Below, piece by piece: positions 1 to 64,000 of a stretch of 64,000 nucleotides of DNA (position 1 is its first letter; each line of letters opens with the position of its first letter). The notes under the pieces are model-generated. The model was not told the origin of the DNA. It saw only the letters and a list, made by a program, of their open reading frames with translations, and did not search any database. The position numbers and the translations under genes are program-made. Source of the stretch: an uncultured Phycisphaeraceae bacterium (GTDB lineage Bacteria; Planctomycetota; Phycisphaerae; Phycisphaerales; UBA1924); contig CAZXGL010000019.1 in NCBI GenBank assembly GCA_964640595.1, forward strand, positions 5,075 through 69,074, given 5' to 3'.

Positions 1-1445
1 TCCTCGAACGCGGACACGACGACCGGTTGAATCTCGAACCGCATCGCGTCGTGCCACCGCTCGGCCGGCTTGGGCTTCTTCGCGGCGGGTTTCGTGCTCT
101 TTGGTTCGGCCTTTGCCATCGCTTTTTCGTCCGAGTCTTCGGGCGTTTTCTCCGGCTCGTCGGGTGTCTTCGCTCCCTCGGCCGCCGCTTCCTCGGCGGC
201 CTCCACTTTCAATGCCTCGCCGAACCGATCCCGCAGCTCCCCCCGCGTCAGCGAGACTGTCGCGGCGTAGATCGAGTCCGTGCCGCTCTGATCCGAGACA
301 AAGTACAGCCGCGACATGTCCGGCGACCACGCGATGTCCTTCTCCCTGGCGGCCCCTTCAGTCACACGGCGCGTCGGGCTGCCGTCCTCCACTGCCCGCA
401 CGAACACATCCCCGAACGCCACGAAGGCCATCACCTTGCCGTCCGGGCTGAGCACGGCCTCGTCCGCGTCCGAACTGACATCGCGTGTCGCCCGCTTGGG
501 GAAAGCGTCCGCCGGGGCGGTGATCGTCAGACGCTTGGGCGTGTCCAGCCGCTTGCCTTTGAATCGGGCGATATACAGACCGTCCCACTTGACGAACGCC
601 ACCACCCGGCCATCGGCGGAGACATCGAACCCACTGATATCGCGGTCGTCGAACTCGGTCAGACGCAACGGTTCGGTGCTCTTGCCCACTTCCAACGCCC
701 ACAATCCAATCGTATTTTGCGCCTCCGGGCCGCGGTCGGAAAGGAAGACGAGTGTGTCCTTGTTGCGCCACCTCGGTTGCGCATCGTGGCCTGCCCAGTC
801 GGTCAGACGCTCGAAACTGCCGTCGGTCGTGTGGTAGAGATAGATATCCCTATTGTCCGCGCCGCGGTAGTGCCGGCGGGTCAGGCTGGTTCCCCCACGC
901 TCAAACGCGTACACATCCCCCGTTCCACGCCCGCTCGATGGGTTGACCGCCGCGTGCTGTCCGAAGGCATCGTGCAGGCGCACCAGAGGTCCGCCCTCGA
1001 ATGCCACGCGGTACGGGCGCGCCGACCGGTAGGTATCCCCCTCGACCGACCCGGACACCAAGATGGACCGCCCGTCGGTCGAGAATCCGGACAGGCTGAC
1101 GCTCGCGTCGTCCACCGTCACCTGGCGTACATCCGTGCCGTCCGGACGCATGACATGGATTGCTCGGCGTCCGCTGCGCTCGGATTCGAACGCGATCCAC
1201 TGCCCATCAGGGCTCCAGGCCGATCCGAGGTCGTTGGCCGGGTGGGCCGTCAAGCGGGAGGCTGCGCCACCGTCCGTGCCCACCCGCCAGAGGTCGCCCC
1301 GCCAGGAAAACACCACCTGGCGTCCGTCCGGGCTGAGCGACGGGAACCTAGGCAGGTCCACCTCGCCAGCTACCGCCTGGCCGAGGCAGGAAATCACCAA
1401 GAACCCACAGACAGTCGAAACAAAGGCCCGTACGCCTGGCGTCAT
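1..1445 (-). CDS. PD40/TolB-like beta-propeller repeat protein, N-terminal part of a probable tricorn-type S41 peptidase; 3' end runs off the window
   Basis: Absent from the ORF track because it stays open to position 1. Reverse-strand ATG at 1445-1443. Translation starts MTPGVRAFVSTVCGFLVISCLGQAVAGEVDLPRFPSLSPDGRQVVFSWRGDLWRV...AWSPDGQWIAFESERSG... It has a signal peptide, repeated SPDG/PD40 motifs and strong GC3 bias in this frame. Confidence 0.6.
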   Translation of the reverse strand, partial: MTPGVRAFVSTVCGFLVISCLGQAVAGEVDLPRFPSLSPDGRQVVFSWRGDLWRVGTDGGAASRLTAHPANDLGSAWSPDGQWIAFESERSGRRAIHVMRPDGTDVRQVTVDDASVSLSGFSTDGRSILVSGSVEGDTYRSARPYRVAFEGGPLVRLHDAFGQHAAVNPSSGRGTGDVYAFERGGTSLTRRHYRGADNRDIYLYHTTDGSFERLTDWAGHDAQPRWRNKDTLVFLSDRGPEAQNTIGLWALEVGKSTEPLRLTEFDDRDISGFDVSADGRVVAFVKWDGLYIARFKGKRLDTPKRLTITAPADAFPKRATRDVSSDADEAVLSPDGKVMAFVAFGDVFVRAVEDGSPTRRVTEGAAREKDIAWSPDMSRLYFVSDQSGTDSIYAATVSLTRGELRDRFGEALKVEAAEEAAAEGAKTPDEPEKTPEDSDEKAMAKAEPKSTKPAAKKPKPAERWHDAMRFEIQPVVVSAFE

Positions 1446-1724
1446 TCTTCAACACTCCACTTGGTATCGACAGCTCGATCAGTCGGGCGCGGAATCGTGC
1501 CCGGAGCGTTTAATGTACCAGCAATCGCGATTCCTGTCGCAATATCTATATCTTCATTTCCACCAGCGACTTACGGCCACATCGCCGGTCTGCCTCTCAG
1601 AATGAACCCCGATTCATGGGGATTTCAGCACCCTTCCATGCCCCTTCCGCATGATTCTCAGATGGAACGGGCAGCGTGCCCGGACCAATCCAGGATCCAC
1701 GCAATTCCGTGAGAGGGCAACTCC

Positions 1725-1883
1725 ATGAAAAACCTCATCAAGCACTTGGGCCGCCTTGCGACCGTCACTGCCGCCTGCCTCATCGGTGTCAGCAGCGTCG
1801 TTCTGACCGCCTGCAACACCACCGAGGGCCTCGGCAAGGACATCGAAGCCGCGGGCGAAGGCATCCAAGACGCGGCGGACTGA
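1725..1883 (+). CDS. entericidin A/B-family small lipoprotein (52 aa)
   Basis: ORF below the track size cutoff. Sequence is MKNLIKHLGRLATVTAACLIGVSSVVLTACNTTEGLGKDIEAAGEGIQDAAD. The lipobox LTAC followed by NTT.G.G.DI..AG..I..AA closely resembles E. coli EcnA/EcnB. Confidence 0.6.
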   Translation: MKNLIKHLGRLATVTAACLIGVSSVVLTACNTTEGLGKDIEAAGEGIQDAAD

Positions 1884-1922
1884 ACGCACAGTCACCACAC
1901 GGAACACACCAAGGAGAAAGTC

Positions 1923-2099
1923 ATGCTGAGCTGGGCAATCGTATTTTTCATCATCGCCATTATCGCGGCCATCTTCGGCTTCGGCGGCATCGCAGCCGGC
2001 GCGTCGTCGATCGCCCAGATTCTTTTCTTCCTGTTCCTCATCCTCTTTGTTGTTTCGCTGATCTTCGGCGTTGTCCGGGGCAAGAAGCCGGTTGTCTGA
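1923..2099 (+). CDS. ytjA: DUF1328/UPF0391 small membrane protein (YtjA-like, 58 aa)
   Basis: Sequence is [58 protein letters not shown]. It carries the FGFGG signature of the YtjA family. Strong RBS AAGGAG lies 6 nt upstream of the ATG. Confidence 0.65.
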
Positions 2100-2190
2100 C
2101 GGCTTATACGCCACCGAACCAGCGACACGGAGGGGCCCTCCCCCTCACCCCTGCCTCCCCCACCCACCACCCACTCCAAAGGAGATTCAC

Positions 2191-2397
2191 ATGTCCCGAC
2201 AATCAAAGCTCATCCGCGTCACTGGTGCTGCATGGCTGGCTGCGGCTGGCCTTGCGCTTGGGGCCTGCGACGCAAACGATTCTCCCGCTGAGGAAGCCGG
2301 CCGGGCCATCGATCATGCAGCCGACGACGCCGCCGATGCAATCGAAGATGCTGGCGACCGGATCGATGACGCCGTCGATGCGGTTCAGGACCCATGA
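2191..2397 (+). CDS. small Asp/Ala-rich lipoprotein (68 aa)
   Basis: Internal ATG of track ORF 2071..2397, preceded by AAGGAG. Sequence starts MSRQSKLIRVTGAAWLAAAGLALGAC (lipobox LGAC), followed by an acidic D/A-rich tail. Confidence 0.5.
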   Translation: MSRQSKLIRVTGAAWLAAAGLALGACDANDSPAEEAGRAIDHAADDAADAIEDAGDRIDDAVDAVQDP

Positions 2398-2430
2398 GCT
2401 GAATCAGATCCCGATAATTCCAGTCCAACC

Positions 2431-2469
2431 AATGCATCCCGGTCTCATGGCCGGGATGCATTTGCTTTA
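2431..2469 (+). terminator. rho-independent terminator after the small-protein cluster
   Basis: Perfect 12-bp stem aatgcatcccgg / ccgggatgcatt with an 8-nt loop, followed by tgctttat. Confidence 0.5.
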
Positions 2470-2515
2470 TCCAGCCTGTGCGGGGGACGGGAACCGGGGG
2501 TTCACGAAAAACCGA

Positions 2516-2755
2516 TCAACGGCCCCGCTCGCGTTCACCAGCTGTCCAGCGATCCATTGAGCCGATGGCCCCGCGTGCCAACGCCCGCGCCAACCAGACC
2601 GCACTCAGGAAAATTGCCAGCAGGAACACGGCATCAACCCAGGCTCGCTCATCGGGCTGTGGCGTACCGAACAGGGCGTACCCACTCAGGAGGGCCGCGA
2701 GAGCGCAACCCACCCCCATCCCCCAGGTCAGCATGTTCAGGGCTGATGACCTCAT
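2516..2755 (-). CDS. hypothetical small two-TM membrane protein
   Basis: Track ORF 2516..2779 starts at TTG; the first ATG is at 2755 (MRSSALNMLTWGMGVGCALAALLSGYALFG...FLLAIFLSAVWLARAL). It has two hydrophobic segments. No recognised family and a weak RBS. Confidence 0.3.
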   Translation of the reverse strand: MRSSALNMLTWGMGVGCALAALLSGYALFGTPQPDERAWVDAVFLLAIFLSAVWLARALARGAIGSMDRWTAGERERGR

Positions 2756-2813
2756 CACTCTAATATATTGTGACACCAAATGAAACTTCCCCCACGAGGG
2801 GGTGAAATTTAAA

Positions 2814-4361
2814 TCATTCTGCTCGGCCCACCGGGGAACGGCCCAACACTCGCCGCGGATCGTTCAAGGGCAATCGCACCTGAAACAGGCATCCCCCGTC
2901 CACGTTGTTCTCCACACTGATCCGCCCGCCGTGCAGCTCCGCGATGCCTTGGGCGATGGCCAGGCCCAAGCCATAGCCGCTTGCTCGGCCGCTCTGCTGA
3001 TTCTCTGCCTGGCGAAACCGATCAAAAACCGACCCAATGTGATCACAAGGTATACCGGCCCCCTGGTCTTTCACGCGGACACAAACCCATGCGTCGTCAA
3101 TATCGAGCGAGACCTCCACCCGTTTGCCGGACGGCGTGAACCGGATCGCGTTGCGGATCAGGTTGTCCAGCATTGTCCGCAACAACTCAGGCTCTCCCGA
3201 GACTGCGGCATCAAGTGAATCCTCGTCCTCGAGCAGCGTAACGCTGAGCACAACCCCCGCCTGTTCGGCAACCTTCGCGCAGTGATCAGCCGCATCCATG
3301 ACAAGATCGTTCACCCCGTACCGCTTCCCGCGGATCTGGTGATTGCCGTCTCGCACCCGGGCAAGCGTCAGGAAACTTTCCACGAGTTTGCCCAGCCGCA
3401 GCATTTCCTCCTCGGTTGATTCCACGAAGGCCAGCACATCCTCCGAGATGCCTGCCGCCCGCAGAGTCTGCGCTTCGGTCAGAACCACCGCGATCGGAGT
3501 CTTGAGTTCGTGCGAGACATTCGTCATGAAGCGTTCCTGCACCTCGAATGCGTTGCGGATGCGAACGCGGGCCTCCTCAAGCTGGTCCCGCAACTCTGCC
3601 AGTTCCGTGTTTCGGACAGGCAGATCCAGGGTTTTGTTGAGCGACTGCGGCCCAAGCTCGCTGGCAAGCTTCCGGAGTCGCTCGAACGGCGCAACGGCGA
3701 TCCCCGCGATGTACCAGCCGCAAGCCCCCGTCACCAGGGGGCCAAGCAACGCGGATATGAGAAACATCCGCATGACCATGCGGAGCTGGGCCTGCGCCAT
3801 GCTGTCATCGGATGCCACCACGAAGACATAGGGCTCCAGGTCCGCCCCAAGGATCACCATCCCGACCGCCCGAACCCGGCTCTTTTTCCCATCGAACACG
3901 GGCGTGCCGATCTTGAGATAGACGACATGATCACTCGCCAGCACATCTGCCACCGGGACATCCAATGGCGAAAAGATGGCCGGGCCGCCGGCCCTCGCTG
4001 GACGGCCGTCCTTCCGATACACCTCGATGGCGATCCGATCAGAATGCAGGTACTGCGACTGCTTCTGAGTAAAAGAGTCCAGCCACTCCCGATCAGTGCC
4101 GGGTACCATCCGCGAAAGCTCGTTGACCATCTCCTCAGCTCGTTCTGCCAGACGCTTGTCAAACACCCGGTTGATCGAAGCTGATTGATACAACCACAGC
4201 ACGCCGCTGATCGACCACTGGATCACCGTGAAGATCGCCACGACCCATAGCGTCAAGCGGATCCGCATCGACACGCGCGGCCGCCCCCCCCCTCCCGCTC
4301 TCCCTACCCGCTCTCCCCGCCCGCCAGACCCATTCCATGCTGTCTTTGATCCGGATTCCAT
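2814..4361 (-). CDS. sensor histidine kinase (HAMP-HisKA-HATPase), CusS/CopS-like by pairing
   Basis: H-box FMTNVSHELKTPIAVV; N/G boxes LIRNAIRFTP, DQGAGIP, GYGLGLAIA. Sits 4 nt downstream of the CusR-like regulator. An alternative start is ATG 4268 (MRIRLTLWVVAIF...). Confidence 0.85.
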   Translation of the reverse strand: MESGSKTAWNGSGGRGERVGRAGGGGRPRVSMRIRLTLWVVAIFTVIQWSISGVLWLYQSASINRVFDKRLAERAEEMVNELSRMVPGTDREWLDSFTQKQSQYLHSDRIAIEVYRKDGRPARAGGPAIFSPLDVPVADVLASDHVVYLKIGTPVFDGKKSRVRAVGMVILGADLEPYVFVVASDDSMAQAQLRMVMRMFLISALLGPLVTGACGWYIAGIAVAPFERLRKLASELGPQSLNKTLDLPVRNTELAELRDQLEEARVRIRNAFEVQERFMTNVSHELKTPIAVVLTEAQTLRAAGISEDVLAFVESTEEEMLRLGKLVESFLTLARVRDGNHQIRGKRYGVNDLVMDAADHCAKVAEQAGVVLSVTLLEDEDSLDAAVSGEPELLRTMLDNLIRNAIRFTPSGKRVEVSLDIDDAWVCVRVKDQGAGIPCDHIGSVFDRFRQAENQQSGRASGYGLGLAIAQGIAELHGGRISVENNVDGGCLFQVRLPLNDPRRVLGRSPVGRAE

Positions 4362-4365
4362 GGAG

Positions 4366-5040
4366 TCAATCCATTACACCGAACCGGTAGCCAGCACCTT
4401 TGATCGTGTGGATCAACTCTCGTTCAAAGCCGCGGTCAACTTTCTTGCGCAGTGACGAGATGTAGACATCGATGACATTGCTTCCAGGCTCAAAGTTCAT
4501 GTCCCAGACCTTCTCGGCGATCTGCGTCCGGGACAGCACCCGGTTCGGATTCCGCATCAGGTACTCGAGCAGGCCGAACTCCTTGTTGGACAGCTCATAA
4601 TCCTCCCCACCGCGTTTGGCCGTCCGCGTGTACAGATCCAGTTCCAGATCCTCGCAGGTCAGCGTCCGCCCCTCCGTCGCCTCGCCCCGGCGCAGCAACG
4701 CCCGAACCCGCGCCAGCAACTCGTCGAACTCGAAGGGCTTAGTCAGATAGTCATCCGCTCCCGCGTCGAGCCCCGCCACCTTGTCGTGCGTTCCGGAGAG
4801 GGCCGTCAGCATCAGCACGGGCTTGTTGATCTCGCGACGACGCAGGTTGCGGCACACATCCACTCCGTCACGATCCGGAAGCATCACATCCAGAATCACC
4901 AGATCGTACGGCTCGATCGCCGCAAGCTCCTCACCCTCATACCCCGTGTGGCATGCGTCCGCCGCGTAGCCGTGTTCCGTCAGTCCCCGCTGAATGGCCA
5001 TCGCCATCTTCGGATTGTCCTCGATGATCAACACGCGCAT
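4366..5040 (-). CDS. OmpR-family response regulator of the heavy-metal (CusR/CopR) subgroup
   Basis: Receiver MRVLIIEDN...DLVILDVMLPDRDG...TKPF. The winged-helix part has VWDMNFEPGSNVIDVYISSLRKKVD...LIHTIKGAGYRF, very close to the CusR signature VWDMNFDSDTNAIDV. RBS AAGGAG upstream. Confidence 0.9.
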   Translation of the reverse strand: MRVLIIEDNPKMAMAIQRGLTEHGYAADACHTGYEGEELAAIEPYDLVILDVMLPDRDGVDVCRNLRRREINKPVLMLTALSGTHDKVAGLDAGADDYLTKPFEFDELLARVRALLRRGEATEGRTLTCEDLELDLYTRTAKRGGEDYELSNKEFGLLEYLMRNPNRVLSRTQIAEKVWDMNFEPGSNVIDVYISSLRKKVDRGFERELIHTIKGAGYRFGVMD

Positions 5041-5131
5041 GTGCCCTGCTCCTTAGAGATAAGTCTCTTGTCCTTTCATGATAGTTGAAAACCAAGCCCA
5101 ATGCATCCTCGCTCCGCGTCGGAATGTCAAA

Positions 5132-5147
5132 ATGAAACTCATTTCAT
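5132..5147. promoter_or_regulatory. inverted repeat in the AT-rich divergent promoter region of the two-component operon
   Basis: ATGAAA-ctca-TTTCAT (6-bp arms) lies in an unusually AT-rich stretch (about 5050-5160), between the regulator start and the cupredoxin-like remnant. Function is inferred only. Confidence 0.25.
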
Positions 5148-5568
5148 ACTGAGCATCCCACCCCTTGTCCCGGCCGCTTTTCCGCTTCCGGATCGGACTC
5201 GAAGCGATGGGAGCTGGCTCTTGCTCACTCCCACTCACCCCGCCCCCTCAACCTCTCCCGCGTCCTCCCCTTCGTAAACCCACCTGGCCTGGCTGTTTGG
5301 CACGGCATGCTCCAGAGCACCCAAGAGGCATCCGACCACACGATTGCCGCGCTTGCATCCCGCCGAGTCCGCTTCTCAACAACATCTTCGCGGGACCCTC
5401 ACGCAACCAAAGCCAACGCGGTTCCTTCGCACCCATCATCTCTCTTCCCCCCTCCCCCCAATCCCCCTTCTGCCGCTGTTCACTCATCCGTTCAGTTCGA
5501 TCACCGCTCACATCATTCTGACCCTTACCGGAGTCATTCATGCATGCCGTCCCCATGCCGCACTGACG

Positions 5569-6228
5569 ATGCCCGAGGTTTCCTCACCATCCTCCTTCAC
5601 CGCACACGGCCTTGCCTGTGTGGAAACCGACCAGGACAACCGCCGGAATCCACAAAAACGCCCACTCATGGTGTTCTTGTCACCAACGGCCTCGATGTCG
5701 TGCTGACCGGCACGCATGGTTGCTCCCAGCTCCCTCTTCACGCCAAGGATGCCAACTTCTCCCTCGTCAAGCCCGCCGGCTACGCCATCTCGCTCCAGAA
5801 CGAGCGCGGCATCCCGCACACCATGTGATGCGCGACGGCGCGCCCAACGGCGACCCCATCCTGTTCATTGACGGCAACACCTATCCCGCCCGCTTCAACC
5901 CTCGGGTTGCACGCCGATTTCCAGATGAGCATCCACGCCCCCGACGAGGCCGTCGGCACCGAGCCTTTCCTCGTCAATATCTTCAACGGCTCCGAACGCT
6001 CCACCATCGCGTCCCGCGTTCTCTGCCCGACCCACTGCCCCCCCCATGTGGTTTGATGCCCAGCCGGACCCCCTTTACACCGCCATCGCCACAACCGACA
6101 CCAGCCCCACCACAACTAGTCCGCTCCCCCCCCCCGCGATCTGCACGCGGACGCCTAATGGTTCGAAATCCGCACCACCGACATCATCCACAACCAGACC
6201 CATACCACCCGCCACTCCTTCCGAGTGA
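5569..6228 (+). pseudogene. frameshifted cupredoxin-like (type-1 copper) protein gene remnant
   Basis: GC3-rich coding signal hops between frames. Segments: VLVTNGLDVVLTG...FSLVKPAGYAISLQNERGIPHTM then TGA at 5826; MRDGAPNGDPILFIDGNTYPARFNP in the next frame; back to LHADFQMSIHAPDEAVGTEPFLVNIFNGSERSTIASRVLCPTH. An 8-C run (6038-6045) follows. Removing one C gives C-P-T-H-C-P-P-M, a Cys-x2-His-x3-Met copper-ligand loop, and the upstream PH could be the first His ligand. Boundaries are approximate. Confidence 0.3.
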
Positions 6229-6328
6229 GCCCCGCCCAGACCAGTATGGCCCGGCCCGCCCGGTAACCGAGCGTCCCATCCAATGCAAAACGCCTGGCTT
6301 TCGTCGGGCGTTCCTGCATGGTCTCAAG

Positions 6329-6402
6329 CACCCCGGGTTGGATTCGAACCAACGACCTGCGGATTAGAAGTCCGCTGCTCTATCCAGCTGAGCTACCGGG
6401 GC
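6329..6402 (-). tRNA. tRNA-Arg (anticodon UCU)
   Basis: Reverse complement is GCCCCGGTAGCTCAGCTGGATAGAGCAGCGGACTTCTAATCCGCAGGTCGTTGGTTCGAATCCAACCCGGGGTG. It folds as a cloverleaf with anticodon loop CTTCTAA and T-loop TTCGAAT. No encoded CCA. Confidence 0.85.
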
Positions 6403-6545
6403 CAGCGGGGAGCCGTCGGCGGCTCTCGCACGGAGAGTTTCGCCCTTTCAGCCCGATTGTCAATCCATCCAACAGACTTCCCCCGCCCTCCGCCCCCCAC
6501 TTCCAGCCCCTCACCCGGAACTCGGTAAATGATGCCCTTGCTGCG

Positions 6546-6599
6546 TTGACTTCGCGCAACGTACCCGTATCATCATTGAGATTGAGAATCAATCTCAAT
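6546..6599 (+). promoter_or_regulatory. sigma70-like promoter (TTGACT-16 nt-TATCAT) with an overlapping 11-bp perfect palindrome (operator candidate)
   Basis: -35 at 6546-6551, -10 at 6568-6573. Palindrome ATTGAGATTGA-gaa-TCAATCTCAAT at 6575-6599. This is an AT-rich island in a GC-rich genome, about 220-240 nt upstream of the PEP-CTERM gene. Confidence 0.35.
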
Positions 6600-6816
6600 T
6601 GTGGGCCAGCGACCGGCCCACGCCGCGGACGGACCGACGCGCCGGGACACACGCTGGCCGACAGATGATCACCGCCACCCGCTCGGAGACGCGCCTGAGC
6701 AGGTTTGTCGTGTTTGTCCCAGTCGGACGCCCAGCACCCCGACGGACCCGCCCGAGGCAAACCCGGCCGCAATCCGCAAGGCCCCGGTAAAACCGGGATT
6801 CCCTTGGAGGTGCGTT

Positions 6817-7548
6817 ATGCAAAGAGAGTCTCTGTTCAGCATCATTCTGCTCGCGTCGGCGAGCATCGCCCAGGCCGCGTTCATCGATCCGGGCCTCGCC
6901 GGCAACACCCAGTATGACGGCTGGGTCGGCCTGACCGCCAGCAACTACCCGGGCTACGGCTCGTTCCCCGGAAATGGAGCGTGGCCCGCTCCCATCATCT
7001 CCAACACCGCTGGCTCGGGCGATGCCTACCTCCGCAAGGTCTCCAATGGACCGGGCGGTGGCCCCTACCTCGCGGGCGGCAGCATCTACTTCGGCGGCTT
7101 CAGCGCGGAAGTGAACTACGACGGCGGCACGCTGGCCGTGGGCGACAACACCGTCGTGGACAACCTCTCCAATGTCGTCTTCCAGATCGAGATCGGCGAG
7201 GCCTGGACCTACGACTTCCACAACCGCCAGTTGCCGGTCCTCAGCTTCAACGGTGGCAGCCAGCAGCTTGTGGCGGATGTCACCCTCCTGGTGGACCAGG
7301 TCCACAATGGGACCGTCGACATGCCCACCGGCCCCGAGGATGTTTACATCAACTCCTGGCTCGTTCAGTGGGATCTTTCGGCCTACACCGGCATCACCGA
7401 CTTCGAGATCTCGTTCACCGGCGTCCAGCACGCGCAGTTGTACTCACTGCGTCTGGACCAGTCGGATGTCTACGCCGCCGTTCCCACTCCGGCATCGCTC
7501 GCCCTGCTCTCGCTCGGCGGCCTGATCGCGACCCGTCGCCGTCGCTGA
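6817..7548 (+). CDS. secreted protein with PEP-CTERM-type C-terminal sorting signal
   Basis: Internal ATG with GGAGG RBS. Signal peptide MQRESLFSIILLASASIAQA. C-terminus is VPTPASLALLSLGGLIATRRRR (P-x-P motif, TM helix, basic tail). Confidence 0.75.
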   Translation: MQRESLFSIILLASASIAQAAFIDPGLAGNTQYDGWVGLTASNYPGYGSFPGNGAWPAPIISNTAGSGDAYLRKVSNGPGGGPYLAGGSIYFGGFSAEVNYDGGTLAVGDNTVVDNLSNVVFQIEIGEAWTYDFHNRQLPVLSFNGGSQQLVADVTLLVDQVHNGTVDMPTGPEDVYINSWLVQWDLSAYTGITDFEISFTGVQHAQLYSLRLDQSDVYAAVPTPASLALLSLGGLIATRRRR

Positions 7549-7690
7549 TGCACACTCCTGAACACGGGACGCGCCCGTGATCCGCACCGGATCGTGACCG
7601 TCCGATGGGGCCGCGCGTCGGACCACCCTCCCGCTGGTGGCGGGAGGGCGTCCGTGCCCCATCGGCGGTCGCTTTTCACGAGCCGCCGCC

Positions 7691-8494
7691 ATGAGCACCC
7701 GCGCCTTCACACTCATCGAACTCCTGGTCGTCATCGCGATCATCGCGCTGCTGACCGGCATCCTTCTCCCCTCCCTCGCCCAAACCCGTCTCACGGCCAA
7801 GGCCCTCCAGGAATCCGCCATGGCCCGGCAGCTCATGCTCGGCTACGCCTCCTACACGCACGATCATCGCGACTTCGTCCTGCCCGGCCACATCAACGAC
7901 ATGCCCGAGATCAACGACGACGGGGGCCGCCCGCTCCGACCCGCCGAGGTGGTCCGCCGCTGGCCCTGGCGCATGGTCAACTCCATGGGTGTGGGCATCC
8001 ACGGCAGCATTCTCATCCACGAACGATCCACCGCCCTTGAGGACCGCTCCCAGGCCATGTGGTCCTACATGGTCAGCCTCACCCCCAGCCTCGGTCTGAA
8101 CATGTACGCCCTCGGAGGCGACCTGTCGGCCAACGGCGCCAACAACATGCCCGGCTGCCTGCGCCGATCAACCGATGCGTTTCAGCCTTCTCGCCTGATC
8201 GTCTTCGCTTCCGCCTGGTCCGCCGGCCAGTTCGAGCCTGTCCGCGGCTACCACAAGATCGTGCCCCCCACCAAGTCTTTCGAGTACAGCACGCGGGGCT
8301 GGACCACGGACGCCTTCAACCCCCACGCCACCGACCCATCCGCCTGGGGCTATGTCGATGCCCGCTGGGCGGGCGGCGCCGTCACCGCTCATCTCGACGG
8401 CCACGCCACAACGCAGTCCATCGAGACCCTTCGCGACATGACCCGCTGGTCCAACACCGCAGCCCTCCGCTCCGATCCCGGCTGGCGGCCCTGA
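7691..8494 (+). CDS. prepilin-type N-terminal cleavage/methylation domain protein, DUF1559-like
   Basis: N-terminus MSTRAFTLIELLVVIAIIALLTGILLPSLAQTR. C-terminal AHLDGH segment is typical of the planctomycete H-X9-DG/DUF1559 family. The ATG is internal to track ORF 7637..8494. Confidence 0.8.
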   Translation: MSTRAFTLIELLVVIAIIALLTGILLPSLAQTRLTAKALQESAMARQLMLGYASYTHDHRDFVLPGHINDMPEINDDGGRPLRPAEVVRRWPWRMVNSMGVGIHGSILIHERSTALEDRSQAMWSYMVSLTPSLGLNMYALGGDLSANGANNMPGCLRRSTDAFQPSRLIVFASAWSAGQFEPVRGYHKIVPPTKSFEYSTRGWTTDAFNPHATDPSAWGYVDARWAGGAVTAHLDGHATTQSIETLRDMTRWSNTAALRSDPGWRP

Positions 8495-8558
8495 CCCCAC
8501 CTCCCCCCCCCACTCCTCCGGCACACCACCGATGCGCAAGGCATTCAGAAGGTCACGG

Positions 8559-10190
8559 TCAGCGGGCGATTTCAATGGCTCGGGTTTCGCGGAGAACAGT
8601 GACGCGGATCTCGCCGGGGAAGGTCATCTCGTCGGAGACCTTGCGGGCGATCTCGTGGGCGATGAGGTAGGCTTCGTCATCGGAAACGCGGTCGGCATCG
8701 ATCATGACGCGGACTTCGCGGCCGGCCTGCACGGCGTAAGCCTCGGTGACGCCGGGCTGGCCGAGTGCGATGTCCTGAAGATCATTCAGACGCTGGACAT
8801 ACCGCTCCATCGACTCGCGCCGAGCGCCGGGGCGGGCGGCGCTGACGGCATCGGCGGCCATGATGATCGGGGTGTACCAAGTGGTGGCGGGGATGTCGGC
8901 GTGATGGCCGCCGATGGCGTTGAGGACGGCCTCTTCCTTCTCGCCGTACTGGCGTGCGAAGTCCATGCCGATCTTGGGATGGCCACCCTCCATCTCGTGG
9001 TCCATGGCCTTGCCGATGTCGTGCAGGAAACCCGCGCGGCGGGCGAGCTTGCCGTCAAGGCCCAACTGGTCTGCGATGATCTGAGAGAGGTACGCGACCT
9101 CGATGGAGTGCTTGAGAACATTCTGGCCGTAGCTGGTGCGGTAGGACAGGCGGCCCATGGCTTCGATAATCTTGGGGTGCAGACCTTTCAGGCCCAGTTC
9201 GACAGCGGCCTCCTTGCCGGTTTTGAGGATCTTCTCCTCGATCTCGGACTTGACCTTCTCGACCACTTCCTCGATTCGGGTGGGGTGCATCCGGCCGTCG
9301 GCAATGAGGCGTTCGATGGATTCGACAGCGATGGCCTGCCGGACCTTGTCGAAACAGGACACCACGATGACGCCGGGCGTGTCGTCCACGATGATGTCCG
9401 CGCCAGTCGCCTTCTCGATGGCGCGGATGTTGCGACCCTCGCGCCCGATGATGCGGCCCTTCATGTCGTCCGAGGGGATGGCGACGGTGCGCACGGTGGA
9501 CTCGCTCGTGAGTTCGTTGGAGTACCGCTGCACGGCATTGATGAGGATCTCGGTGGCCTCCTTGCGTGCGTTCTCCTCGGCGTCCTCGACGATCTGGCGG
9601 GTGACCTTGCCCATCTCGACCCGGGCCTTCTCGGCGACCCGCTCCAGGAGCAGTTCCTTGGCCTGGGTGCGATCAAGCTGGGCGACACGCTGGAGTTCGA
9701 GTTCCTGCTTGTCACGGAGCTGGGCGACCTGCTGCTCGATGGAAGCAACCTGTTCGGTCCTCTTCTCAAGCTTGGCGGACTGCTCGCTCAGGGCCCGCTC
9801 CTTGAGCGTCAGGGTTTCTTCCTTGCGGTCGAAAAGATCCTCCCGTTTTGTGAGCCGGCGCTCGGATTCGCGGAGTTCGGCCCGGGCGGTTTCAAGTTCC
9901 TTATCCACCGCTTCCTTGCGTTCAATGGCCTTCCGCTCCGCATCGAGGCGGATTTTTTCCGCGGCGTTGCGGGCATCGTCCTCGGCGCGACGGACGGTCT
10001 CAGCGGCCTGGGAGGAGGCATTGGCGAGTTTCTGCCCGGCCAGGATACGAAAGAGGAAGAACCCCCCCCCCGCACCGACAATGAGGGCCACCACCCCGAC
10101 AACGATCAGGAGCACAGAGGAACCCGCATTGGCGGCCTGGGCAAGCGTCTGACTGTAACCTGTTGCAAAAAAGGGAGTTCCATGGACCAC
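8559..10190 (-). CDS. rny: ribonuclease Y
   Basis: N-terminal TM (SSVLLIVVGVVALIVGAGGGFFLF), coiled coil, KH domain (MKGRIIGREGRNIRAIE), HD domain (KHSIEVAYL...GFLHDIGKA...GGHH). I prefer GTG 10190 because a GGAG RBS lies 8 nt upstream. The longest ORF extends to 10451. Confidence 0.9.
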   Translation of the reverse strand: MVHGTPFFATGYSQTLAQAANAGSSVLLIVVGVVALIVGAGGGFFLFRILAGQKLANASSQAAETVRRAEDDARNAAEKIRLDAERKAIERKEAVDKELETARAELRESERRLTKREDLFDRKEETLTLKERALSEQSAKLEKRTEQVASIEQQVAQLRDKQELELQRVAQLDRTQAKELLLERVAEKARVEMGKVTRQIVEDAEENARKEATEILINAVQRYSNELTSESTVRTVAIPSDDMKGRIIGREGRNIRAIEKATGADIIVDDTPGVIVVSCFDKVRQAIAVESIERLIADGRMHPTRIEEVVEKVKSEIEEKILKTGKEAAVELGLKGLHPKIIEAMGRLSYRTSYGQNVLKHSIEVAYLSQIIADQLGLDGKLARRAGFLHDIGKAMDHEMEGGHPKIGMDFARQYGEKEEAVLNAIGGHHADIPATTWYTPIIMAADAVSAARPGARRESMERYVQRLNDLQDIALGQPGVTEAYAVQAGREVRVMIDADRVSDDEAYLIAHEIARKVSDEMTFPGEIRVTVLRETRAIEIAR

Positions 10191-10532
10191 GCTGTGGTCT
10201 CCGCTGGGCCGTTGGGGCGTTGGGGAGCGCCTGGAGGCCTGGTTGGACCGTCCACCGGAAAGGCGTGGAGTGCTGGACCGTCGGATGAAATCCCCTTGAA
10301 TGAAGGGGAGGTGTTTACTCTTCTTGGCGAACCCTTCTGAAACCAGAGAGGAAGTAAGACCGATAGGAGAAAAACCACGACGACGGACGGCACCCGCCGA
10401 TCCTGACGGGCGGGAGAAGTTTGGATGCTCACGCCGTCCCGGCCCCGCCAAGACGACGACAATGGGCTATCTTAGCATGGACCGAACACGGGCGTTCCGA
10501 GGAGCGTCCGAAACCGAAGAGGACCCCTGACG

Positions 10533-11372
10533 ATGCGCACACGGATTTGGATCCCGATCATCGCCCTGACACTTGGCGGCACCCTGGTGGCAACCACAGC
10601 GTGCGGACAGCGGATGGGCGGGTTGCGTGCCCGGATCGAGGCGAACAAACTGGCACGGTCCGTGCCAGTGGAAGGCCCACCCGTGACGGTGGGACGAATC
10701 ACGGCGATCGACATCGAGAACCCTTGGGGTGATGTGACCATCGATGCCCGCTCGCGGAACGAAGAGTCGTTCATCGCATTCAAGGTGCGTCAGGAAAAGC
10801 GGCTGCGTTGGCGGACGGCCAGGCAGGGCTATGAGTTCGATCCCACGGGCGAGTACTTCACCGCCCAGCATGTGACCAACGGCGAAGTTGGAACGATCGT
10901 GATCCGCCCGACGACACTGACGATCGACGGCTTCCGCCCGCCGATCGATGTGATCGTGTATGTGCCTCGGGCCGACGGTGTCCGGGTGCGCAACGCAGGT
11001 GGCGACATCAAGATCATTGGCGCCACCGGCGTGATCGACGCAGAATCCGGCACCGCCGAGATGGAAGGTGGGGACATCGAGATCCGCACCAACGGGCCGA
11101 TCCATGACCCGATCACCGCGTGGAGCAGCCACGGGAATGTCCAGATGGTGGTGAGCAAGGACTCGTCGGGCACGATCGAACTTTTTGCCCCGCGCGGCAA
11201 GACGACCTTCGACGGCCGCTATGGCATCACCGAGCATTCACGCCCCGCAAAGGGCTACTGGAGCGGCATCTGGAACGACGGAGTGAACGCGATCACGCTG
11301 CGGGCGGACGCGGGCAACTCGGTCATCATGGTGGTGGACAACCCGGTCATGTACACGCTGAAGAACTGGTAA
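10533..11372 (+). CDS. lipoprotein, DUF4097-like beta-helical putative adhesin
   Basis: Lipobox LVATTAC. Contains repeated G-D-I/V-x-I motifs (WGDVTID, GGDIKII, GGDIEIR, HGNVQMV). Confidence 0.55.
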   Translation: MRTRIWIPIIALTLGGTLVATTACGQRMGGLRARIEANKLARSVPVEGPPVTVGRITAIDIENPWGDVTIDARSRNEESFIAFKVRQEKRLRWRTARQGYEFDPTGEYFTAQHVTNGEVGTIVIRPTTLTIDGFRPPIDVIVYVPRADGVRVRNAGGDIKIIGATGVIDAESGTAEMEGGDIEIRTNGPIHDPITAWSSHGNVQMVVSKDSSGTIELFAPRGKTTFDGRYGITEHSRPAKGYWSGIWNDGVNAITLRADAGNSVIMVVDNPVMYTLKNW

Positions 11373-11408
11373 GTGACCCGAGAACTGTGCACACGAAACC
11401 GCCCGGCG

Positions 11409-11439
11409 GAGATACGCCGGGCGGTTTTTAATTCGGTCT
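11409..11439 (+). terminator. rho-independent terminator
   Basis: Perfect 10-bp stem ccgcccggcg / cgccgggcgg, loop gagata, then TTTTT. Confidence 0.8.
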
Positions 11440-11526
11440 GGTGATTGAACTTGCTCGCGCGGCATGTGACGGGTTTGCAGGAACCGTGCGGGCTAAAGCT
11501 CGCGTTCCTAGTGATCAGGCGGGGGG

Positions 11527-12375
11527 TCAGGCGGCCTTGCGAACGGGCATGGCGCCCACATAGCGGGCGATCTGGCTGACGATGAACTCCTTGTGCTCTT
11601 GGTTCAAGGAGAAGTCAAAGGCGAGGCCGGCATATGTGTTCTGCTGGGAATCGATGTGGGTGTGGGCGACGCGGGCGGTGAGCAGCAGCGGTGCGGGAAC
11701 GGTGGGCCGCAGATCGATGCGCAGGAAGTAGGCGTGGACGGAGTCCATCGTTGAGTGGTCCTGACGGGGAATGATGAGCCCGACGCCACCCCCACCGATG
11801 TTGGAGAGGCGGGCCTCGAACTTGGGGCCGACCTCGGGCATCGCGGTCGGATCATCGCTGGGCCTGGCCTGACCGCCGTTCCCCCGTTCGAGCAGGTCTG
11901 TGATCTGGACGCGGTTGGCGATCTCGATGGGCAGGGCCGATCGAGGGTCGAGCAGGGGCCAGCACTCGACCATCGGCAGGTTCAGTTCGAGGGTGCTGGT
12001 CCGATCTGCGTTGCGACGGATGCAGCGTTCCACACTGTCTGGAGCCTGGATGCGCAGTGCGCGACGCAGGCCGTGGCGGGTGGGGACGCTTTCGACAGCG
12101 ATGACTCGTGAACGGAACATCCAGCGGTTCTGGCCGACCGCCATGATGCCGACAAGCGGCGTGCCAGCCGGGACGGGAAATGACTGGCCCATCGAGCCGG
12201 GATGCTCGACAAGGATGGTGTCGTTCTCGACGCGATAGACATGCACACGCCAGACGAGATCCTTCCGGTCGGAGGTCTGGCCCTGATCGATGGCGAACTC
12301 GAGCCCGCCGCCTCGCTCGCAGATCTGGTGAAGGCATTCACGCCAACGCTCGGTGCGGGAACGATTCGCGGGCAT
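11527..12375 (-). CDS. PilZ-domain (YcgR-like) c-di-GMP receptor candidate
   Basis: RRxxxR motif (RRNADR) and a downstream LSNIGGGGVGL segment resembling the D/NxSxxG motif. Motif spacing is longer than canonical. Confidence 0.5.
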   Translation of the reverse strand: MPANRSRTERWRECLHQICERGGGLEFAIDQGQTSDRKDLVWRVHVYRVENDTILVEHPGSMGQSFPVPAGTPLVGIMAVGQNRWMFRSRVIAVESVPTRHGLRRALRIQAPDSVERCIRRNADRTSTLELNLPMVECWPLLDPRSALPIEIANRVQITDLLERGNGGQARPSDDPTAMPEVGPKFEARLSNIGGGGVGLIIPRQDHSTMDSVHAYFLRIDLRPTVPAPLLLTARVAHTHIDSQQNTYAGLAFDFSLNQEHKEFIVSQIARYVGAMPVRKAA

Positions 12376-12447
12376 ACTCGGGTCTCCGGAAGGACGAAAG
12401 GTTTTCCTTCAAAGGTCATCGGACCCGATCGGACACGGCTTGACCGG

Positions 12448-14667
12448 TCATGGCACGAGGGCGGGGGCTTGTGCCTTCTCGGACTTGCGGATGTCGCGGA
12501 TGAGGCGGCGGATGTCCGTCTCGGCCGCTTCCGGACGGGGTGAGTAGCGGACCTGATACAGCAGGTCGCACGCGCGGGTGAGGGCTTCGGCGAGCGGCGG
12601 AGCAAGATGAGGGGCGGACTCGGCAAGATGCTCGCGCAGCGGGCGGTCCTGCGGTTTGGCATGGCCGACACGGGCCAGTGCGTGCAGCGTCCGACGATGC
12701 AATCGGTCGGGACCGTCGGCACGCGAGACGGTCAACCGTCCGAAAATGCGGCGCAGTCTGTCCGAGACGGCGGCGGTAATGCGGGCCAGAATATCGCGTC
12801 TGCGGAGAATAACCAAGCCGACCACCATGGAGCAGGCAAAGACCGCAGCGGCGGTGATGCCCGCGCGAACGACAAGACCCCGAGCGTCGTGGCGCAACCG
12901 CTCAATCATGCGCCCGCCGAAGCTGCGCAGCCCGAAATCGGTGGCCAGATCCCCGAGCAGGGCCCGCTGGGTTTCGGTGCTGAAACCAACCACGCCGGTG
13001 GCCCATGCGAACTCGATGGTCTCGTAGATCTTCTGGACGGATCGCCAGAGGCTGGGTGGGGGCTGGTGCATCTGGTTGAGCTGGAGGGGCGGGGTGCCGT
13101 CGAAGGTCATCCAGTAGCCCGGGGCGATCTCGGCTTCCACCCAGCCATGGGCGTTGCTCTCACGGACAATGTACTGACCGGTGACCTCGTTGTATTCGGA
13201 AGCGACATACCCGGTGACGACCCGTGCATTGATGCCGATGGCGCGGGCCATCAACGCAAGGGCCGATGCATAATACTCGCAGTGTCCCTCACGGCGATCG
13301 TATAGGAACCATTCGGTGGGCTCGCGTCCGGGCGGGATGGGTTCGTCCAACAGGGTGTACGAAAAGGCGGACTGTAAGTGGTTCTCAAGGATACGGACCG
13401 CGCGGATGTCGTCATCGATCGGGCGGACTGTCGGATCGGGGTCGATCTCCACAACATTGAGGATTCCCAGTGCATACTCCCGCACCCTTGGAGGAACCGC
13501 GTCCGAATTGAACGACGAACGAACCATCCCCGCCGTTGACCTGTCCAGGAAACGCGGATCGAGAGCACGGACCGTGTACTCCAGCCGACCAGGAGAGCCC
13601 TCCCGCACCACGACCCCGTTGGAAGCATCATGGGCGAGAAACTGGCCCGCGCCGGTCGGGCGGAGTTCAAGCGGCTGCCAGAGGGTGAACAACGGCGTGG
13701 CGCCGGGGGCGGCGCTGCGGAGGGTGACGCGGAGTTCGGTCTTCCAGATCTCGGTGCGGGGTGAAAGCCATGGACGGATGGCGATGCCGTCGGGGATGTA
13801 CTGGGCACGGATGAGTGACCGGGCCTTGGGACCCTGATCACGACGCCAGCGGCCGTCCTCATAGGTTTCGAGAACCGCCCCGCGAAGGTAGATCGGGGGA
13901 GAATCAGCCCGGCCGTGGTTGCGTTCGTTTCGATCGAGGACCGTGACATCCATGACCGGCGTCTGGGACTGCGAGATGAGACCCGGGCCACCAAGCTGCA
14001 CCTCGTCGGTGAAACCGGTGGTCTGCGCGGTCGGCATGACGCCCCAGTTACCGAAGGATTCCGCTCCGAGATTCCGCGGAAGGAATACGAAAACGATCGC
14101 GGCGACCGCCAGGATTGCGAAGCCAGCACCAAACTGGAGTGAGCGGAGATCCCGGCGGTGTGACTCGGTGGGCACGGCGGTGGCACGCCCGCCCCGCTCG
14201 GCGGCGACTTGGATCTGGTGACGAAGAACCGCCCGGAAGAGAAGGGCACTGCCACTAAGCAGCATCAGGCCGGTGAACATGGAGTTGCTGGTCAACACGG
14301 CCGAGATGTAAAGCCCGGTGATCAGGACGAGGGCCTGGCCCCAGTCACGCGCCCGACGCAGATCAAAGAGCTTGACAATGAGCAGCAGACCGATGAAGTA
14401 GGCGAACGCGCTCACGGTGAAGCCCATGCGGAGCATCTGCAGGATGCCGGTTCCCAGCACACCGAGCAGCCCCGCGTTGATCGCCCGGGTGGGGGCCGGG
14501 CGTTGCGGGAGAACCGAGAGCCACCATGCGGTGGCCAGACCGCAGAGCATGATGGTAAAAAACTCGGGGGAGGCATCGGCGACTGTGTACGCCAGGACCG
14601 CACCCAATGCCGCGAACCCCACGGAACGCCGCAGATGACGGATCAGGGTGGGATCGGACGCGGTCAT
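12448..14667 (-). CDS. transglutaminase-like membrane protein (TgpA-like: multi-TM N-terminus, TGase core, C-terminal TM region)
   Basis: Core EGHCEYYASALALMARAIGINARVVTGY...NAHGWVEA (Cys-His-Asp-type). I chose ATG 14667 because it forms a TGATG overlap with the DUF58 stop. The longest ORF reaches 14742. Confidence 0.8.
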   Translation of the reverse strand: MTASDPTLIRHLRRSVGFAALGAVLAYTVADASPEFFTIMLCGLATAWWLSVLPQRPAPTRAINAGLLGVLGTGILQMLRMGFTVSAFAYFIGLLLIVKLFDLRRARDWGQALVLITGLYISAVLTSNSMFTGLMLLSGSALLFRAVLRHQIQVAAERGGRATAVPTESHRRDLRSLQFGAGFAILAVAAIVFVFLPRNLGAESFGNWGVMPTAQTTGFTDEVQLGGPGLISQSQTPVMDVTVLDRNERNHGRADSPPIYLRGAVLETYEDGRWRRDQGPKARSLIRAQYIPDGIAIRPWLSPRTEIWKTELRVTLRSAAPGATPLFTLWQPLELRPTGAGQFLAHDASNGVVVREGSPGRLEYTVRALDPRFLDRSTAGMVRSSFNSDAVPPRVREYALGILNVVEIDPDPTVRPIDDDIRAVRILENHLQSAFSYTLLDEPIPPGREPTEWFLYDRREGHCEYYASALALMARAIGINARVVTGYVASEYNEVTGQYIVRESNAHGWVEAEIAPGYWMTFDGTPPLQLNQMHQPPPSLWRSVQKIYETIEFAWATGVVGFSTETQRALLGDLATDFGLRSFGGRMIERLRHDARGLVVRAGITAAAVFACSMVVGLVILRRRDILARITAAVSDRLRRIFGRLTVSRADGPDRLHRRTLHALARVGHAKPQDRPLREHLAESAPHLAPPLAEALTRACDLLYQVRYSPRPEAAETDIRRLIRDIRKSEKAQAPALVP

Positions 14668-15824
14668 CAGCGCGGCCCCCGTTGGGCGGGGAGCAGGCTG
14701 GGAGGCAGGGTCGCGTTCGGGGCCAACCAATCCTCCGGACACGCAGGGTCCAGAACCGTAGAAGCCTCCAGCCCGATTGGAGTGGTCATGGGAATCGTGA
14801 TGACGGAATCACCGGGGCGAAGGGGTGGATCTGAATCCGGGCCTGGCGCTGCGGTGAGATCGATCATCGCCAAGGCCCGGACGGCCCGTGTCTCCGCGGG
14901 CCCGCCCGTGGCGGGGACGAGTTTCACACCGGCCCACGGGGCCCAGACACCCACGGGACGACCCGAGCGGGACCCCGCCACCGTGAGCGAGGCGGCCAAC
15001 GCGATCGCCCGTTCGGCGATGAAATCAAACCCTCCGGACGGGGGGGTGATGTGGATCCACACCGATCGGCCCTGTGGCTCGGCATGCTCAACCACGAGCA
15101 GGTCCGAACGACGGGCGCTTGGACGCCATGCGATCAGACGACGCGGATCCCCCGGTGCGTATGGCCGCAGGCCGAAGTAGGCCCCGGTGGCGTTGCGTCT
15201 GGCGCGTTTGATGCGGTGCTCGGTCTGACCCTCGCCAAGTGAGGCGATCAGATCGGGATTGAGTTCGAGAATGGGCGGGGTGGCCAGCCCACGCCTGGGG
15301 ATGGAGTACTCGAGCGTCTTGATGATGAACCCGAACGGAAAACGAGACTCCACCAGAACGCGGTCGAAATCAGTCGGCCCACGCCGGGTCGGGGTCCATG
15401 GGACCGTGGTCCGGGTGATGCTGCGCGGACCGATATGCAGGGCACACCCTGGGCGAGCATCCGGAGCGTCCAACTCACGGATGTTCAGTGCGAAGACGGG
15501 CAGCAAGCGATTGCGGCTGACGAGCGTGTGCGCCAGATCCCGCGTGACACCAACGGGTGTATCGGGGACTTCAAGGGCCGCGTGACGGAGACCCATCAGG
15601 CTGTTGCCGGAGATGATCCCCGAGACGATCACGGCGGCGACCGCAAGACCGAACACCCAGAAAAGCAGGTTGTTCTGGGAGTTCACGGCACCGATCGCCA
15701 GGAAAACCGTGATAAAAATAAACACGAACCCACTCCAGCCGAGTCTCGCACCCCGACGCCGGGGCCGGATGGCGTTGCCCGCGTTGTGCTGCAAGGCCGG
15801 GTTCGGACTCGTGCCGGGGGTCAT
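14667..15824 (-). CDS. DUF58-family protein (vWA-like, two N-terminal TM helices)
   Basis: N-terminal WSGFVFIFITVFLAIGAVNSQNNLLFWVFGLAVAAVIVSG is typical of DUF58. Position upstream of the transglutaminase matches the usual MoxR-DUF58-TGase layout. ATGA overlap with the upstream gene. Confidence 0.7.
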   Translation of the reverse strand: MTPGTSPNPALQHNAGNAIRPRRRGARLGWSGFVFIFITVFLAIGAVNSQNNLLFWVFGLAVAAVIVSGIISGNSLMGLRHAALEVPDTPVGVTRDLAHTLVSRNRLLPVFALNIRELDAPDARPGCALHIGPRSITRTTVPWTPTRRGPTDFDRVLVESRFPFGFIIKTLEYSIPRRGLATPPILELNPDLIASLGEGQTEHRIKRARRNATGAYFGLRPYAPGDPRRLIAWRPSARRSDLLVVEHAEPQGRSVWIHITPPSGGFDFIAERAIALAASLTVAGSRSGRPVGVWAPWAGVKLVPATGGPAETRAVRALAMIDLTAAPGPDSDPPLRPGDSVITIPMTTPIGLEASTVLDPACPEDWLAPNATLPPSLLPAQRGPR

Positions 15825-16291
15825 CGTTCCATGCGGTTCGGATCGGGGGCGGTGCCGGTTGCGGGGCCGGAAGATGTGGGCTGGGCCATGACGGTGCAGA
15901 GCAGCTTTTGGTTACCCTTGGGCAGATACGAACGGGAGCGAGCCGTGTAGATGCCGGGGCCGCGGGTCCGGATGATGACCGCGCCGCCGGGATGCTGGCC
16001 GCGGGCAAGGGTGAACATGAAGTTCCCCTGATCGTCGGTGGTAGTGCTCATGAGCATCGAGCCGCTGTTGGAGGCGGACTCACGGAGCATGGCGACCTCA
16101 ACATTCGGTACGCCGGGCAGGGTCAGGCGTTCGTCCGTGGGGTCCACAATTACCGCCAGCCCCACCGGGCCAGTGATCACGCGACCGTTGATCCGGGTCG
16201 CGCCAGAGCAGCCGATCTGGGCGACCGTGAACAGGGCGATGGCCAGCAGGGGGATGATGCGTCCGAGCACACGGGCGTCCTTGCGGTGCAT
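15821..16291 (-). CDS. lipoprotein with carboxypeptidase-regulatory-like (CarboxypepD_reg) fold
   Basis: Lipobox AQIGC. INGRVITGP...TTTDDQGNFMFTL pattern. Confidence 0.55.
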   Translation of the reverse strand: MHRKDARVLGRIIPLLAIALFTVAQIGCSGATRINGRVITGPVGLAVIVDPTDERLTLPGVPNVEVAMLRESASNSGSMLMSTTTDDQGNFMFTLARGQHPGGAVIIRTRGPGIYTARSRSYLPKGNQKLLCTVMAQPTSSGPATGTAPDPNRMER

Positions 16292-16314
16292 GGAAAAACT
16301 CCTTGGAAGATGCG

Positions 16315-16947
<633 letters not shown>

Positions 16948-17203
16948 GACCGGATGCTACCCCCTGTTCGGCGAATCCGCCGGGGAAGGCAGCCGCATTC
17001 TCACCCCGCGGCCAGAGGGAGGACCTGTTCTGATACCGATCGGCCCCCACTCCTTCCATACACACTACACCCCGCGCGTCTTCGCGGGTAGGAGACACCG
17101 GATAACTCCTGATTTGGCGGCTGGGTATGAACCCCGGGTCAGCCGGCTCGTGATGACGCCGATAGACGGGATGGAGGCGGTCATAGAGAGACCGGGAAGC
17201 ACC

Positions 17204-17602
17204 ATGGCGGAAATTACCGTATTGCTGGTCGATGATGAACCTCATGTGACGCATGTGATGTCGCGCGCGGTCAAAGCCGCCGGCATGGAAGTTCTGACAG
17301 CCGAGGACGGGGAAGAGGCTTATGAACTCGCCTCCGAGCATCGGCCGCAACTGATCGTGACCGATCTCCAGATGCCGTACATGAGCGGGATCGACCTGGC
17401 GGAAAAACTGAACGGGAACAACGAGCTGTGCCGGATCCCGCTGATCCTGCTGTCAGCCCGCGGCTATGTGGTGGAACGAGAAGCCAAGGATCTTTCGAAC
17501 ATCCGCCTGGTGATCGAGAAACCGTTCAGCGCGCGGGATGTGGTGTCCAGAATCCAGGAGCTGCTGGCCTGCGAGGGGCCGGGGCTGAGGCAGTCCGCGT
17601 GA
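17204..17602 (+). CDS. single-domain CheY-like response regulator
   Basis: MAEITVLLVDDEPHV...LIVTDLQMPYMSGIDL...IEKPF. The ATG is internal to track ORF 16562..17602. Confidence 0.85.
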   Translation: MAEITVLLVDDEPHVTHVMSRAVKAAGMEVLTAEDGEEAYELASEHRPQLIVTDLQMPYMSGIDLAEKLNGNNELCRIPLILLSARGYVVEREAKDLSNIRLVIEKPFSARDVVSRIQELLACEGPGLRQSA

Positions 17603-19203
17603 GCGCCACCATTAAGCCCAAGACCAGGCCGACCGTGCCGCCGGCGTTCGTGGAGCGTTGCACCCAGCTCGGGCTGATCACCTGGCGGCTGGACCCGAAC
17701 GGAATGCCGGTCGAGGACGCGAGCGCAAGCGACCTGCTGGCGCTGTGGATGAGTTCCAAACCATTCCGCTCGATGCTGACGGAACTGGCATCGGTGTGGA
17801 GCGCCCAGCAGACGCTGTCGGCCGCCAACCCGCTGCCCGGGCTGTGGGTCTACCCGTTCGAGGAACTGCACCGGCGGAGGCGGACGGGCTACTTCATCGC
17901 CATCGGATTCGGCCCCGAGATCCTGGACTCGAGCCTGCTCGAACCCGGTTGCGTGGGAGGCTCGCTGCAACTGGCTGCGGTCAAGCACGCGCTGCACCAT
18001 TACGCCGTGCTGAGCGACCGCGAGGCACAGAGGGTCGGTCGGCTCATCGGATGGATGCACGAGGATCTGAGTGGTTACTTCCGATCGGCTGAGGTCATCG
18101 ATGGTTTCACCGCCCAGCTTGCATCCGCGTATGAATCGGTGACCATGCTGTGCGAGCTTGGGCGTGCAATGGGATCGATCAACGAGCCGGGCTCGTTCGT
18201 GCGGACCACGGGTGAGCAGATCGCGTCGACACTGATGTATCGCTGGGTTGGCATCGCACTGAACGATGCAAAGACCATCTATCAGGTCGGACCTGAACGG
18301 CTGACTGACGAAATGGCGCATGCCACCATGGCGCGGATGGCCAACGAAGCCCCGGCCGCGTCTGCGGGGACCACAGAGATCTACCACATCCATGACCCGA
18401 ACTCCCCACTCGCGCCGCAGCTTGTGGCGCACCCCATCGAACGGGGCGGGCGTCGGTTCGGAGTGCTGCTTGCGGGCGGAAAAATGGGCGATGACGCGCA
18501 GGTCTCGACCTACGAAACCAAGTCCATCGAGTCGGTGTGCGGCCTGCTCGGCGCCTTCCTGGAGAACGCCGACCTGTACGCCGAGCAACGGCTGAGCTTC
18601 CTCGGAACGATCCGGGCGATGTCCGGCGCGCTGGATGCCAAGGACCGGTACACCCGCGGCCATTCGGACCGTGTCGCGCACCTCAGCGCGGAGATCGCAC
18701 GGGTGCTCGGCTTCAGCCCCGAAGAGATCGAGCGGGTCCGGATCGCCGGCATCGTGCATGATGTGGGCAAGATCGGCGTGCCCGAGAGCGTGCTCTGCAA
18801 ACCCGGGCGGCTGACCGATGAGGAGTTTGAGAAAATCAAGGAGCACCCCGAAATCGGCTACAGGATCCTCGAAGGAATTCCGGGCTTGCAGGATATTCTA
18901 CCAGGCGTGCTCCATCACCACGAGCGGTATGACGGACGCGGGTATCCCCACGGCCTGGAGGCCGACGGGATCCCGCTCCTGGCGCGAATCATCGGCGTTG
19001 CGGACACCTTTGACGCGATGAGTTCAAACAGGGCTTACCGTTCGAAGATGTCACGCGATGTGGTGCTCGCGGAGGTCGCCAAGTGCTCCGGAACACAGTT
19101 CGACCCACGGGTTGCCGTGGCGTTCCTAAGCGTGGACCTGTCCGAGTACGACCGCATGGTTGAGAATCACGCGGCGCAGGACCCGCTGCGGCAGGCCGCC
19201 TGA
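17599..19203 (+). CDS. GAF-like sensor plus HD-GYP domain c-di-GMP phosphodiesterase
   Basis: HD-GYP core HSDRVAHL...IVHDVGKIGVP...HHHERYDGRGYPHGL...VADTFDAM. GTG 17599 overlaps the receiver gene stop (GTGA). Confidence 0.85.
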   Translation: MSATIKPKTRPTVPPAFVERCTQLGLITWRLDPNGMPVEDASASDLLALWMSSKPFRSMLTELASVWSAQQTLSAANPLPGLWVYPFEELHRRRRTGYFIAIGFGPEILDSSLLEPGCVGGSLQLAAVKHALHHYAVLSDREAQRVGRLIGWMHEDLSGYFRSAEVIDGFTAQLASAYESVTMLCELGRAMGSINEPGSFVRTTGEQIASTLMYRWVGIALNDAKTIYQVGPERLTDEMAHATMARMANEAPAASAGTTEIYHIHDPNSPLAPQLVAHPIERGGRRFGVLLAGGKMGDDAQVSTYETKSIESVCGLLGAFLENADLYAEQRLSFLGTIRAMSGALDAKDRYTRGHSDRVAHLSAEIARVLGFSPEEIERVRIAGIVHDVGKIGVPESVLCKPGRLTDEEFEKIKEHPEIGYRILEGIPGLQDILPGVLHHHERYDGRGYPHGLEADGIPLLARIIGVADTFDAMSSNRAYRSKMSRDVVLAEVAKCSGTQFDPRVAVAFLSVDLSEYDRMVENHAAQDPLRQAA

Positions 19204-28698: not shown

Positions 28699-29033
28699 AG
28701 GAAGCTCCTGACCGCCCCTTGGACATCTTCATGCATGCTGAACATGGCGGCCACATCCGTGATGGCCATGACTTCGCGTAGGGTCTCGCCCACACCGCAG
28801 AGGCACAGGCTCCGGCCGCCGGCGTTGAGTTCCCGTGTCAGGTCCACCAGGGCTTCAAGACCGTGGCTGTCCACAAACGCCATGTCCGAGACATCAAGAA
28901 CGAAGCGGCCGAGCGTCTTCCCGAGCGTCTCGAACCCCTCGGCGCGCAGGCGTTCCGCGTCCTCCTGGCTCGTGACCGGGCCACGCGGCTTCAGAACCGT
29001 GACCGCTCCGTGCTTGTGTTGCTCGATCCGCAC
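28695..29033 (-). CDS. STAS-domain protein (anti-sigma-factor-antagonist/SpoIIAA-like)
   Basis: Sequence includes GAVTVLKPRGPV...FVLDVSDMAFVDSHGLEALVDLTRELNAGGRSLCLCGV...REVMAIT. The conserved DSxG phospho-site context (VDSHG) is present. Confidence 0.8.
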   Translation of the reverse strand: MRIEQHKHGAVTVLKPRGPVTSQEDAERLRAEGFETLGKTLGRFVLDVSDMAFVDSHGLEALVDLTRELNAGGRSLCLCGVGETLREVMAITDVAAMFSMHEDVQGAVRSFL

Positions 29034-29048
29034 AGGTCCGCTCCTCGG

Positions 29049-30887
29049 TCAGGCCGCACGCTGCTGGCGGGACTGCTCCGATCCCGGGAGCGTGAGGGTG
29101 AAGGTACTGCCCTGGTCCAGCTTGGACTCGACCTCGATATCGCCACCGTGCAGGCGGGCGATCTCCCGCGCCAGCGCCAGGCCCAGGCCGGACCCCGTGA
29201 CATGGGCGATGCGTCGGTCGTTGGCCCGGTAGAAGCGATCGAAGATCCGCTCGCACTCCTCGGGATCGATCCCGATGCCCGTGTCGATCACATGCACGAC
29301 CAATCCACCCTGCTCCGGCACCTCGACCCGGACCGTGACCTTTCCGCCGGGCGGTGTGTACTTGAGGGCGTTGCCCACCAGATTGTGCAGGGCCTGCCCC
29401 AGCCGATCGCGGTCGGCATGGATCACGGGCATCTTCGGCGGGATATCGAACATCAGTTCGATGGACTTTTCCGTCGCCTGGGCGACATAGTCATTGGTCA
29501 GGTCGTCGAACAGTGCATCCGTACGGACATCGCCCGGTCGGATCGACAGCGAGCCCGCCTCGATCTCGGACACGGAGAGCATGTCGGCCACGATCCGCTC
29601 CAGACGCCTCGCCTCGGAGTTGATGACATTGAGTGCCTGCGCACGGAGCTGAGGATCGGCCTCCCCCTCATCCACCGCCTGTTCGACATACAGACGGATG
29701 TTGGTCAACGGGGTACGCAGTTCGTGCGTCGCCTGCGCAACGAACGAGTTGCGAGACCGATCGGCCACCCGCTGCTGGGTGATATCCTCGATCAGAACAC
29801 CAACGAACCGCTCACCGCCGACCTCGGTGGATCGAACGGACAGACGCAGTTCCGCGTCGGGATCACGCCCGGGCTCGCCGCGGGCGACCTCGACCGTACG
29901 GCGGACCGGGGTGCGGCTGTCCAGGCACTCCGCAACCGCATCCCGGACGGTTTCGTCAGTGAAAGCGGTCGTAAACTCAACCCGTTCCAGCTCGGCCTTG
30001 TGTCGTCCGAGCAGCACCCCAGCCGCGCCGTTGACATAGGTGATATGGCGATCATGCCCGATGGCGACCACGCCGTGCGTCAGTGAGTCACAGATGGCGA
30101 TCACCCCACCGTTCTCACCGGGAATCGTTTGCTCCGCCAGCGTGACCTGATGCTCCGCGATCACCCGATCCTGCCGATCGCGTTCATCCAGGAGCATGTT
30201 CCACGCCGTACCCAGCGGGTCGGAATCCTCGGCCACGCGGAGAACCTGCGCACGCCGCTCACCCTTGGCCGCCTCGGATAGAGCTGTGCCAACGCCCACC
30301 AAGGCCGCCAGCCGCTTTCGGAAGCCCCGGAAAACGAGCCAAACGGCCCCCACCGCGATCAAGGCAATCCCACCCGCCTGAGCGGTCGTCGCGGCGTAAG
30401 GAGGCGTCACCGGGTCGTACGACACCTCGACCACCCCGGCACCTCGTCCTGGCACCTCAAATGTCACCCAGACAGATTGGTTCGAAACCTCGGGCGTCGC
30501 CGGCGTCGTGGACCAGATTGGCGGGATCGAGAGCACCCCGATGTTCTGAGCATCGGTTGAGGCGACCACCCCCACTCCCGCGAGTGTGACCTTGCAGGAC
30601 CGGACCAGACCCGAGCCTTGCAGGTCGATCATCTGGCGACGCACCGCGGCCAGGTCCGACTCACGGAGCAGCAGGTCCGTCCGAGCCGCGACCAGGCTCG
30701 CCACGCCCGTGGCGGACCGTACCCGTTCGTCCTGCGTCTCACTGGCCGCGGCTCGGGCCGACCACCAGGACGACAGCATGACCGCTCCGACGAGCAGCAC
30801 GGCCACGCCGCCCACCAGGCCGGAAACCCAACGGGAGACACCAGCCTCGGAGAAGCCCGCAATGAGTCTGTTGAATCGTTCGTGCAT
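29049..30887 (-). CDS. membrane sensor histidine kinase (periplasmic sensor, PAS, HisKA, HATPase)
   Basis: H-box FVAQATHELRTPLTNI; HNLVGNALKYTP; DTGIGI; GSGLGLALA. I use ATG 30887 (MHERFNRLIAG...) because the longer track ORF runs over tRNA-Tyr. Confidence 0.85.
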   Translation of the reverse strand: MHERFNRLIAGFSEAGVSRWVSGLVGGVAVLLVGAVMLSSWWSARAAASETQDERVRSATGVASLVAARTDLLLRESDLAAVRRQMIDLQGSGLVRSCKVTLAGVGVVASTDAQNIGVLSIPPIWSTTPATPEVSNQSVWVTFEVPGRGAGVVEVSYDPVTPPYAATTAQAGGIALIAVGAVWLVFRGFRKRLAALVGVGTALSEAAKGERRAQVLRVAEDSDPLGTAWNMLLDERDRQDRVIAEHQVTLAEQTIPGENGGVIAICDSLTHGVVAIGHDRHITYVNGAAGVLLGRHKAELERVEFTTAFTDETVRDAVAECLDSRTPVRRTVEVARGEPGRDPDAELRLSVRSTEVGGERFVGVLIEDITQQRVADRSRNSFVAQATHELRTPLTNIRLYVEQAVDEGEADPQLRAQALNVINSEARRLERIVADMLSVSEIEAGSLSIRPGDVRTDALFDDLTNDYVAQATEKSIELMFDIPPKMPVIHADRDRLGQALHNLVGNALKYTPPGGKVTVRVEVPEQGGLVVHVIDTGIGIDPEECERIFDRFYRANDRRIAHVTGSGLGLALAREIARLHGGDIEVESKLDQGSTFTLTLPGSEQSRQQRAA

Positions 30888-30989
30888 GGTTCCGATCTCC
30901 GGACCGGACACGGGTCCGTCGGGATCGGCTATCGGTCGGCCAGAGGAACCTCTCCAGCCCGCCTCGGAAATCCGGCCGGTTCTCGGACG

Positions 30990-31012
30990 AAAAAACCCCC
31001 CTTGACGGGGGG
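30990..31012 (-). terminator. rho-independent terminator after tRNA-Tyr
   Basis: Minus strand reads CCCCCC-gtcaa-GGGGGG followed by TTTTTT. Confidence 0.7.
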
Positions 31013-31017
31013 TTAAG

Positions 31018-31100
31018 TGGGCGCGGCTGGATTCGAACCAGCGAAGGCGTACGCCAGCAGATTTACAGTCTGCCCCCTTTGGCCACTTGGGTACACGCCC
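31018..31100 (-). tRNA. tRNA-Tyr (anticodon GUA), long variable arm
   Basis: Reverse complement is GGGCGTGTACCCAAGTGGCCAAAGGGGGCAGACTGTAAATCTGCTGGCGTACGCCTTCGCTGGTTCGAATCCAGCCGCGCCCA. Anticodon loop CTGTAAA. Confidence 0.85.
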
Positions 31101-31109
31101 GGAGGGTTT

Positions 31110-31127
31110 CCCGGGCCGCGGCCCGGG
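31110..31127. repeat. perfect 18-bp GC palindrome in the tRNA-Thr/tRNA-Tyr spacer
   Basis: CCCGGGCCGCGGCCCGGG, immediately 5' of tRNA-Tyr on the transcribed strand. Confidence 0.6.
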
Positions 31128-31243
31128 CTGGAACCATATCCCGAACTCCGCTTCCCGGCAAACCAATCTCGACCATGTTCCGCACGGAATGCCTGAAGAT
31201 GGGGAGGTGGGTAGGAGAGTTCATACGAATCAGAAAACCGAAA

Positions 31244-31316
31244 AGCCGCCTGCGAGACTCGAACTCGCGACCTGCAGATTACAAATCAGCCGCTCTACCA
31301 ACTGAGCTAAGGCGGC
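31244..31316 (-). tRNA. tRNA-Thr (anticodon UGU)
   Basis: Reverse complement is GCCGCCTTAGCTCAGTTGGTAGAGCGGCTGATTTGTAATCTGCAGGTCGCGAGTTCGAGTCTCGCAGGCGGCT. Anticodon loop TTTGTAA. One U-U mismatch in the anticodon stem. Confidence 0.8.
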
Positions 31317-31320
31317 GGGT

Positions 31321-31350
31321 CAAGAGAAAAGGCCCCGTGTTGACGGGGCC
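31321..31350 (-). terminator. terminator-like hairpin between tRNA-Val and tRNA-Thr
   Basis: Minus strand reads GGCCCCG-tcaaca-CGGGGCC followed by TTTTCTCTT. Confidence 0.55.
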
Positions 31351-31356
31351 TTTCAG

Positions 31357-31430
31357 TGGGCGATGGCAGGCTCGAACTGCCGACCTCCAGTGTGTCATAC
31401 TGGCGCGCTAGCCAACTGCGCCAATCGCCC
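31357..31430 (-). tRNA. tRNA-Val (anticodon GAC)
   Basis: Reverse complement is GGGCGATTGGCGCAGTTGGCTAGCGCGCCAGTATGACACACTGGAGGTCGGCAGTTCGAGCCTGCCATCGCCCA. Anticodon loop ATGACAC. Confidence 0.8.
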
Positions 31431-31501
31431 AACTTCGGTCGCAAGTATAGGCCCCCATTCCCGGAGCCGACAAGGCGGACTGGTCCGTTGAGGACCGAGA
31501 A

Positions 31502-32164
31502 TCAGCTTCCTGGGGCCAGGATCACGATCTCGACCCGGCGGGACTGCTCCTTGGATCCCTTGGGACGGCTGGAACCGAAGGTTGCCGAGTAGACCCGGCT
31601 CGCGGGGATCCCCTTGGAAACCAGGTATTCCTGGACCGCCATGGCCCGCTCGGCCCCCAGCCGCTCGTTGGTCTTCCAGCCGGAGCGTCGGATGGGATCG
31701 GTATCGGTGTGGCCTTCCACGCGGATGGTGTTGTTGGCGTACTGGGTTCGGATCACCTGCGCAACCTGGTCGAGACGCTGGCGGGCCTGCTGGCGGAGGG
31801 TGGCCTGACCCGAGGCGAAGAGCACATCGCCGGCGACCCCGACGACGATCTCACCACCGGGCCGGTAGCCGACATCAACGCCGGCGATGCCCTCGAAACC
31901 GCTGTTCGCCCGCCCGCCAGTGGCCGCGCCGCCGCTGCCCTTGAGACGGGAGTTCTCGTCCCGGAGCTGGCTGTTCTCCTGCGTGATCTCGGCGTTGCGA
32001 TCGTTGGCCTGGCGGACATTGTCCTGCAGGCTGGCGATGCGTTCACGCAGTTGCGTGTTCTCGTCGATCGCCGCGTCGTAATCCGCCTGCGAAATCGACT
32101 TGCACCCGGTCAGCCCGAAGGCCCCGACCAGACCGATCGCCATCACCAACAGCCGCGTCTTCAT
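31502..32164 (-). CDS. OmpA/MotB-family peptidoglycan-binding lipoprotein with coiled-coil linker
   Basis: ATG 32164 with GGAGG RBS. Lipobox LTGC. OmpA_C core is FASGQATL...VEGHTDTDPI...NERLGAERAMAV..YL...G. Confidence 0.85.
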   Translation of the reverse strand: MKTRLLVMAIGLVGAFGLTGCKSISQADYDAAIDENTQLRERIASLQDNVRQANDRNAEITQENSQLRDENSRLKGSGGAATGGRANSGFEGIAGVDVGYRPGGEIVVGVAGDVLFASGQATLRQQARQRLDQVAQVIRTQYANNTIRVEGHTDTDPIRRSGWKTNERLGAERAMAVQEYLVSKGIPASRVYSATFGSSRPKGSKEQSRRVEIVILAPGS

Positions 32165-32242
32165 CCAGAACCTCCGTGTCTTTTGAGCGGGCCGCCCGGC
32201 CCGCGGGCCACACTTTAGCAGCACACCGGCATGGCCGGCGTG

Positions 32243-33679
32243 TCAAGGCAGATTGAAAGGCCCCGTCATCGCAAAAAGTCGTCCCAAACCCGCCTCGATC
32301 AGGGGCTTGCACACCACCACAAGCAGGGTGGCGATCGCGAGGAACGGCCCGTACGGCATCGCCCGATTCAAGCGCCCACCCACGATCCGCGCAAGCACGG
32401 CCCAGCCCACGCCAACGAACGCTGCCAGGAAGAATGCGATGACCGGATCGATCCAGCCCAGGCAGGCCCCCACCGCCGCCATGAGGTGGACATCGCCCAG
32501 CCCCATCGCCTCCTTTCCGAAGGCCAGCGTGCCGAAAATGCGCACGCCCCAGACGACCCCCCCGCCGATCAGGTAGCCCATGCAGACCGCGCCGAGCACC
32601 ACCAGCCAGAGCGGGGCCTGAGCCGGCGCGATGGCGGCTCCATTGTCACCGACGATCCACGGACCCGAGAAATGTTCCACAAGCCGAGCCGACAACCACG
32701 CCCCACCCATCCCGAGCAGAACCGGGGGTGCCAGGAAGGCCAACTCACGGACCATTTCCCGCCTCGCGTGGGGATATTGAACCCACATCTCCGTCGGATG
32801 CGCAGGGTTTGAGGTGTCTGAAACCGGCTCAGGGGAAGTAGCCGATGACGGGCCTGTTTCAGCGGTGAGATCAGAGGGGGGGGGGGGGAAGTTGGCCTTC
32901 TCCCATGCCTCGTAATCCGCGAAACTCCGCGTCAACAGGCCCTTGGCGATCAGGAGGTTGGAGATGATCAGCCCCAGGACGCCGCCCAGGGCCCAGCCGA
33001 TGAACCGCCAACCGCCCAGACCGCCGGTGGCGAGGGTCCAGACCTCCCCGGGCGCTGTGATCCAGATCATCCGCGGCGCAGTGGTTCGCCATAGACCGGG
33101 CAGGGAGGGGGTCAGGGGACCGTACCGCAGATCAAACCAGATGGCGTGCCCGGTGTGCAGGATCAGGGCCGTCAGGGCCGGGACCCAGGTCAGCACCAGT
33201 GGGATGGTGCATGTCCGGGCGTCGATGAGTGTCATGGCCACCAGCGAGCCGACGAGCACGGCCAGCACCGCAAAGGCGGGCCATGTGGCAACCGCGCCGT
33301 TTCTGGCCCATTCCGGGGCGACTGAACCGAAGGGGATGCCGAGCAGTGTCGCATCCGCCGGCACCAGGTACCAGAGCACGAACAGGCCCCCGAAGAGCAT
33401 GGCCACAACCGCCTCGATCGTGGGGTATTCAGGGGAGATGGAAGTCTTGCAGAAGCGGCATCTCCCGCGGAGCAGGATCCAGCCCAGGATGGGGATGTTC
33501 TCTCGCCAGGTGAGCTTGGTGCCGCAGGAGGGGCATCGGGAGGTCGGGGTGACGACATCCAGGCCGCGGGGAAGGCGGTAGACGAGCACATTGATGAGGG
33601 ATCCCACGCACGCACCGACGGCGAAGACGAACAGGGCCGTCGTGATCATCGGCAGTCGCATGACCAACCAATCAGGCAT
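32243..33679 (-). CDS. pilD: prepilin peptidase (A24 family, PilD/GspO), unusually long (478 aa)
   Basis: N-terminal CPSCGTKLTWRENIPILGWILLRGRCRFC zinc-ribbon/DiS_P_DiS motif. First catalytic Asp context MTLIDARTCTIP; second GLGDVHLMAAVG. Confidence 0.85.
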   Translation of the reverse strand: MPDWLVMRLPMITTALFVFAVGACVGSLINVLVYRLPRGLDVVTPTSRCPSCGTKLTWRENIPILGWILLRGRCRFCKTSISPEYPTIEAVVAMLFGGLFVLWYLVPADATLLGIPFGSVAPEWARNGAVATWPAFAVLAVLVGSLVAMTLIDARTCTIPLVLTWVPALTALILHTGHAIWFDLRYGPLTPSLPGLWRTTAPRMIWITAPGEVWTLATGGLGGWRFIGWALGGVLGLIISNLLIAKGLLTRSFADYEAWEKANFPPPPSDLTAETGPSSATSPEPVSDTSNPAHPTEMWVQYPHARREMVRELAFLAPPVLLGMGGAWLSARLVEHFSGPWIVGDNGAAIAPAQAPLWLVVLGAVCMGYLIGGGVVWGVRIFGTLAFGKEAMGLGDVHLMAAVGACLGWIDPVIAFFLAAFVGVGWAVLARIVGGRLNRAMPYGPFLAIATLLVVVCKPLIEAGLGRLFAMTGPFNLP

Positions 33680-33709
33680 CGGGGATGCTTCATCGGCCCG
33701 CGAGGGGTG

Positions 33710-34012
33710 TCAACTGGATTCGTCGGCGGCGGCCCGCTTTCGCAGGGTTTCCAGATCGAGCTGCTCGATCCGTTGCTCGGCCCGAAGCAGGATGGCCCGG
33801 GCCTTGCCGATGAGCAGGACCCCTTGCTCGTAGGCCTTGATGGAATCCTCCAAGCCGATCTCGCCGGACTCGATGCGTTCCACCAGGTCCTCAAGCTGCT
33901 CAACCAGCACCTCGTAGCGATCCTCGGGTGCGGGCGAGGGATCGGCGGCCGGTTTGGACTGGCGAATGGTCACGGGGGAGGGTAGGTCAGAACAGACCCA
34001 TCTGGCGTTCAT
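33710..34012 (-). CDS. xseB: exodeoxyribonuclease VII small subunit
   Basis: Sequence YEVLVEQLEDLVERIESGEIGLEDSIKAYEQGVLLIGKARAILLRAEQRIEQL. ATG 34012 overlaps the xseA 3' end by 26 nt. Confidence 0.8.
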   Translation of the reverse strand: MNARWVCSDLPSPVTIRQSKPAADPSPAPEDRYEVLVEQLEDLVERIESGEIGLEDSIKAYEQGVLLIGKARAILLRAEQRIEQLDLETLRKRAAADESS

Positions 34013-35537
34013 CGGGGGGAGGGGGCTTGGGACGACGCCGGGCTGGGGGGCGGTCCGGAATGGGCTGGGGCGGGGTGGGGTTTGAAAGGATCGAAGGGTG
34101 GCCGTCGCGGAGGACGCCAGAGCGGATCAATCCGGCGCTGAGACGAGTGAGGATCTCATCGCCGGGTTGGACCTCGGAAGGATTACGGACAAGGCGGCCG
34201 TCCACCGTGGTGGTGACGGAAAATCCGCGTGCAAGCACCTGATCCGGTCCGACGGCGTGGAGTTCGCGGTGGAGGGCGTCGAGAGCCTCTGCGTTCAACC
34301 GAAGGCGGGTGCGGATGGAACGAGCCAGCCGGTCCTCCAAGGCGTTGAGCGATTCCTCCCGCCGGGCCTGGATCACGCCGGGGCGGTGGCGTTCGAGCCG
34401 GGCGGCGGCCCGATGGAGCCGACGCTCGGCATGGAGCACGCAGGCCCGCGTGGCGGCATCAACCCGACGGGTGAGTGAAAGCAGACGGTCACGGTGGGCA
34501 TCAAGCACACGGGCCGGATCCCGCAACGCGGGGCGGTTGGCGAGCATCGACAGACGCTTGCGCTCGGCGATGGCGTGCTGGCGGGTGGCGGTGGCGATGC
34601 GCCGGGCCTGTGCGTCGAGTTGCTCTTCGAGCGCGGCACGATCCGGGATGAGCCGCATGGCGGCCTGTGTGGGCGTGGCCGCACGCCAGTCCGCGACCAG
34701 TTCGGCAATGGTGGTATCCGTCTCGTGACCGATGGCGGCGACGACGGGGACCGATGCGTTGCGGATCGCCTCAGCCACTGGAAGCTCGTTGAAGGCCCAG
34801 AGGTCTTCGAGCGAGCCCCCGCCGCGGGTGACGAGGATGGCGTCGATGCCGAGGTTCCGCGCGTTGACGGACAGCAGGCGCACGGCCTCGGCCACTTCCG
34901 ACGCGGCCCGCTCGCCCTGCACCCGAACATCGACAATGTGGAGCGCCACAGCCGGGCAGCGTCTGCGGGCGGTGTCGATGACATCCTGCACGGCCGCGCC
35001 GTCCTTGCTGGTCACGACGGCGATGGCCCGGGGGAATACGGGCAGGGAGCGTTTGGATTCGGGGTCAAGCCAGCCGCGTTCGCGCAGGGCTTCGACGCGG
35101 GCCTTGAGTTCGCGTTCGAGATTGCCCTGCCCGACCGGTTCGAGTTCATCGACGATCAGGCTCACGCGCCCGCTGGGGGCGAAGAAATCGAGACGGCCCG
35201 TGGCGATGACACGGTCACCTTGGGTGGGGAGGACACGGAGCTTGCGGGCGCTGGACGCAAAGACCACCGCGGAGATCAACGCACCCTCGTCCTTCAGGCT
35301 GAAGTACCAGTGCGTGCGGTTGGAGACATTTGAGATCTCCCCCACTACCCGGACGCGTCCGGGCACGCCGCCCTTGATCGCGGAATCAATCCGGGCCGCG
35401 AGCTGGGTGATCGTCAGGACACCATCAGGCATGGCCCCCGCACCAGGAACAACCGGACCCGGCGGCATGTCGCCACCGGGTCCGGCTCTCTTGCCTCGGT
35501 TGATGCGACCCGGGTCAAATGGAAGGCGTCCGCTCAC
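33987..35537 (-). CDS. xseA: exodeoxyribonuclease VII large subunit
   Basis: Sequence includes LTITQLAARIDSAI...VRVVGEISNVS...HWYFSLKDE...VTSKDGAAVQDV...RGGGSLEDLWAFNE...AIGHETDTTI. GTG 35537 is the longest start; ATGs at 35468 and 35432 are alternatives. Confidence 0.85.
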   Translation of the reverse strand: MSGRLPFDPGRINRGKRAGPGGDMPPGPVVPGAGAMPDGVLTITQLAARIDSAIKGGVPGRVRVVGEISNVSNRTHWYFSLKDEGALISAVVFASSARKLRVLPTQGDRVIATGRLDFFAPSGRVSLIVDELEPVGQGNLERELKARVEALRERGWLDPESKRSLPVFPRAIAVVTSKDGAAVQDVIDTARRRCPAVALHIVDVRVQGERAASEVAEAVRLLSVNARNLGIDAILVTRGGGSLEDLWAFNELPVAEAIRNASVPVVAAIGHETDTTIAELVADWRAATPTQAAMRLIPDRAALEEQLDAQARRIATATRQHAIAERKRLSMLANRPALRDPARVLDAHRDRLLSLTRRVDAATRACVLHAERRLHRAAARLERHRPGVIQARREESLNALEDRLARSIRTRLRLNAEALDALHRELHAVGPDQVLARGFSVTTTVDGRLVRNPSEVQPGDEILTRLSAGLIRSGVLRDGHPSILSNPTPPQPIPDRPPARRRPKPPPPDERQMGLF

Positions 35538-35568
35538 GCGGAGAGCCTATCCGACCCGAGCGGGTTCG

Positions 35569-36309
35569 TCAGCGGTTGGCGACACGGGCCGCGTTGCGGC
35601 GTTCGACGGAAGCGACCACATCGGGAGCGGTGCCGAAGGGCAGGGAGATCCGGACGGGCTCATCACCGGAGAGCAGCGTGGAAGCCATGAAAGCTGCCCG
35701 GCCCGCGTCGGGCCTGGCCTGCACCTGCTCACGCGAGCGGGTGCGGGGCATGTCCTCTGGAAGTTGGAACCAGCCGGCGGGCTCGGGCAGCGTGGCCTCC
35801 TTGGGCTCGCCCGCGCTGGGGTTGGTGTAGGTCCGGGGGGCATAGAACCCGTTGTCGCGGAGCCAGTTCTGGCGAGCGCTCTCGAGCAGGCGAGACAGTT
35901 CCTCGGTGCGGTCGATGCCCTGACGCCCGAATAGGACGCGGTCGGTTTCCAATGAGGTGGAACGGGTGAGCTGACGCCAGAGGCCGGTGCCGCCCGCGGG
36001 AACCTGAGCGAAGGGATCGATCGCGAAGACGGCATCGAAAGCCCGAACCAGGATCATGTCGGCCGCGTGGTGACCGCCCAGGCGGTCACGCTCGGACTGA
36101 GCGGACCAGGACAACGCACCGTGCTCCATGATCGCCACGACTTCCGTCCGTTCGGCGGCATTGAAGCGGACCTGGTCACGACGGACATCGTCGGCCGGGC
36201 GCACCATGCCGGCGCGGAGTTCAATGATCTCCGCGGCTGGGCGGACGCTGGTGACAGGGGTGGGACCAATGGCAACAAATGACAGCGCGAGCATGGATGC
36301 GGTAAGCAT
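35569..36309 (-). CDS. hypothetical secreted protein
   Basis: ATG 36309 with GAGGAG RBS 6 nt upstream. Signal peptide MLTASMLALSFVAIGP. No recognised family. Confidence 0.5.
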   Translation of the reverse strand: MLTASMLALSFVAIGPTPVTSVRPAAEIIELRAGMVRPADDVRRDQVRFNAAERTEVVAIMEHGALSWSAQSERDRLGGHHAADMILVRAFDAVFAIDPFAQVPAGGTGLWRQLTRSTSLETDRVLFGRQGIDRTEELSRLLESARQNWLRDNGFYAPRTYTNPSAGEPKEATLPEPAGWFQLPEDMPRTRSREQVQARPDAGRAAFMASTLLSGDEPVRISLPFGTAPDVVASVERRNAARVANR

Positions 36310-36499
36310 GGAGATCTCCTCTTTGGATGTGACACGGCCCCGACGGACCGCGGGCGAGATGCCACCCCGTGTGGGATGAGTGTGCGCCGACATCCGTGTG
36401 CCGCCAGCGATCGGCCCAAAAGTGAGGTCGGTTGGTGCGGTCTGGAGCGGCAGGAATGCCGAAAAAGGCCCGAGAACCATCCCGCTGACGACCGCGGGC

Positions 36500-37594
36500 T
36501 CAAGCCCGGTCGGTTGGCAGCGGGAGGGTGTCGGCCCGGGAAAGATCGGTGTAGGCATCGATCAGGGCCGCGACATGGGCCGAAGCACGGCGGTGCTGGC
36601 GAACATACTCGCGGGCGGACAGGCCCAGGGCGACGGAGCCCGGACGATCCGCCAAGCGGGTCCGGAGGGTCTCCGCCCAACCGATGGGGGTCAGCGCGGC
36701 GGGGCAGGCGACCGTAACCTCATCCTGGATGACGGAGACCATGGGGTCCGGGGCGGCGACGATCAGAAGGGCGTGGGCCATGGCGTCAAGCAGGAGGGTG
36801 CGTTGCTCGTGCCGGGCATCGGGATACACCACAAGATCGCACCGCAACACCAGGTCGCGTCGATCCTCCAGACGGTCCATCAGCGAGATGCGGTCGAGGA
36901 TGTTGGCCTTCTCGGCCATGGCCCAGAGACCCGCGCGGCGGGCGGCGGACTCGGACACGAACAGCATCGTGTCATCCCGCTCTGCGACAACGCGGCAGGC
37001 GCCATCGAAGGCTTCACGGCAACGCTCGATCTCTCGCCCGGAACTGCAGAAGACAATGGAGATGCCGCGCCCGGGCTTGAGAATCGGGGTTGGACGCGGC
37101 GGCGCATACGCCCCCCACGGCGCGACGCGGATGGGGAGGGTGATGCCGTGCTCGACGAGCGCTCGTTCGATGGGACGGTCCGGCGCGATGAGGGTCAGCG
37201 GGGTTGAACCGGGTTTGAGCTGGGCGGCGCGATCAATGAGCCCGCCGCGCCAGATCTCCATGGCGAGGGCCGCCTGGAAGATCTCAGCCAGTTCCTCGCC
37301 CATCGCCCATGCGCCGCCACCGAGGACATGCACGACCGACACCATGCCGCGGGGATCGGTGGCGTTGCCAACGATCTTGGCGGCGACCTGCTGTGCACGG
37401 ATGCGTTGGGTGAAGATCAGGCCGCGGTTGGAATAGCGGATGGGATCCGCAACAGTGGAGAACCTCGCTCCGGAGCTGGTGGGCAACGCGATCGTGGTGC
37501 GGACACCCTCACCCAGAAGCCCGGCCGCGAAACGCTCGAGCAGGGCACGCTCGTGTTCCGCGAAGGGGCCGTCGGCGAGGAGGAGGACATGCAT
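36500..37594 (-). CDS. GT-B fold (GT4-like) glycosyltransferase candidate
   Basis: N-terminus MHVLLLADGPF... The C-terminal half has CDLVVYPDARHEQRTLLLDAMAHALLIVAAPDPMVSVIQDE, resembling the E-x7-E region of GT4 enzymes. It is divergent. Starts 4 nt after the ABC ATPase stop. Confidence 0.45.
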   Translation of the reverse strand: MHVLLLADGPFAEHERALLERFAAGLLGEGVRTTIALPTSSGARFSTVADPIRYSNRGLIFTQRIRAQQVAAKIVGNATDPRGMVSVVHVLGGGAWAMGEELAEIFQAALAMEIWRGGLIDRAAQLKPGSTPLTLIAPDRPIERALVEHGITLPIRVAPWGAYAPPRPTPILKPGRGISIVFCSSGREIERCREAFDGACRVVAERDDTMLFVSESAARRAGLWAMAEKANILDRISLMDRLEDRRDLVLRCDLVVYPDARHEQRTLLLDAMAHALLIVAAPDPMVSVIQDEVTVACPAALTPIGWAETLRTRLADRPGSVALGLSAREYVRQHRRASAHVAALIDAYTDLSRADTLPLPTDRA

Positions 37595-37597
37595 GGG

Positions 37598-38743
37598 TTA
37601 TCCCGGGTTCTCAACCCCGACACGGAAGGTCAGCTCGGGCGGGGGTGATGCATCGTTGGCCACCGCTTCCGTGCGCCAGCAACCAACCCAGTGGTCGGGC
37701 TTGACGAGCTTGAGGGCGTAGTCACCCGCGGGCTCCGGCCGAGCCTTGAGATCCTTGGGTGGTTCGTGCCAGGGCCACCAGGGAGTGACGCCCTGCTCGG
37801 CACCGGGGAGTTTCTTGAACTCAGCCGGATTCTCGACCACTTCCTTGATGGTGACAAGGCGGTCGTGGCGTTCGTGGATCTTGGGAATGCTGGCGAGCAG
37901 GCCGCGGGTGTAGGGGTGCATGGGGTTATCGAAGAGTTCATAGACATTGGCGAACTCGACGATGCGACCGGCATACATCACACAGACGACATCGGCGTTC
38001 TCTGCAACGACGCCCAGGTCGTGCGTGATGAGCATGACGGCCATGTCGCGGGTGGACTTGAGACCCTTGAGCAACTCCAGGATCTGGGCCTGGATGGTGA
38101 CATCGAGGGCGGTGGTCGGCTCGTCGGCGAGCAGGAGGCGCGGCTGGCAGGCGAGCGCCATGGCGATCATGACGCGTTGACGCATACCGCCGGAGAACTG
38201 GTGGGGGTAGGCCTTCAGACGCTTCTCAGGATCGGGAATGCCGACATCCTTCATCGCCTTGATGGCGATCTCCGCGGCTTCCTTGGCGCTGACATCCTGG
38301 TGAAGGAGGATAGCCTCCATGATCTGATCGCCAACGGTGTAGACCGGATTGAGGCTGGTCATCGGCTCCTGGAAGATCATGGCGATCTCGTTGCCGCGGA
38401 TCTTGCGCATCTCGGACTCGGAGAGTTCGAGGAGGTTGACCACACGCCCACCGTCCTTGTCACCGAGACGGAAGAGGATCTCTCCACGGTCGAAACGCCC
38501 CGGCGGCCGGGGGATCAACTGCATGGAGGACATGGCGGTGACGGACTTGCCGCAGCCGGACTCGCCCACCACGGCGAGGGTCTGACGGGGGAAGACGGTC
38601 ATCCGCACGCCGTCCACGGCCTGGATGCGCGGACCCGAGCCGTTGTCGAAGGACACGGCCAGGTTTTTGACCTGCATGATGGGCTGCTCGGCCGTGGCAG
38701 GAGCGGCGTGATTGGTCGGCTTGCTGGCGGTCGCCTCGGGCAT
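37598..38743 (-). CDS. ABC transporter ATP-binding protein, OppD/DppD-like
   Basis: Walker [10 protein letters not shown], signature [15 protein letters not shown], Walker [13 protein letters not shown], and an oligopeptide-type C-terminal extension. Confidence 0.9.
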
Positions 38744-38758
38744 GATGAGAACCTCCGC

Positions 38759-40456
38759 TTAGACGCGGGCCTTCTTGAGCTTGGGGTCGATGGCGTCGCG
38801 GAGCGCTTCGCCGATGAGGTTGTATGAAAGAGCGGTCAGAAAAATGGCCCCACCGGGGAAGATGGCCAACCACCACATATAACCGCCGGCATCGCCGATG
38901 GAGTTGGAAAGCAGCTTACCCCAGCTCGCCTGATCCGGTGGCCCCAGACCGAGGAAGCTGAGGATCGCTTCGATCAGGATCGCCGCGGCGATGGCGAAAG
39001 AAGTGTCCACCAATACCGGGGTGACGCCGTTGGGCAGCATGTGCCGAAAAAGAATCGACCAGAGCGGCAGACCGGTCGCCCGCGCCGCCTGGATGTAATC
39101 GGCGTTGCGTAGCTTCATGAACTCAGCCCGAGTAAACCGGGCCGCTCCGGTCCATGTGAAACAACCCAGGATGGCCATCATAAAATAGATGTTGCGAGGC
39201 AGAACGCCCGCCGCCACGATGAGCACGAATAGCACAGGGATGGCCATGAATATCTCGACGACCCGGTAGAGCAGCAGGTCGATCCAGCCACCAAAATAAC
39301 CCATGATCGCACCGATGGTCACACCGATCAAAACAGCGATGCCTGTGGAGACGAAGCCGATGGAGATTGATAGTCGCGACGCGTGGAGCATCTGGCTCAG
39401 CACATCCTGGCCGAGGGTATCGGTTCCAAGGAGGTGCATCGGCGCATCGGCATCCAACAAGAACTCTCGGAGGTCTTTGAGCGTGACGAGACTGCCTGAA
39501 TCCATGGCTGCGATCGCCTCGGACAGGATGTCTTCAACCGGCACGGAAAGGAGGTCCGCTACTGACCCCGAAACCCGACGCATCACTTGGATCTGCGTTT
39601 CAGAAGCGGGAATCGTGGCCAGCTCTTCATCGGAATAAACCGTGATGCGTGAATCAGCGACCAGAAGTTGCCGCTCTGTCAGATTCCACCAGGCATGCAT
39701 GGGAGTCGTGCCCGGAGGACGATTGAACATGACAGTGGCGCTCTGGTTGGGAGAGAACGGGACGAGCGTGTATATGGCGTTCGCGTTGGTCGTGGTCTCC
39801 AAGCGGCGGTAGTCGAAAACCCTGAGTTGCGGTGTCCACTTCCAACCGACAAGAACGGCGAAAAACACACCCAGAACGATGACCAGAGCAACCCTGGGCA
39901 GGCTGCGATACAGCAGGCCGCCAATGAGCAGGAACGGAACGCACGCCGTCAAAGCCACGAGACCGGCCGCGGTCGGAATGAACCAATCGCTCTGTCTTGC
40001 AGCCCTGACCCACTCCGAAGCGTCTCTGGCGGAAAAATGAGTCGCAACGACGGTGGCCAGGATGACCGTGATCGCGGCCTGGATACCGATGGCTATGCAT
40101 AGTCTCAGCCGGGCGGCGGTATCCAGTTTTCTTGCCAACAAGAAAATCACCGTGGACAGAAAAACCCAAGACAGAAGAGCGACATCGGAGGATTTAAGCG
40201 CAGTAATGAGCGGGGAGGTCACGCCTCCCCCGTCGCCCGCCGGACGAAAGACGACGGGGTGTCCCGAAGCGAACAACGGCGCGAACACAGCGAAGAACGA
40301 CACAAGGGCAATCCACGAGAGCCCGAAGATCGCCGCGGGGCGTTTGAGCACACGCGACCAAGCTTCCGCCCAGAAACCTTGGGCGGCCTGTTGGCCGACA
40401 CCCTGAGCAAGCTGGACGCCAGTGACGGACTGAGGTTGATTCTGAGGGGGAGTCAT
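38759..40456 (-). CDS. ABC transporter permease, OppC/DppC-like, with a long N-terminal multi-TM extension (565 aa)
   Basis: The C-terminal BPD_transp_1 domain has the EAA-like loop ADYIQAARATGLPLWSILFRHMLPN. ATGA overlap with the upstream permease gene. Confidence 0.85.
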   Translation of the reverse strand: MTPPQNQPQSVTGVQLAQGVGQQAAQGFWAEAWSRVLKRPAAIFGLSWIALVSFFAVFAPLFASGHPVVFRPAGDGGGVTSPLITALKSSDVALLSWVFLSTVIFLLARKLDTAARLRLCIAIGIQAAITVILATVVATHFSARDASEWVRAARQSDWFIPTAAGLVALTACVPFLLIGGLLYRSLPRVALVIVLGVFFAVLVGWKWTPQLRVFDYRRLETTTNANAIYTLVPFSPNQSATVMFNRPPGTTPMHAWWNLTERQLLVADSRITVYSDEELATIPASETQIQVMRRVSGSVADLLSVPVEDILSEAIAAMDSGSLVTLKDLREFLLDADAPMHLLGTDTLGQDVLSQMLHASRLSISIGFVSTGIAVLIGVTIGAIMGYFGGWIDLLLYRVVEIFMAIPVLFVLIVAAGVLPRNIYFMMAILGCFTWTGAARFTRAEFMKLRNADYIQAARATGLPLWSILFRHMLPNGVTPVLVDTSFAIAAAILIEAILSFLGLGPPDQASWGKLLSNSIGDAGGYMWWLAIFPGGAIFLTALSYNLIGEALRDAIDPKLKKARV

Positions 40457-41976
40457 TCGTAGCTGATCCTCGGATCGGCGATGGCATACAGAATGTCGGC
40501 CATGAGCAGAGCGAGCAGATTGACGGCTGAGATCATTAGTGTGTTGGCCAGCAGCAGCTCGCGGTCACGCTGAAAAATTGCGTCGAGGGTTAAGCTGCCC
40601 ATGCCCGGCACGGTAAAAATCTTCTCGATGACGACGGAACCGGCCAGCATCGCCGGAAAGATTGTCACAAACATTGTGATCAATGGAAGAAGTGAGTTGC
40701 GGAAGACATGCCGCATGACTATGTCCTTGGACGCAACCCCCTTGGCCTTGGCGGTGCGGACATAATCCATATTGAAGTTATCCAGCATCGCGGCGCGGGT
40801 CTGCTTGCTGAGGACCGCAAATCCGCCGTACACCAGACAGACGACGGGCAGGACCACATGCCAGAGCATATCGAGAACATATCCACGATGCCACACACCT
40901 TCCGACACCGTTGGAAGCCATGTAAATCGATCGGCGTTGGAGTCATGCAGCCCTGAGACCGGGAACCAGCCCAGATACTCATTGCTGGCCAAGTAGCCGA
41001 TCGCGAGCACACCCGCAAGAGGAATTGGGAACGACCACAACGCGATGAACATCGCGCCGCTCATTCTATCGAAGAAACCTCCCGAACGAACGGAAGCCCA
41101 CAGACCGCAGGGGATCGCGATGAAATAGATGATCGGTGTCGCGATCAAATTCAGCAGGATCGTCACGGGCATCGCATCACGAATCAGGTCGAGCACCGGT
41201 CGCGAGCGGCTGAACGCCACACCGAAGTCGGGCTTGGAGATCCAGATCCCGGGGAGGAGACCCACACCAGCCTCGGGGAAAGGCTTGGCCTCAAAGACTC
41301 GACGAAGATTCTCGCGTTCGAGCAGAGCGATCTCGTACGCGGCCATCATCAAGCCGCCAGCCTGCTGTATTCGGTCACTATCCGGAGCCTGATCGATCAC
41401 ACCCGCTTGCTCAATGCGATCGAAACGAAGTTTGCCCTGATCGTCCCGGATCCCTTGGAGGCCCTGACGCTCGGCAGCGGCACCGAGAAGGGTTTCCATG
41501 TCGGTACGAGTCTGGATCAGGGCCTGCCGCGCGTTGGCGTATACATTCGACTGGCGCCGATAGGCCCTTGCCCGTTCGGCGTCGGTGGCACCGGACTCGA
41601 ACACGAAAGGCTCGACCGCAGGAATAGCAGGTAGCTCATCCACGAAGCTTTCCCAGAGCGGCGGCGTCTTGACAGCCTTGGGAGTCCGAATGAACTCTCC
41701 GGTGGGATCGATCTGATCGCGTGAACCGAACTTGACGGGGCTGACCCGGCCAAGCCAACGGACATACTGCACCAAGGGATGGTCATCCAGGCCGTAACGG
41801 TCCTCAAGATAGGCTTCCCGCAAAGCGCGACTGCTGGCCTCCATATCCCCACCGGCTACACGCAATGCGGCTCCGATGCCACCCGGACTCAGAGCGATCA
41901 GCATGAACACCAGCAGCGTGATCCCGATGAGGGTGGGGATCATCAGCAGCAGGCGTCGAAGAATATATGCGATCAT
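40453..41976 (-). CDS. ABC transporter permease, OppB/DppB-like, with a large insertion (507 aa)
   Basis: The N-terminus MIAYILRRLLLMIPTLIGITLLVFMLI is classic OppB. C-terminal part has DYVRTAKAKGVASKDIVMRHVFRNSL. Confidence 0.85.
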   Translation of the reverse strand: MIAYILRRLLLMIPTLIGITLLVFMLIALSPGGIGAALRVAGGDMEASSRALREAYLEDRYGLDDHPLVQYVRWLGRVSPVKFGSRDQIDPTGEFIRTPKAVKTPPLWESFVDELPAIPAVEPFVFESGATDAERARAYRRQSNVYANARQALIQTRTDMETLLGAAAERQGLQGIRDDQGKLRFDRIEQAGVIDQAPDSDRIQQAGGLMMAAYEIALLERENLRRVFEAKPFPEAGVGLLPGIWISKPDFGVAFSRSRPVLDLIRDAMPVTILLNLIATPIIYFIAIPCGLWASVRSGGFFDRMSGAMFIALWSFPIPLAGVLAIGYLASNEYLGWFPVSGLHDSNADRFTWLPTVSEGVWHRGYVLDMLWHVVLPVVCLVYGGFAVLSKQTRAAMLDNFNMDYVRTAKAKGVASKDIVMRHVFRNSLLPLITMFVTIFPAMLAGSVVIEKIFTVPGMGSLTLDAIFQRDRELLLANTLMISAVNLLALLMADILYAIADPRISYE

Positions 41977-41993
41977 GCCTGTGCCCTTCTCTG

Positions 41994-43859
41994 TCAGTTG
42001 GTCGGAGCAAGGTAGAACTCGCGCTGCTCAAGGCCCGAAGCATAAGGGTAGACATTCTCGAACTTCGGGCTGATAAATCTCAGCCAAGGCGACACGCGCA
42101 TGAATGTGTACGGCTGTTCTTCGTGCGCCAACCGGTGCAGCTCATGAAAATGTTTCATGCGCTCCTCGGGGTCGAGGGTGGCCTTGATTCTGTCGATGAT
42201 CGGACCTTGACCAGCATCCCACTGGATGAAGTTATGGCCTTGGTTCTGCATCGAAGCGGGGTGCCAGATCTGCTTTGGGTCGCTTTCGGGTGAAGAAGCT
42301 GACCATCCCATAGTGACGGCATCGAAGTCGCGGCTCTTGAGAATTTGATCATACTGAGACCAGTCCACGATCCTCGGTGTGCAACGGATGCCCACGGATG
42401 CGCACTGGTCAACGAGATACTTCTGCAAGCGTTCGATCGCCTGGCCGCCCGAGGCTCTCGTGAACTCGAACACGAAATCATCGCCGTTCTCGTTCTCCAA
42501 GGTGCCGTCGCCGTTGCGGTCAATCCAGCCGGCTTCCGCAAGCAACTCCTTGGCCCGCACAGGGTCATATGGCCACGGTTCAATCGACGGATCCGCGGCG
42601 GGAGAAGGAGGGTTGTTCATACCCACGGCAACTTGCCCGATGCCCTCGTAGATGTCTCGGATGATCAACTCCCGATCGAGCAGCATGGTCATGGCTTGGC
42701 GGACACGCTTGTCATGGAAAGGGGTCAGCTTTCCATTGCGCGGTCCGCACTGCCAGCCGATAAACGAATAGCCCGAACGCATGTTCACCCAGTTCAATGA
42801 GTGGGCCTTGGTATCCCAGCCCGGTTCCCGGATTTTTTGGGCGAACTGTGACGAACTCGGCAGGATCATGTCCGTCTCGCCGTTCTGGAATGCTACCAAG
42901 CGAGCGATATCCTCCGTGATGCTGTAGTACCGCATCCGCTCGATCGCGGGTTTGAGGCCCCAGTACTGCTCATTGCGGACCAGCGTCACAATCTTTCCCG
43001 GTGTCCATTGATCCTCTGGATTGAGTGACTCGAGTTTGAACGGGCCGGAACCCATCGCCAGACCAGTGGACTGATTGATCTGTGGGGGGGTAAATTGCTC
43101 GTAAAAATGTTTGGGAAGAATATAGAACCCCAACGCTGCCTGGAGGTTGTACGCGTCAAGCTCCTTGAAATGAAACAGACAGACCTTCTCGGATATCACC
43201 TCGACAAGGCTGATCGAGGTCATGATCGAACGCAAAGAGGCTGTTTCCAGTTCGGGGTTGTTGATGTAATCATGGAAAGTCCAACGGACATCCTCGGCCG
43301 TAACTGGAGCGCCATCGGAAAATCGGGCGTTGTCGCGAATCTTGACGCGCACCCAGAGGCCCTTCGGGTCCATCTGCCAAGCCTCGGCGAGCAACCCACG
43401 CAGCTCCAATGTCACGGGATCCCGATTGGCCAGGGATTCGCAGATCTGATCCTGGATGCGGCGTCCATAAGTATCCTCGCCGAGAACCGGCGTGAACTTG
43501 GCGGTCTGGGCCTCGAAGACCTCGGTGAAGGTGCCGCCTATACGGAAGCCCTCTTTGCCGCGAGGATCCCTCGCGAAACTTGGCGCGGGTTGCCAACTGA
43601 TAGGGACCCCCTCGACCGCCCAAGACTCGTCCCGAGCCGCTGCGGAACCGACCCCGCCCGCCCCCGCGAAAACCACCCCGGATTCAAGCTTGGCTTCGAG
43701 CCGGGCGAGCGATTGTTCGAACGAGCTCATCTTGGCGACGATCGTCTGGTTCTGCTTCCACCGGCGGTCGTCCTGCCGCTGGGACATAAAAACCATGATC
43801 ACGACCACACTCACCAAGAACAGCAGTACGAAATCCTTGAGACCGAACTTGCTCTGCAT
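41994..43859 (-). CDS. ABC transporter substrate-binding protein, family 5 (OppA/DppA-like), membrane-anchored
   Basis: N-terminal TM anchor FVLLFLVSVVVIMVFM. SBP_bac_5-type length and motifs are visible (e.g. GSGPFKLES..., GWSASSPESDP). Confidence 0.8.
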   Translation of the reverse strand: MQSKFGLKDFVLLFLVSVVVIMVFMSQRQDDRRWKQNQTIVAKMSSFEQSLARLEAKLESGVVFAGAGGVGSAAARDESWAVEGVPISWQPAPSFARDPRGKEGFRIGGTFTEVFEAQTAKFTPVLGEDTYGRRIQDQICESLANRDPVTLELRGLLAEAWQMDPKGLWVRVKIRDNARFSDGAPVTAEDVRWTFHDYINNPELETASLRSIMTSISLVEVISEKVCLFHFKELDAYNLQAALGFYILPKHFYEQFTPPQINQSTGLAMGSGPFKLESLNPEDQWTPGKIVTLVRNEQYWGLKPAIERMRYYSITEDIARLVAFQNGETDMILPSSSQFAQKIREPGWDTKAHSLNWVNMRSGYSFIGWQCGPRNGKLTPFHDKRVRQAMTMLLDRELIIRDIYEGIGQVAVGMNNPPSPAADPSIEPWPYDPVRAKELLAEAGWIDRNGDGTLENENGDDFVFEFTRASGGQAIERLQKYLVDQCASVGIRCTPRIVDWSQYDQILKSRDFDAVTMGWSASSPESDPKQIWHPASMQNQGHNFIQWDAGQGPIIDRIKATLDPEERMKHFHELHRLAHEEQPYTFMRVSPWLRFISPKFENVYPYASGLEQREFYLAPTN

Positions 43860-43913
43860 GCGTCCCTCACACTCAGGATCACCCGGAACGGGCGGGGGTG
43901 GCCCCTAGTCTAG

Positions 43914-45233
43914 TCATCGCCTTCGCTTGGGATCGAATGCCTCGCGTAAACCTTCGCCGACGAAGTTCATCGCGAGCAGGGTCAGTCCCAGCAGCAGGCA
44001 GGGGAAGAAGAGCAGCCACCAGTGGCTGCGGGTCAGATTCAACTCCGAGAGGCCGTCGGCGGCGAGGTTGCCCCAGCTTGGCAGCGGGGGTTTGACGCCG
44101 ATGCCGAGGAAACTCAGGAAGCTTTCCTGCAGAATCGCCTGCGGCACAGCCAGCGTGGCGTAGACCACGATCGGGCCGATCAGGTTTGGCAACAAGTGCT
44201 TAAGGAAAATCCGTCGCTTGGGGCTGCCGACGGAGCGGGCGGCCTCGACGAATGGCTGGTTCTTCAGGCTCAGCACCTGACCCCGGATGACGCGGGCCAT
44301 CGTGAGCCAACTGACGCCGCCGATGGCGATGAGCAGGGTGGCGACATCCAGAAAAGTGCGCCGACCCTCGGAAAGATCCCGCCTTGGGTAGATCCGCGCA
44401 GCCTCAGAGGCCAGGGAACTTTCGAGAACCGGATCACGGAGCAGGGCAGTGCGGGCCTGAGAAGAGGTGATGGTTTCACCCTCGGCGGCCGCCGCCTGGA
44501 CAACCCGCTGCTCCATCCACGACTGCTTGGCCCTCGATCGGCTGACCCACTCGTCCACCAGGGCGTCGCTGGCGACGGCCAGCAGCACGACGAGCAGGAT
44601 GTAGGGCAGGCCGTAGAGGATGTCCACGACCCGCATCATGGCCGAATCGAGCCGCCCCCCGGCATACCCGGCGATGGCCCCATAGACGGTGCCGATGCAA
44701 ACGGAGATCAGAGCGGCGGACAGGCCAATGGCCAGTGAGATCCCGCCCCCGGCGAGGAGACGGACCCCGAGCGAGCGTCCAAGGGTGTCCGAGCCGAGGA
44801 AGAAACTCGGCCAGGCATCCCGGAGTTCGGGCGGGGCATCAAGCCCGGAACGGAACAGGTCGTCGGTGTCCAAGCCCGTCTCCACGGCTACCCGGGCGAG
44901 GTTGTCCTCCGATACGGCTGCGGTGGCCCGTTCGGCATCCCGTGCGTCGTACCCCCACCAGGAGGGGGGCAGCCGGCCCTCGCGGGGAGCGCCCGCATCG
45001 TACCTCGGGACGGCGGAATCACCCACCGTACCCAGGGTCCAAGGGAGCGTTCCGAGGCAGAGAGCGAACATCAGAGCAAGAAAGGCCAGCCCGACCAGAC
45101 CGATGGGAGAGCGGGTCAGGGGGTTGTCGCGTGCGCGAGCCGGGGCGGACATGGCCGGCACGGAGAGGGGCTGGGTTGGTCGGCCGCCCGCGACGGCCCC
45201 AGGGGGGGCGGCGGACGGGGACGGCTTGCTCAT
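43914..45233 (-). CDS. second OppC-like ABC permease with an internal insertion
   Basis: I use ATG 45233 because the longer track ORF overlaps tRNA-Pro. C-terminal part has FVEAARSVGSPKRRIFLKHLLPN...LSFLGIGVKPP. Confidence 0.8.
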   Translation of the reverse strand: MSKPSPSAAPPGAVAGGRPTQPLSVPAMSAPARARDNPLTRSPIGLVGLAFLALMFALCLGTLPWTLGTVGDSAVPRYDAGAPREGRLPPSWWGYDARDAERATAAVSEDNLARVAVETGLDTDDLFRSGLDAPPELRDAWPSFFLGSDTLGRSLGVRLLAGGGISLAIGLSAALISVCIGTVYGAIAGYAGGRLDSAMMRVVDILYGLPYILLVVLLAVASDALVDEWVSRSRAKQSWMEQRVVQAAAAEGETITSSQARTALLRDPVLESSLASEAARIYPRRDLSEGRRTFLDVATLLIAIGGVSWLTMARVIRGQVLSLKNQPFVEAARSVGSPKRRIFLKHLLPNLIGPIVVYATLAVPQAILQESFLSFLGIGVKPPLPSWGNLAADGLSELNLTRSHWWLLFFPCLLLGLTLLAMNFVGEGLREAFDPKRRR

Positions 45234-45316
45234 GGAGGACACCTTACCCGGATCCGGATTCGATTGCACACCGCGGGAACGGATGCGGGCTGACAGGAAA
45301 AACTGGAAAATCGTCG

Positions 45317-45341
45317 AAAAGAAAAAGCCCCGAAACGGGGC
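45317..45341 (-). terminator. rho-independent terminator after tRNA-Pro
   Basis: Minus strand reads GCCCCG-ttt-CGGGGC followed by TTTTTCTTTT. Confidence 0.7.
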
Positions 45342-45351
45342 CTTCATTGAA

Positions 45352-45425
45352 TCAGGGCGACAGGATTTGAACCTGCGGCCTCGTGGTCCCAAACCACGCG
45401 CTCTACCAAGCTGAGCTACGCCCTG
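45352..45425 (-). tRNA. tRNA-Pro (anticodon UGG)
   Basis: Reverse complement is CAGGGCGTAGCTCAGCTTGGTAGAGCGCGTGGTTTGGGACCACGAGGCCGCAGGTTCAAATCCTGTCGCCCTGA. Anticodon loop TTTGGGA. C1-G72 pair is typical of tRNA-Pro. Confidence 0.85.
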
Positions 45426-45437
45426 CAGGACGGGGTT

Positions 45438-45471
45438 CTCCCCGGCGGGTCAGTGTATCCCCGCCGGGGAG
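45438..45471 (-). terminator. 12-bp GC-rich hairpin immediately after the giant gene stop (terminator-like, no clear U-run on the minus strand)
   Basis: Stem is ctccccggcggg / cccgccggggag with a 10-nt loop. Confidence 0.4.
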
Positions 45472-45482
45472 GCTTTTGGAGG

Positions 45483-48400
45483 TCAGAGCGGGAGTTCCTT
45501 GAAGAGGACGATACGCGGCGCGTCGGTGGGCTCGATGACATTGGAGCGATCGATGACCATCAGGTAACGGCGTTTGAAGGAGGGGACCAGGGGATCCTCG
45601 GGGCGGAGGCCGTTGACATCGCTCTCGCGGAAGCCCTGGATGACGAACCAGGCCGCGAAGTAGTCCGAGCGGACGGAGGTGGTATTCATGATGCCCGCGG
45701 CCAGAGCGAGGCGTTCGGCATAGTCGTCCTCGGTCACACCGGGCTGGCCGGAGGTGAGCTTGGGATCGATACCGACGCGATCGGTATCCGAACTGCCAGA
45801 TGCACCGAGATTGCGGCCGTCACCATAGTAGGCCTGGATGGTCAGATGGCGGCGCTGGGCGGGAGAGAGAGATGTGTCACGCTCGTCGATGGAGACGGCG
45901 AGGAGTTCACCGAGCGAGGCAAACATGGGAGAACCTCGCAGACCGGGGATGCCGGAGATGGTGGCGCGTTCGACGGCGGTACCGCTCTGCTCCGATCTCA
46001 AGTTCGTGGCAAGCTGGAAGGTGTTCCCTTGGGGTGGGAGATAGCTCAGCGGCTGGGCTGGGTCAAATGATCTCGCACGCGGTGTGGCGACCATGCGGTC
46101 GCGATAGGCCGCGATGCCAGCCGCAGCATCGGGGTTATCAGCGATGGTACTCGGCTGAAGCTGAGCGACATTCAACTCGGAAGCGTTTGCAATGCCGGAC
46201 TGAGCCGCCCACCATTCGGGGGCCAGTGTGCCGCTGGATTCACTGGCACGGTAGGGCTGAGCACTAGGGCTCAGGCCGGGGAGCAGACGGAGCACCTTGA
46301 GCGGAGCCGTCTGGACATTGACCAGCCCCATGACGGGACGGGTCAAGGGCAGGAGGTCTTTCTTATCCGGGGGAAGAGTGGCATCACCTGGCAGTGCAAG
46401 TACATCGAAGGGGCGGAGTTGGTCGATCACGGTGAGGGCCAAGGGAACCCCTGCACCACGACGGAAATCACCAGCCAAACTCTGATCGCTGGTGAAGACT
46501 GGACGGCCGGTAGAGCCAGTCTCATTGGTGGGACGGATGACATTCAGGAAGGGGACATAGTCATCCAGGCGGAGGTGGAGATTGTCGAGGACATACTCGT
46601 TCGGCCTCGTCGGACCAGCACCTGGGGTTTGGCGGACGGCATCAAACCAGACATGATTGGCGGCCTCCGGCTCGGATGAGAACGGCGCATTGCTTTCATA
46701 ACCGAATGCCATCGCAAAGGCCTCGGTCAGTGTCATCCACTCCGAATCCTCCAGTTCCGCGCTGGTGGGGTCTCGGGTGATATCCGGTGCCCATGTGGGA
46801 CCAATTCCCATTGACATCAACGCATCACCGATGCGGCTCGCATTGGCGTTGCTGCCAAGCACGATCTCCGGATTGAGATTGTCGGATTGCAGCGTGTGAA
46901 ACACATGATTGGATCCAAGTCCGATCCGTTCAAAGCGATCCCCAACGGTGGCGTCTTGCCTGTTATCCGATTTTTGGAAGGGGCTCTTTGCAATGGACGG
47001 AACGACACGATAAGTCGCGGCCGACCCGAGACCGCGATTAATCAAATTCATGGGGTGATAAGCCAGATCATATCGATCCTGATTGGTTCTGCGACGACGG
47101 ACCGTCGTAGTGGTGTATGACGGATCCGCCCCTTCCGTGCACACTTCGAAGAAAAGGCTGATATCAAGCTGATCATCAAACGCCTGTTCGATCGCGCCCG
47201 GATGGCCCGCCTTGTTTGTCTTACGGATCCAAGTGAGATCCGGCTGGGTTCGAGACTGAATCATCCACGGATAAATGACACCGGGATTATTGATGTTCTC
47301 GCCGTCAGCCGCCAAATGATCTCGCCTGCGAACAGTCGCCCATCGCATGACACTCAATCCTGCGTTATCATTGCGTGGCGAGCAGTCGTCCCTGCTGTTG
47401 TTGAAATTTTCCTGGAATGAAACTGTGCCTGTGATTCTCCCATCACCCGATCCGTCCAGAGCAACATCCAGATATGAAGTGCCCGAGGACTGATCACCAA
47501 GGAAGAGACGATCGACAAGAATGTCGTTCTGGACAATGTTGCGACGACTTCCGCGGGGATGGGTCTGAAGGGAAAAGTCCGTGGCTTCCTCGTAGTTGCC
47601 GGACTGAGGTTGCTGTTCATCAACAAGTGTGAACTTACGCCACAAGCGAACCTGATTAGGCTGCGGATCGCGTCCGGTCACTGTGGAAAGAGTTCCGGGA
47701 GTGCCAATGATATCTGCGAACTGTGGATTGGTATCCGCATCGCCGGTACGCGGGTCCACAAGCCGCCCGGAGGTCGGATCAAAGGCGTGGATGCGGACCC
47801 CGGGACCATCCCCCATGACACTGAGTTGGTTCTCGATCCATTCCTGAGCGAGACCCGTCCAGCCCTTGCTATCTCCTCCATCAATGAGCCCATCGTTGTC
47901 GTGGTCATTGCTTGGGTCCGTGAACTGAGTTGGGAGAGGATCGCCGTAGGAAGTGGCAACACGGTTCCACTTGAACTCAAGCCCTGTCGGATCGTTCACA
48001 TCATGGCCCTCGAACCGGGCGTGGGACATCGCATAGAAAACGCGCGTCTGACCGGGAGCCAGAATGATATTGCGGTACTGAAACTCTTCGTAGGTCCGAT
48101 CCAAACGCTCACCCGGATTCGGAATCAAACTCGAGTTTCCGCCAGCCTCATTGATTTGTGTCACCTCATCAGGGCCGAATCCGTCGGCCGAATCCGCGGA
48201 CGGAGTGTACTCCCAGAACTCGCCAAGCTTGAAGTACCGTCCGTTATATTCGATGTAGTAATCAAACTGAAGATTATTGTTGTGATTAAAATGATTCCCA
48301 TTGTCCCCCACACGCCACATGATGTCGCGCGGGCCTACATCTTCAGCCCGTCCACCAAGCGAGATCGCCACATCCCAAGGGTTATGAATCTGGAATGCAA

Positions 48401-51296
48401 CAACCGAGGCGAGAAGATCCGAGTTCGTCTCGCTTACACTGCCCTGAATGGTAACCTGGGTGGCACCTACAACCGGAATAGGCCTGCCATCAACGGCGGT
48501 GAAGTAATCCGGGTCCCCACCCGCGCCAACGGAAGCATCAGTATACACATAGAACGACGCGACCTCCGTGATAACCGGCATGGCATCAACGCCAAACACA
48601 TTGACTGCCTGCCGTTGCGCGGGCATGGGCGGATTCTGGGTGGTAGGCGCAAGAACCCACTGGTTCTCGTCGCGACGATTTGCTTCATAAGAATTATCAG
48701 AATCCTGGGCATCAACATCGAATCGTGTCTTTCCGCCAACCAAACCTGGATAGAAGATCGCCAAACGATTCTGAGCAATGAACGGATCAAAATCCCTCCG
48801 TCCACTCTCATCTCGGAGATTTTGGCGAAGCGTTCGGTAATCGTTGGAGTCGCCAAACTGGTTGCTGAGAACGAGTGTGGCGACGGTGGGTCTGGGATCG
48901 TCGCTATATCTGGTCTTCATGTTGACCGCTGAGTGGGCCGCGATGCGCAGAGCCAGTTCCGGGCCGCGGTGGGCGTAGAAGAGCGTGGCATAGGGCGAGT
49001 CGCGGACGGCGGTCAGGTCGGAACGCCAGATCTGGTTCAGAATACCGGCGTTGGGGCCGTCCTGGGGGCCTTGCCGCTTGAAGCGGTACGCTTCCAACTC
49101 ACCCGCCAGGGCGCTGTAGAACACTTTGAACGCATCGTTGGCGCTCTCGCTGACCTGCTTCAAAGTGACGGCAGCCTCTGCGATCGTCAAGGGCTGAACG
49201 CTTGCGGGAAGGGGATCCGCCGATGCGCCGCCGGGGGAACGGACGGCGGGACCGGCAACGGATTTGGGCACGAGGGGAACCGCCCCGCTCAGGGGGGTAA
49301 GAACCGTTCGGGGTGACAGTTCGGCCAGGGCCAGCGTCTGCTGGGCGATACGGCCGTCGATGATGCGCGGGCGGTTGGGGTTGGCATCGGTTCGAATGTG
49401 AGCGTGGCGGTCACGATCGATCGTGAGCGGACGGGTGCTCATCAGCGGGGAATAACGCTCCTGACCCTCGCCGGAGTCGTAGCGACCGAGGGCGTTGTGC
49501 TCGAGGCGGCTGGTGACATCGGGGTCGTTCAGGCCGTGGTAGGTGAGCAGTTCGGCGAGGTCATCGATGCCGTAGAGGCCGAACGGGCGGTCGTCAATGT
49601 CTCGGAAGTACGCCGACTCAAGACCGCCATCCGCGCTGTCGTCGTACGCGCCGAGTGTGCTGAAGCCAAGGCGGGTCGGGTCAGCCCGACCGATTCTCAA
49701 ATAGGATTCAGCCCGCCCGCCCGCATAAAAATCAAACTGACTCGTCGGATCCTCTCTCTGTCGTTGGAGTTGGCTGCCCTCGTAGAGCAAGTATGGCTCT
49801 TCGTTCGGGGGGAACTGCGTGCGGGCACCCGCGAAGGCTTGCGAAAGCGTCGTGTGCTGCTCCATGCCGCGGCGGATGCCGGCCGCCGCATAACGGCCGA
49901 CAAGCATGGCGTTGGAATCCGGGTCGAGCAGACGCGGGGAGTTGCCGTCCGAGATATGGGAGTAGTTGGTGTAATCGCCCTCAGCACGAAGTTGCTGATT
50001 GTTGCCGGTGCCCTGGATGCGTCCTGGTTCCCACAGGCTGGCAAATGACAGGGGTTGACGCGGGATCACGAAGTCGATCGAGTCGTACTCCTCCGCGATG
50101 TCCTGCATGCTGAGCAGGCGGCGCAGGTCGATCTCCGCGGGGGTCAGGCCCAGAGGATATCTCTGTGTCGGAGGTGTGACACCCTCAATGGCCGTGTTGA
50201 CATTCACCATCGAGGAGAGGTCGATGATGCGGGCGGCTGCAAAGACGCGGTACTCGCTGTCGTCGTAGAACCGTTCGATGTCGTTGCGCTGGCCGCTGGT
50301 GGGCGAAGGGGTGCGGGCGGCGGTCAGCTCGAACCAGCGCGAGTCATACATGCCGTCGCCATCGGCATCGGCCCACTGGTAAGGGGCGAAGTCCGGGTCG
50401 TTCAGCAGCAGATTGGGCTGGGATCCGGCGACCTGTCTGTTGCGGTTATAGATGACGAATGAAGGGTCGGAGGGCAGGAAAGCGAATCGCTGGAACATGG
50501 TGAACACGGCGGGGGTGTTCAGGTAGTCCTGCGGGTTCATGAAAACAGGCTGGGTCTCGTTGTAGCCTGGAATCCATGTGCCGCCGAGCGTCATCGGGGA
50601 GATGGACTGGACGGGCGAGTCCGCCCGGTTGGGGTTGAGCAGTTGGAAGATGGTGAGATTTTCACTCATGCGGCCACTGCCCACGCCGGGCTGGGCGCGG
50701 AAGTTGCCGCGGAGATTGACGAGGTTGACGAAGCGGCCGTCGGGCGCGATGTTGGTGATCTGGTACCAGTCGCGGTTGTCCAAGTAGGCGCGGGTCTGGT
50801 CACCCTGGGTCAGAATCCGCAGGGTCGGGTGACCCAGGTAGGTCGGGCGGGTGGTTGCCAGCCAGGAATCGGACGCGACGCGGGGATCATCGGTATTGGT
50901 GTTGCGCGGGAAGGGAAACTGATTGTGGCCGGCGGGATTGAAACGACGCCAGAGTTCGTTGGTCTCCGAACGCTGAGTCCAGTCCGTCCACGGAGCATCG
51001 GTGGTGATGCGACGGGGAATTTGGTACTGGCGTTCCGCGTCAACGGGCTGCAGAAGAGCATCAAGCCTGTTGATGGCGATCGTACGGGCTATGTGCTCTT
51101 TGTGCGCGTCGGTGATTTCCGCCAGATTGGCGCGTTCACGCACCGTCGATGCGGAACGGCGGTCATTCTGGCCCACCGCGATATAGATGGCGGCGAACAC
51201 GGAGATGAGTGCCAGCGTGCCGATGACGATGATGAGGGCCGAGCCCGGGCGCGTGGCGCTGGTCAGACCGTTCCGAGTTGCTGCCGAGGACCGCAT
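45483..51296 (-). CDS. giant (1,937 aa) GspK/PilX-like terminal pseudopilin with a very large inserted region
   Basis: ATG 51296 with AGGGAG RBS 6 nt upstream. N-terminus RPGSALIIVIGTLALISVFAAIYIAV (GspK type). C-terminal VNVQTAPLKVLRLLPGLSP is the GspK helix-hairpin-helix-like signature. DxDxDG loops: DADGDGMYD and DHDNDGLIDGGD. A continuous GC3-biased ORF. Confidence 0.75.
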   Translation of the reverse strand: MRSSAATRNGLTSATRPGSALIIVIGTLALISVFAAIYIAVGQNDRRSASTVRERANLAEITDAHKEHIARTIAINRLDALLQPVDAERQYQIPRRITTDAPWTDWTQRSETNELWRRFNPAGHNQFPFPRNTNTDDPRVASDSWLATTRPTYLGHPTLRILTQGDQTRAYLDNRDWYQITNIAPDGRFVNLVNLRGNFRAQPGVGSGRMSENLTIFQLLNPNRADSPVQSISPMTLGGTWIPGYNETQPVFMNPQDYLNTPAVFTMFQRFAFLPSDPSFVIYNRNRQVAGSQPNLLLNDPDFAPYQWADADGDGMYDSRWFELTAARTPSPTSGQRNDIERFYDDSEYRVFAAARIIDLSSMVNVNTAIEGVTPPTQRYPLGLTPAEIDLRRLLSMQDIAEEYDSIDFVIPRQPLSFASLWEPGRIQGTGNNQQLRAEGDYTNYSHISDGNSPRLLDPDSNAMLVGRYAAAGIRRGMEQHTTLSQAFAGARTQFPPNEEPYLLYEGSQLQRQREDPTSQFDFYAGGRAESYLRIGRADPTRLGFSTLGAYDDSADGGLESAYFRDIDDRPFGLYGIDDLAELLTYHGLNDPDVTSRLEHNALGRYDSGEGQERYSPLMSTRPLTIDRDRHAHIRTDANPNRPRIIDGRIAQQTLALAELSPRTVLTPLSGAVPLVPKSVAGPAVRSPGGASADPLPASVQPLTIAEAAVTLKQVSESANDAFKVFYSALAGELEAYRFKRQGPQDGPNAGILNQIWRSDLTAVRDSPYATLFYAHRGPELALRIAAHSAVNMKTRYSDDPRPTVATLVLSNQFGDSNDYRTLRQNLRDESGRRDFDPFIAQNRLAIFYPGLVGGKTRFDVDAQDSDNSYEANRRDENQWVLAPTTQNPPMPAQRQAVNVFGVDAMPVITEVASFYVYTDASVGAGGDPDYFTAVDGRPIPVVGATQVTIQGSVSETNSDLLASVVAFQIHNPWDVAISLGGRAEDVGPRDIMWRVGDNGNHFNHNNNLQFDYYIEYNGRYFKLGEFWEYTPSADSADGFGPDEVTQINEAGGNSSLIPNPGERLDRTYEEFQYRNIILAPGQTRVFYAMSHARFEGHDVNDPTGLEFKWNRVATSYGDPLPTQFTDPSNDHDNDGLIDGGDSKGWTGLAQEWIENQLSVMGDGPGVRIHAFDPTSGRLVDPRTGDADTNPQFADIIGTPGTLSTVTGRDPQPNQVRLWRKFTLVDEQQPQSGNYEEATDFSLQTHPRGSRRNIVQNDILVDRLFLGDQSSGTSYLDVALDGSGDGRITGTVSFQENFNNSRDDCSPRNDNAGLSVMRWATVRRRDHLAADGENINNPGVIYPWMIQSRTQPDLTWIRKTNKAGHPGAIEQAFDDQLDISLFFEVCTEGADPSYTTTTVRRRRTNQDRYDLAYHPMNLINRGLGSAATYRVVPSIAKSPFQKSDNRQDATVGDRFERIGLGSNHVFHTLQSDNLNPEIVLGSNANASRIGDALMSMGIGPTWAPDITRDPTSAELEDSEWMTLTEAFAMAFGYESNAPFSSEPEAANHVWFDAVRQTPGAGPTRPNEYVLDNLHLRLDDYVPFLNVIRPTNETGSTGRPVFTSDQSLAGDFRRGAGVPLALTVIDQLRPFDVLALPGDATLPPDKKDLLPLTRPVMGLVNVQTAPLKVLRLLPGLSPSAQPYRASESSGTLAPEWWAAQSGIANASELNVAQLQPSTIADNPDAAAGIAAYRDRMVATPRARSFDPAQPLSYLPPQGNTFQLATNLRSEQSGTAVERATISGIPGLRGSPMFASLGELLAVSIDERDTSLSPAQRRHLTIQAYYGDGRNLGASGSSDTDRVGIDPKLTSGQPGVTEDDYAERLALAAGIMNTTSVRSDYFAAWFVIQGFRESDVNGLRPEDPLVPSFKRRYLMVIDRSNVIEPTDAPRIVLFKELPL

Positions 51297-51465
51297 CGAT
51301 CGCTCCCTTGTGCCCCGATTCCACGGGGTTGATTGCACCGTTCCATCCAAAGCCCTTGACCGACCATCCGCCGCGCGGTGCCGCGGTGGAGGTGTATGCC
51401 GGTCCGTCCCCGTCTCGTATCCGATCACCCGCGTGTGCTGGCTGTGCCGTTCGTTCCTTCGTTTC

Positions 51466-53316
51466 TCATGACTGGTCACCCGGGACCGCGAAGACGAACT
51501 GGTAAGTCCGCTCCAGCGTGGGGTCGTTCGGGTCGGCCAGGGACATGGTGATCCGGATGAACTTGGGCCAGGGGATGTATGTCTGGGTGCTGGCCAGGCC
51601 GAAGACCGCAACCTCCGGGGCGGTCAGTTCGGAAAGGCCCGGTCCGGCGGGGACCACCTGGTCACGAATCGGATCGTTGGGGCGGGGCGGGTTGGGGCTG
51701 TTAGGTGGGTTAGGTCGTGGGTCGTAACGCAGTGCGACACTCTCGTCAAGATCCCCGTTCACAGTGGCGTGATCGTCAAGATCGATTCGTCCGTCGCCGT
51801 TCCAGTCCCGATCGGCACGCGGCAAGCCATACCAAAGCACCTGCTTGTAGTGTGGCTCATTCTGGCCGACACCCTCATTCAAGAACCCGTATGACCACTC
51901 GACGATGAACTCTGAGCAGCGCGGCACGAAGACTTGTGAACCAAGCATCTCCTGATTGGCTTCGGAGATGGAACGGGCCAAACGCCCGGGATTGTTGTCC
52001 GTGAAGCGGCCCGGCTCGAAGATCAGGCGGGTGGGCAGGTCTTCGTAACGGACACCAGAGAGATAACGAGGCGGATTCTCCTCTCCGGCCCAGAGGCTGG
52101 GGAGCATGTCGAGCGCCCAGGCACGGATATGCGGTTGGTGCGTATCGAGGTTCAGGCTGCCTGCACTCCGCGGGTTGGGGGTGCCGCCAGGGCTTGACCA
52201 AGCCACACGGAAACCATCGGCGGACTGGTTGTTGCGAGCCGGACGGGGAGCGGTGGGGTTGAGCGATGCGGGCGCGTAATACTCGCTCGGAAAGATACCC
52301 GCCCCGGCGAGGGCTTCGAGCTCGCGGCGGACACCGAGGATGGAACCTTGGGCGATGTCCACCACGCCGCTGGCACGCCACGCGGGAAGGGAGCGGTCAG
52401 TGGGCGATTGGCCGCCACCAAAGTTGGCGGTGTCGCCGATCCACCAGCGACTGAGACCATCTGCTGGCGTCGTGCCGGGTGGCCCGGATGTCATGGTGGG
52501 GTCGGTCCACGAGAGGCTATTGAAGATGGAACGGGCCGCGGGCTGCATGGCGATCTGACGCGCGGAATCGAGCATCAGGGTGCGGTCCTGGAGTCGCTGG
52601 CGTTGGAGACCGTAAAACTCGTTGGGGATGGCCGAGACCGATTGGGGCTCGGCAAGCAGGGTGATCTGGCGGAGCAACGACCAGTCCTGGGCGTAGCGAT
52701 TGGGATTGGGCAGAGCACCGACCGGCTCCGGGCGGCCAAGCAGGGCGCGATGGGCCGCCTGCCAGCCCTGCCCAGGGCGGGCGGGCAGCAGGTTCGGGTC
52801 GCGTGGACTGGGGTTGAAGTAAAAGTTGCTGGGGTTGTCCACATTCGAGAAGTCGATGGGTCGCTTCTGCCCGATGCCCAAGTAGATGGCGGCCTCACCC
52901 GAGGTGGCCACCATGCCGGGAGCAAGGGTGGGCCGCTGAGTCTGGAACGGGCCACGAGCGAAGAACATGAGTTCATCGACGCGGCGGGCGCGGCCGGTGC
53001 GGTCCTGTGGAGACAGGCGGACACCGTTGTTAGTTGTATCCGTGGAAAACACGGTACCCTGTTCGTCCGCCGCGTAGCGGTTGGCGATGACGAGGAAGCC
53101 GTCGCGTGAGAGACGGGAGAGATCTTCACGGATCTGCTGCTCGATCCGCGCGGCGGCGCGGTTGATCTCGCTGACACGCCGCCCCTCGCTGACCGCATCG
53201 CCGACGGACCCGAAGATCACGGACAGTCCGGTGGCGATGATGGCCACAATGGCGATCGCCACGAGCAGCTCGACGATCGTGAAGGCGCGGCGCGGGATGT
53301 GGGTGCCGATCCGCAC
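51466..53316 (-). CDS. large (616 aa) PilW/GspJ-like minor pseudopilin
   Basis: N-terminus RRAFTIVELLVAIAIVAIIATGLSVIF. C-terminal DRDWNGDGRIDLDD loop. Confidence 0.75.
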   Translation of the reverse strand: MRIGTHIPRRAFTIVELLVAIAIVAIIATGLSVIFGSVGDAVSEGRRVSEINRAAARIEQQIREDLSRLSRDGFLVIANRYAADEQGTVFSTDTTNNGVRLSPQDRTGRARRVDELMFFARGPFQTQRPTLAPGMVATSGEAAIYLGIGQKRPIDFSNVDNPSNFYFNPSPRDPNLLPARPGQGWQAAHRALLGRPEPVGALPNPNRYAQDWSLLRQITLLAEPQSVSAIPNEFYGLQRQRLQDRTLMLDSARQIAMQPAARSIFNSLSWTDPTMTSGPPGTTPADGLSRWWIGDTANFGGGQSPTDRSLPAWRASGVVDIAQGSILGVRRELEALAGAGIFPSEYYAPASLNPTAPRPARNNQSADGFRVAWSSPGGTPNPRSAGSLNLDTHQPHIRAWALDMLPSLWAGEENPPRYLSGVRYEDLPTRLIFEPGRFTDNNPGRLARSISEANQEMLGSQVFVPRCSEFIVEWSYGFLNEGVGQNEPHYKQVLWYGLPRADRDWNGDGRIDLDDHATVNGDLDESVALRYDPRPNPPNSPNPPRPNDPIRDQVVPAGPGLSELTAPEVAVFGLASTQTYIPWPKFIRITMSLADPNDPTLERTYQFVFAVPGDQS

Positions 53317-53319
53317 GGG

Positions 53320-54468
53320 TTACTCCTGTGGCCTGTCCAGCGTGAAGACGCGGACCGCGACGGGGGGCTGGGGGGTGAAGATGATCTGGAGGTTCTGCCG
53401 AGGCAGGTCCTGGCTTCGAGAGAAAGGGGGATCAACGATGATGGCCCGTGCGGCGTTGTCCGTGTTCTGGCCGCGAACCGCCGTAGGCGTCCCAACGACC
53501 CGACGAACGACCCCGAGGCTGTCCACGAAAGTCTGGCCCGGACGACGCAGGAACTCGATTGAAGTATTGAAGTTCTGGTTGTTGACATCCACACCCAGCA
53601 TCAACCAGGAAGGATCGGTATTGCGATCCACATAGGCGGGCAGGGACATGATCTCCGGATATGCGAGCGAGTTCGATGCACCATCGTCCGTCGTCAGACG
53701 ACCGGTGTCGACTGCGATCGCCAGAGGCAGAATGGGACGCGAACGGTTGCGCCCAAGGAACGCGTCGCCGAGCGTCTCATTGGCATTTAGTCGAATGCGA
53801 TCGTCGATGCGGCGGACGAAGATGGCAACCTGAACCTTGCCCTCGGGCGTGCGCCGGAACACCGGATCCCAGACGAACTGGGGCGGGGAACCGGAAGTGG
53901 GCAATGGGTACACACGGGCCGCGACGGGTAGTTCGAAACGTTTGACCTGGTTGAGCGTGTTCAGCGTCCAGCGCCCGTTGTTGAGGTATCCCGGGCGAAT
54001 GTGTTCAAGATTCTCGCCACCAGTCCCCAAGGCAGCGGCACCGGAGACCATCCAGTTCGTGGTATACGCGGGGTTGGTCGGGCTGACCGGTCGAGCACTG
54101 TCGCCCGGTCCCGGCGGACGCGGATCGCCAACCCCGAAAAGCCAGTAGCCGTACTGAGGATCGCGTGCCCACAGCCCGAACTTTTCAACTGCCGCACGGG
54201 CGTTGCGCGGGGTGTTGGAGATCGAACGGTCAAGCCCGAAGCGAAAAGCTTCGGAGTTGGTTCGCATCTGCTCCTGCACCGCCGCCGCCAGCGATTCACC
54301 GGAGATCGAATCAAACGAGCGGCGCTGCTCGGCAATGACGGCCGGGAACACGGCACCCAGACCCAGCAGGCCCAATGCAAGAACGAGAATCGCGATGAGC
54401 ACTTCGATCAGAGAGAACGCCCGGGGGGGCGGGTTGGCACACTGGAGGGAGGGGGTGTGGGGAATCAT
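53320..54468 (-). CDS. large (382 aa) PilV/GspI-like minor pseudopilin
   Basis: N-terminus PRAFSLIEVLIAILVLALGLLGLGAVFP (PilV signature). ATGA overlap with the upstream gene. Confidence 0.75.
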   Translation of the reverse strand: MIPHTPSLQCANPPPRAFSLIEVLIAILVLALGLLGLGAVFPAVIAEQRRSFDSISGESLAAAVQEQMRTNSEAFRFGLDRSISNTPRNARAAVEKFGLWARDPQYGYWLFGVGDPRPPGPGDSARPVSPTNPAYTTNWMVSGAAALGTGGENLEHIRPGYLNNGRWTLNTLNQVKRFELPVAARVYPLPTSGSPPQFVWDPVFRRTPEGKVQVAIFVRRIDDRIRLNANETLGDAFLGRNRSRPILPLAIAVDTGRLTTDDGASNSLAYPEIMSLPAYVDRNTDPSWLMLGVDVNNQNFNTSIEFLRRPGQTFVDSLGVVRRVVGTPTAVRGQNTDNAARAIIVDPPFSRSQDLPRQNLQIIFTPQPPVAVRVFTLDRPQE

Positions 54469-55733
54469 CGCAGCACCTCCGTCAGATCGCCCGTGGCGGG
54501 CCGGACCAGATAAATCCGTGCCTGCGGCTGGTCCTCGTCGTCGATCACACCATCGTTGTTGGTATCCCCGTCAAGCCAACGGTTGATGCGCTGGCGGAGT
54601 GCATCCATATTGATCGCGTTGGTGAAAAGATCCGGATCGATCTCATTACCAACCTGGTTCGAACCTCGCACGACCGGGCGGTACAGGCTGTTCGTCGTTG
54701 CGTTGAGCCGGCGGGCACCCAGGTCCCGGGCCATCACCCGTTCGTCGTAGACGGCGATGCGCGTCACGGGCTTGACCAATACGGTGTCATTGGAGGACAT
54801 GCCGATGAAGGAAAGCCGCGTGTCGTCCGAGGCCTCCGTCAGCGGCGGACGCACGCGATCTCCGTTCGCATTGATGGGGGGCGACGCGATCATGCCGCGT
54901 GCCCAATCACCCAGGTTCTCGGCGCGATCCGGACGCAGCCATCGCTGAGTGGCCACCGGGCGGGCTCCGCCCGGCCGATTGACCGTGCTGGGACGCGGGT
55001 CGATGAACAACGCGGGGCTGCGGTCGCTGCTGATCGCGCCGGTGGCCGAATCAAAGCGGATCATGAACGACTGACGGGCCGTTCTGGCATTGGGGCCGGA
55101 CCCAGCCGCGGGCTGGTCGATGTCGTAAAACGCGGTTTCCGGGAAGACCCAGTTGCCCTCAAGCTTGGCACGCTCGGTGACAGTGGTTCCGCCGTACATC
55201 GCCGAGTTGTACCAGATCGCCAGATCCTCACGCGGGCGCTGGCCGGGCACATACTCCAACATGGAGTTGGCCGGCGCATAGCCACGGACATTCCAATAGG
55301 CGGGCATCTGGAAAGCAACGGCCTGCGGGACCGGAGCAAACACATCGCGCCGGACGCGAGGCATGCCTCCGACAGAGGTTGGACCACTGCTGGGGCCACC
55401 GGCACCAAACACCGGTTCGAGCAGCGTCCCGACACGCACCGCCGGGATGATCCGCATCGTTCCATCGCGGTCGTAAATGAAGACCACAGCGCCGTCGTCA
55501 CCGCTTGCCGAGCGCAGGGCCAACTCCCGCGCGGCCAGCACCGCCGCATTGACCGTGTTGGCCGATTCCGATCGGGCCGCGGAGTACAGCATGGACTGGA
55601 AAGCGGGCGTGGCCACGGTCAGCACGATCAGGATGATGACCACGACGACCAGCAGCTCCACCACGGTGAAGGCGCGGGCACAGAGCCGCGAACCTGCGGG
55701 GCGATGCACTGAATGGATGGTTTGAATCGACAT
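54465..55733 (-). CDS. large (422 aa) GspH/FimU-like minor pseudopilin
   Basis: ATG 55733 forms a TGATG overlap with the upstream stop. N-terminus ARAFTVVELLVVVVIILIVLTVATPAFQS. C-terminal DGDTNNDGVIDDED loop. Confidence 0.7.
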   Translation of the reverse strand: MSIQTIHSVHRPAGSRLCARAFTVVELLVVVVIILIVLTVATPAFQSMLYSAARSESANTVNAAVLAARELALRSASGDDGAVVFIYDRDGTMRIIPAVRVGTLLEPVFGAGGPSSGPTSVGGMPRVRRDVFAPVPQAVAFQMPAYWNVRGYAPANSMLEYVPGQRPREDLAIWYNSAMYGGTTVTERAKLEGNWVFPETAFYDIDQPAAGSGPNARTARQSFMIRFDSATGAISSDRSPALFIDPRPSTVNRPGGARPVATQRWLRPDRAENLGDWARGMIASPPINANGDRVRPPLTEASDDTRLSFIGMSSNDTVLVKPVTRIAVYDERVMARDLGARRLNATTNSLYRPVVRGSNQVGNEIDPDLFTNAINMDALRQRINRWLDGDTNNDGVIDDEDQPQARIYLVRPATGDLTEVLR

Positions 55734-56899
55734 CAGTTCCCCAGCCCCACAATGTTGTCTTCCCACGCCATTTTGCGCAGGCGGATGATGTCCGCCTCGG
55801 TTGTCGCGGCCTGCCCGAGCACCTGAGCAATGTGCTCGATCGACTCCGTGCCGAAGAGTCCGTTCGGACCGGCGCTGACGATGGCATAGCGGGCCGAACG
55901 GAGTTCGACGCTGCCGGCGGTCAGGTCGATGTCCCGCGCGTCCGCACTGCCGTCGGCATTCCGGACACGGGCGTAGACCTCGGGATTGATAAGCACGGGG
56001 GGGATGTTCAGGTCCAGGCTGTTCTGGACCACCAGACGCCCATTCACCAGACGGCCCGGCTCCCAACGGTAATAGCGGAACGCGCGTCCCCACGGATCGA
56101 CGAAGGCCGCGTGCGAATCAGGCACCGTGTCCGCGGCGGGCATCGTGGCGTTGTGCTCCGCATAGTCGGCGCGGTGCTGATACCCGGTCACGAGACGCAA
56201 GGACTGACGATTGGTATCGATCACCGGCTCATAGCGGTCACGGGGGGTTCCCACCCGGGCCGCACGGAGCAGCACGCCCTCAAACTGGCCGTTGAAGAGC
56301 GGACGGGACATGCCCGGCCCCTCGACGCCGTCCACCGCACGCCCGCCGATGCCGCTGAGGTAATAGGGCAGCGAGAACTTGCTGTAGCGACGATCCTCCC
56401 ACGCGGACGCGATGTTCCAGGCCGTGCCAGCAGGCAGGCGGACCGCATCCGTCCCGGGACCAACGCGGCGGCGGATGAAGTTGCCGTAGCTGTTGTAGCT
56501 ATTGATGGTGCCGTCCGACTCGGACCACACCGCGAGCTGATCGACCGACAACCCCCCCACACTCCGACGCACCACGGGCCAACCCGCCTGCGAGCCAACC
56601 GCGGGAAGCCCCTCCGGCGCGTATCCGTCGGAGGCCATGGCCTGTCCATCATGGATCAGCGGCGGCAGGAAACCAAACTCGGCCTTGAACTGATCGACCC
56701 CCGTGACCAGCGCCCCCACCGCCCGCTCGCCCACCGAGGCGCGGGCCTTGCCCACGCTGCGGGCCAAACCCGCGAGCAGCAAACCTGCGATGACCAGGAT
56801 CACCGCGAGCACAACCAGCAGCTCGATCAGCGTGAAACCCGTCCGGGTCGCGGGGCGGTTCCGAGTTGTCTGAGCGGCTGATTGCACGCCGTCATCCAT
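55733..56899 (-). CDS. large (388 aa) GspG-like (major?) pseudopilin
   Basis: RTGFTLIELLVVLAVILVIAGLLLAGLARSVGKAR...VDQFKAEFGFLPP is GspG-like at the N-terminus. I use ATG 56899; the track start at 56938 is TTG. Confidence 0.7.
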   Translation of the reverse strand: MDDGVQSAAQTTRNRPATRTGFTLIELLVVLAVILVIAGLLLAGLARSVGKARASVGERAVGALVTGVDQFKAEFGFLPPLIHDGQAMASDGYAPEGLPAVGSQAGWPVVRRSVGGLSVDQLAVWSESDGTINSYNSYGNFIRRRVGPGTDAVRLPAGTAWNIASAWEDRRYSKFSLPYYLSGIGGRAVDGVEGPGMSRPLFNGQFEGVLLRAARVGTPRDRYEPVIDTNRQSLRLVTGYQHRADYAEHNATMPAADTVPDSHAAFVDPWGRAFRYYRWEPGRLVNGRLVVQNSLDLNIPPVLINPEVYARVRNADGSADARDIDLTAGSVELRSARYAIVSAGPNGLFGTESIEHIAQVLGQAATTEADIIRLRKMAWEDNIVGLGN

Positions 56900-56942
56900 C
56901 CTTTCAGATTCGCTTGTGCAGTGGGAAAGACAACACAAGGAA

Positions 56943-58235
56943 CTACTGGAGCGACTCGATCATCTTGACCATGGGGAGGAACATCGCCACGACGATGGTG
57001 CCCACCATGCCGCCCAGCACGACGACCATGAGGGGTTCGAGCAGCGACACAAGCGACTCGACCGCGACATCGACCTCTTCGTCGTAGTTGTCGGCGATCT
57101 TCATGAGCATGGCATCCATGTCGCCGGTCTCCTCACCAACATCGATCATGTTGACCACGATGGCGTCGCAGGTCTTGGACTCGCGCAGCGGGCCCGCGAA
57201 GCTCTCGCCCTCGCGGATCGAGTCGTGGACTTTCTTGAGAGCCTTCTCGTAGACATAGTTGCCCGAGGTTTCGGCGGTGATCGTGACCGCTTCGAGGATG
57301 GGCACGCCCGCACCGATGAGGGTGCCCAGCGTCCGGGTGAAGCGGGCAATGGTCGTCTTGCGGATCAGCTTGCCGAAGATGGGGGTCCAGAGCAGCAGCA
57401 CATCGATGGCTGCCCGACCCGGAGGGGTCTTTCGGAGCAGCTTGTATGCGATCGGGATGGCAATGAGGATGCCGACAACCGTCACCGCGCCCTGACCCAT
57501 GAACTGGCCCGGCTGGGTTCCGGCCATCCAGGACGAAGTCTCCATGAGCCACAGCGTCAGGCCGGGCAGCTCGACCTCGAAGTCCTTGAAGATATCGGTG
57601 AACTTCGGGATGATGAACACCATGATGAAGGTCAGGATGATCACCGCGATCAGGATGACCACAACCGGGTACACCATCGCGCCCTTGATCTTGCGCTTCA
57701 GGCGTTCGCTCTTCTCCATGAACTCGGCAAGACGCTGGAGGATCAGGTCCAGCACGCCGCCGATCTCACCGGCGTTGACCATCTTCACATAGAGATGGTT
57801 GAAGGCCTTCGGGAACTTGCCCATGGATTCGGAGAGCGAGCTGCCGCCCTCGACTTCCTCGGACACACCCATCAGCACGGACTTCATCTTGCCCGGCTTC
57901 TGCTGGCTCTCAAGGATCTGCAACGAGCGCAGCAGCGGCAGGCCGGCGTCCTGCAGGGTGGAGAGCTGGCGGGTGAACAGGGTCAAGGCCTTTGGCTTGA
58001 CGCGACCGAAGCTCATGCCGCCGCCGGCCTTCTTCTTCTTGGACTTCTTGGCTCCGGTGGCCGCCTCGGCGGCCCCCTTGCCCTTGGACTTCTTCTCCTT
58101 GACCGGCTGGACCGAGGTCGGGAAGTAGCCCTGGGCCTTGATCCGCTGCAGCGCTTCCTCGCTGCTGGCGGCCTCGATCGTGCCCTTCTGGGTCTTGCCC
58201 GAGGCGTTCAAAGCCTGGTAGGAATAGGTCGCCAT
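56943..58235 (-). CDS. pilC: type IV pilus / T2SS platform protein (PilC/GspF family), second copy
   Basis: MATYSYQALNASGKTQKGTIEA...FTRQLSTLQDAGLPLLRSL...MVNAGEIGG. It has a Lys-rich insert after the first 45 aa. Confidence 0.9.
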   Translation of the reverse strand: MATYSYQALNASGKTQKGTIEAASSEEALQRIKAQGYFPTSVQPVKEKKSKGKGAAEAATGAKKSKKKKAGGGMSFGRVKPKALTLFTRQLSTLQDAGLPLLRSLQILESQQKPGKMKSVLMGVSEEVEGGSSLSESMGKFPKAFNHLYVKMVNAGEIGGVLDLILQRLAEFMEKSERLKRKIKGAMVYPVVVILIAVIILTFIMVFIIPKFTDIFKDFEVELPGLTLWLMETSSWMAGTQPGQFMGQGAVTVVGILIAIPIAYKLLRKTPPGRAAIDVLLLWTPIFGKLIRKTTIARFTRTLGTLIGAGVPILEAVTITAETSGNYVYEKALKKVHDSIREGESFAGPLRESKTCDAIVVNMIDVGEETGDMDAMLMKIADNYDEEVDVAVESLVSLLEPLMVVVLGGMVGTIVVAMFLPMVKMIESLQ

Positions 58236-58293
58236 CGCACACTCCTCGCGGTCGCCTCACCGGGCGACCGATGCCGAACAGGTCATCGCCGGA

Positions 58294-60024
58294 TCACTCT
58301 TCCGCCAAGGTTTCACGGACGACCTCGTCGATGGTCGTCATGCCTTCGTAGATCGCCAACAGGCCGCACTCACGCAGGCTGCGCATGCCCTTGCGTCGGG
58401 ATGCGGCCCGGAGCACGGCCGTGCTCGCTTCTTTCATCACCAGCTCACGCAGCTCGTCGTCCATCCGCATGATCTCAAACAACGCCATGCGGCCCTTGTA
58501 CCCGCCGCCCACACCGGCTCCGGATGCCGGGCGGTAGAACTGGCGTCCCTTGATATCCGCGGCGGAGAGGTCAAGCTCCATCAGCTCCTGCTCGCTCGGG
58601 ATATAGGCTTCCTTGGTCTGCTGGTTCAGCGTGCGGACAAGCCGCTGGGCCACGATTCCCTCAAGCGTCGCGGTCAGCAGGAATGGCTCAACGCCCAAGT
58701 CCACGAGACGAATGATCGAACTCGGCGCGTCGTTGGTGTGCAGCGTGGAGAGCACCAAGTGGCCCGTCAACGATGCCTGCACGGCGATCTGCGCGGTCTC
58801 AAGGTCGCGGATCTCACCGACCAGAATTACATCGGGATCCTGGCGCAGGAAGGACCGCAGCGCCTTCGCAAAGGTCAGACCGGCTTCCGGATTCACCTGC
58901 ACCTGGCAGAGCCCGTCGATGTCATACTCGACCGGATCCTCGGCGGTGAGAATTTTGGTCTCGATGCGGTTGAGTTCCGCCAGCGCCGCATACAGCGTCG
59001 TCGTCTTGCCCGAGCCTGTCGGCCCGGTCACGATCACGATGCCGTTGGGCTTCTCGATCAGCGCATGGAACCTCTCCAGGTCATCCGGACGGAAACCGAC
59101 ACGATCAAGCGACAGCTCGACATTGCCCCGGTCGAGCACACGCATCACGCACGACTCGCCGTAGATGGTCGGCAGGATGGCCACGCGGAGGTCAACCGGG
59201 TTCCCCCCCACCGTCAGCTCGATACGCCCGTCCTGCGGCAGACGACGCTCGGCAATGTCCAGGTTGGCCATGACCTTCACGCGGCTGGTGATCGCCGGAC
59301 CCAGGTGCTTCGGTGGCGGCACCATCTCGTACAGCACGCCGTCGATGCGATACCGCATCTTGAACTCGTTCTCGAACGGCTCGAAGTGAACATCGGACGC
59401 CCGGTCCTTGATGGCCTGGAGCAGCACCAGGTTGAGCAGCCGGATGACCTGGTTATCGTCCGCCGCCTCAAGCACCGCGTCCAGGTCGATGGACTGGTCG
59501 CTCATCCCCCCCAGATTCTTGAGCTTCTCGTTGCCGGCCAACGCCCCCACCACATCCGCCATCGACTCCTCTTTGGAGTAGTGCTTGGCGATCAGGGCAT
59601 CGATGGCATCCGACGGGGCCACCACGGCATCCACCTTGGCACCCAACAGCAGCCGGAGATCGTCGACCGCCTGGAACTTGGTTGGATCCTTGATCGCCAC
59701 CCGGAGGTGCTTGCGGGCCGGATCCCACTTGATCGGAACGACCTGATAAGCCCGGGCGTTCTCGGACGGGATCGCCGCCAGCGTCTCATCCGGAATTGTC
59801 ATTTTGGACAGCTCGATGAACTCCATCCCAGCCTGTCCAGCCAGGGCCTTGTCTACATCCTTCTTGGTGCAAAATCCCAACTCGACCAGCAGCACACCCA
59901 GAAGCACCTTCTGGGTGCGTCCCTTCTGAACTTGCAAGGCCTCGTGGACCTGCTCGCGTGTTACCACGCCAAGCTTGGTCAGCACACGACCGATCTTGCG
60001 ACCCTTGAGTTCAGCGACATCCAT
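58294..60024 (-). CDS. pilB: PilB/GspE-family assembly ATPase with MshEN-like N-terminus
   Basis: ATG 60024 with AGGAG RBS. Walker A GPTGSGKTTT, and GEIRDLETAQIAVQASLTGHLVLSTLHTNDA. Confidence 0.9.
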   Translation of the reverse strand: MDVAELKGRKIGRVLTKLGVVTREQVHEALQVQKGRTQKVLLGVLLVELGFCTKKDVDKALAGQAGMEFIELSKMTIPDETLAAIPSENARAYQVVPIKWDPARKHLRVAIKDPTKFQAVDDLRLLLGAKVDAVVAPSDAIDALIAKHYSKEESMADVVGALAGNEKLKNLGGMSDQSIDLDAVLEAADDNQVIRLLNLVLLQAIKDRASDVHFEPFENEFKMRYRIDGVLYEMVPPPKHLGPAITSRVKVMANLDIAERRLPQDGRIELTVGGNPVDLRVAILPTIYGESCVMRVLDRGNVELSLDRVGFRPDDLERFHALIEKPNGIVIVTGPTGSGKTTTLYAALAELNRIETKILTAEDPVEYDIDGLCQVQVNPEAGLTFAKALRSFLRQDPDVILVGEIRDLETAQIAVQASLTGHLVLSTLHTNDAPSSIIRLVDLGVEPFLLTATLEGIVAQRLVRTLNQQTKEAYIPSEQELMELDLSAADIKGRQFYRPASGAGVGGGYKGRMALFEIMRMDDELRELVMKEASTAVLRAASRRKGMRSLRECGLLAIYEGMTTIDEVVRETLAEE

Positions 60025-60202
60025 CGAACGCTCCTGACGCAGCCCGACCCATGGCCGAACCACAAGATATCCGCAGTTCGCCCCCGCCGGTTCTGGAGGG
60101 GAGCCCAAAGAAACGCATTCCAACGATGCGACACGCGGCAAATCGATCAACTGCGAGGTCGCAAGCCGCAGTCCACCCCCTCAGGACCACCCCGCACACC
60201 CT

Positions 60203-61327
60203 TTAGTTGATGTCCTTGGAAGCCTCAGGATCATCCAACTCAGGACGCCCGATCACCCCGCCCGCCTGATGGACACGCGTCCGGAGATCACCCGGGTTCT
60301 TGCACTTGTCGATCATCTCTTCCGCCGAGATCATGCCCCGGCTGTAGAGCGACCAGAGGTGGTCATCCAGCAACTGCATGCCGTACTTCTTGCCTGTCTG
60401 GATGGCCGAGTCGATTCGGAACGACTTGTTGTCACGGATCAGGTTCGCGATGGCGGGGGTTACCACCAGGAACTCATACGCCGCCACCATGCCCTTGGTG
60501 TCAATCCGACCCATCAGCACCTGGGACAACACCGCAATCAGGGCCGTCGAAAGCTGGACCCGGATCTGGTTCTGCTGGCTCACGGGGAAGGCGTCCACCA
60601 GACGGTCAATGGTCTTGGCAGCACCCGTCGTGTGGAGGGTTCCGAACACCAAGTGGCCGGTTTCCGCCGCTCGGACTGCCGCCTCGATCGTCTCGAGGTC
60701 GCGCATCTCACCGACCAGAATTACATCAGGGTCCTGTCGCAGGGCTCGACGCAGGGCCTCGGCGAAGCTGGGCACATCGTTGCCCACCTCACGCTGGTTC
60801 ACGACGGATTTCTTATGGGCATGGTAATACTCGATGGGGTCTTCCATCGTGATGATGTGCCGGTCGAAGTGCATGTTGACATAGTCAATCATGGTGGCCA
60901 GCGAGGTCGTCTTTCCTGAGCCGGTTGGCCCGGTGATCAGGAAAAGCCCGCGGGGACGCCGGATCAGGTCCCGGCACATCTCCGGGAGACCGATCTGCTC
61001 AAAGGTCAGCAGGCGGTTGGGGATCTGACGGAGGACGATGGCCAAGTCGCCCTTCTGGCGGAAGACCGACACACGGAAGCGGGCCGCTTCGCCGTAGGCG
61101 AAACCGAAGTCGGTGCCGCCCTCTTCCTGGAGTTCCTGCTGGTTGCGTTCCGGCGTGATGGCCTTCATGAGCGAGACCATGTCATCCGAATCGAGCACCT
61201 TGGTCTGTAGGTTGCGCAGTCCGCCGTGGAGTCGGATGGTGGGCTGCCGCCCCACCGTCAGGTGAAGGTCGGACCCGCCGGTCTTGACCACGGTGTCGAG
61301 CAAACGGTCGATCTGAACGGTGGACAT
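60203..61327 (-). CDS. pilT: twitching-motility retraction ATPase PilT
   Basis: Sequence includes GSDLHLTVGRQPTIRLHG...GPTGSGKTTSLA...GEMRDLETI...TGHLVFGTLHTT...AIANLIRDNK. Confidence 0.92.
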   Translation of the reverse strand: MSTVQIDRLLDTVVKTGGSDLHLTVGRQPTIRLHGGLRNLQTKVLDSDDMVSLMKAITPERNQQELQEEGGTDFGFAYGEAARFRVSVFRQKGDLAIVLRQIPNRLLTFEQIGLPEMCRDLIRRPRGLFLITGPTGSGKTTSLATMIDYVNMHFDRHIITMEDPIEYYHAHKKSVVNQREVGNDVPSFAEALRRALRQDPDVILVGEMRDLETIEAAVRAAETGHLVFGTLHTTGAAKTIDRLVDAFPVSQQNQIRVQLSTALIAVLSQVLMGRIDTKGMVAAYEFLVVTPAIANLIRDNKSFRIDSAIQTGKKYGMQLLDDHLWSLYSRGMISAEEMIDKCKNPGDLRTRVHQAGGVIGRPELDDPEASKDIN

Positions 61328-61396
61328 CTCGTGTCTCTCCCGGGGGTGCGATCTGGTACTGGAGAACTTGGTTCGTTCTTGAGGGGATATGCCGAA

Positions 61397-63112
61397 CTAG
61401 TGTCCGCCATCGGACTGGCTGACACGCGCGATCTCTTCAGGGGTGGTCGAGCCATTGAGCACCTTGAGGCGTCCATCCTCGAACAGCGGACGCATACCGG
61501 AACTCAAAGCGGCCTTGCGGAGTTCAGCCGCGGGTGCCAGCTTGAACGCAAGCTCGCGGAGTTCCGCGTTCATCAGCATCATCTCGAAGATGCCCTTGCG
61601 CCCCTTATACCCGCCCGGCGCGGCTTCACAAGGCACGGCCTTGTACACCTTGCCCAGCGCATCCTGGACTTTCAGGTTGATGAGCGAGAGGTACTTGGGG
61701 TCCAACTCTTCCTCGGTCGCCAGCTTTTTGGAGGGGTCATACAGAATCCGGATCAACCGCTGGGCCATCACCGCCTGGATCGACGATGCGACCAGGAACG
61801 GCTTGATGCCCATATCGATCAGGCGGGTGATCGCGCTCGGCGCATCGTTGGTGTGCAGCGTCGAGAACACCAGGTGGCCAGTCAGCGCGGCCTGGATGGC
61901 GATCTCACCCACCTCACGGTCGCGGATTTCGCCCACCAGGATGATGTTCGGCGCCTGACGCAGCATCGAACGCAGGATGGCCGGGAAGGTCAGCCCGATG
62001 CCCTCACGGACCTGGCACTGGTTGATCCCGTCGAAGTTGTATTCGACCGGATCCTCGGCCGTGATGATCTTGCGGTCGGGCCGGTTGAGCACATCCAACG
62101 CGGAATACAGCGTGGTCGTCTTGCCCGAGCCGGTCGGCCCGGTCACCAGGAAAATGCCGTTGGGTCGCTTGATGATGCGGTTGAAGATATCCAGGTTGTC
62201 CTGCTCGAAGCCGAGATTCACAAGGCCGATGCGGACGGCATCCGGACGGAGGATACGGAGCACCACCGACTCGCCGTGATACGCCGGGCAGGCCGACACA
62301 CGGTAATCGATCTGCGTGCCGCCAACGGGAATCTTGATGCGTCCGTCCTGCGGGATGCGCTTCTCGGCGATGTTCATGCCCGCCATCAGCTTGATGCGGG
62401 AGAGGACGGAGTTCTGCATCCGCTTGGGCAGACTGTCGCGCTCCACGCACACACCATCGATGCGGTAGCGCAGACGAACCCGATCGCCCATCGGCTCAAT
62501 GTGGATATCGCTGACCCGCATCCCCACCGCTTCCTCAAGGATGCGGTTGCACAGCTTGACGATCGGCGAGTCCTCGCTCGACACATCGATGGACTTGTCC
62601 ATCGAACGGTCCACCGAGCGGTCGATTGACCGGTCGATCGAGTCGGTGACCAGGGACTCCTTCGGTGCCCCACCGGGCCCGGCCCCCGGGCCCTCGATAA
62701 AGGCGCGGATCTGGCTCTTGGGAGCGATCCTCGGCTCAATATCCATATTGAGCCGGAACCGCAGATTGTCCATCAGCTCCAGGTCCATCGGATCGTGGAT
62801 GATCAGACGCATCTTGCCCCCGGCCTTGCCCAGCGGCAACACCAGGAACTTCTTGATGATCCCCTCATCCAGGGACTTGCGATCGATCTGGTCCTTCACG
62901 CCCGGAGCGTCGAGATCGACATACTCCAGGCCGTACTGCTCGGCCAGAGCCTTGGCGACCTGCTTCTCAGACGCCAGACCAAGCTCCATGGCGGCCTCGC
63001 CGATCCGCTTGCCCGTCTGCTTGCCATGCTTGAGGGCGCGGTCCGCCTGCTCGGCGTTCATCACGCCGGAACTGACGAGGATCTGGCCCAACTTCTTCCG
63101 GGTTCTCGCCAT
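61397..63112 (-). CDS. PilB/GspE-family ATPase, additional paralogue, MshEN-like N-terminus
   Basis: ATG 63112 (MARTRKKLGQILVSSGV...) with GGAGGA RBS. Walker A GPTGSGKTTT, and GEIRDREVGEIAIQAALTGHLVFSTLHTNDA. The longer track ORF is an Arg/Gly/Pro-rich extension. Confidence 0.9.
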   Translation of the reverse strand: MARTRKKLGQILVSSGVMNAEQADRALKHGKQTGKRIGEAAMELGLASEKQVAKALAEQYGLEYVDLDAPGVKDQIDRKSLDEGIIKKFLVLPLGKAGGKMRLIIHDPMDLELMDNLRFRLNMDIEPRIAPKSQIRAFIEGPGAGPGGAPKESLVTDSIDRSIDRSVDRSMDKSIDVSSEDSPIVKLCNRILEEAVGMRVSDIHIEPMGDRVRLRYRIDGVCVERDSLPKRMQNSVLSRIKLMAGMNIAEKRIPQDGRIKIPVGGTQIDYRVSACPAYHGESVVLRILRPDAVRIGLVNLGFEQDNLDIFNRIIKRPNGIFLVTGPTGSGKTTTLYSALDVLNRPDRKIITAEDPVEYNFDGINQCQVREGIGLTFPAILRSMLRQAPNIILVGEIRDREVGEIAIQAALTGHLVFSTLHTNDAPSAITRLIDMGIKPFLVASSIQAVMAQRLIRILYDPSKKLATEEELDPKYLSLINLKVQDALGKVYKAVPCEAAPGGYKGRKGIFEMMLMNAELRELAFKLAPAAELRKAALSSGMRPLFEDGRLKVLNGSTTPEEIARVSQSDGGH

Positions 63113-63360
63113 CCGGGGCGATCCTCCAAGGGGGGAAGGGAACTTCAAGGCTGCCCAAGCGAACGGCCGAGGCATCGGAGACGGCCGATCCGAAAAACGG
63201 TCCGGGGCCGACATGGTAGGGTCGGGTCGGGTCCGGGTCGTCGCGGGCGAGTCCCCACGGGCGCACAATGCCCGTCCCACCCCCCACCCCCCATACGATT
63301 CACGCCCGACCCCTGTTCCCCGGTGCCACACCACACCGAACCACAAAGCCAGGACACCCC

Positions 63361-64000
63361 GTGCCCCACGCTTCAACAAATCTTCGCCTGCTCATCACCG
63401 CGGGTCCGACCTACGAGCCGATCGACGCGGTCCGCTTCATCGGGAATCGCTCTTCCGGGCGACTCGGCTCGTCCCTCGCGGACGAGGCCGCCGAACGAGG
63501 ATGGATGGTGACGCTCCTCCTCGGCCCCAACGCGGTCACGCCAAACAATCCGCGTGTCCGTCTGATCCGCTTCCAATCCACGGCCGACCTTCAGTCCCGA
63601 CTCACGGAGTTCCTGCCCGCCTGTGATGTCCTCATCATGGCAGCCGCCGTTGCGGATTACCGCCCAACCGCCGAGGAAATCGACCCCCTTGGCAAACGCC
63701 GACGCACCCAGGAAGGGATGACGCTGCGTCTCGAGGCCACCCCCGACCTTTTATCTGGGTGTTCTTCCCAGGCAAGGCCGGACCAACTCCTCGTGGGGTT
63801 CGCCTTGGAACCCGCAGCGCAACTGATGGAATCCGCCCGGGCGAAACTTGCCCGGAAGTCCATCGACCTCATCGTCGCCAATCCTCTTGAGACGATGGAC
63901 AGCCCGAACATCCGAGCGTGGCTGCTCGGCAATCCGAACCGTGGCATCCCGCTGGAGGTTTCCACGGGGAACCCCATCCCAAAGGACCGCTTTGCGGCCT
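63361..64000 (+). CDS. coaB: phosphopantothenate-cysteine ligase (stand-alone CoaB domain), 3' end off window
   Basis: Not in the track because it stays open to the window end. GTG 63361, then LRLLITAGPTYEPIDAVRFIGNRSSGRLGSSLADEA...IMAAAVADYRP...LVGFALE, which is the DFP/CoaB signature. There is no room upstream for a CoaC domain. Confidence 0.7.
   Translation, partial: MPHASTNLRLLITAGPTYEPIDAVRFIGNRSSGRLGSSLADEAAERGWMVTLLLGPNAVTPNNPRVRLIRFQSTADLQSRLTEFLPACDVLIMAAAVADYRPTAEEIDPLGKRRRTQEGMTLRLEATPDLLSGCSSQARPDQLLVGFALEPAAQLMESARAKLARKSIDLIVANPLETMDSPNIRAWLLGNPNRGIPLEVSTGNPIPKDRFAA

What the first reader, a model, noticed from the sequence alone, without database searches (positions are those of the whole stretch)
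45483..56899. Hyper-expanded pseudopilin operon ending in a 1,937-aa GspK-like giant
Five consecutive minus-strand ORFs each open with a prepilin-type leader plus hydrophobic helix: RTGFTLIELLVVLAVILVIAG; ARAFTVVELLVVVVIILIV; PRAFSLIEVLIAILVLALGLLGLG; RRAFTIVELLVAIAIVAIIATG; GSALIIVIGTLALISVFAAIY. Their N-terminal signatures follow the canonical order G, H/FimU, PilV/I, PilW/J, K/PilX. The proteins are 388, 422, 382, 616 and 1,937 aa, several-fold larger than textbook pseudopilins (roughly 120-330 aa). The last protein keeps GspK hallmarks at both ends: a GspK-type N-terminus, and a C-terminal VNVQTAPLKVLRLLPGLSP motif at about 46266-46322. More than 1,500 aa therefore seem to be inserted into a GspK scaffold. 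The genes are translationally coupled (TGATG at 55733, ATGA at 54465-54468). A tip complex of this mass is not part of described T2SS/T4P models. It could be a filament-displayed adhesin or enzyme platform.
Basis: partly seen in the sequence, partly recalled or inferred. Interest (0 to 1): 0.8.

Follow-up and report, generated by a model that had tools for sequence, protein, structure and literature searches.

The report
Giant pilus-tip protein operon in Phycisphaerales
A conserved operon in Phycisphaerales bacteria encodes five pilin-like proteins that are 2.5 to 6 times the usual size, ending in a 1,937-residue relative of the pilus-tip subunit GspK/PilK, so these bacteria probably build a retractable filament with an unusually massive, still uncharacterised tip.

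Summary
Five consecutive minus-strand genes (388, 422, 382, 616 and 1,937 aa) follow PilB-PilT-PilB-PilC genes. All quoted N-terminal strings, the HhH motif position and the TGATG/ATGA overlaps check out.

The first four proteins carry a prepilin motif with an invariant Glu5. The giant has a GspK-type N-terminus without Glu5.

The giant is not an assembly artefact. Full-length relatives (about 1,440-2,700 aa) occur in at least 196 species-level genomes. Almost all are Phycisphaerales, and the operon order is the same in every locus inspected.

Single-model searches see only weak GspK/HhH signals. When the giant's conserved blocks are concatenated, they align collinearly with nearly the whole GspK profile (hhalign probability 94-97%, E 1e-7 to 5e-10; random interior blocks give E of at least 0.07).

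I read it as a GspK/PilK-class apical minor pilin. About 1,600 extra residues are inserted at several sites, and it keeps a highly conserved C-terminal strand block.

AlphaFold models were poor, and nothing identifies the fold or function of the inserts. An adhesin or capture role is therefore inference.

All relatives are annotated "hypothetical", with no Pfam family. This is a new, extreme variant of a known kind.

The parts
61397..63214 (-). PilB/GspE-type assembly ATPase 1, with an MshE-type c-di-GMP-binding N-terminal motif
   Evidence: Pfam T2SSE 1.8e-120 plus MshEN. NCBIfam PilB 7e-167 and GspE 7e-160, both just under cut-off. The c-di-GMP motif passes its cut-off.
60203..61327 (-). PilT/PilU-family retraction ATPase
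   Evidence: TIGR01420 scores 446.5 bits against a cut-off of 319.1.
58294..60024 (-). PilB/GspE-type assembly ATPase 2
   Evidence: Pfam T2SSE 2e-132 plus MshEN. NCBIfam PilB 1.5e-183 and GspE 1.1e-182.
56943..58235 (-). PilC/GspF platform protein
   Evidence: Pfam T2SSF 4.6e-65, two stretches. NCBIfam GspF 3.6e-118 and PilC 5.7e-117.
55733..56899 (-). p1: a 388-aa GspG-like prepilin (G|FTLIE, Glu5). Candidate major subunit or first minor subunit.
   Evidence: N_methyl 23.1 bits, above the 21.2 cut-off. GspG is the best family in 25/25 orthologues, over the N-terminal 60 aa only. The PDB profile matches only alpha1 of major pilins.
54465..55733 (-). p2: a 422-aa prepilin in the H/FimU position. 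Its start overlaps the p1 stop (TGATG). It carries a DTNNDGVID loop at aa 390.
   Evidence: The N-terminus matches PpdD-like, Verru_Chthon D, GspH and ComGD families about equally. Motif.
53320..54468 (-). p3: a 382-aa PilV/GspI-position prepilin. Its start overlaps the p2 stop (ATGA).
   Evidence: TIGR02523 PilV 7.5e-10, the best family in 25/25 orthologues. Junction.
51466..53316 (-). p4: a 616-aa PilW/GspJ-position prepilin. It carries a DWNGDGRID loop at aa 504.
   Evidence: N_methyl 27.3 bits. GspJ is the best family in 17/24 orthologues. Motif.
45483..51296 (-). Giant: a 1,937-aa (214 kDa) GspK/PilK-class protein
51183..51251 (-). Giant residues 16-38: RPG|SALIIVIGTLALISVFAAIY. This is a GspK-type class III signal and alpha1N without Glu5.
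   Evidence: Consensus RRGSALLIVIGTLALI with invariant G18 S19 A20 V24 G26. hhalign against GspK covers the N-terminal 66 columns.
50325..50381 (-). Giant residues 306-324: YQWADADGDGMYDSRWFEL, a DxDxDG-type putative Ca2+ loop. It is among the most conserved blocks (74% identity).
   Evidence: Calcium binding is inferred from the motif only.
50190..50249 (-). Giant residues 350-369: RVFAAARIIDLSSMVNVNTA. It is the counterpart of the GspK strand plus D-x4-N-x-N motif that opens the first SAM-like subdomain.
   Evidence: Aligned to GspK 'WQLRDAQHCFNLNAL' in the collinear hhalign. Invariant R350 F352 R356 D359 L360 N365 N367.
46377..50039 (-). Giant residues about 420-1640: the main inserted region (about 1,220 aa). 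It is beta-rich between 897 and 1467, and its fold is unidentified.
   Evidence: No Pfam, NCBIfam or PDB sequence hit. AlphaFold pLDDT is 60-94 only for residues 897-1467. Foldseek against PDB gives no hit with E at or below 0.001.
46092..46346 (-). Giant residues 1651-1735: the second helix-hairpin-helix (SAM-like) subdomain, LTRPVMGLVNVQTAPLKVLRLLPGLSP ... PDAAAGIAAYRDR.
   Evidence: NCBIfam GspK profile positions 207-260. HHH_3 in 15/23 and T2SSK in 5/23 members. hhalign probability 79-82%.
45486..45716 (-). Giant residues 1861-1937: the C-terminal strand block (SVRSDYFAAWFVIQGF ... RRYLMVIDRSNV ... PRIVLFKELPL). This is the most conserved part of the protein and the candidate in-cis C-terminal beta-strand.
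   Evidence: 60-76% identity across 28 homologues. Aligned to the GspK C-terminal strands up to position 322/333. DSSP strands at 1912-1916 and 1928-1932 in a low-confidence model.
45323..45345 (-). Terminator-like hairpin (10 pairs plus a T tract), about 140 nt after the giant's stop codon. Probable end of the operon.
32243..33679 (-). Prepilin peptidase-like gene (478 aa), outside the reported interval. Candidate processing enzyme.
   Evidence: Pfam A24_N_bact 4.1e-31.

Best explanation
The region is the pilin half of a conserved Phycisphaerales type IV filament operon: PilB, PilT, PilB, PilC, then five pilin-like genes in the order G, H, I(PilV), J(PilW), K(PilX).

The 1,937-aa protein is the K-class apical minor pilin. 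It has a GspK-type N-terminal helix without Glu5. It has the two NxN/helix-hairpin-helix subdomains of the GspK alpha-domain. It also has a highly conserved C-terminal strand block.

About 1,600 additional residues are inserted at several points. The largest insert (about 1,220 aa) lies between the two HhH subdomains.

By analogy with GspIJK and with PilIJK plus PilY1 complexes, the giant would fold in the periplasm. It would complete its own pilin sheet with its C-terminal strand. It would then recruit p3/p4 and p2 to prime polymerisation on the PilC platform, driven by the PilB ATPases. It would end up as the cap of a filament that PilT can retract.

The inserted mass would then be displayed at the tip as a binding or capture module.

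Shown here: homology class, gene order, conservation, and absence or presence of Glu5.
Inferred: processing, tip location, priming role, retraction, and any adhesive or catalytic function.
For: 1. Gene content and order are established. PilT passes its curated cut-off.
2. Glu5 is invariant in p1-p4 and absent in the giant. This is the hallmark of K-class subunits (PMC13533445).
3. 21 of 23 family members hit NCBIfam T2SS_GspK, best E 1.5e-7. 15 of 23 hit HHH_3 and 5 of 23 hit T2SSK.
4. In profile-profile comparison, motif-guided core segments align with GspK 3-322/333 at 96.6% probability, E 5.4e-10. Blocks chosen purely by conservation give 94.3-95.6%, E 1e-7 to 1e-8. Five random collinear interior block sets give E 0.08-0.65. 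The signal is additive over the N-helix, the first NxN motif, HhH2 and the C-terminal strands.
5. The most conserved parts of the protein are the blocks that map to the GspK core, above all the last 77 residues.
6. Full-length conservation holds in more than 360 proteins and at least 196 species genomes, with the operon order the same in every locus inspected. A C-terminal profile finds 370 representatives (one per 50%-identity cluster) at E at or below 1e-30, nearly all 1.5-2.7 thousand aa.
7. No PilY1-like gene lies in the operon. This fits the class in which the K subunit supplies the C-terminal strand in cis.
8. A prepilin peptidase gene lies 12 kb away.
Against: No curated HMM threshold is met. 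The window protein scores 14.7 bits against a cut-off of 130 for GspK.

The HhH motif on its own is generic and also occurs in ComEA-like and EEPD1 proteins.

Both AlphaFold half-models were poor (mean pLDDT 55.6 and 49.6). They give no confident pilin fold at either end. Foldseek found no GspK or any other match.

The concatenation test is an in-silico deletion construct, not a natural sequence.

No secretin or PilMNOP genes are in this operon. It is unclear how a 214-kDa cap plus 42-68-kDa partners would cross the outer membrane.

No expression, processing or localisation data exist for these proteins.
Confidence: 0.65

Rival explanations
1. The cluster is a T2SS-like secretion machine. The five proteins form a short periplasmic pseudopilus that never leaves the cell. 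The enlarged subunits and giant tip act as a piston head or substrate-docking platform for exoproteins.
For: The gene order E-F-G-H-I-J-K is the T2SS order, and the best family matches are GspG, GspJ and GspK. The ATPase and platform proteins score equally well as GspE/GspF. A tip that stays in the periplasm removes the problem of passing through a secretin.
Against: A PilT-family retraction ATPase passing its curated cut-off sits inside the cluster. Classical T2SS lack PilT. p3 prefers PilV over GspI. No GspC, D, L or M genes are in the operon or the window.
Confidence: 0.2
2. The giant is not a filament subunit. It is a bitopic inner-membrane or periplasmic protein anchored by its N-terminal helix, for example a scaffold, regulator or enzyme. 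On this view it merely shares HhH modules with GspK and is co-transcribed with the pilins.
For: There is no N_methyl hit and no Glu5. The HhH similarity is generic. No confident pilin fold was obtained. Its size is without precedent for a pilin.
Against: The similarity to GspK is collinear over the N-helix, both NxN/HhH modules and the C-terminal strands, not HhH alone. Without HhH2 the probability is still 88.8%. Absence of Glu5 and of an N_methyl match is normal for K-class subunits. The gene always occupies the K position.
Confidence: 0.1
3. The filament is a DNA-uptake (competence) pilus, and the giant's ComEA-like helix-hairpin-helix modules are the tip DNA receptor.
For: HHH_3 (the ComEA-type motif) is found in 15/23 members. 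Thermus ComZ is a large tip minor pilin proposed as a DNA receptor (PMC6561018). PilT is present.
Against: The same HhH/SAM-like modules are structural parts of every GspK, where no DNA role is known. No ComEC, ComEA or DprA genes are adjacent. The idea does not explain about 1,500 residues of non-HhH sequence.
Confidence: 0.07
4. The giant ORF is an assembly chimera, or a fusion created by a frameshift.
For: The gene has lower GC (59.7%) and GC3 (0.69) than its neighbours.
Against: Full-length, end-to-end alignable homologues of 1,830-2,230 aa come from many independent assemblies, including closed chromosomes. Invariant residues are spread along the whole length.
Confidence: 0.01

Closest known systems
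GspK / XcpX, the apical minor pseudopilin of type II secretion systems (E. coli GspIJK, PDB 3CI0, as described in PMC13533445 and PMC8179133)
   Same: It is the last gene of a G-H-I-J-K series. It has the N-terminal RG|xALLIVL helix without Glu5. It has two NxN/HhH (SAM-like) subdomains inserted in the pilin sheet, and C-terminal strands supplied in cis. The collinear profile match covers GspK 2-322/333.
   Different: It is 1,937 aa against about 330 aa. There are about 240 extra residues before the first NxN motif and about 1,220 between the two HhH subdomains, plus smaller inserts. It scores far below the curated GspK and T2SSK thresholds. It sits in a cluster with PilT and without GspC, D, L or M.
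PilX/PilK plus PilY1/PilC tip adhesin of type IVa pili
   Same: It is a minor-pilin set in H-I-J-K order next to PilB/PilT/PilC-type genes. It implies a large (over 1,000 aa) protein mass at the tip. DxDxDG-type loops recall the EF-hand-like Ca site of PilY1; this comparison is from my own knowledge and was not tested.
   Different: Here the large mass is part of the K subunit itself. It is not a separate non-pilin protein docking by a C-terminal strand in trans. There is no PilY1 beta-propeller signal by Pfam or Foldseek.
CpaL (Caulobacter Tad pilus) and ComZ (Thermus competence pilus)
   Same: Both are K-like tip subunits in which an adhesin or receptor module sits between the pilin-like domain and a C-terminal strand that completes the sheet in cis (PMC13533445; PMC6561018; PMC8179133).
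   Different: Those proteins are about 550-600 aa with one inserted module. The giant is more than three times larger and keeps the GspK-type HhH alpha-domain. No sequence similarity to them was detected.
Modular type IV pilins (S. sanguinis PilB/PilC; InterPro survey in PMC8179133)
   Same: The principle is the same: a pilin carrier with a grafted functional module, probably exposed at the tip.
   Different: The survey's most extreme case was 860 residues, and its modules were recognisable domains attached C-terminally. Here the extra sequence is inserted, carries no domain signature, and all five pilins of the operon are enlarged.
Verru_Chthon cassette (NCBIfam TIGR02596-TIGR02600) of Verrucomicrobia
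   Same: It is another cassette from the PVC superphylum (Planctomycetota, Verrucomicrobiota, Chlamydiota), pairing prepilin-type proteins (B, C, D) with a protein A. p2 orthologues hit protein D in 23/25 cases, and 2/23 giants hit protein A weakly.
   Different: The matches are N-terminal only or marginal (E 0.025). The relationship was not resolved here, and no literature was found.

Membership tests
GspK/PilK-class apical minor (pseudo)pilin | Class III signal-like N-terminus with a hydrophobic alpha1N and no Glu at +5 | tested here: met
   RPG|SALIIVIGTLALI; +5 is Ile/Val throughout the family. hhalign N-terminal match to GspK over 66 columns.
GspK/PilK-class apical minor (pseudo)pilin | Last gene of an H-I-J-K minor pilin series | tested here: met
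   Window order. The same order holds in 18/18 loci inspected, and four prepilin ORFs lie upstream in 53/80 loci by a strict motif.
GspK/PilK-class apical minor (pseudo)pilin | Curated family HMMs (NF037980 T2SS_GspK; Pfam T2SSK and T2SSK_1st) above threshold | tested here: not met
   14.7 bits against a cut-off of 130. There are no Pfam hits for the window protein. Sub-threshold hits occur in 21/23 (GspK) and 5/23 (T2SSK) relatives.
GspK/PilK-class apical minor (pseudo)pilin | Collinear homology to the whole GspK core (helix, first SAM-like subdomain, second SAM-like subdomain, C-terminal strands) | tested here: met
   hhalign of concatenated blocks against a 29-sequence GspK profile gives 94-97% probability, E 1e-7 to 5e-10, over GspK 2-322/333. 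Random-block controls give E 0.08-0.65. The query is an artificial deletion construct.
GspK/PilK-class apical minor (pseudo)pilin | Pilin fold with an alpha-domain inserted in the beta-sheet, seen in a 3D structure | tested here: inconclusive
   The two half-length AlphaFold models have pLDDT below 50 over both termini. Foldseek found no match.
GspK/PilK-class apical minor (pseudo)pilin | C-terminal beta-strand completing the sheet and docking the I-J dimer | not testable with these tools
   Only indirect evidence exists. The last 77 residues are the most conserved block, and low-confidence strands are predicted there. Testing needs multimer modelling or biochemistry.
Type IV pilin / pseudopilin (prepilin N-terminal cleavage/methylation domain) | G/A|F-x-x-x-E motif plus a hydrophobic helix, matching PF07963 / TIGR02532 | tested here: met
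   p1, p3 and p4 are above the Pfam cut-off, and p2 scores 19.7 against 21.2. Glu5 is invariant in all four families.
Type IV pilin / pseudopilin (prepilin N-terminal cleavage/methylation domain) | Globular alpha/beta pilin domain after alpha1 | tested here: inconclusive
   PDB and NCBIfam profile matches for p1-p4 stop after about 60 residues. No structure prediction was available for them.
Type IVa pilus machinery | PilT-type retraction ATPase together with a PilB-type ATPase and a PilC platform | tested here: met
   PilT scores 446.5 bits against a cut-off of 319.1. PilB/GspE and PilC/GspF are present but ambiguous.
Type IVa pilus machinery | PilMNOP alignment complex and PilQ secretin | tested here: not met
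   Neither is in this operon, and no secretin lies anywhere in the 64-kb window. PilM/N/O-like genes belong to a second cluster at 23.4-25.6 kb. They may be encoded elsewhere in the genome.
Type II secretion system | GspC, GspD, GspL and GspM with GspE-K, and no retraction ATPase | tested here: not met
   No C, D, L or M genes are in the operon or window, and PilT is present.

The most novel reading that the evidence does not exclude
Phycisphaerales may build a distinct class of type IV filament in which every subunit is hyper-expanded, including a roughly 39-kDa p1 acting as the major pilin. The filament would be capped by a tip complex of about 370 kDa (p2+p3+p4+giant). The 214-kDa K subunit would carry a new multi-domain module, with several conserved Ca-loop motifs, that captures polymers or particles and reels them in through PilT-driven retraction. 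This would be a 'fishing rod' for macromolecule harvesting. It would not be an adhesin of the known PilY1 type.
Probability: 0.2. Interest if true: 0.8.

Novelty: new variant of a known kind. Interest (0 to 1): 0.6.

Why it matters
Minor-pilin tip complexes decide when a type IV filament starts to grow and what it binds. The known K-class subunits range from about 150 to about 600 residues.

Here an entire bacterial order keeps a K-class subunit of 1.4-2.7 thousand residues and enlarged partners, all annotated "hypothetical" and without a Pfam family.

If the giant really caps a retractile filament, three consequences follow:
- It sets a new upper size for what the machinery and its outer-membrane conduit can handle.
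- It offers a natural test of the recent "C-terminal strand licenses tip assembly" model, because more than 1,800 residues must fold before the final strand docks.
- It points to an unknown tip function in abundant marine and freshwater Planctomycetota that are often associated with algae and cyanobacteria.

Tried and rejected
1. Pfam, NCBIfam and PDB-sequence searches with the single giant or its full-length profile gave nothing usable. The only hit was a 14.7-bit GspK match.
2. hhalign of the full-length profile against one GspK sequence or against the GspK profile returned only the N-terminal helix, at 22-24% probability. The 1,200-residue insert cannot be bridged by a local alignment.
Only residues about 713-1467 were moderately confident.
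5. Foldseek against the PDB gave no hit with E at or below 0.001 for either model. The fold of the insert is therefore unknown, and the weak beta-sandwich/GH116/CBM3 hits are noise.
6. The search of cluster representatives with a C-terminal profile lists only the best 150 hits, all giants. I could not see whether the weak tail (1,526 hits at E at or below 1e-3) reaches canonical GspK proteins.
7. Assembly artefact or frameshift was rejected.
8. A functional link to the downstream Opp/Dpp-type ABC transporter was considered because the neighbourhood is conserved. A strong terminator-like hairpin separates them, so I treat it as a separate unit.
9. A Phycisphaera metaproteome (PMC7029141) reports abundant type IV pilus proteins, including a 370-aa prepilin-type protein. 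Its gene neighbours do not fit this operon, so it is not evidence for expression.
10. A literature search for the Verru_Chthon cassette found nothing.

Full report
**What is there.** On the minus strand of the window, four machinery genes are followed by five pilin-like genes. The machinery genes are a PilB/GspE-type ATPase (61397-63214), a PilT-family ATPase (60203-61327), a second PilB/GspE-type ATPase (58294-60024) and a PilC/GspF platform protein (56943-58235). The pilin-like genes are p1 (55733-56899, 388 aa), p2 (54465-55733, 422 aa), p3 (53320-54468, 382 aa), p4 (51466-53316, 616 aa) and a 1,937-aa protein (45483-51296). PilT passes its curated NCBIfam cut-off. The other three machinery proteins score almost equally as type IV pilus or type II secretion components, and both large ATPases carry the MshE-type c-di-GMP-binding motif.

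p3 and p4 are 3 nt apart. p4 and the giant are 169 nt apart, with a Shine-Dalgarno-like AAGGGAG before the ATG. A strong terminator-like hairpin (45323-45345) follows the giant. The downstream Opp/Dpp-type ABC transporter genes are therefore probably a separate unit.

**Not an artefact, and not rare.** The giant has more than 360 relatives in the protein collection. The best 120 are almost all full-length (1,830-2,230 aa), align end to end, and have invariant residues spread along the whole length. Every one that carries a name is 'hypothetical protein' from Phycisphaerales/Phycisphaerae, and none has a Pfam domain.

A scan of one genome per species found relatives in 196 genomes. The 80 kept are Phycisphaerales/Phycisphaeraceae or unclassified Planctomycetota MAGs, apart from one or two probably mis-binned records. 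Match lengths correspond to about 1,440-2,360 aa. A profile of the last 338 residues finds 370 representatives (one per 50%-identity cluster) at E at or below 1e-30, and nearly all complete ones are 1.5-2.7 thousand aa.

In all 18 loci I inspected the order is the same: PilT, PilB, PilC, then p1 (about 300-380 aa), p2 (350-440), p3 (315-440), p4 (540-700) and the giant. With a strict motif, 53 of 80 loci show exactly four large prepilin ORFs upstream of the giant. Median sizes after the motif are 369, 406, 365 and 610 aa. Enlargement of all five proteins is thus a stable, lineage-wide trait. Compared with E. coli K-12 GspG-K (145, 169, 125, 195 and 327 aa), they are 2.5 to 5.9 times larger.

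**Which pilin is which.** p1, p3 and p4 pass the Pfam N_methyl cut-off and p2 narrowly misses it. Glu5 is invariant in all four families. Across 24-25 orthologues of each, the preferred NCBIfam family is as follows:
- p1: GspG (25/25, best 5e-10).
- p3: PilV (25/25, 7.5e-10).
- p4: GspJ (17/24, 7e-6).
- p2: no preference among PpdD-like, Verru_Chthon D, GspH and ComGD families.

All of these matches cover only the first 60 or so residues and are below curated thresholds. PDB profile searches likewise match only alpha1 of known pilins. The G, I/V and J/W labels therefore have modest sequence support. The H label rests on position only. The globular parts of p1-p4 (about 300-550 residues each) are uncharacterised.

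**Is the giant a GspK?** Direct searches are nearly blind. The window protein gets one 14.7-bit hit to the GspK model over the HhH motif. Its full-length profile finds nothing in the PDB. Family-wide, however, 21 of 23 relatives hit T2SS_GspK (best 1.5e-7), 15 hit HHH_3 and 5 hit T2SSK.

The N-terminus (consensus RRG|SALLIVIGTLALI, no Glu5) resembles that of GspK (QRG|VALLIVL). By eye, further blocks correspond in order:
- Giant RVFAAARIIDLSSMVNVNTA matches GspK WQLRDAQHCFNLNAL.
- Giant GLVNVQTAPLKVLRLLPGL matches GspK ELSINLNMLTENDIPLF.
- Giant SVRSDYFAAWFV...RRYLMVIDR matches GspK YSRYFTLSTE...IYRRTLQ.

To test this, I built a 29-sequence GspK profile and compared it with concatenated blocks of the 28-sequence giant alignment.
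- Motif-guided blocks (14-100, 340-420, 1640-1740, 1775-1805, 1855-1937): 96.6% probability, E 5.4e-10, 271 columns covering GspK 3-322 of 333.
- Blocks chosen only because they are the most conserved 30-residue windows: 94.3% (E 9.6e-8). Slightly widened, they give 95.6% (E 1.1e-8) over GspK 2-322.
- Five sets of random collinear interior blocks of the same lengths: E 0.08-0.65.
- Without the N-helix: 78.7%. Without the second HhH: 88.8%.

No single generic element therefore carries the match. I conclude that the giant is a homologue of the GspK/PilK class whose core is interrupted by about 1,600 extra residues. About 240 lie between roughly residues 100 and 340, about 1,220 lie between 420 and 1640, and shorter inserts sit within and after the second HhH subdomain. 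The caveat is that the query is an artificial deletion construct, and curated thresholds are not met.

**Structure.** Residues 738-1937 gave mean pLDDT 55.6. Residues 897-1467 were moderately confident and beta-rich, and the C-terminal 400 residues were below 50. Residues 14-1200 gave mean pLDDT 49.6, showing a long N-terminal helix (18-77) followed by two short strands and then little of confidence until about residue 713. Foldseek against the PDB returned nothing with E at or below 0.001 for either model. The three-dimensional test of the pilin scaffold is thus inconclusive, and the insert has no recognisable fold or domain signature.

The only local clues are four DxDxDG-type loops: DTNNDGVID in p2, DWNGDGRID in p4, and DADGDGMYD and DHDNDGLID in the giant. 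They are conserved in the family alignments and look like EF-hand/dockerin-type calcium sites. Calcium binding is inferred from the motif alone.

**How it most likely works.** A 2026 study (PMC13533445) gives the framework. K-class minor pilins invariably lack Glu5 and are the most apical subunit. A short C-terminal beta-strand completes the K sheet and licenses docking of the I-J dimer. That strand is supplied in trans by PilY1/PilC in type IVa pili. It is supplied in cis by GspK, and also by Caulobacter CpaL (about 600 aa), whose adhesin module lies between its pilin-like domain and the final strand. The paper names the Thermus competence pilus as another example.

The Phycisphaerales giant fits the in-cis class:
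- It lacks Glu5.
- No PilY1-like gene lies in the operon.
- Its last 77 residues are the most conserved stretch of the whole protein, at 60-76% identity across relatives that are otherwise 33-40% identical.

I therefore propose the following sequence. After cleavage by the prepilin peptidase (a candidate lies at 32243-33679), the giant folds. It inserts its own C-terminal strand. It recruits p3/p4 and p2. It primes polymerisation on PilC, driven by the PilB-type ATPases. It ends up at the tip of a filament that PilT can retract, with about 1,600 residues of extra sequence exposed.

Whether p1 (about 39 kDa mature, the most conserved of the five) is the major subunit or another minor one is open. 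Everything after 'homologue of GspK in the K position' is inference.

**Rivals.** A T2SS-like periplasmic pseudopilus is the main alternative. It fits the E-F-G-H-I-J-K order and would avoid the problem of moving a 214-kDa cap through a secretin. It does not fit the PilT gene or the absence of GspC, D, L and M. A membrane-anchored non-pilin protein that merely shares HhH modules is made unlikely by the collinear, multi-element match. A DNA-uptake role for the HhH modules cannot be excluded but has no contextual support. An assembly artefact is excluded.

**Context and novelty.** The same window holds a second type IV filament cluster of normal size (19320-28698). It has PilB, PilC, PilM/N/O-like genes, four small pseudopilins and a 390-aa K-like protein with a Laminin_G_3 lectin domain. 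The organism therefore has ordinary pseudopilins as well, and the enlarged set is a distinct system.

Modular pilins are a known idea. The survey in PMC8179133 found more than 1,200 of them, the most extreme being 860 residues. GspK, ComZ and CpaL show that K-class subunits tolerate inserted modules. What is new here is threefold. First, the scale: 1.4-2.7 thousand residues, a 214-kDa cap and about 370 kDa for p2-p4 plus the giant. Second, all partners are enlarged. Third, the family has no annotation, Pfam family or literature that I could find. I rate it a new, extreme variant of a known kind, of moderate-to-high interest. Its function is undetermined.

Noticed in passing
window 19320-28698 (minus strand): A second type IV filament cluster of normal size. 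It holds PilB/GspE (26788-28698), PilC/GspF (25562-26791), PilM-like (24519-25565), PilN/O-like (23944-24573, 23396-23947), a small pilin (22131-22742) and three small pseudopilins (21505-22134, 21011-21505, 20489-21007). It ends in a 390-aa K-like protein (19320-20492; N-terminus RQGSVYLAILVV without Glu5) carrying a Laminin_G_3 lectin domain. That last protein is a modular tip pilin in its own right.
   Followed up: partly
window 32243-33679 (minus strand): A prepilin peptidase-like gene of 478 aa, long for this family. Only the A24_N_bact N-terminal domain was reported at E at or below 1e-5, and there was no NCBIfam hit at 1e-6.
   Followed up: no
window 54566-54592 (p2 aa 390-398), 51781-51807 (p4 aa 504-512), 50343-50369 and 47880-47906 (giant aa 310-318 and 1131-1139): Four DxDxDG-type (EF-hand/dockerin-like) putative calcium loops are spread over three of the five proteins. 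They are conserved in the family alignments.
   Followed up: partly
window 45483-56899: The giant gene has lower GC (59.7%) and GC3 (0.69) than its neighbours (62-67% and 0.73-0.90). All five pilin-like proteins are very poor in lysine (0.5-1.1%), against 8.8% in PilC.
   Followed up: no
window 36500-45392 (minus strand): An Opp/Dpp-type peptide ABC transporter lies directly downstream of the giant: a family-5 binding protein, three permeases and two ATPases. It also lies there in many related loci, but is separated from the giant by a terminator-like hairpin at 45323-45345.
   Followed up: partly
window 7637-8494 (+) and 11527-12375 (-): A stand-alone 285-aa protein with a prepilin N_methyl motif, and a PilZ-domain protein. 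These are further pilus- or c-di-GMP-related genes outside the two clusters.
   Followed up: no
P0015; locus L077: Two relatives of the giant are filed under cyanobacterial names (Nodularia spumigena, Leptolyngbya sp. PLA1). They are most likely Phycisphaerales contigs from non-axenic cyanobacterial cultures that were mis-assigned.
   Followed up: no
literature: PMC7029141 supplement: A Phycisphaera sp. bin from a Synechococcus culture shows abundant type IV pilus proteins in its metaproteome. These include a 370-aa, 41.7-kDa prepilin-type protein (RNC81353.1), about the size of p1. However, the nearby accession RNC81356.1 is a phosphoserine aminotransferase, so it is probably not this operon.
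   Followed up: partly

Follow-up and report, generated by a model that had tools for sequence, protein, structure and literature searches.

A twin extension-motor block in a type IVa pilus cluster of Planctomycetota with two differing, predicted c-di-GMP sensors

The choice and gating of extension motors are a question of type IV pilus biology. The subject here is a gene block in a marine planctomycete (Phycisphaerales; genome 3.28 Mb), in which two PilB-type ATPases flank a single PilT. The block forms locus B of the window, the 64,000-nucleotide stretch of DNA analysed here; a further PilB-like ATPase lies at locus A. The initial annotation predicted direct c-di-GMP gating of both filament systems, based on paired N-terminal motifs like those of MshEN, the c-di-GMP receptor domain of Vibrio cholerae MshE (PDB 5HTL; Wang et al. 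2016, PMC5013675). Such a motif alone is ordinary among PilB-class ATPases. An operon-encoded PilB pair, conserved in three PVC phyla and with c-di-GMP sensors that visibly differ, is a natural system for two questions, namely what role a second extension motor plays and whether c-di-GMP acts as a selector between motors. It would also open a first way into the surface-attachment signalling of Planctomycetota, a group whose pilus regulation is apparently unstudied: full-text literature searches found no paper on it. Gene order, domains, motif scores, conservation, predicted folds and phylogeny were computed here.

The motor block and its genomic setting

Translation gave four open frames, pilB2, pilT, pilB1 and pilC, all on the minus strand (Table 1), and their T2SSE and T2SSF domains match the earlier description of a PilB-PilT-PilB tandem co-oriented with PilC. 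Shine-Dalgarno-like sequences precede pilB2 (GGAGGA before the ATG at 63112) and pilB1 (AGGAG before the ATG at 60024). Pfam searches detected T2SSE together with 'MshEN' in PilB1, PilB2 and the locus A ATPase, and T2SSE alone, with no N-terminal T2SSE_N domain, in PilT, which exceeds the subfamily cut-off of the PilT/PilU model TIGR01420 (446.5 versus 319.1 bits). PilC carries a Lys-rich insert at residues 46-77. The pilT-pilB1 gap measures 178 nt, compared with 69 nt for pilB2-pilT and 58 nt for pilB1-pilC; it spans ~180-580 nt in relatives, and it holds a TGTCGCATCG box, conserved in an alignment, and a weak hairpin at 60130-60114. Rfam yielded no credible c-di-GMP riboswitch or other known RNA within 59900-63500, its matches across the whole window being five tRNAs. 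A sigma-70 promoter scan of 56800-64000 returned no sites, and terminator-like sites occurred at chance level.

Table 1 Features of the window (coordinates counted from its first nucleotide)
Feature	Coordinates	Strand	Details
PilB2, first extension-type ATPase, 571 aa	61397..63112	-	Open frame; T2SSE 402 bits; upstream of pilT
PilB2 MshEN_N motif pair, residues 7-59	62936..63094	-	KLGQILVSSGVMNAEQADRALKHG / KQTGK / RIGEAAMELGLASEKQVAKALAEQ
PilB2 inter-domain linker, S-[IVM]-D-[RK] repeats	62573..62644	-	DSIDRSIDRSVDRSMDKSIDVSS; near-invariant among close homologues
PilT retraction ATPase, 374 aa	60203..61327	-	TIGR01420 446.5 bits; T2SSE
pilT-pilB1 spacer, longest gap of the block	60025..60202	-	Conserved TGTCGCATCG box and weak hairpin
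PilB1, second extension-type ATPase, 576 aa	58294..60024	-	Open frame; T2SSE 441 bits; directly upstream of pilC
PilB1 MshEN_N motif pair, residues 10-64	59833..59997	-	KIGRVLTKLGVVTREQVHEALQVQ / KGRTQKV / LLGVLLVELGFCTKKDVDKALAGQ
PilC platform protein, 430 aa	56943..58235	-	Two T2SSF domains, 217.7 bits
Locus A PilB-like ATPase, 636 aa from GTG 28698	26788..28698	-	T2SSE 439 bits; tetracysteine motif
Locus A MshEN_N motif pair, residues 54-106	28381..28539	-	MVGEVLLSEGHISEDQLSRVLADQ / RTSGM / KLGELLVEQGMISGATLVQSLAKC
HD-GYP-type (HD_5) domain in ORF 17428-19203	18619..19113	+	PF13487 137.4 bits; C19:23693-24187

The three ATPases PilB1, PilB2 and that of locus A each possess the Walker A, Asp box, Walker B and His box elements. 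The PilB equivalog model TIGR02538 (cut-off 675.65 bits) was not reached by PilB1 (611.1), PilB2 (555.9) or the locus A ATPase (574.2), and all three also stayed under the GspE model cut-off; on sequence grounds they are members of the PilB/GspE superfamily and not equivalogs by NCBI's PilB model. Among solved structures they are closer to type IVa pilus PilB than to GspE, with Geobacter PilB as the best solved relative of PilB1 (527 bits). Type II secretion GspE identity was rejected for all three, solved GspEs scoring ~80-130 bits below solved PilBs, as was TfpB orthology by NF053534 (equivalog cut-off 850; PilB1 442.5, PilB2 398.0, locus A 456.2 bits). In the genus of the window and in a second genus of its family (g22; genome L052), PilB1, with 0 Cys, and PilB2, with 1 Cys, lack the tetracysteine zinc-binding motif (CxxC...CxxC); every further evaluable orthologue of the phylum keeps it, as do the paralogues at locus A and on C3, C4 and C5. 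The linker repeats of PilB2 occur in 3-4 copies in 14 of 41 PilB2 orthologues, with none in PilB1. At locus A, the GTG start is preceded by AGGAG and overlaps the upstream stop, and this ATPase belongs to a clade of narrow distribution, with matches at E <= 1e-150 in 5 of 61 genomes of the phylum.

Six full-length GspE/PilB-type ATPases are encoded in the genome, three of them outside the window (C3, C4 and C5), together with five platform proteins, which include a PilT-PilC pair on contig C13. Two platform genes have no adjoining PilB-type ATPase, one beside the second PilT (C13:64622-65599) and one at C5:97301-98260. With five platforms for six ATPases, PilB2 could serve another platform; as a test of whether PilB2 has its own, the count was set aside as not decisive. 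A genome domain search found 5 GGDEF, 5 HD-GYP-type and 4-5 PilZ matches and no EAL domain, so that, judged by domain content, both synthesis and breakdown of c-di-GMP lie within its coding capacity. The HD_5 protein of the window is a candidate c-di-GMP phosphodiesterase.

Two N-terminal sensors with unequal ligand sites

The 24-residue repeats span residues 10-33 and 41-64 in PilB1, 7-30 and 36-59 in PilB2, and 54-77 and 83-106 in the locus A ATPase (numbered from the GTG at 28698). Their sequences are present as the initial annotation quoted them; its upper coordinate for the PilB2 pair, 63097, lies one codon too far. The MshE-related NCBIfam model NF053729 (c-di-GMP_motif, 53 residues; cut-off 38 bits) scored all three above its cut-off (PilB1 38.5-41.2, PilB2 51.3-54.1, locus A 57.6 bits), which upholds the assignment as MshEN-type and not merely generic T2SSE_N. 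When all six frames of the complete genome (3.28 Mb) were searched, the cut-off was exceeded at three places only, all in these ATPases; this restriction and the scores indicate that the motif pairs are not due to chance. NF053729 also matched 30 of 30 PilB1 and 30 of 30 PilB2 sampled homologues at E <= 0.001. The ATPases on C3, C4 and C5 gave no match to this model in the genome-wide search; the statement that all GspE/PilB paralogues carry the motif thus holds for the three in the window, and genome-wide for three of six. PilB1 lies barely above the cut-off (38.5 versus 38 bits), and Thr, Cys and Val occupy three hydrophobic positions of its motif. A published relaxed regular expression was passed by one of the six motifs of PilB1, PilB2 and locus A. 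It was dropped as a judge of binding because motif I of the PilB of a Myxococcaceae genome (L104), a close relative of the M. xanthus PilB reported to bind c-di-GMP, fails it too, which marks it as too strict.

At the level of single residues the two sensors of locus B diverge. The key ligand-contacting positions of each motif are R/K/L at position 1, L2, G3, L17, L21 and Q24. PilB1 fills every one of them in both motifs, with I or V as conservative stand-ins for L. In its orthologues the two Gly, the two Gln and the Leu/Val pairs are 91-100% conserved (phylum-wide, G12 and G43 in 34/34, Q33 in 33/34, Q64 in 31/34), and all close homologues that could be scored (117 of 117) keep the key residues. 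In motif I of PilB2, G30 replaces the Gln at position 24 and Ala stands at position 17, equivalent to the guanine-contacting Leu25; among its close homologues the Gln position is A in 75, G in 33, S in 7 and Q in 0 (115/115 scorable). Its motif II is canonical and complete, with Q59 in 35 of 41 orthologues. In the locus A ATPase, positions 1 and 11 of motif I are M and H, and position 24 of motif II is C; motifs of its orthologues start with RIG, KLG or RLG. Of the two sensors in locus B, PilB1's alone looks fully intact, and gating of both motors alike by c-di-GMP, as first predicted, is unlikely, since PilB2 lacks the motif I Gln and one Leu and PilB1 is complete.

Known receptors help to place these sites. 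In Thermus PilF, GSPII-B binds c-di-GMP with a Kd of 6 nM and GSPII-C with ~460 nM, and the consensus is extended to (R/K/L)LG (PMC11731258). PilB1 starts its motifs with K (motif I) and L (motif II), the residues found as K167 and L196 in GSPII-B, which owes its 6 nM affinity to them. Its motif spacer has seven residues rather than five, and aligns without gaps to Geobacter PilB and to GSPII-C, which also binds. The resemblance to V. cholerae MshE lies in the tandem 24-residue motifs on the N-terminus of a PilB-class extension ATPase, which pass NF053729. MshE differs in its R/R motif starts, which are K/L in PilB1, K/R in PilB2 and M/K at locus A; the longer PilB1 spacer and the missing motif I Gln of PilB2 are further differences, and locus B has two such ATPases in one operon where MshE is one. 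PilF carries three sensor domains on one polypeptide, whereas here two paralogous motors carry one each; it also has the tetracysteine motif, which PilB1 and PilB2 do not.

AlphaFold2 models of the N-termini (pLDDT 81.9 for PilB1, 84.2 for PilB2) predict for both a four-helix bundle followed by a helix/strand subdomain. The top Foldseek matches for both were c-di-GMP-bound MshE (5HTL) and PilF GSPII-B (8PDK-type), with TM 0.68-0.79 and probability 1.00, 5HTL ranking first for both. The PilB2 model matched 5HTL best (TM 0.73-0.79) and the Xanthomonas citri PilB-N/PilZ complex 7LKO nearly equally (TM 0.72-0.76). PilB of Pseudomonas and Xanthomonas has the same N-terminal fold, with PilZ as its partner instead of c-di-GMP. 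In X. citri, whose PilB N-terminus is seen with PilZ and FimX in 7LKO, c-di-GMP acts indirectly through FimX and PilZ (PMC8389850); the proteins of the window share the fold but keep the direct-binding motif at the HMM level.

Distribution and ancestry of the block

Order-level loci have the arrangement B2-T-B1-C in 17 of 20 cases. In a phylum-wide sample of 20 loci, B2-T-B1 was found in 13, and B2-B1 without an intervening PilT in 3. The twin block also occurs in Opitutia/Opitutales (Verrucomicrobiota), in Omnitrophota and in one unclassified MAG; a single B-T-C was found in Myxococcota, Acidobacteriota, Actinomycetota and Gemmatimonadota. A tree with E. coli K-12 GspE, HofB and named MAG loci as reference sequences recovered a PilB1 clade (SH-aLRT 99-100) and a PilB2 clade (SH-aLRT 98-99), each with intact catalytic boxes and each holding Planctomycetota and Verrucomicrobiota sequences tied to their own operon position. 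The two are sister clades of old date. Myxococcus and Geobacter PilBs formed a clade apart from both. As judged from gene order, the block is not peculiar to this genome but is conserved across Planctomycetota, with B2-(T)-B1-C linkage in at least three phyla. Verrucomicrobiota orthologues of both PilBs keep the domain and have lost the c-di-GMP motif, so that c-di-GMP sensing is not a requirement of the twin-motor design.

The initial annotation called it unusual for one platform to have two extension motors. Compared with model organisms it is, but this lineage is different: here the block is ancestral across Planctomycetota and extends to Verrucomicrobiota and Omnitrophota. The pilB-pilT-pilC clusters of Myxococcus xanthus and Geobacter have the same families and order, and include the best solved-structure sequence matches, but a single PilB. 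The sole experimental precedent for two extension motors per pilus is Acinetobacter baylyi (PMC8213720, PMC11656802), in which PilB and TfpB, two phylogenetically distinct extension ATPases, are both required by a single type IVa pilus, as Ellison et al. (2021, PMC8213720) found. There tfpB is not syntenic with pilC and no c-di-GMP link is described for TfpB (PMC8213720), whereas here both pilB genes lie within the pilT-pilC operon. Full-text literature searches found no paper describing the PVC twin-motor arrangement. By its genes and motifs, locus B combines receptors of a known type, with c-di-GMP binding predicted, and a form of the type IVa pilus motor cluster that is conserved but undescribed.

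Proposed mechanism and alternative readings

As the best explanation of the whole we propose, with moderate confidence, a retractile type IVa-pilus-like operon with a c-di-GMP-gated PilB1 and a second extension activity in PilB2. Locus B would be a motor operon of two catalytically intact extension ATPases, one PilT and one PilC; the PilB1/PilB2 duplication would predate the Planctomycetota-Verrucomicrobiota split, the order B2-T-B1-C having been retained since. GGDEF cyclases would raise c-di-GMP, which would then occupy the four-helix bundle of PilB1 and favour extension, as in V. cholerae MshE. PilB1 is taken as the gated motor because of its complete Lys/Leu-type site, the type that binds at 6 nM in PilF GSPII-B. 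PilB2, with one intact and one degraded half-site in this lineage, would probably bind weakly or not at all, and most likely provides a second, differently regulated extension activity on a shared platform, comparable to the division between initiation and processivity that has been proposed for TfpB and PilB of A. baylyi. Ligand binding, its effect on extension and a platform common to both motors are what we infer here. In Clostridium perfringens PilB2, c-di-GMP binding left the in vitro ATPase rate unchanged (review PMC11656802).

A two-step response of the pilus, in which PilB1 and PilB2 both bind c-di-GMP with affinities far apart, seems to us doubtful though worth weighing; it amounts to the first reading of the locus with the affinities split. 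It draws on the NF053729 scores, in which PilB2 stands above PilB1, on the canonical, conserved motif II of PilB2, and on the Q190E exchange in motif I of PilF GSPII-B, which weakened binding to ~500 nM without abolishing it (PMC11731258). M. xanthus PilB, moreover, is reported to bind c-di-GMP via its MshEN domain (review PMC11656802), and the close L104 protein fails the strict motif I expression. Opposed to this are the motif I Gln, gone from PilB2 in all close homologues scored, the Ala at the guanine-contacting position in this genome, and PilF GSPII-A, which has one good and one degenerate motif and does not bind (PMC11731258). We regard as improbable a fold that has no ligand, whereby the N-termini would dock on PilM, PilC, a stator or an adaptor, for instance a PilZ protein, and any c-di-GMP control would be indirect. 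The match of the PilB2 model to the X. citri PilB-N/PilZ complex, the PilZ proteins of the genome and the motif-less Verrucomicrobiota domains would suit it, but the conserved positions of PilB1 are exactly the ligand-contacting ones and the dedicated motif model is passed.

It is equally improbable that the operon serves two machines, with PilB2 driving another filament, or a secretion system, through a platform encoded elsewhere in the genome and sitting beside pilT for co-regulation only. The platform genes on C13 and C5 that lack an adjoining PilB-type ATPase would allow this, and the length and conservation of the pilT-pilB1 spacer suggest two transcription units. Against it, at least three phyla keep the linkage B2-(T)-B1-C. 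For both PilBs, moreover, loss of the tetracysteine motif falls on one and the same branch, the four other paralogues having retained it, a pattern that is easier to explain if PilB1 and PilB2 work together. A bolder form of our preferred two-motor reading, which we offer tentatively, is that the PVC pilus is built with an obligate, long co-evolved motor pair in which PilB2 acts as a half-blind initiator or scaffold, possibly in a complex or mixed hexamer on one PilC; that both motors lost the zinc-binding motif together, on one branch, would then follow from their coupling.

Gene order and setting of locus B

Locus B spans 56943-63112 on the minus strand and comprises four co-oriented genes in the order pilB2-pilT-pilB1-pilC, within a 3.28 Mb assembly of 76 contigs that is 95% complete (window, C19:5075-69074). 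Close homologues of the PilB proteins carry the labels Phycisphaerales, Phycisphaeraceae or Planctomycetota MAG, and marine surveys supplied many of them. Shine-Dalgarno-like GGAGGA and AGGAG precede the ATG codons at 63112 (PilB2) and 60024 (PilB1), where orthologues also begin; longer TTG-initiated frames were therefore rejected as the PilB genes. Four N_methyl pilin-like ORFs and one 2042-aa ORF lie 3' of the block.

Features of locus B and other loci mentioned in the text (window positions unless a contig is named)
Feature	Position	Strand	Description
PilB2	61397-63112	-	571 aa; T2SSE and Pfam 'MshEN' C-subdomain
PilB2 linker	62573-62644		
PilT	60203-61327	-	374 aa; T2SSE alone (Pfam); passes TIGR01420
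pilT-pilB1 spacer	60025-60202		178 nt
PilB1	58294-60024	-	576 aa; T2SSE and Pfam 'MshEN' C-subdomain
PilC	56943-58235	-	430 aa; two T2SSF domains (Pfam)
PilC insert	58005-58100		Lys-rich, low complexity
tRNA genes	31018-31430	-	31018-31100, 31244-31316, 31357-31430
TTG-initiated frame	29049-31166		
Locus A ATPase	26788-28698		T2SSE and Pfam 'MshEN' C-subdomain
Kinase-like frame	C2:139551-141197		
Short open frame	C6:77476-78036		186 aa
GGDEF match	C6:80900-81403		
PilT-like/PilC-like pair	C13:64622-66909		

PilB1, PilB2 and the locus A ATPase, a PilB-like protein elsewhere in the window, all retain an intact Walker A, Asp box, Walker B and His box. All three are nearer to the solved T4aP PilBs (Geobacter, Myxococcus and Thermus PilF) than to GspE, and none reaches the NCBIfam equivalog cut-offs for PilB, GspE or TfpB.

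The pilT-pilB1 spacer is the block's longest gap, and in relatives it measures about 180-580 nt versus 40-135 nt for pilB2-pilT. A box within it, TGTCGCATCG, is kept in 5/6 genus/family relatives and is followed by GAACCG and TGCGGATAT; the spacer has no Rfam match, and the conserved region may be an internal promoter or a regulator site. The insert in PilC, KEKKSKGKGAAEAATGAKKSKKKKAGGG, lies between the N-terminus and the first T2SSF domain. At the tRNA cluster, the first gene and the 5' part of the long TTG-initiated frame overlap, so the true start of the histidine-kinase gene must lie downstream of the start of that frame.

The c-di-GMP motifs of the window ATPases

Among PilB-class ATPases, c-di-GMP binding through MshEN is established for Vibrio cholerae MshE (PMC5013675) and Thermus PilF (PMC11731258), and likewise for C. 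perfringens PilB2 and M. xanthus PilB (2024 review, PMC11656802). The domain is defined by two copies of RLGxx(L/V/I)(L/V/I)xxG(L/V/I)(L/V/I)xxxxLxxxLxxQ separated by five spacer residues; stacking on the guanines is by the Leu residues and the residue at position 1, and Gln contacts ribose and phosphate (Wang et al. 2016, PMC5013675).

The dedicated NCBIfam model NF053729 (53 positions, cut-off 38 bits) scored PilB1 at 38.5-41.2, PilB2 at 51.3-54.1 and the locus A ATPase at 57.6 bits, so that these N-termini withstand the initial annotation's own test by scoring as more than generic T2SSE_N. The repeats that it quoted were recovered in sequence, and in position for PilB1 and the locus A ATPase; its PilB2 range was one codon too long. 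When all six frames of the genome, which encodes six full-length PilB/GspE ATPases, were searched, these three places alone exceeded the cut-off. The claim that all GspE/PilB paralogues carry the motif is thus true only within the window, because the ATPases on contigs C3, C4 and C5 gave no match.

PilB1 has exactly the same pair of motif-start residues (K10 and L41) as the GSPII-B module of PilF, in which Lys in motif I and Leu in motif II confer a Kd of 6 nM and a change to Arg weakens binding; the PilF study widens position 1 to R/K/L (PMC11731258). In the HMMER match line of PilB1 against PilF 164-276, "k.g" and "llg" are identical. No gap is needed to align the 7-residue spacer of PilB1 with PilF 303-358 (GSPII-C, which binds with a Kd of about 460 nM) or with Geobacter PilB. 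In PilB2, motif II is perfect, and motif I has a terminal Gly and an Ala at the Leu25-equivalent position. In the locus A ATPase, Met occupies position 1 and His position 11 of motif I, and motif II ends in Cys; its orthologues have canonical motifs.

Conservation was scored at 40 loci, sampled over the order and the phylum, that supplied 34 PilB1 and 41 PilB2 orthologues. Both Gly residues of PilB1 are retained in 34/34, Q33 in 33/34, Q64 in 31/34, L30 in 33/34 and L61 in 32/34. PilB2 retains motif II well (Q59, 35/41); its motif I ends in Ala, Gln or Gly in 22, 12 and 4 orthologues, respectively, and in A, G, T or S, never Q, in the sampled Phycisphaerales. Among the 120 nearest homologue clusters, PilB1 keeps Gln in all 117 scorable, and the last motif I residue of PilB2 is Ala in 75, Gly in 33, Ser in 7 and Gln in none. 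These counts therefore identify PilB1, the operon's second PilB, as the one whose sensor is under clear constraint.

Two frames outside the window score below the cut-off. The open frame on C6 starts with a near-canonical motif I, RLGDLLVAQRCITPDQRDEILRVQ (30.8 bits, below the NF053729 cut-off), about 3 kb from a GGDEF match, and may be a stand-alone MshEN-like protein. In the Ser/Thr-kinase-like frame on C2, a weak double helix pair resembling MshEN lies N-terminal to the kinase domain and scores 18.4 bits, far short of the cut-off.

Distribution and age of the twin-motor block

The full gene order occurs in 17/20 loci sampled across the order; of 20 loci sampled phylum-wide, 13 have pilB2-pilT-pilB1 and three more pilB2-pilB1-pilC. 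A scan of named genomes added Planctomycetaceae, Pirellulales, Opitutia/Opitutales (Verrucomicrobiota), one Omnitrophota MAG and one unclassified MAG; the same scan found a single pilB-pilT-pilC set in Myxococcota, Acidobacteriota, Actinomycetota, Gemmatimonadota and others. Two trees, of 81 and of 140 sequences (LG+G4, SH-aLRT; clades labelled by best BLAST hits, root resting on E. coli GspE), place PilB1 and PilB2 in separate clades with support of 98-100, and the clade into which the lone PilBs of Myxococcota and of Acidobacteriota fall is apart from both. Since each of the PilB1 and PilB2 clades spans Planctomycetota and Verrucomicrobiota and tracks one operon position, the duplication is old, and the genes have stayed linked.

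The PilB2-(PilT)-PilB1-PilC pair is kept at six sampled Verrucomicrobiota loci (L074, L075, L079, L081, L096 and L128). Verrucomicrobiota PilB1 and PilB2 have both lost a recognisable MshEN motif, and the twin pair is thus not dependent on c-di-GMP sensing. On C13, a second PilT-like ATPase directly adjoins another PilC-like platform, and neither has a PilB-type ATPase as its neighbour.

Predicted fold and proposed roles of the two motors

We consider it probable that PilB1 is gated by c-di-GMP and PilB2 is a second motor whose sensor has been weakened or repurposed, with PilT retracting and all three acting on the adjacent PilC. PilB1 would then be an extension motor whose predicted c-di-GMP binding is probably of high affinity, and PilB2 would also drive extension. 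That PilB2 instead serves a different platform seems improbable for a gene whose linkage with pilB1 and pilC is kept in at least three phyla. A tentative alternative, which we rate well below this division of roles, is that both PilBs bind c-di-GMP and respond at two thresholds; both pass the motif cut-off, but the altered motif I of PilB2 speaks against it.

AlphaFold2 models of residues 1-150 (29 homologues each) reached pLDDT 81.9 for PilB1 and 84.2 for PilB2; in each, four helices at the N-terminus lead into a subdomain of helices and strands. Foldseek against the PDB ranked c-di-GMP-bound MshE (5HTL) and the complexes of PilF GSPII-B with c-di-GMP at the top (TM 0.68-0.79). The PilB2 model matched the X. 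citri PilB-N/PilZ complex almost equally well, which favours the reading that the N-termini are docking domains sharing only the fold; we regard this as unlikely, the PilB1 sensor being under clear constraint. Domain searches of the genome gave five GGDEF matches, five HD_5 (HD-GYP-type) matches, one of them in the window, four to five PilZ matches and no EAL match.

The 2024 review asks what purpose multiple PilB homologues serve, and cites only A. baylyi PilB/TfpB for two motors on one pilus (PMC11656802); a full-text literature search found no paper on Planctomycetota PilB pairs.

Two further features concern the PilB pair. The PilB2 linker, between sensor and N2 domain, consists of successive S-[IVM]-D-[RK] repeats, DSIDRSIDRSVDRSMDKSIDVSS, and is nearly invariant among close homologues; 14/41 PilB2 orthologues have 3-4 repeats, and PilB1 has none. 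Both PilBs have lost the tetracysteine zinc motif in the genus of the window and in L052, a locus from a second genus of the family, g22 (window, L029-L032 and L052). It is present in 0/117 PilB2 and 10/120 PilB1 among the 120 nearest homologue clusters. In all other orthologues that could be evaluated in the phylum, both PilBs retain CxxC...CxxC, as do the genome's four other PilB/GspE paralogues. PilB1 and PilB2 thus look to have lost it jointly on one branch, although this is one event only.
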